Origin: Schmidtea polychroa
Lineage: Eukaryota
Assembly (NCBI GenBank): GCA_044892525.1
Contig: CM097885.1
Span: forward strand, 13,828,001-13,892,000
Reading direction: 5' to 3'
DNA length: 64,000 nt
Shown here piece after piece: positions 1 through 64,000 of the stretch; the first letter of the stretch is position 1, and every line of letters starts with the position of its first letter. Made by a program: the position numbers and the translations under genes. Under the pieces are notes generated by a model. The model worked only from the letters and a program-made list of their open reading frames with translations, was not told the DNA's origin and did no database searches.

Positions 1-59
1 TATTTTTTTATGATTTATCTTGATTTATTTTAGATATAAAAGCTATTTCTAAAAGTAAG

Positions 60-806
60 CGAGATTGTATCATTTCTCTTATAAATCAACTATCGTCTCG
101 TCAAATAGAGATGAGAATCAACGTAGGACGTGCAACGGTTAATAGAATCCGTTCGAAATATTGTCCATGTGCCCAACACCTATCAGCTGGTAGGCCAACT
201 AAACTTACGCCGAATGACAAGTACTGCCTGGTTCGAATGGTGACTTCTGGTGCAGCAGATAATTCTGTAAAACTTGCTAAAGTTCTCAGATCTACAAAGA
301 ACTTGGATGTAAGCACTAATACTATCCGATGAGCTCTAAAAGAGGCTGGCTTAAAGGCAATTCCTAAGAAGAAAAAACCTATACTTTTACTACGTAATGA
401 AAGGGAACGGCTTAACTTTGCACTGAAGTACCATAATTGGACAAGTGAAGGTTGGAATTGTGTGGTGTGATAATATGAAACTAAAATATCACGTTTGGGC
501 TCGGATGGACGTGTATGGAATGGAATGAGCCAGGAACACAGCTACAAGAGCAGCATGTAAAAGGAACATTAAAGTTTGCTGGTGGGAGTCTAATGATGTG
601 GAGCTATACACAGATATTCTCAGAAATGAAATATTACAAAGTTTGCAATATTATGACCTTGACAAAGGAAGAATTATTTACCAACAGGACAATGATCCAA
701 AACACAAATCTCGATTAGCTCAAAAGTGGTTTGAAGTGGGTTACCAGTTTTGTTATGTTAATTTATTTATAAGTTAGAAACATTGAGCCAATTTTGGCAG
801 TCACTG
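60..806 (+). mobile_element. Tc1-family DNA transposon remnant (degenerate transposase plus right terminus)
   Basis: Broken frames give an HTH region (GRPTKLT...VSTNTIR), 'ETKISRLGSDGRVW' (Tc1 first-D motif) and 'YQQDNDPKHKSRLAQKWF' (second-D motif). Ends ...GCAGTCACTG|TA at 806, a Tc1-type terminus. Left end not seen. Confidence 0.85.
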
Positions 807-1974
807 TATTTGTAAAAAACTTCTGATAAAATCCAGTATATTATACAATTATATAATTTTAATTAATAATTATAATCATATAGTAAAAAATTACTATTTT
901 TTCGGACATTTAAATAAATAATATTTTTTAGCTTTGGGCATCAACATTAAAAACTTTACTCCGAAATATATAAATTTTATTTATTAAATTTGTCCTTGTA
1001 TTTGTTTAAATAATTTATAGCTGGAGTTGTGACTGTATGCATGTTGTATATATTGCAAAGTAATATTTTGTTAAATATTTCTTTCCATGTTAAAGAATTT
1101 ATTTAATCTTTCAAAATAAATTGATATCTGAATTCAAATATTTATAGATAGTGAATATGAGCCGTAAATTTTCAATTACTCGGAAGTTCTCTACTTTAGG
1201 ACTTGGAAGTAAGATACATTATCTAAATTAAATTGTACTATATGATAACATGTAAATATTAAAATATTTTTAATTAAAATTCATTAGATTCATAATTCTC
1301 AAATAGAAATAAAAATGTAGTTATTATTTGAAATAGTCAATGTTTACATTATTTATTATTAAATGAATTCTATTTATTTACTTAATAAATAATCCAAAAT
1401 GGTACTAGGATTAAATGGTATAATGTATAAAATGATAGGCTTAAGTCTATTCAAATAGAGTAATAAGTCTATTTTTTAAATGTTGTTAGTTAATTATTGG
1501 TCTAACACATATTGGTCAAACAAGGAATAGTTTAATGATTAGAAAAGCAAGTTGCCTTTATTTAGCATAAATGCCTGGCTCTATCCGTGTAATAATGATA
1601 AAAAACAATAGAAAAATCTAGACTAGTCAAATAAAAATATAAATTATAATGAATAAACAAATTATATAAAATTTAATGTCAAACATCTAAAACTATGTTT
1701 CCTTTATGTTCATACAAATTTGCAATAAAGTTGCTGTCAGACAACATTTATATTGTTGAGGATACCTAAATAGTAAATAATATTATAAACAATTAGAATA
1801 ACTTAGGGGAAAACCGATAGGGTGATTGAGTTAACATTCTGAAACTTTGAGAAGAAAACAGAAAGGAAAAAATTGAGAAATGAGGAAGGAATAACAAAAC
1901 AAAAGAAACTCAACAATAGAGCGGAGAAAGGTTACTTATAATTAATAAGTGCAAGAAAGCAAAAAGGAATTTCA

Positions 1975-2590
1975 AGATTGGAAAACAAAAAAACAAAACA
2001 TGGAAACAAAATCGGCATCTCTGAACTTTCAGAGGTAACGTGGGAACTAAAAAAAATTTGGAAAAAATGACAAATTATACCGAGTTCCGAACAGTCAGTG
2101 ATAACACAGGAGCTGTAGAATTTATGGAGAGACAGGAATGGAAAAAATGAATTATCACAAGTGTCGGACAAGTGCGGACTATAAAAGCAAAAGTCTTCTT
2201 AATGGAATCAGAAGTTAGTGGTCGAGGGAAAAATTAAAAAGAGTCGAGAAAATAATTCGGAATTAAAGGAAAATTAAAGAAATTGGAAGTTGGAAAAATT
2301 AGAATTTGAAAAAACCAAAATTGGAAAACCAAAAAACAAAACATGACAACAAAATCAGCATCTCCAAACTTTCAGAGGTAACGTGGGAACTCGAAAAAAA
2401 GTATGAACTGTCAGTGATAACACAGGAGCTGTAGAATTTATGGAGAGACAGGAATGGAAAAAATGAATTATCACAAGTGTCGGACAAGTTCGGACTATAA
2501 AAGCAAAAGTCTTCTTCCAGGGAAAAATTAAAAAGATAGTCGAGAAAATAATTTGGAATTAAAGGAAAATTAAAGAAATTGGAAATTAGA
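1975..2590. repeat. Tandem duplication of a purine-rich ~270-340 bp unit
   Basis: About 1975-2295 and 2318-2590 share long identical stretches (e.g. CAGTGATAACACAGGAGCTGTAGAATTTATGGAGAGACAGG). The second copy has internal deletions. Confidence 0.85.
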
Positions 2591-2615
2591 GAAATCCATC
2601 AATATCATGGATCAA

Positions 2616-2652
2616 ATTCACTTGAAAAAGGCGGTGCCGAAAAATCGTGAGT
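2616..2652 (+). ncRNA. Candidate minimal hammerhead ribozyme, U3-A8 core variant
   Basis: attcac-TTGAAAA-a-GGC-ggt-GCC-GAAA-aa-TC-gtgagt: helix I attcac/gtgagt, 3-bp helix II, GAAA and a UH cleavage site. Confidence 0.55.
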
Positions 2653-2760
2653 ATCAAAAACATCGATATATTACTGATTTATAGTCTTCAAGCTCTCTTT
2701 TTAATAAATTCAATGGAAAAAAAATCAGTGGTGAAATTGGAGAAAAAAGTTCCTATAATT
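2616..2760 (+). repeat. ~140-bp dispersed repeat (family B), probable Penelope pLTR fragment
   Basis: Related copies at ~10766-10905(-), 10917-11011(+), 43240-43388(+), 43393-43510(+), 49882-50000(+) and 56107-56195(-). Consensus starts TTCACTTGAAAAAGGCAGTGCCGAAAATTCGTGA and ends AAAGTTCTTATAAT. Confidence 0.8.
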
Positions 2761-3619
2761 GATAGATAGTTTCGATTCAAACTTGATTAAATTTTAATGA
2801 TTAAAACAACATAGACATATTTGTGAAATAGGTAATATGTTGATAACATATATTTTCAAGTGGGTTTTTTCAATATATTAATCAGATTTGTGAATAATAT
2901 TCATCAGTGCAGCCAACAGACTTGATAATCTTGGCAATTGTCGACCAATTATTAATGAGCGACCATTCCAGATTTTCGTGAAACATAATATATTTGAAAT
3001 CCTGCTCTATATGATAGTAATTCATGAGCATACTGAAAAAAATTAAACTTAAAATGTCGTTTTTCTTATTTCTATATCCTAATATTGAAAATTGTATTGA
3101 AAATATCTGAGTAATTTCCCTGTCCATAATTCGTACTAGTGATTAAATATAAAATTACCCATTTCATTATGTCGCTAAATGAGAAACAGCATTAAATATT
3201 AATGAAAGCGTAAAATATTAAATATCTTCTAACGATATCGTTATTTAATCTTAACCAAATTGTTAATTTTTTTCATTAAATTTTTATTAATAATTGACGG
3301 TAAAACATTATCAAAAAACCAATAATTCGAGTACCGTATTTTAGCGTATTTTTAGTGCGTATAACCGCTCTCATTTCCCCCGAATTTTAAATGAATTTAA
3401 AAATTTTTTAAAAATATTAATTTTGTATTATTTTGAAAAAAATACTTTTTTTACACTGAAACGTGTTTTATGTAAGGGTTTCCTTTTATTATTAGAAGTT
3501 ATGGATTTTGAATTAAAATACGTTCTTGAAATATCAAACCTTACTTAATATTATAATAAATAGTTAAACATACATGGCAACGATTTAGTTATAAGAAAGC
3601 GCCAATCAAACATTCTTTT

Positions 3620-3658
3620 CACGATATATTTCGACAGTTTTCCTGTCATAATCAGGTA
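3620..3658 (-). ncRNA. Degenerate minimal hammerhead (family A), core CUGAUUA
   Basis: Reverse complement reads tac-CTGATTA-t-GACAG-gaaaa-CTGTC-GAAA-tata-TC-gtg; G8 is mutated. Confidence 0.55.
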
Positions 3659-4347
3659 GGATATAATAATTATATAAATTAAGGATTTTTAAACAAATTT
3701 ATTAATTGTATTAATTATTGAATAAATAGTTAAACATACATGGCAATGATTTAATTATAAGATAACGCCAATCAAACATTCTTTTCACGATATATTAATA
3801 AGTCAAAAACTCCGGTCGAATTGTGTTCCGATCTCGTTTATCAGTTTACATGTAATGGGTGTAATGCCACATACATTGGAGAGACTTCCCGTCATCTCTG
3901 TATTCGAACTCAAGAACATTTTAGACCGAAGGCTTTGACCCATATTAGTGAGCACAATAAGGGCTGTGAGATTAAAATAAGTATGTCTGATTTTAAAATT
4001 TTATTAAAAAATTTTGATAACTATTGGGAGCATGTGATTTGTGAGGCGTTGTTGATAAAGGCATTGAATCCGAAAATTAATGTGCAGAATGTAGTGAATA
4101 CTTGTATTTTAAATGTTTTTAAATAATTTTTTTCTTGTATATTGCATGTATTGATTGTTGTGTTAAATTAAATAATTAATAAATCTTTTTAAATTATTAA
4201 ATAAATTCTGAATGCTAAAATTTTAAAAATAATATATTAATTTAATTATAATTTTTTAAAGTAATTAAATATTTTTATTAAATAAAAAAGTTTTTATATT
4301 ATTAATAAATTTGTTTAAAATCCTTAATTTACATAGTTATTATATCC

Positions 4348-4386
4348 CACCTGATCATGACAGGAAAACTGTCGAAATATATCGTG
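4348..4386 (+). ncRNA. Degenerate minimal hammerhead (family A), core CUGAUCA
   Basis: cac-CTGATCA-t-GACAG-gaaaa-CTGTC-GAAA-tata-TC-gtg; G8 is mutated. Confidence 0.55.
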
Positions 4387-4446
4387 AAAAGAATGTTTGA
4401 TTGGCGTTATCTTAGTATTAATTATTAATTATATAATTTTTTAATA

Positions 4447-4628
4447 CCGTATATACTCGCATATAAGCCGACCCCCCTCAAATTTGGTTGATTAAAATGT
4501 CAACAATAGATGACACGCGCATAAGCCGACCTATCAAAAATGATATTTTGGGTAATATATAATTAAATATATAATTAATATATAATAATATATTCAAAAC
4601 TACTCGGCCTATACGCGAGTATATACGG
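4447..4628. mobile_element. pogo/Tc1-superfamily MITE (182 bp)
   Basis: TA|CCGTATATACTCGCATATAAGCCGA ... TCGGCCTATACGCGAGTATATACGG|TA: ~25-bp TIRs and a TA target duplication. Confidence 0.9.
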
Positions 4629-4639
4629 TAAAAACATTT

Positions 4640-5000
4640 CATTCTTTTAAAAATTATAATTGAAATAATATATTATTTTTTAAATTTTAACATATTGAAT
4701 TGAATTTAATAATTTATTAATTATTTAATCTAACAAACAACAATCAATACATACAATATACAAAAAATTATTTAAAAACATTTAAAATACAAGTATTCAC
4801 TGCATTCTGCACATTAATTTTCGGATTCAATGACTTTATCAACAACGCCTCACAAATTACACGTTCCCAATAATTATCGACAATTTTTAATAAAATTTTA
4901 AAATCAGACATACCTATTTTACTTTTACAGCCCTTGTTGTGCTCAATAATATTGGTCAATGCCCTCGGTCTATAATGCTCTCGAGCTCGAATACAGAGCT
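4640..5000 (-). mobile_element. Penelope-like GIY-YIG 3' fragment
   Basis: ORF 4768-4959 is nearly identical to the C-terminus of ORF 3821-4126. Confidence 0.88.
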
Positions 5001-5284
5001 CGAATAAATATCAGCAAGAGAAAAAACAAAAAAATGTGTATATTTAATTCCTCTGGTAACTTTGTCATTTATCACAGTGTTAGTAGTATAATTTAATATT
5101 TATAATATATTATTTGTGATCCAATATCTGTGCATTTAGGCGATTTTAAATATATATTTGTAATGTTCTCACTAGCAATACAAATTTTGAGGAATTCCTA
5201 GGCTGCTATAATGAATAATTCGTCACTTTTTAACTTATTAATAGGGTTTATTTTCCCAAAAATAGGTGATTCTAATAAACTAAA

Positions 5285-5423
<139 letters not shown>

Positions 5424-7166
5424 CATCTGCTCTTTGTTTTAAACAATATTACTAATAATATTGGTGCAATTTATGTGTACAGGTCCGTATTCAATTGAAT
5501 TGATTTTATTTTTATGTAAGACAAACTAGATAAAAAAATAATTAAAACCAAATTAAGCGAAAGATAAAATAAATATAGAAAATTGACAAAAAATCTTATT
5601 GGAGTAAGTAACGAATAATTTAACTAAACTATTTCAAAATTGATCAAAGATATTTAGGCTTTTCCAAACGAAATTTATAATGCGTTTTCTAGTTAGATCT
5701 TTAAAGATTGTGTAAAACTTGCGAGAAATTTTCCTGAAAATTTCCAACATTTTTTGAATTGTAAACTTCAATTAAAACAATTTTCAATAATTCACATTTT
5801 TTCCATATTTCTTTTATTCTGCGATTAAATAAATAAATATATCTCGAATAATTTTTCGTAACTATATTTCGTGAGTTAATATTTAAATTTCCTGGAAGGT
5901 CAACACTAATGAGTGTAGAAGTATTTGTTTTAGATATTCGCTTAATACTTTCATGTAATTGTATTAATAAATAATGAGGTAAATTTCAAATTTATCCGAG
6001 TCTTCGAGTTATTTCTCTATCTTTAACAAAGCTTAAGTGCAAATATTTTATTAATTTTTTAATTAGTACTTAAGCACTGAAGGAAAAGATATATCCCGCT
6101 GGTATGGTTGATATTATAGTGATCTAATTTTAAATTTACTTCAAAGATTTTCGGTATTTATCCAATTAGTTTCATTTTCCATTCTCACTCTCCATAGTCA
6201 TTTAATCTGGTTGATTGAATTCCTAAATAAAATTTCAAACTACCTTAAATATAAATAAATATTTATTAATGATATGCAATTTGTTGGATATGTATTTTTG
6301 ATGTGCCATTGTCAACGAATAATAATGCTCATTTATATTCACCTAGCGAAAAGGTGTTTATAACCGCTAATATGGACAATGTTGATGAGCAAATAACATT
6401 GAGCAATGACATCATAAATATTCGATGCATTTACTCATATATAGTTTTGACTCAACCCAATTTATTCTGTTTCTAATGAATCTGATTTTCATTAACAGAT
6501 GAATTTTCTGTTATTTCGATAGATTTCATCAATGAAATTTTCTACAACCAATCAAAGGCGAGTAAAACTCTTTCACAGAAAATATAAACTTGTGAGTCAT
6601 TTTTATGTCTGATTAATTTTAAAATTTAGTGAAAATCAATTAAAAAAATATATTTATGAAATTTTGTGTTTCCCAATTTAATTTCATGAATTTCATTTGA
6701 TTAGGTTATTTTGATTTTGACATTTTTTATGTGTTTCAGTGATTCAACTTCAGGACTTTTTTCAATTCCAATTTCCATAATCAGGATGCAATTTTCCGCT
6801 ATTAACGATAAACAGCTTGATTTAAATTGATTTAATGTATTATTAGAGTGCAATTTAAATTAATCAATAGCTATCGGTTTAATTAATAAATAAAATTTCA
6901 AATAACACTAATTCAAAAAATCAAATGTTTGATAGTACAAAATTTTAAATTTTGCTTTATTTAGTTTGAGTGTAAATTGCATGTAATTATAGTACACTAT
7001 ATCATCGGTTCTTAAATTTTTTACTTCATGGACCACTTGTTAAAAAACCTGAAGTTTTAGACCAAATAAAATTTTAAATTTTGTATAGTATAATAACAAA
7101 CACCCAAATATTAATTTTAATTACCAATTCAACATATAATAAATTTTTACTAATATCTTAAATATA

Positions 7167-7515
7167 CCGTATTTTTCCTATTATAAGCGGTATCCCGAAT
7201 ATAATAGGTAGTAAAGCTTCGTAGCAAAAAATGAGAGAATAGGACCACTTATCAAAGATAAAATTAATTCACAGGAATTAATTGAGTGTTCAAATCTTGT
7301 TTTTTTGAAGATGTCGCAGAAGAGGACGATTTAACTGTGTTTGATTAAAATGCCTGTATATATTTTTTAAACATTTGAAATATTATAATATTAAAATATA
7401 TTATGATTTTTTAAGTAATCGGTAAAAAATATATAAGCGGTCCTCCAAATATAAGAGGTGCCCCAATTTTTTTGTCGTAAAATAATATTAGCGGCCACTT
7501 ATAATAGAAAAAAAA
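7167..7515. mobile_element. Degenerate pogo-type MITE
   Basis: TA|CCGTATTTTTCCTATTATAAGCGG at left, internal ATATAAGCGG repeat, and decayed inverse CCACTTATAATAGAAAAA at right. Confidence 0.5.
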
Positions 7516-7738
7516 ATTTTGCAAAATAATTTGTAAAAAATGTTGAATTTATATGAATATAATGACAAATATAGTGATTATATAATTTGGCATTGGATTA
7601 TTGGCACAAATCATCCAGTTTAAGAAAGCTGCAAGAGTTTCAAGCAAAGTGTTTTTACTACCTAAAGTAGGACTTTCTTTCATAGTGCTGAGAGTGAAAA
7701 TAATTTAGAAAATATGTATTATTTTATTGTGCCAGAAG

Positions 7739-7989
7739 CAGGGCCGTCGAGAGCCAGGCCGGGCCCCCGATGCAATTTGTCTTTGCAATTACAAACTGAT
7801 ATATATTTTTTGAAAAACATTTGTTTTAGTTATCCTATTTATTACTTATGAAATTACATGATACATATAAACTTAAATTATCACAAACTTAGATTTTTAA
7901 AATTATTTAATTATATATAAATACCAAATATGATTATATCACGGGTCCCGATGATTTGCATCACCTACATCGGCCTCTTATCAGTGATG
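7739..7989. mobile_element. Possible decayed hAT MITE
   Basis: GC-rich ends in an AT-rich background, starting CAGGGCCGTCGAGAG. Imperfect 8-bp flanks GCCAGAAG / ACAAGAAG. Confidence 0.4.
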
Positions 7990-8844
7990 ACAAGAAGCAA
8001 CTTTATTAAATAATTATCATTGTGTAACATAACAAAACTCTGAATTAAATTTGAGATGGTTGTGTACTTTCAAGTTCCACTTTTATCTCTGATTTTGTCT
8101 TATATCTACATATTTTGGATTTCATTTTATAATAATGTTTGATCAGTAAATTGATCAATACATGGGAAATTTAAAATAGAAAATAAATCAAGTCGTCAAC
8201 TTATTAAAATTGAGAAATATTTAGTTGTTTTATTGAAATAATAGTGTTTGTTTGCATTTTTTGGTAATTTATTTTTGTAAAAAAATTAGAAATATAGTTT
8301 CCATTGATAATTATTTTTTTTGTGTTTATAAAATATTAATTATTTAAATTTTAAGCCATATTAAGAAATTTAATAATTTAAGGAGATTATATTTATAAAT
8401 TTGACGTCAAGGATACTATTAAATATGAGTAGAATTGTTTTATCGAAGGAAGAACGGATGTTGAAATTTGGCCCTTAATCGTGGCATAAAAAACAATTGA
8501 TAAAAATAAATTATTGGCAAAAATTGAAAGATTGTATTATTTGATATATTTGTGCGTATCTAATAAGGATATTGATAATAATTACGTAAGAAACTTGTTG
8601 ATGTTTGTACTACTGATCATGTTAATAAAACTAAAAAAACAGGATATTAAGAGCTTCGTGGTACTGAATAATCTATCTCAAAAAATATCAATGTTTGTAA
8701 ATATAAAGGCAATGATTTTGTGATTTTGAACCATGACGTCTATATTAGCAAATTAAATGTTTTATTATCTCCACAGTTTATGAAAGTGGAGATTACCTGT
8801 AGTAATGGTAAATTACCATCGATGGAGGATGAAATGGTTTTGTT

Positions 8845-9594
8845 TTACATTTCGTAAATTACTTGAATTTGCAACGTCGAATATGATGCTATCCAATGTT
8901 TTCCTGTTGGAAGTACTACTGTTTCAAGTTTCCCCTTTATGATATTGCACGATTTTGAGTGGGAACTTCCATATGGTTTGGCCATCCACTCAGTCCCATC
9001 TTTACCGTTATATTTTTTGCTATTTACAGGTATATCAAACTGTTCGTTTTCATCTTCCGATATTTCTTCTTCATTTGACATCTCCATCACAAGTTCAATT
9101 TCAGAATCTGACGCTTGATTAGCTTCATCTTCAAGTAAGTTAATTTCATCGTCGGTCCAATTCTATATAATCTCTTCTAGTTCCATTTTACTCAAAGTGA
9201 CGTTGGCCATTTTTTTTACTTTTCTAAATGTTTTCTAATTATATATAAAAATGCAAACTTAGAAAATAAAAATTAACTTACCAATTTTATCAATAAAACA
9301 AGTGACTGCTCAGCCTTCTATGATTCAAGCGATAGCGTTGGCGTGCAATTATCCATATAGTGATTTACACTGTCAATATGCAGAGCTCCATAAGCATTGT
9401 TGTGCGATTATGTAATGAGATTTAATTATATTACATTAACGAGCTAAATTTTTTGGCCTGCTTTGATTTTTTATACTTAAATTTTGAAAATAGACGAATA
9501 CAAGAAAGTTTAGAAAAATTTAATAAATATCAATAAAGTTATAAGTAATTTGAATTCAAATAGAGACTGACAGGCTCTGTTGTGCTTTTTAGGG
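8845..9594 (-). mobile_element. piggyBac 5' remnant
   Basis: Minus-strand TTAA|CCCT terminus at 9594. Acidic N-terminus followed by 'YNGKDGTEW...SCNII', typical of piggyBac transposase N-termini; interrupted by a stop. Confidence 0.75.
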
Positions 9595-10765
9595 TTAAGA
9601 AACGAAGATATAGAAATTTATGAGAATGATTGCAATTAAATATTTAATATTTCATCAGTATTTAACGCTGATATTAATATTCAAAGCAATAATATACGGA
9701 AAATAATTATTCAATGATGTGAGCTACATCCCTCGATGTCAACATTTAAAACTTGTTTCTCTGAGAGAACTGACATATAGAGACACTTATTAATTTTTCT
9801 ACATTGTGAATCGTTTGTCAAAAAGGCAGTATTTAAAAAATTAATGGAAATCGTCGAAAATCTGTTTAACTGATTATTTCATTACTTTTCAATAACATTT
9901 ATAATGAAAATAATTTTTAAATAACTTAATTTTTTATTAATTTTTAATTATTGAATTTAAACATAACCTTGATTAATAATTTTTATTTATCTCTAAATAT
10001 TGGACAGAGAACCTAAATTCATTTGAAAAATGTTTAAATGTCAAAATTTGTTTGATTAGTTTTATATTTAATTATTTCAGCTACTGCAAATTTATTGAGC
10101 AATATTAGTATAACATTTTTGTTAAGATAATCGAAAAAATAAATTTTCTAGTGCAAATTGTATGATTCTGATTTATTTTTGGCTAATTAAAATTCTGCTA
10201 ATTTATTTTTCTTTCATATAATAATTAAATAAACAATTCCAGATGCATACTTCTATTTACCTCTTTTCTTATTTTATAACCTGAAATGACTCCTGTATAC
10301 AAGGTCATGAAGTAAATTCATTCTAATGGTTGTAATGTTAATTATATAGATCTGTATCCTTTTAATGATAAAATAGGATATAATATAATATCGCTTGCAG
10401 ATTGATTCAGACATTTTACAGTATATTTCAATACTATGATCATATTAAATGGAAATAATTTCGAAGTGAATAAAGAAAAATTATTCTAATTTATGTAAAT
10501 AATTACGTGATATTTATCTAGGCCTGGACTGCTTATTTACAAAATTAACCGCTTAGCTATTGAAATTCCAAAATTCTTTTAAAAAGTTTTTTTAAATATA
10601 CATGAAATTATTTTAATTTAAAATTTTGTACCGGATTTTGGATGAGAAAGTCTTTTTCAACCATAATATAAACCAAATATTTCATTGTCAAATTATTATT
10701 TATTTATACATACATGTTTAGATATTTTTAGATGAATAAAAATGGTACTTAATTTTTATATAAGT

Positions 10766-11011
10766 ATTATAAGAACTTTTATTTCTTCCAATTTCACCAC
10801 TGATTATTTTTTCCATTGAATTTATTAAAAAGAGAGTTTTAAGACTATAAATCAGTAATATATCGATGTTTGTTGATACTCATGAATTTTCGGCACTGCC
10901 TTTTTGAAATTCAAGAAATTCACTTGAAGGCAGTGCCGAAAATTCGTGAGTATCAACAAACATCGATATATTACTGATTTATAATCTTAAAACTCTCTTT
11001 TTAATAAATTT
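10766..11011. repeat. Head-to-head inverted pair of family-B repeats
   Basis: About 10819-10902 is the near-perfect reverse complement of about 10927-11010. Confidence 0.85.
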
Positions 11012-11232
11012 TATACAAGTGCCAATATTTTAATAAAATTATATTGCTTTTAAAATGAAATGATATAAATGCACTCTTTTGCTGGGAATTTTATTCATAG
11101 AATATTTACGGTTATAACACAATTTTGATTAAATTGAAAAGTAGCTGATATTGTATTTACTTTATTTCTTTCGCGTAAGATTCCTTTCTGTCTTGATTGA
11201 TGTATTTTCTATACTTATTAAAATAAAAAAAA

Positions 11233-12474
11233 TTATTAATTACATGAAAACTTTTTTATTTAATAAAAACATTTAATTACTTTTAAAAATTATAACTAAA
11301 TTAATATATTTTAAAATTTTAGCATTCAGAATTTAATTTAATAATTTAAAAAATTTTAATAATTGTATTTTTAATTGTATTTAAAATTTTTAATAATTTA
11401 ACACAGCAATCAATGCATACAATATACAAGAAAAAAATTATTTAAAAACATTTAAAATACAAGTATTCGCTACATTCTGCACATTAATTTTCGGATTCAA
11501 TGCCTTTATCAACAACGCCTCACAAATCACACGTTCCCAATAATTATCGAAATTTTTTAATAAAATTTTAAAATCAGACATACCTATTTTAATCTTATAG
11601 CCCCTACTGTGCTCAATAATATGAGTCAAAGCCTTTGGTCTAAAATGTTCTCGAACTCGAATACAGAGATGACGGGAAGTCTCTCCACACCCATTACATG
11701 TAAACTGATAAACGAGATCGGAACACAATTCGACCGGAGTTTTTGACTTATTAATAAACATATTGCGTACTTTCCATGAAGTTGACACTATCCTATAGTT
11801 TAAATTGCCTAACTGCTTTCTTATTTTCACTTTATAATCCTTAAAACGTTCTGAGTACGGCAATACTAACACAAATTTAGACTCATCATCCTTGCTCACA
11901 CTATTTAATTTATTTGACTCATCAGACTCACACACCTCAACATCACACCCAGATTTTCTTAAACATGGATCTTTAGGATTTTTAATAAATTTCTCAACAG
12001 TCTCTTTTACCATAATTAATAAAAAGGATTTTGAATAACCGTTCTTCTTTAACATTTCAACCAATTTGTCAACACTTTTTACTGAATTTTCAAAAGTAGA
12101 AGACAAAGACCATGAACGATAAATCAAACCCTTCACCATATTTCTTTTATGCTTGAATTCACAAAAAATTTCGAATGAAGTATTGAGACCAGTATCAGTT
12201 GGTTTTCTATAAATCTCTGTCTCATAATGTTTCTTTTTGCGGTGTATTATTAAGCAAGTGATGATTTTTTCTCCGTTTCACATGTGAAAACAATATTTTT
12301 ATGTAGACTATTCATATAATGCAAAAACGAATCAACATGCCTCTGATTTTCAAATATAAGAAAATTATCATCCACATACCGTTTATAAACAGTGGGTTTT
12401 ATACATTGGAAAGATGCAATTTTCTTTTCTAAGCTTGCTAAAAAAATGAAGCCATCGTTGGTGCTAAAGGAGAA
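11233..12474 (-). mobile_element. Penelope-like retroelement, 5'-truncated (RT C-terminal half plus GIY-YIG)
   Basis: Minus strand gives SPLAPTMA..., KRYVDDNFLIF...MNSLHKNIVFTCETE, IYRKPTDTG and ORF 11438-12139 ending in the GIY-YIG domain. Frameshifts are present. Confidence 0.93.
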
Positions 12475-12508
12475 ATAAATTTGTTTAAAATCCTTAGTTA
12501 TTATATCC

Positions 12509-12547
12509 CACCTGATGATGACAGGAAAACTGTCGAAATATATCGTG
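12509..12547 (+). ncRNA. Minimal type I hammerhead ribozyme (family A), intact core, in an inverted pLTR piece
   Basis: cac-CTGATGA-t-GACAG-gaaaa-CTGTC-GAAA-tata-TC-gtg. Confidence 0.75.
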
Positions 12548-13434
12548 TTTGAAATTTTAAAAAAACTTTAAACGAAAATGATTGAAGATGAATTGTCAGT
12601 GTAGATTCTGCCAAATCCGTTCGCAAAGATACATTAACGTGGATCGAAATGTCTTTTAGATTATCATTACCAAATCCATCATGAATTAGAACTTCGATTT
12701 TGTTTTTGAGCGTTTCTAACATCTTTTTAATAATCGATTTAAAATACTATTCTGCTTCATTAGCCGGTTCAATCATCGTCTGATCTGTTTAATTAATAAA
12801 TCTTCTTCAGTTTCTTCTATTTCAGAAAATATAGTTTCTGGTTCAATTTCTTCAGGTTTTAAAGGGCTATTGCTTGAAATGTCATCATTAGTTTGAATTT
12901 CCTCGTCTTCGCTGTCTGAGTATTCAATTAAACCTTTCATGTCAATGTTTATTTGCTTATTATCGTTTTCCAATTCTAATTGTTGTGATTCTTAACATTT
13001 TAATTATTATATATTGCAAATAAATTTTCAACGTTCAAAACAATTTGAAGAAATATCTTTAAAAAACTCCTTTCAAACAACAAAACTCTGAAAACATTAA
13101 AAGCATCACATTAAATTCCAGAATATTTCGAATTTCTTTAAAAAATCGAAACACATTTAAAGAAACCTCGCGTCTGTGTGCGCACACAGCGCAGAAATAC
13201 CATCGCAACGCACACACAGACGCCACAACAACTACAGAACCAAACAATGAAATTAAATATTTTACTAGAAATATCGGAAATTTTACCGGACAAAAGAAAT
13301 AATTTTTTATCAAATATTTTCTTAATTTTTAGAAATGTTTGAAATTATATTTAATTTTAATCACGCTATACATAAATATAAATAGTTCTGCAATGAGACT
13401 TTGTATTTACAATAAGTGAACTATTTAATTAAAC

Positions 13435-13990
13435 GTACTGGTTCATTTTCCTATGTAACTACCTTCTGCTTCTAGACACTTTGTACATCGATTTACAAGT
13501 GAAATATCCATTTGTTATCTTTTTCAATTAATAAACCCTCACTTTCCTCTTTGGAATCAATTCTCTGACCACGCAAATGTTTCTTCAAGTGATTAAACAA
13601 GAAACATTCTCTAGGAACCAAATCAGGGTTCAACGATGGGTGTAAATCAGCACGAAGCTCTTTTGGGACGTTCTATCGACAGTTCGGTGAACTGTGTGAA
13701 CTAATAGGTTGTCATTCAAAAGATAGAAATATTGATACCTCTGTTTCCGCCGTAACTTTCTCACATCACTAACCAGTGCACAGCAGTAGGGAAGTCGATG
13801 ATTCCCGAAAAAGAGTCGATGAAAAAGTCGGTCACACCTTTTGCATTCCAAAACATACTGATCATAAAAAATTTACAGTGATATGTCTCTGAATAAAACA
13901 TTTCTAGTGGCTATTCCTCTGGAAACTCCCATTCATAGGATTCACTCAATGGAGTCTTGTTCTCCGTTGTAATAATTTGTCAAAATTGTG
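13435..13990 (-). mobile_element. mariner transposase remnant
   Basis: Minus frames give 'MISMFWNAKGV', 'YCCALVSDVRKLRRK', 'HPSLNPDLVPRECFLFNHLKKHLRGQRIDSKEE' (decayed YSPDLAP motif) and 'NRCTKCLEAEGSYIGK'. Confidence 0.85.
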
Positions 13991-15627
13991 ATCCCACATT
14001 ACAATGCGAATAGTAAAAATCAATGGTAGTTGTATTGTATATTTTTTAATATTTCTGGTTTTTTAAAATTTGTTAATAAATTTGGAATTCAGTAATAAGT
14101 GTAACGGTTCCTGTCAAATCGAAATACATTTTCTTAAACAAAATAAAATTAAAAGCTAAAACTAGATCAACGGCACCATAATTTAACCTTTACATTTTTT
14201 AGGAAACATTTAAATTTAACATTACGCTTCTTTTCAGTGCGATTGTGCTTGATTGGGTGTTTAAATTTATCGCAAATTTAATAAAACAATAATTCATTAC
14301 AATATCAGAAATTCTTTCTAACATTTTAGATAAATTACTTTTTTATTTCTAAATGAAATTCTTGTATTTTAAATTAAAAAATTCTTATTCAATAATGCAT
14401 TTTATTCTACGATTGATTTGATGCGAATAGATTGAATGGGATCTGAATCTCGGTTGGTGGCATCAGTGACAGGCAAATAAAAACTCATTGCACTAATAAA
14501 TCGATTTCACTATTGAAATTTATCATTTTTTTATTATAAATTAAATTTCATAATATTTATCACATTTGTTTATCACGTATAAATAACTGAAAGAGATAAA
14601 ATGCAATATAGAAGTTCTCAAACGTTTCTGGAAATTTTTATTTTAAATGCAATAAAAATAATAGAATTTCATAAAATAAAAAATCGTGGAGAAAATTAAT
14701 TTAAAATTGATTTGATCAATCCATTAATAAGATCTGATCTATTTTTAGTATTGAAAACAAATATTTGTTTTTGTCAGATTATTGTCTATATTCTATATTT
14801 TTTATTAATTACTTTATATCGATACTATGGTGCAGATGCATTCTATAAAAAATTCATCTATCCTATTTTACATATTTTGCTCACTCACGCAATATATAAA
14901 CCGGGTTTTATACAAATCCTTAATAAAATTGTCAAATCAACGAATAATTATAAACACCGCATTTGAGGAAAGATAAATAAAATAAGTTAAATTAAGATAA
15001 ACTCAATAGTTTCCAATAAAGTTGTTAACAATTTATCATTTTGAGCAATGCAAAAGTTAACAACAAATCAATCTCTTGATTGCACTTAGTGTCAATTGTT
15101 GGCTATTTATCTATGATAAGAATTGTCTCTTTAAATTGGAGATTTTTTGAATGTTTTTGACTAAAATTTTAATAGAAATATGTTTTTCTCTTTCCATAGT
15201 TGATATTGTTCAAATGTCTGTTTACCGAGGATTTTCCAGTACGGCTCCAGTGCAAGTTTTTAAAGATGTTTTAAAATAATTATTAAAATATATATAATAA
15301 ATTAATAATAAATTAAATTTAACTAAAAAAAATAACAGCTTTTAAAAACAAAAATTAAGTTTGAAATTTTTTATGAGTTACCTTTTAAAAACATTTCAGT
15401 TATTTTATATTTAATTTAATTTTGATTTGAAATTTTATTTAATCAAATTTAAACCAATGAAAAGGCAGAAAATAAATATAAAAAGGAAAACCAGGGAAAA
15501 TTTGAAGATCGGAACATTAAAAATGATTATCTTATAATCGAAAATTTTTTTCATTTAATACATATGTTGTAGCAAAAGCCTTATGTTATCATTTGCTTGT
15601 TTAAAGCTAAATTTAAAGTCTAACATA

Positions 15628-15868
15628 ATATCGTCGGTTTAAAAGCAGAAATCACTAAGTCAAAAAACATAGTTTTTAGTAAATCGATATTTAAGAAGTT
15701 TGCGTATCTGAAAATTTAGTAATTGTATTTACTATCAATTTGTGCATAAAAAATAGTTTTTTAGGCTTCTAAGTTTATAAAGTTGGCATTATAATGATTT
15801 AATTTAGTACAAAAAATCAAAATCTTGGAAAATGTACTTAGTGAATTTAGCTTGTAAACCAACGATAT
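15628..15868. mobile_element. MITE with ~33-bp TIRs
   Basis: ATATCGTCGGTTTAAAAGCAGAAATCACTAAGT ... ACTTAGTGAATTTAGCTTGTAAACCAACGATAT. Confidence 0.75.
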
Positions 15869-16715
15869 ATTCATTGGTTATCATTAAATGATCATTATGA
15901 TATAGTTTATAACTATATACATAATGATCAAGGCTGATCAGTGTGGATAAGTGAACATGCCAATAAAATAATAATGGTTATACTTTATTTCTACTGCATG
16001 CGTGATCTGTTATGTATGAATCGAGTTTTTGAAAGGCTTACCTAAATTATTACAGAAGACTTCTAGCTGTTATTGAAAAATTAAACTTTAATTACAAAAA
16101 AATAAAAGAAATATTTAATTAATGTTTTATACGCTAAATGGTTTCCACTTTCATTGTAAAAATCCTTATGATTTAAGTGAATATTTTTTATTACTATCAA
16201 AGTATTTTTGCTTACTATTTATTAGTTTTCTTTAAATCTTTCTCAAATTTTGTTTTCGCGGTAGTTTTATAATCACCAACAATTATTTTTATCATAGTTA
16301 TTATTAGTCCTTTAAATGTTTTTTATATTTTCAAATTTTTTACCTTAAATTTTTAAATAATAATAATATTAATAATAATAATTCTAATTCTAATTCTAAT
16401 AATAATAATAATATTCATTGATGTCTTCGTGGATGTTTTTTTTGAATATTTCTTATGAAAAAAGTCAATGCAGCATAACATCTCCATAAATTGAACAATA
16501 TAATTTAACTGTAAAATGCAAAACCTTTATATATCTTGAAATGACGAAAAAATGACTTCACCACTTTTATTTATAATGGCTCATATTATGTCTATTGAAC
16601 TAGTGAATTTTTACGTTAGAAATCCTTTACCAAAGTCCTAAATCTAAAACCTGGTATAAATAAATGTAAGGGATTTTTGTATTGTGAATTGAAATTAAAA
16701 TTGGGTGTGTTTGTC

Positions 16716-16918
16716 CAGTGCTTTCCAAAGTGGTGGTGCGCGAGACCTACATTGCCGGTTCGTACCGACAAAAAGCTGTAAAAAAGAGTAAAAAATTGCA
16801 CAAGCATGTATTTATATAAATTTCATAAGATATTTAAGACCATATAAAAAGAAAAATAATTAATGCAACAGTAAATTTTTCTAGTGGTCCATTAAAGTGG
16901 AAAGTTTCGGAAGCACAG
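16716..16918. mobile_element. Possible hAT-type MITE
   Basis: CAGTGCTTTCCAAA ... TTTCGGAAGCACAG imperfect TIRs; no clean TSD. Confidence 0.45.
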
Positions 16919-17040
16919 TGTTATTTGTTTTTTAATAAATTTTTTCGTTTGATTAGTTTTACCAACAATCTTTTGCATAATAATTTTATCTTTTGACATA
17001 CTTTTTATTATTTAGTGTAAGTAGGTAGATAGTAGCGTAC

Positions 17041-17083
17041 GGGAACAATTACCCCCCCCCCCCGGGGGGGGGGGTTTGTTCCC
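17041..17083. repeat. Subterminal C12-G11 hairpin (left end)
   Basis: GGGAACAATTA-C12-G11-TTTGTTCCC. Confidence 0.9.
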
Positions 17084-17139
17084 AAATTTTTATTACGCAA
17101 TTGTTCCCAACTCATTTTTTTGCTTTCAGGGATTTTTGG

Positions 17140-18435
17140 TCCAAATTTTTTTTTTATCAGACTATAGTGAGGGGGTCTCGATGGTCCGGGGATTTTCTAT
17201 ACAAAAAATTTTTTTCTATACAAAAATCCGACTACCAATAAAAAAGCATGGAATTTTCACACTATAGTGAGGGGGTCTCGATGGTCCTGGGATTTTCAAT
17301 ACAAAAAAATTTTTTCAATACAAAAAGGCGGTCTTCAATAAAAAAGCATGGAATTTTCATACTATAGTGAGGGGGTCTCGATGGTCCGGGGATTTTCTAT
17401 ACAAAAAATTTTTTTCTATACAAAAATCCGACTACCAATAAAAAAGCCAAGGATTTTTCAGACTATAGTGAGGTGAGTCTCCTTGGTCCTGAGAAATAGG
17501 TGGTCTACACTAAAAAAGCATGGTAATTTAAGGTCTCGGGATATTTTCAATACAAAAGCTGGTCTACACTAAAAAAGCATGGTAATTTAAGGTCTCAGGA
17601 TATTTTCAATACAAAAATCCGACTACCAATAAAAAAACCAAGGATTTTTCAGACTATAGTGAGGTCAGTCTCCTTGGTCCTGAGAAATAGGTGGTCTACA
17701 CTAAAAAGCATGGTAATTTAAGGTCTCAGGATATTTTCAATACAAATAGGTGGTCTACACTAAAAAAGCCAAGGATTTATCACACTATAGTGAGGGGGTC
17801 TCGATGGTCCTGGGATTTTCAATACAAATAAAATTTTTTCAATACAAAAACGATGGTCCTGGGATTTTCAATACAAAAAATTTTTTTCTATACAAAAATC
17901 CGACTATCAATAAAAAAGCATGGAATTTTCAGACTATAGTGAGGGGGTCTCGATGGTCCTGGGATTTTCAATACAAAAATCCGACTACCACTAAAAAAGC
18001 ATGGAATTTTCTAGGTCAATTCAGGTGGGTCTCCTTGGTCCTGGGATTTTCAATACAAAAAAAATTTTTTAATACAAAAATCCGACTATCACTAAAAAAG
18101 CATGGATTTTTCTAGGTCAATTAAGGTGGGTCTCCTTGGTCCTGAGAATTTCAATAGAAAAATCCGACTATCAATAAAAAAGCATGGTAATTTAAGGTCT
18201 CATGATATTTTCAATACAAAAAGGCGGTCTTCAATAAAGAAACATGGTAATTTAAAGTCTCGGGATATTTTCAATACAAAAAGCTGGTCTACACTAAAAA
18301 GCATGGTAATTTAAGGTCTCAGGATATTTTCAATACAAAAAGCTGGTCTACACTAAAAAAGCCAAGGATTTTTCAGACTATAGTGAGGTGAGTCTCCTTG
18401 GTCCTGAGAAATAGGTGGTCTACACTAAAAAACGT
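17140..18435 (+). repeat. Modular subterminal minisatellite, left arm
   Basis: Shuffled ~20-bp modules (GACTATAGTGAGGGGGTCTC, GATGGTCCTGGGATTTTCAATACAAAAA, TCCGACTACCAATAAAAAAGCATGG, GCTGGTCTACACTAAAAAA) in ~60-120 bp units. Mirrored at ~33505-34410. Confidence 0.92.
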
Positions 18436-18439
18436 TGTA

Positions 18440-18990
18440 AATTTTTCAATTAAAGTAAATAATGGTTCTAAAAAATTAAATTATAGTAAATTATGGCTCA
18501 AATTTTTAAATTACAGTAAATTATGGTCCTAAAAATTAAATTACAGTAAATTATGGCTCAAATTTTTAAATTACAGTAAATTATGGTCCTAAAAAATAAA
18601 TTACAGTAAATTATGGCTCAAATTTTTAAATTACAGTAAATTATGGTCCAAATTTTTAAATTAAAGTAAATTATGGTTCTAAAAATTAAATTAAAGTAAA
18701 TTATGGCTCAAATTTTTCAATTACAGTAAATAATGGTCCTAAAAAATTAAATTACAGTAAATTATGGTCTAAATTTTTAAATTAAAGTAAATTATGGTCC
18801 TAAAAATTAAATTAAAGTAAATTATGGTTCTAAATTTTAAATTAAAGTAAATTAAGGTTCTAAAATTTTAAAAATAAGTAATCAATGGTAAAAAAATTTT
18901 AAATAAGTAAATTAAAGTAATAATTTTTAAATTAAGTAATCAATGGTAAAAAATTTTAAATAAGTAAATTAAAGTAAGATTTTAAAATTT
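18440..18990 (+). repeat. ~30-bp AT-rich tandem repeat, left arm
   Basis: (AAATTACAGTAAATTATGGTCCTAAAAATT)n-like array; mirrored at ~32930-33500. Confidence 0.92.
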
Positions 18991-19294
18991 AATTACAAAA
19001 AGTTGAAGGTGTTTGAGAATTGAAATTTTTTAATGAAAATTTTCAATGGTAATTTTTAATGAAAATTTTTATGGAATATTTTTTTTAAGTAATTTTTAAT
19101 AGAAAATTTTATGAAATATTTTTCAATGGTAATTTTTAATGGAAATTTTTATGAAATATTTTTCAATGAAAATTTTTATGGAATATTTTTTTTAAGTAAT
19201 TTTTAATAGAAAATTTTATGAAATATTTTTCAATGGTAATTTTTAATGGAAATTTTTAAGAAATATTTTTCAAAGACAAATTTTAATAATAATT

Positions 19295-20810
19295 CAACAA
19301 CAAATCAACAACTTAGTACCAACAACCAGTAACTTACGAACATGTATTACCAACCAGATACCTACAACCAGTTACCTGATACCAAGTACCAACAACCAAA
19401 ACATGCAACCAACTAGGTACCAAGTACTAACAACTAACTACCACCTACCAAGTACCTACAACCAACTACTAAGTACTAACAACCAAAAACAACCAACTAG
19501 GTACTAGATACCAAGTACTTACAACAAACATCAACCAAGTACTTACTACCAACTACCAAGTACTTACAACTAGTTACTAACAACTAGTTACCTGCTACCA
19601 AGTACTTACAATTAGTTACTAACAACCAGTTACCTGATACCAAGTACCTACAACCAACTACTAAGTACTAACAACAAAAAACAACGAAGTACCTACAACA
19701 AATTACCAGATACCAAGTGCCTACAACTAGTTACTAACAACTAGTTACCTGATACTAAGTACCTACAACCACCTAACAAGTACTAACAACCAAAAACAAG
19801 CAACCAAACAGGTATCAGATACCACCTACTAAGTACCAACAACCAACTAGTTACCAGATACCTACAACTAGATACTAACAACTAGGTCTCAAACACCTAA
19901 ATACTAACAACCAGGTACTAAGCATTAATTACCAACTACTAAGTACCTACAACCTACAACTAGATACTAACAACCAGTTACCTGATACCAAGTACTAACA
20001 ACCGTCAACAACCAGGTACTAAGCCTTATCAACCTACAACTAGTTACTAACAACCAGTTACCAACTACTAAGCATTAATTACCTACAACTAGTTACTAAC
20101 AACTAGATACCAAGTACATACAACCAGACACTAAGCATTATCAACCAAGTACTAACAACTAAATACTAAACACTAACAACCGACAATAACCAGGTACTAA
20201 GCATCATCAACCAACTACTAAGTACCTACAACTAGATACTAACAACCAGTTACCCATTAACTAGCTACAACCAGCACTCAACTAGCTACCAACTACTAAG
20301 TACCTACAACCAAGTACTAACAACTAGATACCTAGTTACTAACAACCCGCTAACAACTAACAACTAGATACCAAGTACCAGTAAATTACGAACATGTATT
20401 AACAACCAGATACCTACAACTAGTTACTAACAACTAGTTACTAACAACTAGTTACCTGATAGCAACCAACTAGCTACCAACTACTAAGTACCTACAACCA
20501 ACATCAACCAGGTACTAAACATTAATTACCAACTACTAAGTACCTACAACCAACTAACAACCACCTACCAAGTACTAAGCATTATCAACCAACTACTAAG
20601 TACCTACAACCAACTAGCTACCACCTACCAAGTACTAACAACCAGTTACCAACTACTAAGCATTAATTACCTACAACTAGTTACTGACAACTAGCTACCA
20701 AGTACATACAACCAGACACTAAGCATTATCAACCAAGTACTAACAACCAAGTACAAGATACCTAGTACTGTCAACTAGATACCAAACACTTACAACCAGA
20801 TGACCACATG
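19295..20810 (+). repeat. A/C-rich shuffled short-word repeat, left arm
   Basis: Words such as ACCAAGTACT, AACAACTAG, ACCTACAAC and AAGCATTA in irregular order; mirrored at ~31145-32565. Confidence 0.92.
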
Positions 20811-21169
20811 AAATTATTGGTTAAATATGAAAATAAGGGTTATAATTAGTTGTTTAGTAAATTATGGTGTAAAATTAAGTAATAAAGCATAAATAGGTAA
20901 ATTAAGGATAAGTAAATTAAAGTTAAAAAATTAAATTAAAGTTAATTAAGGTCCAAATTTTAAAAATAAGTAATCAATGTTCTAAAAAATTAAATTAAAG
21001 TTAAATAAGTAAATTAAAGTAATAATTTTTAAAGAATTTAATTAAAGTAATAATTTTTAAATAAGTAATGTAATAAGTAAATAAAAGTAAGATTTTTAAT
21101 TTTATTATCAAAAGATTGAATAATAACCAACTTTTTTGAGAAATGTAATTTATAATGAAAATTTAAATG

Positions 21170-21170
<1 letters not shown>

Positions 21171-21226
<56 letters not shown>

Positions 21227-21237
21227 TAATAATAATT
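21171..21237. repeat. (AAT)n microsatellite
   Basis: AAT run; a shorter mirror (ATT)n lies at ~30743-30800. Confidence 0.95.
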
Positions 21238-21671
21238 CAACAGTTACCAACAATCGGTTACTGATTATTTTTTAACTAGGTGCTAACAAATACTTACAAC
21301 TAGATACCACGTACTAACTAACTCTCAAACAACCAGATACTTACAACTAACTACTAAATATTCTTCACTGTATTTTATGAAATGATTTTTAAATTAATAT
21401 TTTTTATACAGCTTCTATAATAATTTTAATTACAATCAGTAGAAAAACCTTTTCAAAATGTCTAAATTTAACAAAAATGTTGATTTTCATCAAAAAACCA
21501 CAACTCAACCACTTTAAAACACCACGTGGAATTCAAAATAATTACAATGAAAGACTAATGAATTCTAATTTACAAAACATTCTTCTTTTAAATGATAACT
21601 ACTGACTTATTATTGCAAAGTAAAAATCACATTCAATAAATACTTATTATTGATCAGTTTTATTATATATA

Positions 21672-24600
21672 CTCTGAGTTTATCCGACAGGATGTTTTGA
21701 CGCCCTAAGGGTACAGGTCGTAAGGGTATTAGTCGTAAGGGTACTGGTCGTAAAGGTACTAGTCGTAGGGGTATTGGTAACACTTAACCACAACCTACCC
21801 ATTAACTAGCTACTAAGTACTAACCACTAGGTTTCAAACAACAACTACTAACAACCACCATCAAAACCCATCGAGAAATTAACAAATATCAACCTACAAC
21901 TATATAACAATCAGTAAACAACACTGTACCAACTACCAAATACAAGATACCAACAACTTAGTACCAACAATCAACTAACAACACATAAAAATAATAGCAA
22001 TTAAATACAAAATATTCTTCATCGCATACACTATTTTCTTATCAAAATCTAAAAAGTCAATCAGATACCAACTACCAAGTACCAAGTACTAACAACCAAC
22101 TACCTAGAACCAACAACTATGTACTAACAAATTGATCTTTAAAAGCAAATACTCTTCACTTGAAAAATTGGATGAAAAATTATTTGAACTCAATGCATCA
22201 ATAACTTGGTAAAAATTGATTAAATAATTGTAAAAATTTAAATTATTCAAAATAAATATCATAAAAATTTAATTAATGGACAAGAAAAAATTCTAATCAT
22301 CCAATAAATAAAAAAAAATGCTGATCATTCAAGTTGAATCAACTAAGATAATAAATTAATAAGATAAGATCTAGTAGATAATTGATTAAGATTGAATAAA
22401 TTAATTTAAATAAAATTTAATTTAATTATTTTTGTAAAAGTAATACATGTACTCAAATTGATTGACTGATTTCTCAATATATTCAAAAAAAATCAGTATA
22501 AATTCATTACAATTATCAAAGTCAGCAATCTACAATAAAAATAATTATCATAAAATTCCAAAAGAGACTAGATAACTAATGATAACATCTAATAAACCAG
22601 TAAATTTATTTAAATGACAATAATTGGTATATCCTAGTGAATTCTCCAATTTCTCATTTCCTCCCAAATATATCAATATGTAAAGATTAGTATTGTAATG
22701 ATAAATACTTGTTAAAGATCATATATTTACCTCAAACTAACAAGATTCCTTAAAATCCCTTAAATGACTATATTTCTACCCTTAATTCATATTATTACAA
22801 ATATTTCACTAAAATCATCTAAAAAGCATCAAATTTCCCTGAAATAACTCTATCTTTTAAGATTGATATTTTAATGATAAGTACTTGTTAAAGATCATAT
22901 ATTCCCCTCAGACTAATAAGATTGCTTAAACTCCCCTTTAAATGACTATAATTCTAACTTTAATTCCTATTATCATACATGTTTCACTATTGATAAAACC
23001 GGTTATAATTAACTTTTTGTTAATCACTGTACTCGAAATTTAAAATAAATATAACTGACTAGGTCCCATTAAAAGATTAAATTTATCCATTCAATAAAAT
23101 ATATTTCTTCAAATGATCATTTTTACCAATATTCAACCGATTTAATTACTAATTAAAATCAAGATTTCTTCCAATAAAGATCAATTTTATTTAGTCGATG
23201 TTTTAAGTCCATATTTCTAAACTTTTGTCATTCTCCGCCTAAATAAAGATAAAAATAAATTAAAGTTGATATCAATCCCAATTATCTGTAAAGATTTCAT
23301 TGTCAAAACCAAGTAAATCGATCATTATCCCTACTTAATAAAACATTGTTCTAAATTAATTTACTGTGCATTAATCACAACCTAATAAAACGATATAATT
23401 ATTATTGATTCATAACTGACTAATGTATTGCAATTTCCTTAAAAAACATTGATATTTTACCAACATCACCCTTAAAAAATCATATATTCCCATCGAAACC
23501 CTTCCCTCATTAAAAGCAACCGACTATATCCCCCTTAAAAGATCATATTTTCCCCATCTTAACCGATCTCTCATTAAATCTAACCAACAATATCCCATCT
23601 TAACCGATCTCTCATTAAATCTAACCGACTATATCCCTTTAAAAATCATATATTCCCATCTCTCATTAAATCTAATCGATAATATCCCATCTTATCCGAT
23701 CTCTCAGCAAATATTTCTACCCTTTTAAACATCTATCCGATTATATCCCTTAATTTCCCTAAAGATTCCACCCACTTGAACCCTTTAATATATATCAATC
23801 CTCTTAATATCCTTAGAGAACTTCAAAAAGTATGAATTTTCATAAACTGTTAAAGACACCAGGCATTCTTCCATTGAAATAATTTAGAAGCTAAATAATA
23901 AGAGCCCACTAAAAGATCAAAATTTACTAAAATTTTCTACAAATATTTACCATCAAATACTGGAGATGATATATATTGATTGATCATAATTCTTCATCGA
24001 TTCAACCAATCATTTTCAAGCAATAACAGCAAACTAAATTTCTGTATATCCTACAATAATTATCAAGTAAATTTAAAGTCATTGATAAATATTCTTAGAA
24101 AATTATTGAAAAAAATTATCTAGTCAAATATATTACAAAGTTATCATCAAAAATTTATTCTATCACTTAATTATTAACCTAATTGTCAATGAAATTAATT
24201 TTTATTTAAAAACTATTCAATAAAATACAACTAATTATCAAGAAATTAACTAAATTTATCAATTAAATTTATCACCATTAAAACTTTTAATCAGTCAACA
24301 TGAAATTCTTAGAAAATTATTCAATATCCTCATAAAAATTTATCCTACCACTTCATTATTGAAAAATCTCTAATTATTAACCTCATTGAAAATAATTTTT
24401 ATTTAAAATTAAAAAAAAAAAACAAGTCAATAAAAATACATCCAATTATCAAGAAATTAATTAAATTTATCTTAGAATTAGCATTAAATTATTAAATATT
24501 CATTCAATAAACATGAAATTTGCAAAAATGTTAGAAATCCATGAAAATGATAGATATCTACAAAAATTACGCATATTCACAAAAAAGTACGGAAATTCAC

Positions 24601-24824
24601 AAGAATAATAGAAATTCATAAAAATGATAGAAATTTACTTGAATAAAACCATCAACTCTAAAAATTATCAATGAATGCCTTATACAAATTTGCCTAAATA
24701 ATCATTCAAATAAAAGCATTAAATACCTTTACGACTAATACCCTTGCGACATGTTGAATGTGAGTAGTACCCTTGTGAGCAATACCCATAGGGGGACAGA
24801 ATATTTTGTCGGATAAACTCAGAG
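21672..24824. mobile_element. Nested TIR-bounded unit (~3.15 kb) in left arm
   Basis: TATATA|CTCTGAGTTTATCCGACA ... TGTCGGATAAACTCAGAG|TATATA: 18-bp perfect and ~42-bp imperfect TIRs. 15-bp subterminal tandem repeats (TAAGGGTAYTRGTCG-like, 5 copies) at 21706-21780. Confidence 0.8.
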
Positions 24825-25406
24825 TATATATTAATTAACTCATTCTTCATTGAATTAGTCAAATTATCATAATTTCAATAAAAATTCTAAAGTGGTAAGC
24901 AATGAAAAGACAATTATTCTTTAAACTTTGATAAAATTAACAATGAAGGTGGTAAGAATCTTCATTAAAGTGAGGAAATTATTCATTACTCGATTCAAAT
25001 GGGTGAAAATAATTGGTAGAATAATTCATTAATGTAGGTAGATAATGAGAAGTAGTATAGATAAGATGAAGGTTGATAAGAATGGATGTATTGCAACTAT
25101 TTTCTAAAAATTAACACTTTAATAAAAAAAAACTTTTAAAACAAATATTTGTGGGGATGTTTTAAGTGAATAATTAATCAAAATCGGCGGAATATAAGTA
25201 GAAAATCGGGGTGGGGGTTATAGGCGAATAATTAATGGAAATTCGAGGGGATATAAATGAATAATTAATGGAGAATCGGGGGAATATAGGGATTAAATAG
25301 TGGAGAATAATAGTGAATATAAGTGAGAAGGATACATAATTTAAACTATTTTATTACGTAACAAGCCGTGACTAGTTTATTACATAACAAGCTGTGAATG
25401 GTATTT

Positions 25407-26336
25407 GATTAAGAAATATGGAATAGGTCATTTTTTTTTAATTTTTGACTAAAATAAATTCTAAAATAATTGCAAGATATTACTAAAATGTTTTAATTTG
25501 CATTATGTATTTCAAAAACAATATATATATATATTACCCTTTTCATTCAAAATAAGTTAAATATTCAAATATAAGTCTTAGAAAATACTATCAAAATTAA
25601 ATTTTAAAAATATAAATTTTATAAGTTTTTCAAATTCTCGAATAATGTAAATCAGAAATTTTTTTTTTACTAGATATAGACTTATTGATGGAATAAGACA
25701 ATAGAAATAAAAAGATTTTGTTGTATAAGTACTTGTAATAATAGCTATATATTATTAAGTTTACTATTCTACACTAAATATTTCGAAAACAAATATCATA
25801 ATATGAATTATATTACTCCTTTCAATCAAAGTAAATTAAATGTATCATTCAAATACAATTAAAATTAAATCATCAATTTAATACTTTAATTTAGAAATAT
25901 AAATTTTATAAGTAAATGTAAATAAGAAATTAGTGTATTAGCTGTTATAGACTTTTTAAACTTATTGATTAGGCAGTAGAAAGTTACTATTTTTTTCAAA
26001 AAGTCCTTTAATATTGTATTCTATTTATTATTAAATTTACTATTTTACACTAAAAAATTTCAATTAAGAAAACAAACATCATAATATGAAACTTCAATCA
26101 AAATAAGCTAATACTCAAATATATGTCTTATAAAATACAATCAAAATTAAATACTTCACAAAATTAAAGTAAAGTTTTTTAAATTCTCAGATAAATGTTA
26201 ACAAGATATTAATTTATTTTTCATTATAGACTTTTTATACTTATTATTGGTATTAAACAATAGAATGATATTGAAAATATATACAATTTAAAAATACAAT
26301 TAAAATTAAAGTTATATACCATGTATAATGTTGGTA
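25407..26336. repeat. Central spacer of the foldback, containing ~3 diverged ~275-bp tandem units
   Basis: Units begin near 25540, 25818 and 26092 (TTTCAWTCAAARTAA...) and share TTTACTATTYTACACTAAA and AAAACAAAYATCATAATATGAA. Confidence 0.75.
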
Positions 26337-26943
26337 AAATATCATTCACGGCTTGTTATGTAATAAACTAGTCGCGGCTTGTTACGTAATAAAATAGTTT
26401 AAATTATGTATCCTTCTCACTTATATTCACTATTATTCTCCACTATTTAATCCCTATATTCCCCCGATTCTCCATTAATTATTCATTTATATCCCCTCGA
26501 ATTTCCATTAATTATTCGCCTATAACCCCCACCCCGATTTTCTACTTATATTCCGCCGATTTTGATTAATTATTCACTTAAAACATCCCCACAAATATTT
26601 GTTTTAAAAGTTTTTTTTTATTAAATTTATGAATTTTATGAAATAATTTTAAATAAATTCAATTAATATACTTCCATTCTTATCCACCTTCTTCTTATCT
26701 ATGCCACTTCTCATTATTTACCTCCCATAATCCATTAATGGATTATTCTACCAATTAATTTCACCCATTTGAATCGAGTAATGAATAATTTCCTCACTTT
26801 AATGAAGATTCTTACCACCTTCATTGTTAATTTTATCAAAGTTTAAAGAATAATTCTCTTTACATTGCTTACCACTTTAGAATTTTTATCGAAATTTACG
26901 ATAATTTGACTAATTCAATGATAAATGAGTTAATTAATATATA

Positions 26944-29900
26944 CTCTGAGTTTATCCGACAAAATATTCTGTCCCCCTATGGGTATTGCTCACAAAGGGT
27001 ACTACTCACATTCAACATGTCGTAAGGGTATTAGTCGTAAAGGTATTTAATGTTTTTATTTGAATGATTATTTAGGCAAATGTGTTTAAGGCATTCATTG
27101 ATAATTTTTAGAGTTGATGGTTTTATTCAAGTAAATTTCTATCATTTTTGCGGATTTCTGTACTTTTTTGTGAATATCCGTAATTTTTGTGGATATCTAT
27201 CATTTTTGTGAATTTCCTATTATTTTTGCGAATTGCTATAATTTTTATGAATTTTTATCGTTTTTGTGAATTTCTATCATTTTCATGAATTTTTATCATT
27301 TTTGTGAATTTCTTTGATTTTTGTAAATTTCTATTATTTTTGTGGATTTCATGATTATTGAATGAATATTTAATAATTCAAAGTTAGTTCTAAGATAAAT
27401 TTAATTAATTTCTTGATAATTGGATGTATTTTTAATTTTTAATGAGGTTAATAATTAGAGTTTGTACAATAATCAAGTGGTAGGATAAATTTTTATGAGG
27501 ATATTGAACAATTTTCTAAGAATTTCATGTTGACTGATTAAAAGTTTTAATGGTGATAAATTTAATTGATAAATTTAATTGATAAATTTAATTAATTTCT
27601 TGATAATTAGTGGTATTTTATTGAATAGTTTTTAAATAAAAATTAATTTCAAGTGATAGAATAAATTTTTAATGATAAGTTTGTAATATATTTCACTAAA
27701 TAATTTTTTCAATAATTTTCTAAGAATATTTACTCATTGATGAACTTTAAAAAACATGAGCTAAGAAACTAGTTAACTTTAACAAGGAATTTAAATTTAC
27801 TTGAAAATGATTGTAGAATATACTGAAATTTAGTTTGCTGATAGCGCTTGAAAATGATTGGCTGAATCGATGAAGAATTATGATCAATCAATATATATCA
27901 TCTCCAGTATTTGATGGTATATATTTGTAGAAAATTTAGTGAATTTTGATCTTTTAGTGGGCTCTTATTATTTGTCTGGTTCTATAACAATTAATTAAAA
28001 GTCATATTTTTGAAGTTCTCTGAGGATTTTAAGAGGATTGATATATATTAAAGGGCTCAAGTGGGTGAAATCTTTAGGGAAAATAAGGGATATAATCGGA
28101 TAGATGTTTAAAAGGGTAGAAATATTTGCTGAGAGATCGGATAAGATGGGATATTGTCGGTGAGATTTAATGAGTGATCGGTTAAGATGGGGAAAATATG
28201 ATCTTTTAAGGGGATATAGTCGGTTAGATTTAATGAGTGATCGGTTAAGATGGGGAAAATATGATCTTTTAAGGGGATATAGTCGGTTAGATTTAATGTG
28301 AGATGGGTTAAGATGGGAATATATCATTGTAAGGGAGATATAGTCGATTGACTTTAATGAGGAATGGGTTAAGATGGGAATATAGTCGGTTAAATTTAAT
28401 GAGACATGGGTTAAGATGGGAATATATGATTTTTTTAATGGTGATGTTGGTAAAATATCATTGTTTTAAGGGAAATGTCAATACATTAATCAGTTATGTA
28501 TCAATAATAATTATATCGTTTTATTAGATTGTGATTAATTCATTGTATATTAATTTAGATTTATGTTTTAGAACAATGTCGATTTACTTGGTTTTGACGA
28601 TGAAAACTTTACAGATAAATGGGATTGATATCAACTTTAAATTATTTTTATCTTTATTTAGATGGACAACGACAAAAGTTGACCATTTGAAGAAATATAT
28701 TTTATTGAATGGATAAATTTAATCTTTTAATGGGACCTAGTCAGTTATATTTATTTTAAATTTCGAGTACAGTGATTAACAAAAAGTTAATTATAACCGG
28801 TTTTATCATTAGATTTTATCAATTATTTAGGGTTAATGACCAAATTATTTTACATGTTTTATAATATTCGTGATAATAGGAATTAAAGTCATTTAAAGGG
28901 GATTTTAAGCAATCTTATTAGTCTGACGTAAATATATAACCTTTTAAGGATATTTATCGATAAAATACTAATCTTTAAAGATAGTTATTTCAGGGAAATT
29001 TGATGCTTTTTAGATGATTTTAGTGAAATATTTGTAATAATATGGATTAAGGGTAGAAATATAGTCATTTAAGAGATTTTAAGGAATCTTGTTAGTTTGA
29101 GGTGAATATATAGTCTTTTATGAGTACTTATCTTTAAAATATCAATCTTTAAAGATAGTGTTATTTCAATGAAATTTGATGCTTTTTAGATGATATTTGT
29201 ATTAATATGAATTAAGGATAGAAATGTAGTCATTTAAGGGGATTTTAAGGAATCTTGTTAGTTTGAGGTGAATATATGATCTTTAACAAGTACTTATCAT
29301 TAAAATACCAATCTTTAAATATTGATATATTTAGGGGAAAATGATTCTTTTTAGATGATTTTATTGGAGAATTCACTTGGATATACCAATTATTGTCATT
29401 TAAATGAATTTACTGGTTTGTTAGATGTTATCATTAGTTATCTAGTCTCTTTTGGAATTTAATGATAATTATTTTTATTGTAGATTGCTGACTTTGATAA
29501 TTGTAATGAATTTATACTGATTTTTTGAATATATTGAGAAATCAGTCAATCAATTTGAGTACATGTATTACTTTTAAAAAAATAATTAAATTTAATTTTA
29601 TTTAAATTAATTTATTCAATCTTAATCAATTATCTACTAGATCTTATCTTATTAATTTATTATCTTAGTTGATTCAACTTGAATGATCAGCATTTTTTTT
29701 TATTTATTGGATGATTAGAATTTTTTCTTGTCCATTAATTAAATTTTTATGATATTTATTTTGAATAATTTAATCAATTTTTACCAAGTTATTGATGCCT
29801 TGAGTTCAAATAATTTTTCATCCAATTTTTCAAGTGAAGAGTATTTGCTTTTAAAGATCAATTTTTTAGTACATAGTTGTTGGTTCTAGGTAGTTGGTTG

Positions 29901-30321
29901 TTAGTACTTGGTACTTGGTAGTTGGTATCTGATTGACTTTTTAGATTTTGATAAGAAAATAGTGTATGCGATGAAGAATATTTTGTATTTAATTGCTATT
30001 ATTTTTATGTGTTGTTAGTTGATTGTTGGTACTAAGTTGTTGGTATCTTGTATTTGGTAGTTGGTACAGTGTTGTTTACTGATTGTTATATAGTTGTAGG
30101 TTGATATTTGTTAATTTCTCGATGGGTTTTGATGGTGGTTGTTAGTAATTGTTGTTTGAAACCTAGTGGTTAGTACTTAGTAGCTAGTTAATGGGTAGGT
30201 TGTGGTTAAGTGTTACCAATACCCCTACGACTAGTACCTTTACGACCAGTACCCTTACGACTAATACCCTTACGACCAGTACCCTTAGGGGGTCAAAACA
30301 TCCTGTCGGATAAACTCAGAG
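26944..30321. mobile_element. Nested TIR-bounded unit (~3.38 kb) in right arm
   Basis: Inverted counterpart of 21672-24824 with the same TIRs. Confidence 0.8.
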
Positions 30322-31144
30322 TATATATAATAAAACTGATCAATAATAAGTATTTATTGAATGTGATTTTTACTTTGCAATAATAAGTCAGTAGTTATCA
30401 TTTAAAAGAAGAATGTTTTGTAAATTAGAATTCATTAGTCTTTCATTGTAATTATTTTGAATTCCACGTGGTGTTTTAAAGTGGTTGAGTTGTGGTTTTT
30501 TGATGAAAATCAACATTTTTTGTTAAATTTGAAAAGGTTTTTCTACTGATTGTAATTAAAATTATTATAGAAGATGTATAAAAAATTAATTTAAAAAGCA
30601 TTTCATAAAATACAATGAAGAATATTTAGTAGTTCGTTGTAAGTATCTGGTTGTTTGAGAGTTAGTACGTGGTATCATGTTGAAAGTATTTGTTAGCACC
30701 TAGTTAAAAAATAATCAGTAACCGATTGTTGGTAACTGTTGAATTATTATTATTTTTATTATTATTATTATTTTTATTATTATTATTATTATTATTATTC
30801 CATTTAAATTTTCATTAAAAATTACATTTCTCAAAAAAGTTGGTGGTTATTCAATCTTTTGATAATAAATTTAAAAATCTTACTTTAATTTACTTATTAC
30901 ATTACTTATTTAAAAATTATTACTTTAATTAAATTCTTTAAAAATTATTACTTTAATTTACTTATTTAACTTTAATTTAATTTTTTAGAACATTGATTAC
31001 TTATTTTTAAAATTTGGACCTTAATTAACTTTAATTTACTTATCCTTAATTTACCTATTTATGCTTTACTACTTAATTTTACACCATAATTTACTAAACA
31101 ACTAATTATAACCCTTATTTTCATATTTAACCAATAATTTCATG

Positions 31145-32565
31145 TGGTCATCTGGTTGTAAGTGTTTGGTATCTAGTTGACAGTACTAGGTATCTTGTAC
31201 TTGGTTGTTAGTACTTGGTTGATAATGCTTAGTACCTGGTTGATGTTGGTTGTATGTACTTGGTATCTAGTTGTTAGTAACTAGTAGCTAGTTAATGGGT
31301 AGGTGGTTGTAGGTACTTGGTATCTAGTTGTTAGTATCTAGTTGTAGGTACTTGGTTGATAATGCTTAGTACCTGGTATCTAGTTGTTAGCTGGTTGTTA
31401 GTACTTAGTTGTTGGTTGTAAGTAGTAGGTATCTGGTTGTTAGTTGTTAGCTGGTTGTTGGTTGTTAGTACTTGGTAGCTAGTTGTTAGCTGGTTGTTAG
31501 TACTTAGTTGTTGGTTGTAAGTAGTAGGTATCTGGTTGTTAGTTGTTAGCTGGTTGTAGCTAGTTAATGGGTAGGTGGTTGTAGGTACTTCGTAACTGTT
31601 TGTTAGTATCTAGTTGTAGGTACCTGGTTGATGTTGGTTGTATGTACTTGTTAGGTGGTTTTAGGTACTTGGTTGATAATGCTTAGTACCTAGTTGTTGT
31701 AGGTTGTTAGTACTTGGTATCTAGTACCTGGTTGTTGTTAGTTGTTAGTACTTGGTAGCTAGTTAATAGGTAGGTGGTTGTAGGTACTTGGTATCTAGTT
31801 GTTAGTATCTAGTTGTAGGTTGTAGTTGGTAATTAATGCTTAGTACCTGGTTGATGTTGGTTGTATGTACTTGGTATCTAGTACCTAGTTGGTTGGTTGT
31901 TAGTACTTAGTATTTAGTTGGTTGATAATGCTTAGTACCTGGTTGTTGTTGGTTGTTAGTACTTGGTATCTAGTACCTAGTTGGTTGGTTGTTAGTAACT
32001 AGTTGTAAGTACTTGGTAGCAGGTAACTGGTTGTTAGTATCTAGTTGTAGGTTGTAGGTACTTAGTAGTTAGTAATTAATGCTTAGTACCTGGTTGATGT
32101 TGGTTGTAAGTACTTGGTATCTAGTTGATAGCTGGTTGTTTTTGGTTGTAGCTACTTAGTAGTTGGTTAATAATGCTTAATAACTGGTTGTTGACGGTTG
32201 AGTGCTTGGTAGGTGGTAGCTAGTTGGTTGATTGTTTTTGGTTGTTAGTACTTGGTATCAGGTAACTGGTTGTTAGTATCTAGTTGTAGGTATCTGGTTG
32301 ATGTTGGTTGTAGGTACTTAGTAGTTGGTTGTAGGTACTTAGTAGTTGGTAATTAATGCTTAGTACCTGGTTGTTGTTGGTTGTTAGTACTTGTTAGGTG
32401 GTAGTTAGTTGTTAGCTGGTTGTTGTTGGTTGTTAGTACTTGGTAGGTGGTTGTAGGTTGTAAGTAGTTGGTATCAGGTTGTTAGTAACTAGTTGTAGGT
32501 ATCTGGTTGGTAATACATGTTCGTAAGTTACTGGTTGTTGGTACTAAGTTATTGGTTTTGTTGTT
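31145..32565 (-). repeat. G/T-rich shuffled short-word repeat, right arm
   Basis: Reverse-complement vocabulary of 19295-20810. Confidence 0.92.
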
Positions 32566-32929
32566 GAATTATTATTAAAATTTGTCTTTGAAAAATATTT
32601 CATAAAAATTTTCATTAAAAATTATCTTAAAAATTTCCATCTAAAATTATCATTGAAAAATATTTCATAAAAATTTCCATTAAAAATTACCATTGAAAAA
32701 TAATTCATTAAAATTTCTGTTAAAAATTAACTTAAAAAATATTTCATAAAAATTTTCATTAAAAATTATCTTAAAAATTTCCATCTAAAATTATCATTGG
32801 AAAATATTTCATAAAAATTTCTATTAAAAATTAACTTAAAAAATATTTCATAAAAATTTTCATTAAAAAATTTCAATTCTCAAACACCTTCTATTATTTC
32901 AACTTTTTGTTAATAAATTTTAAAATCTT

Positions 32930-33500
32930 ACTTTAATTTATTTTAATTTACTTATTTAAAAATTATTACTTTAATTTACTTATTTAAAATTTTTTACCAT
33001 TGATTACTTAATTTAAAAATTTGGACCTTAATTAACTTTAATTTAATTTTTTAACTTTAATTTACTTTAATTTAAAAATTTGGACCATTATTTACTTTAA
33101 TTGAAAGATTTGAACCATAATTTACTGTAATTCAATTTTTAGGACCATAATTTACTGTAATTTAATTTTTTAGGACCATTATTTACTTTAATTTAATTTT
33201 TAAAAACCATTAATTACTGTAATTCAAAAATTTGAGCCATAATTTACTGTAATTTAATTTTTAGAACCATAATTTACTTTAATTCAATTTTTAGAACCAT
33301 AATTTACTGTAATTTAATTTTTTAGAACCATAATTTACTTTAATTCAATTTTTAGAACCATTATTTACTTTAATTTAATTTTTTGGACCATAATTTACTG
33401 TAATTTAAAAATTTGAGCCATAATTTACTATAATTTAATTTTTAGAACCATAATTTACTTTAATTTTAAAATTTGGACCATTATTTACTTTAATTGAAAA
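32930..33500 (-). repeat. ~30-bp AT-rich tandem repeat, right arm
   Basis: Reverse complement of the 18440-18990 array. Confidence 0.9.
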
Positions 33501-33504
33501 ATTT

Positions 33505-34410
33505 ACCACGTTTTTAGTGTAGAACACCTTTTTCTCAGGACCAAGGAGACCCACCTCACTATAGTCTGAAAAAATCCTTGGCTTTTTTAGTGTAGACCAG
33601 CTTTTTGTATTGAAAATATCCTGAGACCTTAAATTACCATGCTTTTTTAGTGGTAGTCGGATTTTTGTATTGAAAATATCCTGAGACCTTAAATTACCAC
33701 GTTTTTCTAGTGTAGACCAGCTATTTCTCAGGTCCAAGGAGACTCACCTCACTATAGTCTGAAAAAATCCTTGGCTTTTTTAGTGTAGACCAGCTTTTTG
33801 TATTGAAAATATCCTGAGACCTTAAATTACCATGCTTTTTTAGTGGTAGTCGGATTTTTGTATTGAAAATATCCTGAGACCTTAAATTACCACGTTTTTC
33901 TAGTGTAGACCACCTTTTTCTCAGGACCAAGGAGACCCACCTTAATTTAATTCGAAAAATCCATGCTTTTTTAGTGATAGTCGGATTTTTGTATTGAAAA
34001 TATCCTGAGACCTTAAATTACCATGCTTTTTTTAGTGTAGACCAGCTTTTTGTATTGAAAATATCCTGAGACCTTAAATTACCATGCTTTTTTAGTGTAG
34101 ACCAGCTTTTTGTATTGAAAATATCCTGAGACCTTAAATTACCACGTTTTTCTAGTGTAGACCACCTATTTCTCAGGACCAAGGAGACTCACCTCACTAT
34201 AGTCTGAAAATTCCTTGGCTTTTTTAGTGTAGACCAGCTTTTTGTATTGAAAAAAATTTTTTGTATTGAAAATCCCAGGACCATCGAGACCCCCTCATTA
34301 TAGTCTGAAAATTCTATGCTTTTTTATTGATAGTCGGATTTTTGTATTGAAAAAAATTTTTTGTATTGAAAATCCCAGGACCATCGAGACCCCCTCACTA
34401 TAGTGTGATA
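33505..34410 (-). repeat. Modular subterminal minisatellite, right arm
   Basis: Reverse-complement modules of 17140-18435 with different order and copy number. Confidence 0.92.
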
Positions 34411-34480
34411 AAAAAATAATTTGGACCAAAAATCCCTGAGAGCAAAAAATTTGAGTTGGAACAATTGCGTAATAAAAAGT

Positions 34481-34527
34481 TGGAACAATTTTACCCCCCC
34501 CCCCCCGGGGGGGGGGTAATTGTTCCA
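34481..34527. repeat. Subterminal C13-G10 hairpin (right end)
   Basis: TGGAACAATTTTA-C13-G10-TAATTGTTCCA. Confidence 0.9.
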
Positions 34528-35241
34528 GTGGGCTACTATCTACCTACTAGTGTAACTGAGATTACTGGCATACAGGTTATAGGAAATTTAATACTTAACC
34601 AGCAATTAGCAAATATGAAAAATTTAATCAATATTTTCCACTTTTTTATTATTCCTATTTATGGGATATGAAATAATTAAGTCAAAAAATTATCTTACAA
34701 CTTTATTATTCATACAGGCGAGCTAATTTTAATGTAATTTCTAGTTACAAAACCGCCCTGAATAGACATTATGATGATGAATATTTATTTTTAAATTATA
34801 AACAAGTTTTATGGGGCACTTCTGGAAATGATAGGCATTGACCATTTTCTTTCAATTGATTACTTTTTTTTCTATTCAAGTGATGATATTTCAAGCACAT
34901 TTTTCCTAATAAAATCATGATAGATATTTATAGGAGATGTAAATATCCTATTTTTTGATCTCCAGAAACAAAACTGTCTACATTGTACAATTATAAAAGT
35001 CTCCTTAATTTTTTGCGATTTTGTTTATTGTGAATTTAAAAACGAATAATTGAAAATAAAGAATTTCTTTTCTTTTATTTAGTACTATAGGTCAAAAAAT
35101 TAAAATTTATTGGTAATAAAAAAGTAATGAAATGTTTAAAGAAAACAGATCAAAGGTGAAGAAAAGAATTTTCTGATTACTTATATTTCATGATTAATTT
35201 TGTTTTGAAAATTTAATTCTTATTTGATCGAATTATTTAAA

Positions 35242-35418
35242 CAGGCCACTCGAATAACGCGGTGCTTGAATTTGGTTTTTAAAAATTCCTTCTCTTTTTC
35301 TTATAACAACGGTTAAATAATTTAAAAAATTAAATTTTTTTCAAAAATTTCAAGTCTTGCATAACTTGGTTTTTAATACAAAGAAACCATTTTACCGTAT
35401 TTTTCAAGGGTTGCCTAT
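35242..35418. repeat. ~170-bp MITE-like repeat (diverged second copy at ~39930-40102)
   Basis: Both copies contain CTCGAATAACGCGG, TTTTTAAAATTCCTT, GTTAAATAATTT, AAGTCTTG and a TTGCC end. Confidence 0.6.
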
Positions 35419-35852
35419 AAAATATTAAAATTTATTCAAATCCAATAATATAATTTTATAATTGTTTATATTTCCTAGTTTTATGATTGGTTTTCATTTC
35501 ACACATTTTTTTCAACTTTTCTACACCAAAGTCCATTAGAAGACTGCTCAAATTCAAATTATAAATACAGTGAAGCAATTCATTTGAATCAATTTCAATA
35601 AAAAAGTTTTTTATTGGGAAAAGTTGCTTATAAGGAAAAAAGGAGTATAAAAATACATACCATCTAGAAAATATTTTTACTTATCTCTTTTACTACCTCA
35701 GCTGTTCAATTTTATTTTGCAAAAGAAAACATTTTATTATAATTATCATATAAGCGTAGTTATTAATTTTATTTTTTAAAAAAATTAAACAATCAAATTT
35801 TAATAAATCGATGGTTTAGTGTGGCACTAATTGCCCTAACAAACTAAAACAA

Positions 35853-36960
35853 TTACATATATTTGTTCATGATAGCTTTTTCTCTTATTCTATGTATCAA
35901 AAGAACCTCATTGCAGGGTAAGTCATTATTTTTTGCACATTCTATCACCAAATTAAAAGATTTTATAACATCATCGATGTTTTTATTAGTGTCATCCGGC
36001 ATTTTTTCATTTTCATCAACAAGAGCAGTTTCATTTTCTAATTCTGGATTTTCTTTAAGGTCAAATAAATGATATGCCTCGCTTGTTTCACTTGCCCAAT
36101 CCACAATTTCAGTCTCTGCCAAATTACAATCATTTAATATCGAATTATACCATCTTGCCAGGGGAATATCGTCTTCTTCTGAAAAGTGATCAGAATGAAT
36201 GTTGTATTGAATTGCAATAATGATGTGTTATTTTGGGGAGAAACATAACCTTGAAATTCGGGTTACCATTAAAATTATCCTCAGACCCATGACAAGTTGC
36301 ATTATCTACTAAGAGAAGGGCTTTTACAGGAAGGTTTTTAGATTTCAAGTGTCGAGTTACTAAAGGTATAAATATTTCATTATACCAGTCGCTAAAAAGT
36401 GTATAAGTTTGCCAAGCATTTTTTGATGATTTGTAATATATTAGCAACTCCATATTTTTGAAGCAACGCGGAGATTTCGATTTCCCTATCATCATCATAT
36501 CGAATTTATGCGTACCTGTAGAGTTTACGCTTGACATAATTGTTGCTCGTTCTTTCACTGATTTTCCCAGCAAGGGATTTTTCAAAATTTGAAACATTAG
36601 TTTTGTTGGGTAAGCTTTTATAGACGAGACCAGTTTCGTCGCAATTATATATTTGTTCAGGCAAAAAGCCATTTTCAGCAATATAATTTTGAAATTTTCT
36701 TTTTATACGAATTAGCTAGCTCCACATTGCAAGACATACTCTCCAAGACATACAAACAGACAAAATCCATATACCATGGAGTTTTTTAAATTTCGTTAAC
36801 CATCCACCACTTGCTATAAATGTTTAGGGACCATTATTCAATCTATTTACTTTATATTCGTTACAAATGGCCTTTGTTTTTTTACAATTTTCAATGTCCT
36901 TTAAAAGGAATAGTTTATCTTTAAACGAAATAGAACGTCTTTTTTCTTCTGATTCATATT
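35853..36960 (-). pseudogene. Tigger/Jerky-like transposase pseudogene
   Basis: 'KRRSISFKDKL' (psq-type HTH), 'FIASGGWLTKFKKLHGI' (CENP-B HTH), and 'KERATIMSSVNSTGTHK...IGKSKSPRCFK...AW...ALLLVDNATCH...VMFLP' (DDE_1). Frameshifted. Confidence 0.9.
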
Positions 36961-38143
36961 TTATGGTTGAATTGAAAACAAAAACATATTAATTTATTAA
37001 TTTATTAATTAACAGAAATAACAGAATTCACGTAACTATTCTTCAATATTGGCAGCACAAAACACAAACATATTACAATAACAGAATTTTTTACAATTTA
37101 AAATTACCGTAATATCGCGTGTATTGGCCGCATCCGTAGATAAGCCGCAGTCTAAATTTCTTATAAACATGACTTTTTTATAAGCCGCGACTTATCCATG
37201 GAATTAACATAAAATTTTTCCAAAACATATATATTTATTATAAAATTTTATTTCATTAATTTTTATGTAAATATTTTATTTAAATTGATTAAATTTTAAT
37301 TATTTTGGCATTATTTAAATATTTTATTCTGATTCAATAAATATTTTATTTCTGAATTAAAACCCATCTATCGAATGCATACATTAAGAAAATTATAACC
37401 TGCTAAGAAAAAATTTGAAATCATTTTATATACAGAGAAAAATGGCAGCAGACCTACATCTAGACGTTGATGAGAGTCAAATCAGAAACTGGAGAAAAGA
37501 CAAGGAACTTTTATTGTTTCAAAATCCTGGTACGCTTTCTAGAAGAAAAAAAACCACTTTGGCCCGATTTGGAAACGGAGTTAAAATGTGGATATTGAAC
37601 GAACGGGAAAAAGGTTTACAATTATCACAAACAGTAGTTCGTAATAAAGCTTTGGTTATTGCTGCAAATTTAGACAAAGATAAAGCATCTGAATTCAAAT
37701 CTGGAACTAGTTGGTGTAATAATTTTCTGAAAAGAAACAATTTATCAATGAGAGAAAGAATATCTGTTGGTCAACATTTACCAACTGATTGAGAATTAAA
37801 AGCCGCTGAGTTTTTAAAATACTGAGAAGAAAATAATAAGGGTGTAAAGTTAATAAACTTGAGGAATATGGACGAGGTTCCAGATAGTTTTGACATGCTA
37901 AGTAATCAAACTATGAATGAAAAAGGTTCAAAAAATATAAGAATCATGGGATGAAGTAACTTCAAATTGCATAGTAGGAGGGTTTAATCGATCTCGTATT
38001 ATTCGTAACACAGAACATGGAATTACTGAATCAAAAGAAGTAGAAATGTCCGATGAAATAATTACAGAATCTAGCAATACCGATTATTGTGAAGAATTTG
38101 ATGGTTTTGAATTAAAAAAATATATTGGTTTAATGATATATTA

Positions 38144-39668
38144 CAACGGTGGGCAAATGCGGCTCTTCGTTGAGTAAACTGCGGCTCATTGATAATTGAA
38201 TTCGTGATAATCGAATTCGATTTTTTATTTTGAAATTTTTCACTAAGTTTTGAGAAAAATTTTTTGTTGCAATTGTATTTTCATAAATGTCAAAAATTAA
38301 CGAAACATTGTTTTTCACATTTTACTGCTTTTTAAAATTATTTTGTAGTAGGCGGCGCTTTGTTATAACAACGAGAGAGAAGCATCAAAAATAAATTTAG
38401 TGAATTTTGATTGGTTATTATTTTGTTTGTACAAGATTGCGGTCGTTTGTATATTTTAGTATAGTTTTCTATTCGTGTTTTTTGAAAAATTTGGTAAGAA
38501 GATTTTTTTATGAAGCATTTTAAAATTTTAAACTAATTAAAATTAAATTAATGTCTTTTTATTATTTTGTTTAAATTTCAGCCATATAGTTATTTAAATT
38601 TATTATTATAATGACATCAGAAAACATCAAAAAACGAAAATACAGACAAGAAAATAGAACTTTTCAAGAAGAATGGATAGAAAAGTTTTTTTTTATTGAC
38701 AATAATGGTAAATCGTTGTGTCTTATTTGTAAAGGTACAATTTCCAACTACAAAGTGCAAATGAAACTTGGCTTTCTGACTTAATGTTCCTTACAGACAT
38801 TATGGAACATTTGCAAACATTAAATTTGGCTTTACAAGGAAAAGAAAAGATAATTATTGATTTGTCACAAACGTTATTTAGTTTTGAAGCTAAACTTCGG
38901 CTTTTTGTGAACGATCTTAGGTCGAAAATATTTAATCATTTTCCACGAATAAAAGCTAATATAATTGATATTACAGAAGAAAAAGTAAACGAATACAGTG
39001 AAAAATTGGAAGAATTGCAAGCGGATTTCAAATGTAGGTTTGAAGATTTGAAAAGTTATAAATCTACATTTGCATTTTTTGTGAACCCATTTATTTGTGA
39101 TATTATTGAAGATGGATTTCCAATTTCTGAAGTAATACTTGTTAAAAAAGCGGTTGGGGAATTGGAGTTATTAGATATGAAAGAGGACCAGGCTTTGCAA
39201 ATGCACCATAAATCTACTTCTATAGTTGAATTTTGGAAACTCGTACCAGAGGCAAAATATCCACACTTAAAACAAGCTGCTTGCCGTCTAAATTCAATTT
39301 TTGGTACAACATATTGTTGTGAATCTTTGTACTCCACAATGAAGTTCGTAAAGTCGAAATATCGTTCACAGTTGACCAATCAGCATCTTACAGAATTGCT
39401 GCGAACAGCTTTAACAAAGTATACACCAAATTTCAAAGATTTGATCAAAAGTCTTCGTTAATTCAAGAAATTTTATTACTTTTTATTAATGGATTTTTAT
39501 GTTTGTTACTTAATGTTTGAAATAATTATTTTGTTTTTTTTAATAGCGTTTAAGTCTCTTTAATCAAATTAATGAAATAAAAAAAAATATGTACTTTACT
39601 ATGGTGGCTCTGTAAAAAATAAATTTTCGGAAAATGGCTCTTATTGAACCCATGCGTGCCCACCCTTG
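38144..39668 (+). mobile_element. hAT transposon (GTF2IRD2/Charlie/SPIN-like), internally deleted, copy 1
   Basis: TIRs CAACGGTGGGCA / TGCCCACCCTTG; perfect 8-bp TSD ATATATTA (38136-38143, 39669-39676); 1525 bp. Confidence 0.96.
38611..39461 (+). pseudogene. Internally deleted hAT transposase (N-terminal zinc-finger start fused out of frame to the C-terminal dimerisation region)
   Basis: ATG at 38611 gives MTSENIKKRKYRQENRTFQEEW...LCLICK. Another frame from ~38755 gives WLSDLMFLTDI...IFGTTYCCESLYSTMKFVKSKYRSQLT. Confidence 0.9.
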
Positions 39669-40224
39669 ATATATTATTAAATTGTTTAATTTTGACAAGT
39701 TTTTCAAAAATCCATTTTTATATTTAAATAAGCCGCATTTTCACTTTTTTAAAATTAATTGTAAATTTTTATTTATATAAACCGCGGCTGATTTTACTTC
39801 CGAAAAAAATAAGTTGCATATACAGAACAGTTGAACTCAAAAAAGTTGCTTGTATAGATGTTGCTTATAAAGAATGTTGCTTATAGAGGTTGCTTATAGA
39901 GAGGTTGCTTATATAGAGCGTTCACTGTACAAGCTGCTCTCGAATAACGCGGAACTCTTTTTTTGTTTTTAAAATTCCTTTTTTCTAACAATAGTTAAAT
40001 AATTTGGGATATAATCTGGAAATATTTTAATTTTAAGTCTTGAATAACGCAGTTGTAAATAACAAAGAATCCATTAACTATGTAATTCCAGGCTTGCCCA
40101 TATCCAATGAATACATAATGTTATGTAATTGTTCAGACTTAAAAATAGCTTTTTAATAAGTCTGGATTTGATATATTTGCTATCTCTGAAAACAAATATT
40201 AATGGAATATTTTATAGCAAGGTC

Positions 40225-40717
40225 TATCAATTTTCTTGTGGTGAAAGATGAACGTTACCTTAATAAATATTAAGGCACAAAAACAATAGTTTAACGTATT
40301 TATGCGCAGATAATAGGTAATTGTGCGCAACGATCCACAGTAGTAAGTACATTATATTCAAAATAACAGCCATTTTCATGGCCTACGCGTTTAGAAGATA
40401 TTTGGCCAAGATCTAGAACTGGCGATATAATAAAACACATTAAAGGATATGCCTAATACTTCATTTAAAATGGTTGATATCCGTAAATTTAAAAAATGGT
40501 GTATTGAAACCAGTGCTAACTGATACATGTTGATCTAATTATTTTTATAAATGTTTAAATTTAATCAAAAGCCACAATGTCCTAAATCTAGTGCATTTCA
40601 TATAATCATTCTATATCTCAAATCTTTTTAATACTATTTCAGATATTTTGTTGGTTTCAAATATTCAAAGAAATAAAGACAAGCAAACTTAACACTTAAT
40701 CTGGATATAAACGGCAT
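40225..40717. repeat. Dispersed repeat with an inverted copy at ~56580-57050
   Basis: Long near-identical reverse-complement matches (e.g. GGCCTACGCGTTTAGAA, TTGTGCGCAACGATCCACAGTAGTAA). The match resumes at 41755-41840 versus ~56475-56572. Confidence 0.85.
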
Positions 40718-42483
40718 ATTTAGCCAATAATATAAACAACTATTTCATTTCTAATGAAACTCCAATATTGTTTCTCCTAGAAAAGTAAGTTATTCTTTCT
40801 TCCCAAGTTCTTTCAACACCTTCACACATGTTGTCCAGACCTCGAACTTCTTTACTCTTCGTTTCTGTGAATATAAAATCGGTTTTTGAATATTTTACTA
40901 TCTGTTGTTTTTGTGGAATGGGTGTTATCTGCCTCATTACTGCAGGATTCAATCTTTGAACCCCCAGAGTCGCGCAATAATTTTATTGAACTTGCTGTTT
41001 GTTAGGTATATCTTCAACATACAGCCCGGTAACAGTTAATGTTAGGTTTTATGAGTATTTTTATAACCACATAGATATAGCTCCCGGTTTTTTATTAACT
41101 TGATTAGGTGGAGAGTCCCTTCGATTCTGACTAGAACCACCTCTTACGAAGTTCTTTCATTTTTTAGCAATCCTCATGGCAATTTTCACACACATAACCG
41201 GTATGTTAGCACCTTTACCTACATAAATTTTCTGTCTTCTTCACATCTAACGAGGCAGGCATGTCCCAGGATTCTTTACAAATTATCCCACGCCAATTAA
41301 AGGTAATGGAACCAAATCCAACTTCCTTTACCTGCTTGACTAGGCACCAACTTTTTTACTTCGTTAATGTATTACTTGTCAATCTGTGGCTATCTAGGTA
41401 TCGATTACATATGCATTTTCACCCCTTAGGCATATTATAAACGGTTTGAGATAAGTTGATCTGAATTTAACCATAGTGAATACGTTCAAGCCTTTTTCCT
41501 TAATCACTGAAATGCTTAGTTCACATTGTCGTGCCCTACAGTTCGCATGTTCTTTACCCATGAGCAACCTTGCGATATATATTTCAGACTTTCTGGTTGT
41601 TTATTACATCCTTTTCATATAGTATTTCTGTGCCTACTCTTCTTCCACTTCGTCCGGTTCTTGTTTTTGCCAGGAACAAGTTCCCTTTTGTTCTTACACA
41701 ACAGATTAATGTTTTACCATCTAATAATCTTGTTCCATCTTTTATCCAGTTGTGAAGAACTGACAAATTACGCTTATAACTTATTAGGTGGAAATACAGC
41801 TAGCTGTGTTTATATTATAAACAAAATAATTGCTATTTTCATGATCTACGTAATTAAAATTTTTCAAATTAATTTTTTTAATAAGCAATCTAATGCAAAT
41901 AAAACCTTTCAGATATCAAAAATGTCTCTTACCAATGAATATAAATATTTTAACATCTCTGTGATTTTCCTTAATCTTCGGTCAACCTATATGTTTTCTG
42001 TCATAATTACCAATAATTTTGTTTTATTTCTTAAATTTTGGATTTAAATTACAAGCCTGGCGCGTAAAGGTTATGAATCCTCAAATTTATGGTAGATTTC
42101 ATACATTTACCATTATCCTAATGTTATATCAAATTTCTAAATTTCTTAAATCAATTGATTTACGCCTTGATTCACTGTTGGTTTTTATTTTTGTTATTTT
42201 TTTGAAATTATATTATATTATTTGAGATAATTAATAAGTTTATTTATTTTTAATTGCGTTATTCAGTTCTTATATGTTAATAATGCCATTTTTTTAAATT
42301 TGATAATCTATTCATATGAGTATGTCAATAAGTCATTATATAAATAAGGAATAGTTAAATCTCAAGAGATGGATTTCTGTGAATTTAGAAAATTTTCGTA
42401 TAAATTCAAATTTTCATAGAGCTTTTATATAATCGCCAATGAATTTCTAAAATTTCTATTTAGGTTTTATAATAAGAATAACT

Positions 42484-42495
42484 AATAATAATAAT

Positions 42496-42557
<62 letters not shown>

Positions 42558-42575
42558 GAATAAGAATAATAATAA
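42484..42575. repeat. (AAT)n microsatellite
   Basis: AAT run. Confidence 0.95.
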
Positions 42576-43159
42576 TATAAACACAAGCTTTATATGAAAA
42601 ACTATATTTATAATAATTACTGTTCATAATTTAACATTAAACCTGTTCGTTAAAAAACTGATCCTTCTTTTACCTCAGTGATAATAATAATAATAAATTA
42701 ATTAATTAATTATAACGCTTATTTTTATAAGTTATTCTATTTCACAAATTGTTCTCAAAATTTTTAATATATTCAATTTGAAAAAAAAATTGCCATTAAA
42801 TACGCACGGCAAATGATATCAAAAATATATCATATATAACAAATCTTTTAAGAAATTTGCTTGTTGTTTACTTAATGCGCATGAGAAAATTATAAAAATT
42901 TCAATGCCAATTAAAAATTCAGACTATTTTGTAATTTAAAGATATTATTAATTAATCTTGATTTCTACAAAAGAAATTTTGTATAAAATAAATTCTTCAA
43001 TATTTTCATTACAATTAATTAACTTTTAAAATACATCCAAAATTATTTTTTACATTTATTTTGAATCTTTTCATAATCATGCAAAGGAGCCTCATTATCA
43101 TTAATTCATTATATAATACTGCGACCTTTCTTCTAAAACTAATGATAATTAAATCACAA

Positions 43160-43160
43160 C

Positions 43161-43226
<66 letters not shown>

Positions 43227-43510
43227 TACCAAAGAAATAGAAAAAGGCAGTACCGAAAATTCGTGAATATCAAAAAAAAAACATCCATATCTTTATTTAT
43301 TCATAATCAAGAAAATTCTAATAAATACAATGTTAATTGAAAAGAAATCAGAGGTGAAAATTGAAAAAAGTTCTTATAATAATAATAATTAACTTGAAAA
43401 AGGCAGTTCGGAAAATTCATGAATATCAAAAACATCGATATATTTACTGATTCATATTAATTCATATTAATTTATATTAACTGATTCATAACTTCAAGCT
43501 TTTTAATAAT
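43160..43510 (+). repeat. (AAT)n followed by two tandem decayed family-B repeats
   Basis: AAT run 43160-43226, then AAAAAGGCAGTACCGAAAATTCGTGA... and CTTGAAAAAGGCAGTTCGGAAAATTCATGA... Confidence 0.75.
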
Positions 43511-45006
43511 TTTAAAATTTAGCATAAATCTATTTAATATCATCAATTTACATATTCATATTCTTGTCCCATTGTGACTTTGAGCTGCATTCGGTATTCT
43601 TATACGTATATTTTCTGTAAAAAATGACCAGTTTAGAAAAGTAATTATGTATTTTATTGTTAAAATTGCTATTATTTTTTCTTTAATGTATAACATCCGG
43701 CAGTAACTCTTCAAAAATGACGGAGTTTTTATTTTTTCATGCAAAATTCGTGATTACAAATTGTTCAAATTAAAAAAAATTGAATAAACAGTTTAATATA
43801 AAAGCGAAAAATTTAATGACACACTTAGATTTTTGTCCGAAAACAGGTTCTGGTAAATAAACAGCGACATGACATGACCGAAAGTATTGTTAATGGTCAT
43901 AGCAAATGACAATATGACCGGAAATTGACGACACTTTATTTTAAATGCCATACTGCTATCACTTGGCAGTAATAATAAGATTTATATAATTAAAGTTATA
44001 ATAAATAAGCAAAAAGGTGTATTCAACAGTATTACGAACTGACATACATAAATACATTCGAAATTATTTATATATACATATAATTATGGTTTCTTGGTAG
44101 CAGTATAAATTGAATTTTAAACAAATAAATGACAGGATAAGTCTATACTGCAAGTTTATTGGGCGAAAAATCTTTTTTAAATAATATATAAAATATTAAA
44201 TTTAAAACTCAATATTGAAAATTCTCAAATTTAAAAAAAATCCAGAAAATATATCCACAATTTTTGATTTTTTATTATTATTTTTCCAATTTACTAAAAA
44301 TAGAATGTATCAAAAGAGGAATTTGAGACGAATCCAAAATGACTAAATTCTTTTCCAAACACGAAAAGGATATAATCTATTAATATGAAAAATTTACAAT
44401 ACACTGATAATTGTTTTCCAAATATTCCTATATATAGATTAGAAAAATTTTGTTTGAATTGATTCATCTGAATTGAACTAGCGTCATCAATTTTTACTTT
44501 TAATTGTCGTAATGTTTAGATATCATGATATTTTGCCTAGTTGATACCAGTCTGTTATAGAATTCGCTGCCTGTGATTTCATGGATTTCTTATAATGCAG
44601 ACCAAATAAATATGAGCTGTGCCTAGACATTAATATTATTTAATCTATAGAAAATTCATATATTTGTCAAATGTTTATGTATTTTATTAGGAGACTTTAC
44701 TTTATTCATAAGTCGTTTCAAAACTGTATTATTAAAACAAAAACAATTTTCCAATTTAATATGTAGAGAATTTAACTAAAATATAAATAATATTCCGAGC
44801 TATATAATTATACAATTTCAACATATCACAAACATGCGAATATATAATAATATTTTTAAATACATCTTACACCCTTCTCCTTTTAAAATATATCTTTAGT
44901 TTTTAAATTCTTTTGGTCGTTCTACATTTCTTGATTTTAATTTTCATGTTGGTATTTTGACCACGTAGCTCCGATCATGTTTTTTCTCAATTATTTCTCC
45001 GTGGCC

Positions 45007-45008
<2 letters not shown>

Positions 45009-45073
<65 letters not shown>
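45009..45073. repeat. (TA)n microsatellite
   Basis: TA run. Confidence 0.97.
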
Positions 45074-45075
<2 letters not shown>

Positions 45076-45374
45076 GTCTATTGTTATTACATCTTCTTTA
45101 ATCCATGCTTTATCATTGACAGCGATTTTTCTATTGGTTCGAGGTTCATTATTATTATTTGGAATATGTAAAAAAGCCAAGAAATAAAAAATAATAAAAA
45201 TAAATAAGACACCAATTTAAATTTTAATTAAGTTAAGCAAAGATCTACAAAGACTTTCACTGTTGTTCCACATCCTTATAAATTCCGTTCAAGATTTTGG
45301 CCTGTCGCACGTTCTCGATTTAATTTCCTTTTTTAAACATTATTAATTATTGTTAATTCGTTTTATTATATATA

Positions 45375-45513
45375 GTCTAAGTTTTTTCGACAGGATGTTT
45401 TGTCCCCCCGTGGGTATTGGTCACACTCAATCCCCACCTACCCCAACCCATCAACCTGATACAAACAACTAGTTAACAACCAGATACCTGTACCAACAAA
45501 CAACTAGATACCA
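45375..45513 (+). repeat. Diverged solo end of the nested TIR unit of the foldback element
   Basis: TATATA|GTCTAAGTTTTTTCGACAGGATGTTTTGTCCCCCCGTGGGTATTGG followed by ACAACTAG/CCAGATACC words; compare 21672 onward. Confidence 0.7.
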
Positions 45514-48500
45514 TCTATTGATTACATCTATTTTTATATCTATTAATTATATAAAAAATATGTAGAAAAAAGCCATATTTTACATTTTTTTACATGATCC
45601 GAATATTTTTCTTTTCAATATATTCTTCTCTGTTCAAATATTGGTTGTCGTTTGACCGCCATTCCTCATTTATATTTTTGCCATACACTTCTTCTGTTGG
45701 ACTAAATCCTATTGTACTTTGAATTTTTGAATTAAGCATAAATTCAACTTCTGGAAATAACAGGCCATTTTTTATAAATTTTATCTTTTAAGGAAATTTG
45801 GATGGCATATCGTATAGTTCTAAATTGTCTTTCAATCATTACATTAGCTGAATGATGATACGGATGTTTAATACACTATTTGAATTCGAAGAATATTTAT
45901 TAAATCTATTAAATCTATTAATTTTGTTAAAAACGATTTTCCTCTATCAGTGTATAAACCTCGGTACTCCATATTTCAAAATCCAATTATTTTTCAATAT
46001 CGTTGATATTGCTTCTTCATCTTGTCTTGATACGTCACTTAATGATATGTATTTATGAATTGATCCATATTTGCCAATGTATATATCTTTTTCTATGAAT
46101 TGTATCTTTCAGTGGTCCGCAAAAATCAATGTCTTTGACACTCTTCACAACTTTGAACAACCTTTTCCCTTTGTAATCTTTTATTATCAAAATCAAATGC
46201 CTGAAACATAATCCTACACTTTCTTTACACCTGCATGACATTGCGTTTGATGGCTATGCTCTATAAATTGTCTTATCCTTTCCTTTGGTATCCCTATTTT
46301 ATTTTTGTTTGTCTTTACAACATTATAAATTTCAAACTTAATCTCTTTTGTTTTCTATTTTTCCTTTATACCATTAATTTCTAAAGAATCTTTTTGCCAT
46401 ATCATCTAAAAGCATTAAAGCTAAAATTCTTGTCTTTAATCTATCTTTCTTTGGTTCTTCATGTATTTTCTGACATTGTATACATGTATCACATTCGTTT
46501 TGTGATAAAGCATCAACAATTCTATGTAATTCACCTGTTCGGTACCCTAATTTCATATTTAGACTACTAAGGTAAATAATCCAAGTCTGAAATTGTGTTC
46601 TAAATCGTTTTTTTGGTTTTGAGCATAAATGTGATTGCCTTATGATCTGTTCGCAATTAAAAGCGCTTTCCGTATAAATAGTGTTTAAAATGTAACGTAA
46701 AATAGTAAATTGCGAGTTGTTCTTTTCTAGTGATACAATATTTTAGCTTATGTGCATTCATCGCAATTAAGCAATTACTCTTCAATTAGAATCTAATTGT
46801 GATAGTACAGCTCCAATTCTGTCAAAAATTGCATCTGTATCAAGTATAAATTCCTTTTTTGTGAGTCCCAAACAACAACTCCTCAGTCTTTTAAAGCACT
46901 TTGGTCTTTAGAATAGTTTAATGGTATCAATTTTACTATCACCCGTTCTTATACCCTCCGTATTTATAATATAACCTGAAAATTTAGTTTCTCTTTTAAG
47001 AAAACGACATTTTTCTCTGCTCAACTTTAATCCTGAATCTTAGATTCTTTTCAATACATTTTTAACTCTGCATATGTTCTTCTTTAGTAGTTGAAAATAA
47101 AAAAATATCGTCGTGGTAAACTACAACTTCATTCCAATTTAGTAGTCCTACCACTTTATTTATTAGTTTCTGAAAAGTTGCAGGAGTGACAGCAATTCCA
47201 AACGGCATTCGATTGAAGTAATATTGGTCGTTTTTTGTTGAAAACATAGTTTTCTTTTTTAATTCATCAGTTAACTCAACTTGGTAGTATTCAATGTTAT
47301 AATGAATATATGGATTCATTAAGAAGGTCCATCATTTCTTCTGCATTAGCTATTGGAAAAATATGTCGCCCTGTTACTAAATTTTATGCTTTAAAATCTA
47401 AGCAAATTCTTATATCATCTTTTCCTTTCTTTTTAATACATATCAATAGTGCGTTCTAAGGAGATTCACATTTTTCTTTGATTCCACTTTTTCCATATCT
47501 TTTATATTTTCTCGATCTTCACTAATAGAGGTAGGGGTTGGCGACTAGGATTAATAACAATTGGAGGTCCCATTGTAATTATTTTGTGTTTCACTAATTC
47601 TGTTTTTCCAATATCCCATTTATTTTTCATAAATACATTTTCGTAACCCTTAATCAATTTTCCAATTTCTTTATCTTCTAATTCTTTACTTCGATAAAGC
47701 GTATTTCATATATATCCCTCAGATTCATTTTTTAATAGATATTGAATTATTTTAGAAAGTTGATACCTCCAATTACGTATGGAATAACAACTCGAATAAC
47801 ACAAAACTCCGCTGCTTTGGAAATATTACCTAAATTATTATTTACATTTCATTTTCCCATCACAATTATTTTACTTCCATTCGCACATCTCACTTCTATA
47901 TCAGATTTCTGTATTTTTAGATTTTCAAATGTTTTGAATAAATCATATTCCAAAACATTAATCTTTGCTCTCGTTTGAAGCAACTAAAGATCAATATTGT
48001 TTCTATTTAACACAAATTTTTGGCATTACCTTTTTTAATTGATATTTGTTTTATAATGATTTTACGATTTTTCATACAAAATCATTTATTTGACATTTTT
48101 TATTTCAAGTCAAAAAAGGAATTTAAGATATTTTCTTCTTTAAATATTTATTAAATATATTATTTACAGTGCCGATTACAACCAGATTTTGGCGATGTAT
48201 TATTTAAATCAAATTATTTATTTGCACATAACAAGACTCCGCATTGTTTTTTTCTTTGAGACTCGATCCTTCTAACCGTTGCTTCGTGAATAAGTAAACA
48301 TATTCATTATAAGGAATTAAAATTTCATTTCTTAACGAAAAAATGGCACTGAAAATATAATAAAAGGTAAATATAACATATAATGTAATATATAATATAT
48401 AGCATATAATATATAATATCAATTTTTTTATATATTAAATAAGTTTACAATTTTCAAGTTTCTAACTTTAGAAAATAAATGTATTTTCAAATTTAACTAT

Positions 48501-48627
48501 CCATTTAAGCAATTATTTATGTCGGATCTTAATCTATTATTTGAAAAGAATTTTGATTCAATTTTGTTATAAAAATCGTATTTAAAAATGATTTATAATT
48601 TATATAATTTTATTAGTTTAAAATTAA

Positions 48628-48778
48628 GGGTTCTTGGTAGAAGCATAAATTAAATGTTAAACAAAAAATAACAGGATAGATCTTTGCTGCAAAATATTTA
48701 TTAGTTAAATATTATTTAATTGAAAATTTTCACTTAATAAATATTTTGTAGCAAAAACTTATCCTGTCATTTATTTGT
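48628..48778. repeat. Hairpin/MITE-like repeat with a partial related copy at ~44088-44155
   Basis: ACAGGATAGATCTTTGCTGCAAAATATTTATTA ... TAATAAATATTTTGTAGCAAAAACTTATCCTGT inverted pair; GGTTCTTGGTAG-like start shared with 44088. Confidence 0.55.
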
Positions 48779-49352
48779 AATTTAATGATAGATATTATTA
48801 TAAACTGTGTTCCATCAAGAAAGTACAGAGAATGTGTATTCTCTTGGTCCCTTCTGGGCGCTATTCTCATTTATCAACTTATCTTATTTTATTTATTTTT
48901 TTTGTTATTTTATTATTAGGTAACATTTAATTTAATCAATTTTAGCATAGTGTTAATTTAGTGATTTTACACACCATGAGTTCGATTTTTTAGTAAACGA
49001 TTAAATATTATATTACAAGATTGAAACTGTAGATAAAAAATGTTCGTACATCCATATTGATTGAGTTAAGGACATATTTTTTGTAAAAACACTTTCGACT
49101 AAAACTGACTTTATTTATGAGCTTTTAACCCATTTTGTCGAATGTAGGATATTGATGTGTGTCAAAAAATTTTATGGAATAATATAATATCAAATAAATA
49201 CTTAAAGTAAAATACTTTTTCTTTTCAACATCGATATATTATTATTATTATTATTGTCAATGCTTTTTATCTTCATCTCATATTAAAATTAACATTGAAT
49301 AGGCATTAAAAATTTCTTTCTATTATTAACATTAACGAATCAATAAGCTTAA

Positions 49353-49543
49353 CCCTTTGAACCCTAAAGGCCGGTTTTTTTACAGTATGTTTGAAATTCA
49401 AATTAACTAAAAATATTTTCCATACTGACAATCGATTTTTGATGGAAATTGCATTTTAAGTAAAATATTATTTTTTGGTCAAAAATTGCTCAGGAGCTCA
49501 GGGATATAGTGCTAATACAATGAACGTCTTAGGCTTCAAAGGG
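49353..49543. mobile_element. piggyBac-type MITE (191 bp)
   Basis: TTAA|CCCTTTGAACCCTAA ... TTAGGCTTCAAAGGG|TTTAA. Confidence 0.75.
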
Positions 49544-49689
49544 TTTAATATAAAACTCTAAGCATTTTGTCTAAGCATATGAAAAATCCGGTAGCTATGA
49601 ATGATAATCGCCAAAATAATTCTACAAAGTCAAAAATTATATACAGAAACAATAATGACATAATAGTTATAACTTAATGAGTTAATTAA

Positions 49690-49885
49690 ATAATCTCAAT
49701 AGATCCATCACTGATTGAATGTTAATTGTGGAGAATTGTGATTTAATCGTCAATGCCTCACATTTTATTTCCCGTTTATTAAAGTTTTTATGTAAAATTT
49801 ATAAGTCATTTGTCTTTACACGTTTCCCTATGCTCAATAATATGACTCACGTCTTTCAATCGGCTATGTTCTTGAACCCGTGTGC
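49690..49885 (-). mobile_element. Diverged Penelope-like GIY-YIG fragment (second family)
   Basis: Minus strand TRVQEHSRLKDVSHIIEHRETCK...YKILHKNFNKREIKCEALTIKSQFSTINIQ. Abuts an oppositely oriented family-B repeat at 49882-50000. Confidence 0.75.
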
Positions 49886-50724
49886 CGAAAATTCTTGAAT
49901 ATCAAAAACATATATTTATTGATTTATAGTCTTCAAGCTCTTTTTAATAAATTCAATGGAAAAAAAATCAGTTGTGAAATTGGAAAAATAAGTTCTCATA
50001 GTATATATGATGCTATTCACTTCTCAGCATAATTTTTATCATTTACCACGCCTGGTACATTTAATATATGTTCACTATTCCTTTTTCAATGATATTATAA
50101 TTGTGCAATATTTTTAATCTTTTTGTAGTGAAACCAAACTATGTAATAATTATGGGATTTTAACATAAATTTTATGCAGGATGTAATAATAATACAATAT
50201 TTACATAATCTTACTAATTACAGAGCTATAAATTATTATGTAACATAATCTCAACTCATTTGATGTGACGCTACATTTCCAAAGATGTACTAAGGATATC
50301 TAAGATTTGAATAGAAACAATTTTATTGGCATGGTTGTCATTTAAATTCATGATTTTTATATAATGAAATTATTTGTAATATTTGTTTTGTTCCATAAGC
50401 CTTGTTTATTCGTATATTCTCGATTATCTTATTATTTATCTTTTATTTATTTCTACCTCATTCATAATATATTTAGAGTTTTAGTTTTTGTTAAAATATT
50501 TATATTTTTATTAAAATCCAAATCATATGATTTAATAAACACATTGGGAAAGTTATGCGTTTCTTGTTTATCACTAATTATTTGTGAATGGCATGCAAGA
50601 ATATTTGTTTATAGAGAGATCTGTAATGATTATTTCTTATTTTCACATTCAATAGTGCCATTTCACTTTTCCTATCACAATTTGCCGCATTTCTCACTTT
50701 CAATTCATTAGATCTTTTATTAAA

Positions 50725-51205
50725 AGACCATATTGGTGAGCACAATAAGGGCTGTAAGATTAAAATAGGTATGTCTGATTTTAAAATTTTATTAAAAAAC
50801 TTCGATAATTATTGGGAACGTGTGATTTGTGAGGCGTTGTTGATAAAATCATTGAATCCGAAAATTAATGTGCAGAATGCTGTAAATACTTGTGTGTTGA
50901 GTGTTTTTAAATAAGCTTTTGTGTATTGTATGTATTGATTGTTGCGTTAAATTAAATAATTGATAAAAAAAATTTAAAATTTTTAAATTATTAAATTAAA
51001 TTTTAAATGTTAAAGTTTTTAAAAAATAATATTTTTATAAAATAAAATTTTTTTATATATAATTAAATTTGTTTAAAATCCTTTATTTAATGAGTATTAT
51101 ATCCCACCTGATGATGACAGGAAAACTGTCGAAATTAATCGTGAAAAAAATGTTTGATTGGCGTTATCTTATAATTAAATCATTGCCATATATGTTTAAC
51201 TATTT
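50725..51205 (+). mobile_element. Penelope-like 3' fragment with pLTR
   Basis: Near-identical to 3938-4415 (THIGEHNKGCKIKIGMSDFKILLKNFDNYWERVICEALLIK...). Confidence 0.9.
51105..51143 (+). ncRNA. Minimal type I hammerhead ribozyme (family A), intact core
   Basis: cac-CTGATGA-t-GACAG-gaaaa-CTGTC-GAAA-ttaa-TC-gtg. Confidence 0.75.
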
Positions 51206-51982
51206 ATTTTATTATAAAGTAACAATTATTATTTCAACCTTTCCAAGACTCGACAATGGTAACGGTGGATTTAACAGAAAATCCAATTAATAATTGCACG
51301 ATTTGATACAATTGTCACATGTAATAAATCATATTTCTCTGTGCCAATAATTGTACAGTAATTCTATAATGAAATCATGAAAATATGATACTATTGAACC
51401 AGTTGAAATCTCGATCATTAACAATTTCAATATTTCATCAAAAAGTTTTCTTTCATTAAAAATATTTGCTTTATCGATTTACAAAATTTGTTAACATTTC
51501 ATTTAATTTAATTAATTAATTTTTAAACTGTCAAATGTGTTCTAGTAAATAATGGTCAAGCAAAATACGGAAATAAATTAGATGCTCAAGATAAAAGGGA
51601 CTTGCAAATTACATCATTTACACCTGATATTGATACAATTTTCAATGGAAAAGGCAGTCTCAAATTAATCCTTGAGTTTTCTATCTTTAATTTTAAGTGT
51701 TTTTAGTATGTCATTCTATTTATAGTATACATTTTTATTACTTCCTACAGTGTTTTTTATTAAATTATAGTTCATTACAATAATAACATCACCTCGAAAG
51801 GTTCCACAGTCCGTAAAAAGTTGAAATACCACTAACTTAGTATTCATTTCTCAATTTATACTTGATTTTCGTTACCATTAAAAATTTAGTTGTAATATAA
51901 TTTAAATTTATTTTGAAAATAATGTTTAAAAATTGTTAAATAATTCGTTCTAGTAATGATGAGTAAGATATTCATTTTTCAG

Positions 51983-52579
51983 CCCTTTCTGATAGCACTG
52001 TTGTCGATGGTTCTAATCAGACAGTTGTTTGGTCCAATAAGAGAGAAGATTATAAAATAAATCGTTCTATTGGTATTTCACTAACTAATCACTAATTGGC
52101 TTAACTGAATTCAGGTCAAGGTGCAACATCGAATGTCTATGAAGCGGAATGTCTACCACTGAATAGCCGCCTGTGTGCTATGAAAATTATCAATTTAGAA
52201 AAATGCAACAGTTCTTCGTTATTAGAAGAAATAAAAGTTTTTTAATTGAATTGATTGTAAAATAATTTAATGTCCCACAGAGAGAAATTAAAAGTATGAA
52301 AAATATGAAAAATGAAAATATCGTAACATATTACGCTTCGTTTGTGAATGGTATTGAGTTGTTTATCATTATGGATTTGTGCCAAAGAGGTTTTTGAAAT
52401 CTGCTACATATAGATTTATTATCCATACGAAATATAGGATCGCTCCTAGATATTATTAAAAGAACTCAGTCAAAACGAGATATAACGTATGGAGTGTTTG
52501 ATGAAAGTACGATAGCAACGATCTTGAAGGATGTTTTACGTGGATTGACATACATCCATGAAAACGGATTGGTTCATAG
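51983..52579 (+). CDS. OXSR1: OSR1/SPAK (STE20 GCK-VI, Fray-like) Ser/Thr kinase, 5' exons (partial)
   Basis: Exons 51983-52072, 52115-52236, 52281-52389 and 52438-52579 with GT-AG introns of 42, 44 and 48 nt splice in frame: ...WSNKREDYKINRSIGQGATSNVYEAECLPLNSRLCAMKIINLEKCNSSSLLEEIKREIKSMKNMKNENIVTYYASFVNGIELFIIMDLCQRGSLLDIIKRTQSKRDITYGVFDESTIATILKDVLRGLTYIHENGLVHR. This matches OXSR1/STK39 subdomains I-VIa. The symbol is family-level only. Confidence 0.92.
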
Positions 52580-53449
52580 GTATTTATTCGTACTTACATT
52601 CTTTGAGTTATCTATAATATCAATTAACTATAATAACAAATATATTTTTAACTTAAACGTCTAATAATATTATTTATTCACTTTTTTGAAAATCTTAATT
52701 GATAAGTGACACATAATAATCATAATAGTTCTGGAAACAATCAACTTTATTTCATAGACAAACTTTTCTACAAAAAGTTATTTATAATCTTAAATTATTA
52801 CCCCTGCCCTTGGCATTTTCAAGATGATAATGTGCCGATCTATTGGGGCCAAATTACTCAGAAAAATTAAGATGTTTGAGCAGGAATTGTGGCTCCAGGC
52901 CATAAAACATGCTATACGTCCCGAGACCGTTTTCAAAATGTTATTTTTCATATTTATGTCAAATTTTATTTAAATCATAATTTTCTGTTGCGAGATATCG
53001 GAAATATTCAGTTATAATATTTGAGAAAGTCTGAAAAATTAAGGTTTATTTGCTGTAATTTTAATTTTAATGATTTTTAAATTTTAATAGTTTAACTTTT
53101 ACATTTTTAATTGATTTATGAATTTTAAATTGATTTATTAATTTTAAATTGATTTATGCATTTTAATACAATAAAGTGATAATTTTAGCCTTTTGCTGCG
53201 AATAATGAAATAATGTGGAGTATTGTCGTATTTGGAGTGGCACATTATGGCCAGTTGGTCATTTAAAAGTTATAATTTTTAATTAAATTTAGATTTTTTA
53301 AAAGTTTTAAAATATCTCTTAACGTTTCTAATTAAATAAAACTGTGGTATTTATTATGAATTTACTTGAATTCAAGGTTTTATTTCCCAAATTTCTACAT
53401 TTTCCATAATTTCCGGAAATCTATCATCATTTTCAAATTTCTAAAAAGG

Positions 53450-54265
53450 TTTTAAACTGGAATTTTATTAAATAAATTATAATTTACATTGCTGCTCTTT
53501 GTTTCACTATGGAAAGCTGAAATATGATAAAGTGCTTGAAAAATTTTAAATGCCAATATTAAGTGGTTATGCACATAATTCCTGTCTTTTTGCATGTAGT
53601 TTTTATTATATGGTTGTTTTGTTTTATTCTTCTCGCCAAATTTATTTATCTGCTTTCCTATAGTATATACAGATAATTTAATTATCTTCGCTATATAATT
53701 ATGATAGATACATACCTTGTATTTACATTTTTCAAAATTTTCTCTCCTGTAACATTAAGTTTGAAAACTCTAGTGTCACTAAAGCTTTTTAATGTCACCT
53801 ACATTTTCTATCTCACCAGTCTTAATTGTTTTCTTTAATTAGTAACAAGCTGAATGGGACAAAATTCCAGGCGTTGAATTGACTTGAAACTTTGGCTATT
53901 TACGTACTTCCGATGACAAAACAATTTTCTTCTATAGATTCCATGCAAAAGATGTATTGATTTAGGAAATTATTGTTCAACTGTATTTATACTGAACCAC
54001 GTTCGAATAGATCGACACTGGGAGTGTGTGGTGATTCCGACCATAGCGCTTTCTTAATTTGCTTATGTTTTGTACACACTTCAGCCAATGTGCTCATATT
54101 TGTATCAGTACTTTCCAACAATAAAAATACAGTCATTAATTACTTGTACTTCAATTTGTTGCTGTATTAATAAATTCTTTATACAGCTAAGAATGTTCTT
54201 ATAAACCGCCATTCGTACATCTTTTTCACTATATATTTCGATAGCATCATTATCATCATCAGGTA
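53450..54265 (-). mobile_element. Possible Mutator/MULE transposase remnant
   Basis: Heavily decayed minus-strand pieces 'FPKSIHL/..AWNL' (MULE CxxH region) and 'TCKKTGIMC' (SWIM-like). Confidence 0.35.
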
Positions 54266-56474
54266 ACCTACATTCACGACAGATGAATAACTATACAATA
54301 TTGATAATTTATAAACAAATTATAAAATCTATAAATTTTTAAATTATAAATAAAATTATTTTAAATAATTATTTATAAAAATAATTTTCAACAAACAATT
54401 ATTTTAAACTTTTAAAATTCTTTAAAAATATTATTTTAATTATTTTTTTTAATTATTCAACACATGTATTCACTGCGAAACATTTGGAAAAAAACATTTG
54501 GAATAAAACATGTGGAAATTTCAACCGGTCACATTGGATTGAATAAATGGGTTTCCATAAAACAATTTATATGATAAATCATAGGATATTACACACAAAC
54601 AATAGCCGGGCACCTTTATAACGAAAAAAAGAATAAATTTCAAAAACTAATGGTTTAAAATAAAAATACATTAAAAACTTCAAAAATCGAATTTATTTCA
54701 AAATGCGCTAAAGGTTTATAATAAAATTTTCTTCAGTACTCAAAATAAGTTTGATTTCTTTTCACTTGTTCCATTTACTACTAACATTTTAACTTAATAT
54801 TATAATTGGCTTCCAAATATTTAAAGTTCCGAAATTTAGGATGAGCTAATTTTTTGTCACAATATTGAATGTTCCATGATAAGTTTCCTAAAAATATACA
54901 GCTATACTTGAGACATACATATAAATAGTTAGTAGAATATTAAAAACATTTTTTTTTACTTATTTATTAGCATATTTGCAATAGTGATATGTAAGTTAAA
55001 ATTCGCGCGCGCAATACCGTTTTGCGTAAGCAATGCAATTTTTATCTTTACATTGAAATCCAAATGTTATCTCATTTTATACTGAAGAAATGCGGAATTT
55101 AATTAATTATTGGAGAAATATGCACATAAAATTATATTAACATGAAAATGCAATTAAAATCAGTAAACAAATTCCAAACAGTGTCGGAAGCAAAAATTAA
55201 AATATTTAAAAAAAATAATTTTAGCATCTGGAATCAGATTTATATCTTTTTGGTGCAGAATCAATATTATTTTGTGAAGAAGAGTTATATGGTGGAAACA
55301 AGCAGTCATTACAATTTAATCCTTGGTGCAAATACATTTATCTGAGAAATTTCGAAATTGGGTTTCACTTTAGAAAAATGAGAATACAATTAAAAATAAT
55401 TTCTAATACTGGATAAAATGGCAAAAGTTCTCCGAAATTTAGGAAATTTTAGAAGCTTAATAAAGTATAATATTAATATAAGGGATTAAACAACAATATC
55501 TGATAATAGAAGAAAGGATTCAGTAAAAATATAATTCAAGGCTTTTTATATTGAAATTTTGCAATTGGAACTGAAACATTTTAAATTACTTTGACAGAAA
55601 TAAAATGAAACATATCATTCAATTTTCAAATCTATTCAATCATTGTTTGATCAATTTAACTTTTATTCGGAGGATTTGAACACTCAGGATATTTTGTAGG
55701 TTTCTAATCTATTTCCTAAAGCTTTGCTTCATTAAAGTTACCAGCATTGGAATAGAACTATATTATTGAAGGGACTAGTGATTGATTATACATTGACGAT
55801 CTTACATCTAGGCGCTTACAGGCTTCTCAGAAAACTTTCAAGTTTATTATATATTTCTGTGAATTTGAATTTTCTCTCATAGTTACTATTAAAATACAAG
55901 ATCGTTTGACTTGAGTTGGAAGATGAACTACTTTTGTGCGTTTTAAGTATTACACTTGATTAGAAAAAATATTATTTATAATGATTTACCAATGTTTCTG
56001 AAGCTTTTCAGCTCTTTCACTTTACACTTTTTATGTTTGAATATTTAAAACAAATTATATGGAATAGTATGAAACGTATAGGATATAGAATAATAATTAT
56101 GTTAGAATTATAAGAACTTCTTTTAATTTTCACCTCTGATTTCTTTTCAATTGACATTGTATTCACGAATTTTCGGCACCCTTTTCAGGTGATTTCCTAA
56201 CTTTTTGAATTACACTATTGATTTATGAACATTCGAAAAAACAAAAACTATAAAATAATGTTGAGAATCTTAGTATATATCAAATACTAAAATCGAATGT
56301 ACTAATTTTAAGACATTAAAGTTTTGGATTAAATTTAAAAATTCATAAAAATGATTAGATCAACATGAAGTGTTTATCACTAAAATATATATTTTCTTAC
56401 TGTTAACTATTTTAAACGAAGTGTTTTTTCCAAACCTTCCTGTTTGTTTGGTTATCTTCTGATTGTGTTTGTTC

Positions 56475-57050
56475 TGAAAATAGCTGCTATTTTGTTTATA
56501 ATATAACTATAGCTGGTACTACTTTGAATAATATTTCATCTAATAAGTCATGAGCGTAACATGTCAGTTCTTAGTGAACATGCCGTATATATCCGGATTA
56601 AATGTTAGGTTTGCTTGTCTTTATTTCTTTGAATATTTGAAACAAACAAAATATCTGGAATAGTATTAAAAAGATTTGAGATATAGAATGATTATATGAA
56701 ATGCACTAGATTTAGGACATTGTGGCTTTTGATTAAATTTAAACATTTATAAAAATAATTAGATCAACATGTAAGATTTATCACTAGATTCAATACACCA
56801 TTTTTTATATTTACGGATATCAACCATTTTAAATGAAGTATTAGGCATATCTTTTAATGTGTTTTATTATATCGGGCAGTTCTAGATCTTGGCCAGATAT
56901 TTTCTAAACGCGTAGGCCATGAAAATGGTTACTACTGTGGATCGTTGCGCACAATTACCTATTATATATGTATATATATGTTAAACTATTGTTTTTGTGT
57001 CTTAATATTTATTAAGGTAAAGTTCATCTTTCATCACAAGAAAATTGATA
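56475..57050. repeat. Inverted copy of the 40225/41755 dispersed repeat, with an older adjacent copy at ~56035-56410
   Basis: Reverse-complement identity to 40225-40717 and 41755-41840. Confidence 0.85.
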
Positions 57051-58292
57051 TAAACTAAACAGACATGCATGAAAAATACACAAAACGCGCTATCTATTCA
57101 TGAGATGTAATTGAAACATTTCCTAAGTGGGTTTAATCTTTCTCAATACTAGCCTCGAAACATCTTTTATCGAAAATATCATCTTTTCTCCTAGACCTAG
57201 TTTATCTATATTTCTAAAAAAATGACATAAAACGGGAAATAAAGTATGACATCTGGACAATAATTAATAAATCTGTTATTTTCATTTATTTCAATGTTAT
57301 TTGAAAATCAATTTCTTCTATCGAATGATGTATTATTTATTCAATTTCGATTTTTAAAATACAAAGACAACTTTTTATTTTAAAGTCTTTATATTCTAAA
57401 TAAGTTATAGGAAACCTTGAAAATAACTGCTCTGTATTTAGAATAAATATATTTTTGGATTTTAAATCCAATTGGGTTTTTATTGGAAATTTAAAAAAAT
57501 ATAGTATTCAAAATTTAATTTTGATCTTTAGCTACTCCGTAAAGACATACTTAGATAATATAGTATATACAGAAATGTTTCAAATTTAAAACAACGCGTT
57601 CCTATCCGCGTGTTTGATATATGTTTGTATTTAAATTGAAGGGTTTAAACTAAGGACAGGTCATAAGGCAATAACGTTTATGTTACAGACCAAGAAGCTA
57701 ACCGAACCTCAATTTCAAACGTGGATTAACCAATTAAGTGGTCTGAACATTGAAATGGAATACCGTAAAGGTGAAACACATTCTAATGCATATGCGCTAT
57801 ACAATGTCAAACGATTCACGAGGAACCAAAAACAAGGAAACTAAAAACAGAGATTCTAGTACCCGTGTGTCAAGAAGATGGAAAACTCTGGAAATAGAAA
57901 TATCAAAAGAGATATACTAATCGGGAATGAAACGAAGTTTTTAGAAAGTAATGATATTATTCATTCAAGTAAAGGTAAAATTAAATAGGTAATAGTAAAA
58001 TAAGGATTCCAAAAGAAAGAAAAAAGAATTTGTTTTGTACACCCATAAAATATTTCTAGGAAATTTGACATGACAAACAGACAAGAATTTATTCAAAAAG
58101 TAGTCGGGTCGTGCGAAAATTGTCAAACGAAAATTGACTACACGAACAACAGGAAAACTAATCAAACCTACAGAAGTTTATTTATTTGAATCAATTTTCA
58201 TTGACTTTTGTGACCCAACGAAAACTCCTAGGAGTGGAAAGAAGTATATTTTGGCAATTATAGACCAATTTAGTAAATATATTTCTTTATAT

Positions 58293-59817
58293 CAACGGTG
58301 GGCAAATGCGGCTCTTCGTTGAGTAAACTGCGGCTCATTGATAATTGAATTCGTGATAATCGAATTCGATTTTTTATTTTGAAATTTTTCACTAAGTTTT
58401 GAGAAAAATTTTTTGTTGCAATTGTATTTTCATAAATGTCAAAAATTAACGAAACATTGTTTTTCACATTTTACTGCTTTTTAAAATTATTTTGTAGTAG
58501 GCGGCGCTTTGTTATAACAACGAGAGAGAAGCATCAAAAATAAATTTAGTGAATTTTGATTGGTTATTATTTTGTTTGTACAAGATTGCGGTCGTTTGTA
58601 TATTTTAGTATAGTTTTCTATTCGTGTTTTTTGAAAAATTTGGTAAGAAGATTTTTTTATGAAGCATTTTAAAATTTTAAACTAATTAAAATTAAATTAA
58701 TGTCTTTTTATTATTTTGTTTAAATTTCAGCCATATAGTTATTTAAATTTATTATTATAATGACATCAGAAAACATCAAAAAACGAAAATACAGACAAGA
58801 AAATAGAACTTTTCAAGAAGAATGGACAGAAAAGTTTTTTTTTATTGACAATAATAGTAAATCGTTGTGTCTTATTTGTAAAGGTACAATTTCCAACTAC
58901 AAAGTGCAAATGAAACTTGGCTTTCTGACTTAATGTTCCTTACAGACATTATGGAACATTTGCAAACATTAAATTTGGCTTTACAAGGAAAAGAAAAGAT
59001 AATTATTGATTTGTCACAAACGTTATTTAGTTTTGAAGCTAAACTTCGGCTTTTTGTGAACGATCTTAGGTCGAAAATATTTAATCATTTTCCACGAATA
59101 AAAGCTAATATAATTGATATTACAGAAGAAAAAGTAAACGAATACAGTGAAAAATTGGAAGAATTGCAAGCGGATTTCAAATGTAGGTTTGAAGATTTGA
59201 AAAGTTATAAATCTACATTTGCATTTTTTGTGAACCCATTTATTTGTGATATTATTGAAGATGGATTTCCAATTTCTGAAGTAATACTTGTTAAAAAAGC
59301 GGTTGGGGAATTGGAGTTATTAGATATGAAAGAGGACCAGGCTTTGCAAATGCACCATAAATCTACTTCTATAGTTGAATTTTGGAAACTCGTACCAGAG
59401 GCAAAATATCCACACTTAAAACAAGCTGCTTGCCGTCTAAATTCAATTTTTGGTACAACATATTGTTGTGAATCTTTGTACTCCACAATGAAGTTCGTAA
59501 AGTCGAAATATCGTTCACAGTTGACCAATCAGCATCTTACAGAATTGCTGCGAACAGCTTTAACAAAGTATACACCAAATTTCAAAGATTTGATCAAAAG
59601 TCTTCGTTAATTCAAGAAATTTTATTACTTTTTATTAATGGATTTTTATGTTTGTTACTTAATGTTTGAAATAATTATTTTGTTTTTTTTAATAGCGTTT
59701 AAGTCTCTTTAATCAAATTAATGAAATAAAAAAAAATATGTACTTTACTATGGTGGCTCTGTAAAAAATAAATTTTCGGAAAATGGCTCTTATTGAACCC
59801 ATGCGTGCCCACCCTTG
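58293..59817 (+). mobile_element. hAT transposon (GTF2IRD2/Charlie/SPIN-like), internally deleted, copy 2
   Basis: Same TIRs and 1525-bp length as copy 1; perfect 8-bp TSD CTTTATAT (58285-58292, 59818-59825). Confidence 0.96.
58760..59610 (+). pseudogene. Internally deleted hAT transposase, copy 2
   Basis: ORF 58933-59610 translation is identical to that of 38784-39461. Confidence 0.9.
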
Positions 59818-61517
59818 CTTTATATAGAGTTTTTGAGCAAGATGAAAAGACAGTTGCAGAAATTATTAACGAAAAAATGGATTTTGAAATTTGGTGCTCC
59901 ATGGAGTATTCATTGTGATAGAGGAAAAACATTTGAGTCAGCTTTATTAAAAGCATTTGCAGAGAAACATGGTATTAATCTAGTGACTAGATTCTAGTCT
60001 ATTCAAGCCCGTATCATCATTCAGCTAATGGACAAATTGAAAGCCAATTTAGAACTATTAGAGACGCTATCCAAATTTCCTTAAAAGAAAGAACGGGCAA
60101 AGATTGGCCGGAAATGCGAAAATTCCGAAAACTACTCAGTTGAGAACCGTACAAATCGTTTATGGGGAAAAGATTGCAAGAGAACATTGTGAAAATGACG
60201 AACCATGTGAACTACAGTTATTAATGGCAAAACGTAAATCAGAAAGATTTGAGTTACAAAAACGAAAACGAAAATAAGAAAGATGAATTATAGGAAGAAG
60301 TAAGACCAAATCGAAAAAAAACATGTATCAAATAAAAATGGAGATAGATTTGACGGTTCAAGTGAAATAATAAAGAAGTTGCATGACATAAAGTTCATGA
60401 TCGAATCGAAAATTAGAAATGTGGAATGGATCAAAATATTCTAACAAAATACCTATTTGAAATAATATTATTGCATGTTGAATTTGTATGTCTGATTATT
60501 ATGTAATGTATGTCAAAGTGTAATGTTGTATTATTGATGCATGTGTATCCTGCTCAAGATACAATATAATTGCTATCTCTGAGGGATAATCAGTTATTTG
60601 ATATTAATAAATTATAAATGTTCAAAGTCTCCTAACAGTGTTAAAATAGAGGATGTCATAAATTTGACCTAGATTAGTTTGAAAGATTGTCAATTAATTA
60701 CTAAATGTATTATTCTTTTTATCTAAAAATGGACTATTCTGTTAAAAAGTATAGAGTTCTAGTGTAGGGAGAATACAAGAAAAATCAAACGAGATATATC
60801 GTTCTCTTGTCCAATGTGCGATTTCGTTAATGCCTGAATTAGTCAATTATAATAAATTATTAAAGTCAGTATTTTTATGTATAATTTATTTGACCATTAA
60901 GCTCGACCAAATAGATTTAGGATATACTGATAAATACAAAATTCAGTGAAAAGTTTTAAGATATATATCGCAAGGATTAATTAAATTTGATAAATAGATT
61001 ATTTGTATTGTCATTTTATTAGCAATTTAATTTCTAGTTTATCTACATTAACCTGAGGTAAGCTTATTGAAATGTTTATGTCCTTTTTATGTAGCAGGTC
61101 ATAAATTAGCTCAAACCCAAATTTTGACCCATAACTACTTGTGAGGTGGCATATTTTTATAAATGTTGTGCAAATTTTATGTTATGTGTTTCAAACTGAT
61201 CGTTTTGTTTTGCTTTTATCCTTTTGGTGTTACAATATAAATGAATGCTGGGAATAATTAATAGAATTTAATGAATTTGTGAACTGAAGCTGGAAACTTT
61301 ACGTAATTACTTTAATCTTCTTTAAAATATCTAGTTTCATTTAGGATTCCAAGAATTATATTTAACACGAATTTACATCTCATAATTCCGTCCATAAAAA
61401 CTTTAAAGGACTACATGTGTGATTTCTTACTACTTATCATTGTTAAGTACAGAAAATGATGAAAATATAAATAATTATTTAAAAACCAATTAATGCGTTA
61501 CTTCAAGGGGTAAATAA

Positions 61518-61885
61518 AGCTCTTTTTCTATATAGACAATGACGAAGATGAAATGCTTTTGCAAACCTCAGTTATTACCCCAGATCTGAATATAATTTGC
61601 AATAAAAATAAATTTATTTATTGTTTCCTAATAATAATTTTATTTCGTGAAAATAATTAATAATAATAATTGTAATAATTAATTAATAATAATAAATAAA
61701 TAATAATAATTAATAATATTTAATTAATAAGAATAATTAAAAATAAAGTTACTCTGATCAAATAGAACAGCTCTATTTCTATACAGACAATAACGAAGAT
61801 GAAATGCTTTTACAAACCTCAGTTATTACCCCAATAAAAACAAATATATTTATTGTTTCCTAAAAATAATTTTATTACGTGAAAA
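61518..61885. repeat. Local tandem duplication (~120 bp)
   Basis: About 61518-61652 and 61769-61884 share GACAATRACGAAGATGAAATGCTTTTRCAAACCTCAGTTATTACCCCA. Confidence 0.8.
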
Positions 61886-62829
61886 GTTTTGGCTTTTTGA
61901 ATCGTCCTACTCCTGCCTTGCACCATATAAACAGTTCGATAGAAATAGAACACGAGCTCAATGGAATAGTGTTTTATATTAAATATTAGGTTGGTAAATA
62001 ATTAAATCCCATTCATAGAAATGATGCCAATAATTGTTATATATCATTTTATTTGTTTAAATATACCGTTTTAAGCAAATAGAAAATACTATTTGGAATT
62101 AAATGATACAGCTTGCTGGCCTTTAACACTTACTAATAAAATGCTGGATGTCTTAATCGAAAAAGGGCCAATTCAAAATATACAAACTATATATCAAAAT
62201 AATGAATTGGGAATATCATTTTCATCGATTTATATCTGTAGAAAAATGCCAAATGCCGAAAAATGATGCCATATTTTGTTTCTGTTGTAAACTATTTAGC
62301 AAACAAGTAATAAAATAAAAGTAAATCTGAAAACCTGAAAAAAACATCGAAAATTGCATCAATTAGAAAAATTTAGAATTAAATTTAAAAATAAAAATTA
62401 CAATTGATATGTTTGGTATGTTTGATATCTGTGATACAATTTCTGGCAGGACAGGGATTAGCTTTTAATTTTTGATTATATATGTAGCTATCATAATAAA
62501 CATTAAAGATTAAGACTTTTTTTTCTTATGTCATCTCTGAGGCGGCCATATAGACTGGCACCATGCGGTCATTCACCCAAACACGGCATTGTTCCTAACT
62601 AATGAATTTGTGGTAGCAATTTCAAAACCCAGTAATTTATAGAGAAATGTTTATACTTTGCATTTATCAAGATGTAAAAGTATATTTTGTTAGGTACTCC
62701 TTGAACTGAAGTTAATGATATTTGTTAATTTAAATTTGTTACATTGTAAATTTGTCAAAATTAATATTGTATAAATAAATTTAACTTTGCAATTAGTCTT
62801 ATTGATTATTTTCACCATTAATCTATTAT

Positions 62830-62911
62830 TATTTAACACGAGATTTTGGCACAGCCTTTTTTTAAAAAATATTTTTTAAATAATAGGCTGTGCCGAAATT
62901 TTGTGTTAAAT
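62830..62911. repeat. Short inverted repeat related to family B
   Basis: ATTTAACACGAGATTTTGGCACAGCCT ... AGGCTGTGCCGAAATTTTGTGTTAAAT. Confidence 0.6.
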
Positions 62912-62970
62912 GGATAAAATTCTTAATCTAGTCTAAAAACAAATTAAGGGCATTTTGTTGACCTGTTTAG

Positions 62971-63215
62971 AATCTGTCGATTTACAATGCAATTTTTGAC
63001 ATCGGACTTAGTGGTTTTTGAAAATGAATATTAACTGAAATATTTATTTTCAGAATTCCTAGACAGTAATCGTGTAAGATTTATATGCAATATCATATGT
63101 AGTATTTGGTAAAATTATCATTACACAGAATCTGGTGTTCTATGTAAGTAAAATATTTAATCACATATTTATTTCTTCATTAATTTCACTGTTTGTTTTT
63201 ATAGATTTGTTTTGA
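62971..63215 (+). CDS. Candidate 3' exons of an unidentified gene, including micro-exons
   Basis: Exons 62971-63013, 63054-63071, 63129-63143 and 63205-63215 with GT-AG introns of 40, 57 and 61 nt splice to NLSIYNAIFDIGLSEFLDSNQSGVLYLF*. Confidence 0.35.
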
Positions 63216-64000
63216 TTTATTGAAAATTTATGTTTGTTTTGTAAATTTATTTATTTATTGATTAAATGTAAATGGGATTCAATAATAAATGTATTGAATA
63301 TTGTGTTGTAATAATGAGCTGATTTTTCTATTGACTCCTTTATTTATGACAACTGGGAACATTTCTGTCCAGTCAATGCCAATAAGTTATGAACACATTT
63401 TCAAGCTTAATTAACATTCTTACGTTATGATGATTTTTAAATTTATAATGTTTCTGAAACATTAATCTATGTAAAATCTGCATGTGAAATAATATGATTA
63501 TTGCATGGTTGATTTAACAGCAGTGTGGGTATTTGAAACTTGTAATGCATGACATTTTTTGGAAAAACAATAACCGCTGTAATCGGTTATTGGTTGGGAA
63601 AAATCATCAGAAATGAAAAATACTTGCAGTAGTCAGTCAAATTCAACTGGTAAATTTGTTTCCGATGAAAATGAAAACAAATTATCTGCTGCAAAGCTAA
63701 TAACAATATTTGTATTAATGAGGAAATAGAAAGTATAATAATAACTGAGTGCAATATCAGTGAAATTGAAGAAGCATGTGGAATTAAATGATACATCTTG
63801 CTGGCATTTAACACTTACTAAGTTAGCACTTACAGACTTGAGTTTTTGAATATTTGAAAATTTTCCAAGAGTAATGGATTCCACTAAATGTGCTATGAAA
63901 AATTATATAAAAATTTTGATCCGCATTTTTTCAGCTTCATGAAATAAAAATTATATGCAATTCACAGTCCTCAAAACATTTAAAGTTTTTACCTTGTGAT

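Follow-up and report, generated by a model that had tools for sequence, protein, structure and literature searches.

The window, a stretch of 64,000 nucleotides of Schmidtea polychroa DNA, contains at 17020-34548 a gene-less palindromic Polinton derivative of 17,529 bp, delimited by self-BLAST and checked for genes by ORF, Pfam and tblastn searches. Its inverted repeat starts at the outer ends, 17020 and 34548, and reaches 25406 and 26337 on the inner side; it consists of blocks that are 77-92% identical, with many gaps. The left arm (17020-25406, plus strand, 8,387 bp) and the right arm (26337-34548, minus strand, 8,212 bp) enclose a loop of 930 bp (25407-26336); the original prediction, two ~8.3-kb inverted arms around a ~930-bp spacer with ~95% of the element in inverted repeat, was thus accurate. 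The loop is asymmetric, bears internal direct repeats, is common to the family and sets the polarity of the element. The GC skew across the whole is mirror-symmetric. The element lies between two plus-strand copies of a 6-bp target-site duplication (TSD), AGTGTA, at 17014-17019 and 34549-34554, and ends in AGTAGGTAGATAGTAGC on the left and GCTACTATCTACCTACT on the right; duplication and termini are as had been claimed. The same terminal 17-mer occupies 17020-17036 (plus strand) and 34532-34548 (minus strand).

The arms are modular. The terminal block of ~2.2 kb (17020-19220, plus strand; right copy at 32730-34548, minus strand) is 73-83% identical to the terminal inverted repeats of coding Polintons. 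It is followed by filler, a degenerate tandem array of ACCAACTAC-like units (19351-20714, plus strand) whose mirror image lies at 31325-32500; tandem arrays make up 4,188 of the 8,387 bp of the left arm, about half. Further inward, a segment at 23932-24567 (plus strand) is 72-74% like the non-coding centre of L110, a palindrome made of the polymerase half of a Polinton, and a shorter stretch of this segment, 24185-24247, resembles the central part of canonical helpers at 77% (E 2e-6). A subterminal hairpin of a C-run and a G-run is found at 17041-17083 (plus strand; z = -4.3 against shuffles); in other ends, variants of its stem tend to come with a matching partner.

That no credible ORF is present was borne out. 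Only three stop-to-stop frames reach 100 aa (121, 156 and 102 aa), none of them with a Pfam match, and tblastn of eight helper ORFs and seven ORFs of a second Polinton family against the element returned nothing at E<=1. Neither pPolB and a retrovirus-like integrase nor capsid proteins, packaging ATPase and protease left a trace in it by these searches, and all of them are found in relatives with the same ends. Derivation of the arm from decayed helper genes was considered and dropped for lack of any such trace, the short non-coding likeness above being all that was seen. A structured RNA was also discarded, since Rfam gave only two chance-level miRNA matches (E 0.15 and 0.59).

The terminal 17-mer has 2,219 exact matches in the genome (1,108 + 1,111), its reversed control none. 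Paired elements were sampled systematically over the first 26 Mb of contig C1. Of 45 pairs, 35 have a perfect 6-bp TSD and three more have one with a single mismatch; seven, including two full-size gene-less copies, have no TSD recognisable by a strict test. As in Polintons, the termini are of the 5'-AG...CT-3' type with a short repeated end motif; by contrast, at 8.2-8.4 kb the arms are much longer than the terminal inverted repeats of Polintons, which normally do not exceed about 1.5 kb; those of the coding relatives are about 1.5-2.1 kb. At two ends there are additional AGT/ACT units, which slide-back priming would be expected to produce. The end motif at 17020-17036 is presumed to be the protein-primed origin and integrase site, a role transposed from PMC8097293. 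Mini elements of ~300 bp with the same ends also exist.

The proposal of a non-autonomous Polinton-like element is strengthened by the coding Polintons of the same genome, which share its ends, its size and the terminal block and carry pPolB, an rve integrase with chromodomain, an A32 ATPase, a double-jelly-roll-like capsid protein and a C5 protease. The gene-less type accounts for 28 of 35 examined pairs, the other seven being six coding elements and one hybrid. By extrapolation the gene-less family would number roughly 600-850 copies and occupy, as giant palindromes, ~1.3-1.7% of the genome. These are dispersed, multi-copy, independent insertions, and the site at 17020-34548 looks empty in four of four sequencing runs, as judged from short-read contigs. 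By sequence, no look-alikes were found in the other genomes compared, and the literature searched describes no helper-sized palindromic Polinton, although Repbase entries and paper supplements, beyond that search, may describe some.

The genome also holds palindromes of either helper half. Five palindromes of the polymerase half have 6-bp TSDs, and the four compared arm-to-arm as a whole are 98.7-99.8% alike; those retrieved span 7.4 to 16 kb, and one of their centre junctions gives 246 matches, about 120 copies. Two palindromes of the capsid/integrase half (17.4 and 16.5 kb) also have 6-bp TSDs, one of them with a perfect central hairpin, and a third Polinton family has a palindromic copy of 24 kb. 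The single gene-less/coding hybrid has a TSD; six more ATPase loci yielded no other, pPolB standing at its expected place in all six. An amplified hybrid or short lineage was sought and rejected, the junctions of the hybrid and of one short copy being both single-copy. Whole-element dimers were rejected as well: pairs of 27-40 kb are mostly nested insertions or an internal tandem amplification, and one pair of 36.3 kb is a four-arm higher-order palindrome.

Altogether, we consider it probable that the element is a non-autonomous, gene-less satellite of the resident Polinton/Maverick family, of fold-back origin and copied by its helper. Replication would start at both ends, the helper pPolB working by protein-primed strand displacement, and the helper integrase would insert the element; the common ends and TSD are what point to this mobilisation. 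As the two halves of each strand are complementary, a growing strand could turn back once past the loop and take its own arm as template; the arms would thereby become identical, starting at the loop and proceeding outward. Other molecules might then, by exchange, contribute the outer part of an arm, or the whole arm as in the present copy. A helper that folded back in this way would give a palindrome of either the polymerase half or the capsid/integrase half, so that ~8.5 kb of half-genome would again make ~17 kb. Finally a size filter, for example capsid packaging, would keep the gene-less arm long, as it does for helper-dependent adenovirus vectors. Counting against this explanation, the integrase frame of the helper family is interrupted in all 150 best-scoring copies.

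The size filter is its weakest step. The helper measures 17.0 kb, and 16 of the 28 gene-less copies lie within 7% of this length; a size test gives p about 1e-7 against a uniform null, a value that overstates independence since the copies are related. In adenovirus, genomes that fall short of 75% of the wild type or exceed it by more than 5% (above 105%) undergo rearrangement (PMC4189039); with the same reservation on relatedness, 20 of 28 gene-less copies lie within 75-105% of helper length, six below and two above. The shorter ones are of 8-12 kb, most retaining their TSD, and the longer ones of 33-36 kb; no same-type end pair below 7 kb occurs among 70. The length constraint that had been suggested thus agrees with a strong mode at helper length, but not with the short tail, the median of 13.9 kb for the sister end-type, the 24-kb palindrome of the third family, the 7.4-16 kb spread of the polymerase-half palindromes or the ~300-bp mini elements. 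A filter such as capsid packaging is nevertheless the best reason we see for a long, repeat-padded gene-less arm, the question being almost evenly poised, and packaging of gene-less copies is plausible. Intact vertebrate Mavericks measure 16.9 +/- 1.7 kb according to PMC8097293; there, particles of Polintons are said not to have been observed, and the case for them is argued from size conservation.

The length might on the other hand be inherited rather than selected, a possibility that we lean slightly against: half of a 17-kb helper once palindromised makes ~17 kb, its genes would then be replaced by repeats, and the element would move within one nucleus without any capsid. The weak likeness of the arm to non-coding centres of coding elements fits such a history, as do the palindromes of both helper halves, the short copies with TSDs and the different size modes of other end-types. 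However, the arm keeps no trace of a helper gene, and tandem arrays, themselves freely variable among copies, keep up its length; without a filter, shorter replicons should presumably be favoured, and the sole short-copy junction tested is single-copy. If the preferred reading, with its filter, is carried further, the Polintons of this genome would be capsid-size-filtered linear replicons with reassorting halves, the canonical, polymerase-half, capsid/integrase-half and gene-less forms sharing one helper-sized particle; this extension we regard as rather doubtful.

The arms record another part of the history. In the family they are usually identical near the loop and diverge towards the tips: of 22 copies, 14 have arms that match better in their inner part than at the tips, and four show the opposite. 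Substitutions between the arms of one element do not exceed 1.1% in nine of 13 elements, against medians of 3.8-5.3% between elements. In the present copy, a young sublineage is the source of the left arm and the loop, the left arm showing 0-0.2% substitutions with both arms of copy G000:C1:13281369, while the right arm comes from other lineages; own sublineage gives way to foreign arm in a switch zone at 26300-26630, the right arm being a mosaic past about 26.3-26.6 kb. Judged from these matches, different lineages have recombined in this copy, and as most of its relatives have near-identical arms, its arm divergence is not mainly due to age. Its loop has at least 15 sisters on several contigs at 94-95%, and no sister of the exact recombinant exceeds 95% among the best 40 of 1,903 candidates.

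Could the homogenisation of the arms be a chromosomal process that follows insertion, in which the palindrome breaks at its centre and gene conversion, ectopic or between the arms, makes them alike, rather than a part of the replication of the element? Identity that peaks beside the loop and declines outward would be expected, and two full-size copies show this gradient without a TSD; the lack of a TSD in seven of the pairs indicates that some recombination did occur in the chromosome. The deletions of the short copies are moreover asymmetric and span the centre, as is typical of chromosomal palindrome instability. Against this, in several loop sisters the mirror arm scores exactly as the left arm of this copy, as expected if symmetry was inherited, and most step-mosaic copies have kept perfect TSDs. 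The palindromes of duplicated coding halves also have clean TSDs, and were therefore already symmetric at insertion. We thus judge chromosomal homogenisation unlikely as the general process, and retain fold-back during replication.

The remaining alternatives have almost no chance of being right. One is a foldback element belonging to a cut-and-paste superfamily (hAT, P/Galileo, Merlin, Mutator), which would end in GTAGG and duplicate 8 bp; the original prediction had left hAT, P or Merlin open. The modular tandem-repeat arms are like those of foldback elements and the AGTGTA copy can itself be read with an 8-bp duplication, so the ambiguity was real for this copy. Family-wide, however, the 8-bp reading suits only two of 45 pairs, for which reason it is rejected; each of 60 ends has A directly before GTAGG, the coding elements and the hybrid among the examined pairs are all Polintons, the hAT sequences encountered are an internal insert or have other ends, and neither 8-9 bp TSDs across the family nor ends common with a cut-and-paste transposase element were found. 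An assembly or read fold-back artefact, with which the absence of a whole-element spanning read in the short-read contigs examined would agree, is opposed by the TSD, the conserved asymmetric loop, the hundreds of copies and, as the many indels had suggested, by arms that differ and each match different real lineages.

These palindromes bear on long-standing questions, the formation of particles and the mode of replication of animal Polintons. Coding needs do not oblige a gene-less passenger to measure 17 kb, yet most copies have that size, and palindromes of either helper half are also near helper size; together they allow a size filter to be tested independently and by counting, and the family is a high-copy target for a search in particles or extrachromosomal DNA. 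The gradient of arm identity records the mechanism of replication and recombination in hundreds of copies, and giant palindromes at such a share of a genome matter for its stability and assembly. If the capsid-size-filtered population were true, the gene-less family would represent a naturally occurring 'gutless' virus genome, and the polymerase-half and capsid/integrase-half palindromes might work together as a virus in two parts, each supplying what the other lacks. The genome would then testify that virions are made and used by animal Polintons.

The foldback transposons FB, Galileo and TFB1 have long modular inverted arms of tandem repeats. The arms here are built alike, but ends and TSD length differ and the partner is a Polinton, not a cut-and-paste transposase. 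Genomes primed by a terminal protein give palindromic defective replicons (phi29 in vitro, snap-back genomes), which are short and win by shortness; fold-back during strand displacement is the likely common origin, whereas here the full helper length is kept. Non-autonomous Polintons mobilised in trans were reportedly described by Kapitonov and Jurka in 2006. Mobile polB-less copies, and terminal inverted repeats of about 2 kb duplicating the hexon and protease genes, are described in bioRxiv 10.1101/2025.02.07.637071. Mobilisation in trans would be shared with our element; on the other hand, ours has no coding part, consists of inverted repeat for about 95% of its length, and coexists with polymerase-half, capsid-half and hybrid forms.

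Vertebrate Polintons/Mavericks, as described in PMC8097293, are alike in the 6-bp TSD, the AGT-type end motif and a size of about 17 kb. They differ by their genes, by inverted repeats of 46-1,447 bp when intact, and by their state, decayed fossils there and hundreds of young copies here. Similar in design are the helper-dependent ('gutless') adenovirus vectors with stuffer DNA, which likewise consist only of terminal cis-signals and non-coding filler (PMC4189039); their undersized genomes regain helper size as inverted dimers, as a helper half would here, a 15-kb vector being packaged as direct and inverted dimers. Those vectors are engineered and their packaging is proven, whereas the present element is natural, integrates, and may plausibly be packaged.

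The original prediction described a palindrome of two arms around a spacer of about 930 bp, and self-comparison of the window (G000:C1:13828001-13892000, in an AT-rich animal genome of 781 Mb) bears this out: the inverted repeat runs from 17020 and 34548 inward to 25406 and 26337 as blocks of 77-92% identity broken by many gaps, and leaves a loop of 930 bp. The claimed termini and the AGTGTA duplication were both found as described. Tandem arrays make up half of the left arm (4,188 of 8,387 bp). The element indeed has no credible ORF: none of its three frames of at least 100 aa has a Pfam match, 15 Polinton ORFs from two families gave no tblastn match at E<=1, and an Rfam search of the element returned chance-level matches only. 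A strong hairpin (z -4.3) lies immediately inside its end. Among the family, 52 of 87 ends contain the partner that fits their stem variant, among them 27/27 ends of one type and 8/8 of another, while one stem type (n=11) does not carry the matching partner. Elsewhere, the window holds two copies, 99.7% identical, of a 1.5-kb hAT-derived element whose ORF has a dimerisation domain (38137-39668 and 58288-59817), and Tc5/pogo-like transposase fragments (35853-37792; DDE_1 and HTH_Tnp_Tc5 matches). Dispersed repeat fragments at 3761-4998, 11224-12567 and 50726-51178, with a weak match to GIY-YIG and a 279-aa frame, are possibly Penelope-like remnants.

Coding copies with the same termini, which the original prediction suggested looking for, do exist. 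They share with the gene-less element their ends and a terminal block of ~2.2 kb, 73-83% identical. PF03175 matches (pPolB) lie inside their end pairs; they also encode an A32 ATPase and an rve integrase with a chromodomain, and carry homologues of the capsid protein (tblastn 64-77%) and protease (68%) of a second Polinton family, whose capsid ORF matches a cluster with a DJR-like domain (score 0.97; family on 15% of cluster members) and whose protease matches Peptidase_C5. At least 150 ATPase copies of this helper family are 100% or almost 100% alike. The family is young, yet all 150 of its best-scoring copies have the integrase frame broken at one common position (L089:3711-4871, in one helper copy, and sister copies); the integrase of the second family (L117) has 390 aa, uninterrupted. 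In both families a small ORF with the TATA-binding-protein domain PF00352 adjoins the ATPase (L089:1988-2500, E 5e-16; L117:1295-1756, E 5e-14). Two coding copies of 20.9 kb (L091-L093 and L143-L145; G000:C1:6.70 and 6.98 Mb) are almost identical, share their flanks and lack a TSD; they are probably a segmental duplication.

The first 100 ends gave 36 pairs under 50 kb, and the 35 examined (34 fetched plus the window) comprise 28 gene-less copies like the window element, 6 coding and 1 hybrid. Extrapolation from one region gives ~640 gene-less copies by paired ends, and ~830 loci by the inner-arm motif (1,574 matches, 53 clusters per first 100). Lengths of 16.6-17.8 kb, with a mean of 17.0 kb, were obtained for six plain coding copies (three fetched whole, three measured from end coordinates). 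Once nested insertions in four copies are subtracted, 16/28 gene-less copies fall within 7% of 17.0 kb; 20 lie within 75-105%, with 6 shorter and 2 longer. This clustering has p ~1e-7 against a uniform null, although related copies are not independent. Short copies show asymmetric deletions spanning the centre; a junction tested in one of them is single-copy. PMC4189039 describes rearrangement of adenovirus genomes smaller than 75% or larger than 105% of wild type, and packaging of a 15-kb helper-dependent vector in the form of direct and inverted dimers; the likeness to Polinton-passenger sizes is an analogy and not a test. For a sister end-type (1,165 ends) the median length is 13.9 kb and 27/34 pairs measure 12.7-18 kb; mini elements of ~300 bp are also present. 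This median and the mini elements count against a strict size rule. That the length was simply inherited, without packaging, is a serious possibility, if somewhat short of probable, and is compatible with the rest of the explanation. One member of the gene-less family, 36.3 kb long (L151-L154; G000:C1:12799098-12835428), is a higher-order palindrome with four arms, its 6-bp TSD intact.

Measured in five non-repetitive segments of 13 elements, an element's own two arms differ by at most 1.1% in 9/13, against medians of 3.8-5.3% between different elements. Scored by shared 31-mers, the two arms match better in their inner parts than at the tips in 14 of 22 elements, and worse in 4 (8 nested, duplicated or one-armed copies omitted, 2 from elsewhere on C1 added). 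Chromosomal gene conversion could have homogenised the arms, which we consider unlikely. The arms of the window element differ by 1.5-5.4%. Its left arm and most of its loop are 0-0.2% from a copy at C1:13281369 (the left arm against both arms of that copy), while its right arm, itself mosaic, changes to other lineages between ~26,300 and 26,630; the divergence is therefore due to recombination rather than age. At least 15 sisters on several contigs have its loop at 94-95%, and the best 40 of 1,903 candidates include none with its arm combination.

The gene-less family shows ends shared with the coding copies, 6-bp TSDs, dispersal and loop-graded arm symmetry, and palindromes of half a coding genome are also present. 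Fold-back occurs in terminal-protein replicons. Here the helper pPolB would copy the gene-less element by protein-primed strand displacement, the nascent strand would fold back past the loop, arms would be exchanged between molecules, and a Polinton integrase would carry out the insertion; the role of the end motif in priming is taken from PMC8097293.

Inverted twin pPolB matches mark polymerase-half palindromes. A 6-bp TSD is present in all five that were fetched (7.4, 12.6, 13.3, 15.5 and 16.0 kb), their arms are 98.7-99.8% alike in the four compared whole, and one centre type has 246 junction matches (~120 copies). The loop of one is a small element with AGTAGTATGATTGG ends (L108:8420 to L109:830; G000:C3:32.54 Mb; also L106/L107); at this junction, the one with 246 matches, the flanking repeats are mirror-image, not direct, which suggests that fold-back nucleated on the inverted ends of the inserted element. 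ATPase and integrase occur as inverted twins five times among the 150 best matches. The two of these that were checked, capsid/integrase-half palindromes read at their ends and centres, measure 17,433 and 16,510 bp, both with a 6-bp TSD and one with a perfect central hairpin. In the hybrid (L081/L082; G000:C1:4717073-4732320), a gene-less arm is fused with the integrase/ATPase half at a point inside the capsid gene; the TSD is intact and the junction single-copy. A third Polinton family has a 24-kb palindromic copy with AGTAGTGTG ends and a TSD of 6 bp, lying within a gene-less copy (L155:4120 to L157:8345; G000:C1:18.47-18.50 Mb); its arms, 88-96% alike, both carry capsid, phospholipase-A2-like and ATPase ORFs, and a single one carries a phospholipase-integrase ORF. 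From these half-genome palindromes, hybrid and third-family copy, giant fold-back is a general habit of Polintons in this genome.

Exact matches to the terminal 17-mer in the genome number 1,108 in forward and 1,111 in reverse orientation (control 0). Of 45 paired elements, 35 have a perfect 6-bp TSD and 3 more have one with a single mismatch; among the remaining 7, one fits when three additional bases at the terminus are permitted, and another sits in a microsatellite. The alternative of an 8-bp duplication with GTAGG ends falls, being compatible with only 2/45 pairs, the window copy among them; and because A precedes GTAGG in 60/60 ends, the terminus is AG. A cut-and-paste foldback element is rejected on these counts. 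Four runs, drawn from two studies, each yield a unique contig, at the depth of the flank, that loses its match at 17020, the position predicted by an empty site, and continues for 782-1,038 letters; the site would be empty in these runs, as judged from the match endpoint. About nine extra bases at 16788-16791 in 4/4 runs indicate that their haplotype differs from the assembled, element-bearing one. An assembly or read artefact is also rejected as source of the palindrome: the element is real.

The identity first proposed, a non-autonomous Polinton derivative, therefore stands on the ends and terminal block common to coding Polintons and on the 6-bp TSD. Polintons of non-autonomous type are already known; in the literature searched, outside Repbase and most subscription papers, we found no description of helper-sized, all-arm palindromic ones. 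An autonomous Polinton has genes and a short TIR, and the window element, having neither, is not one; it would rather work like a helper-dependent Polinton passenger. Mobile polB-less Polinton copies and gene-bearing 2-kb TIRs have been described (bioRxiv 10.1101/2025.02.07.637071).
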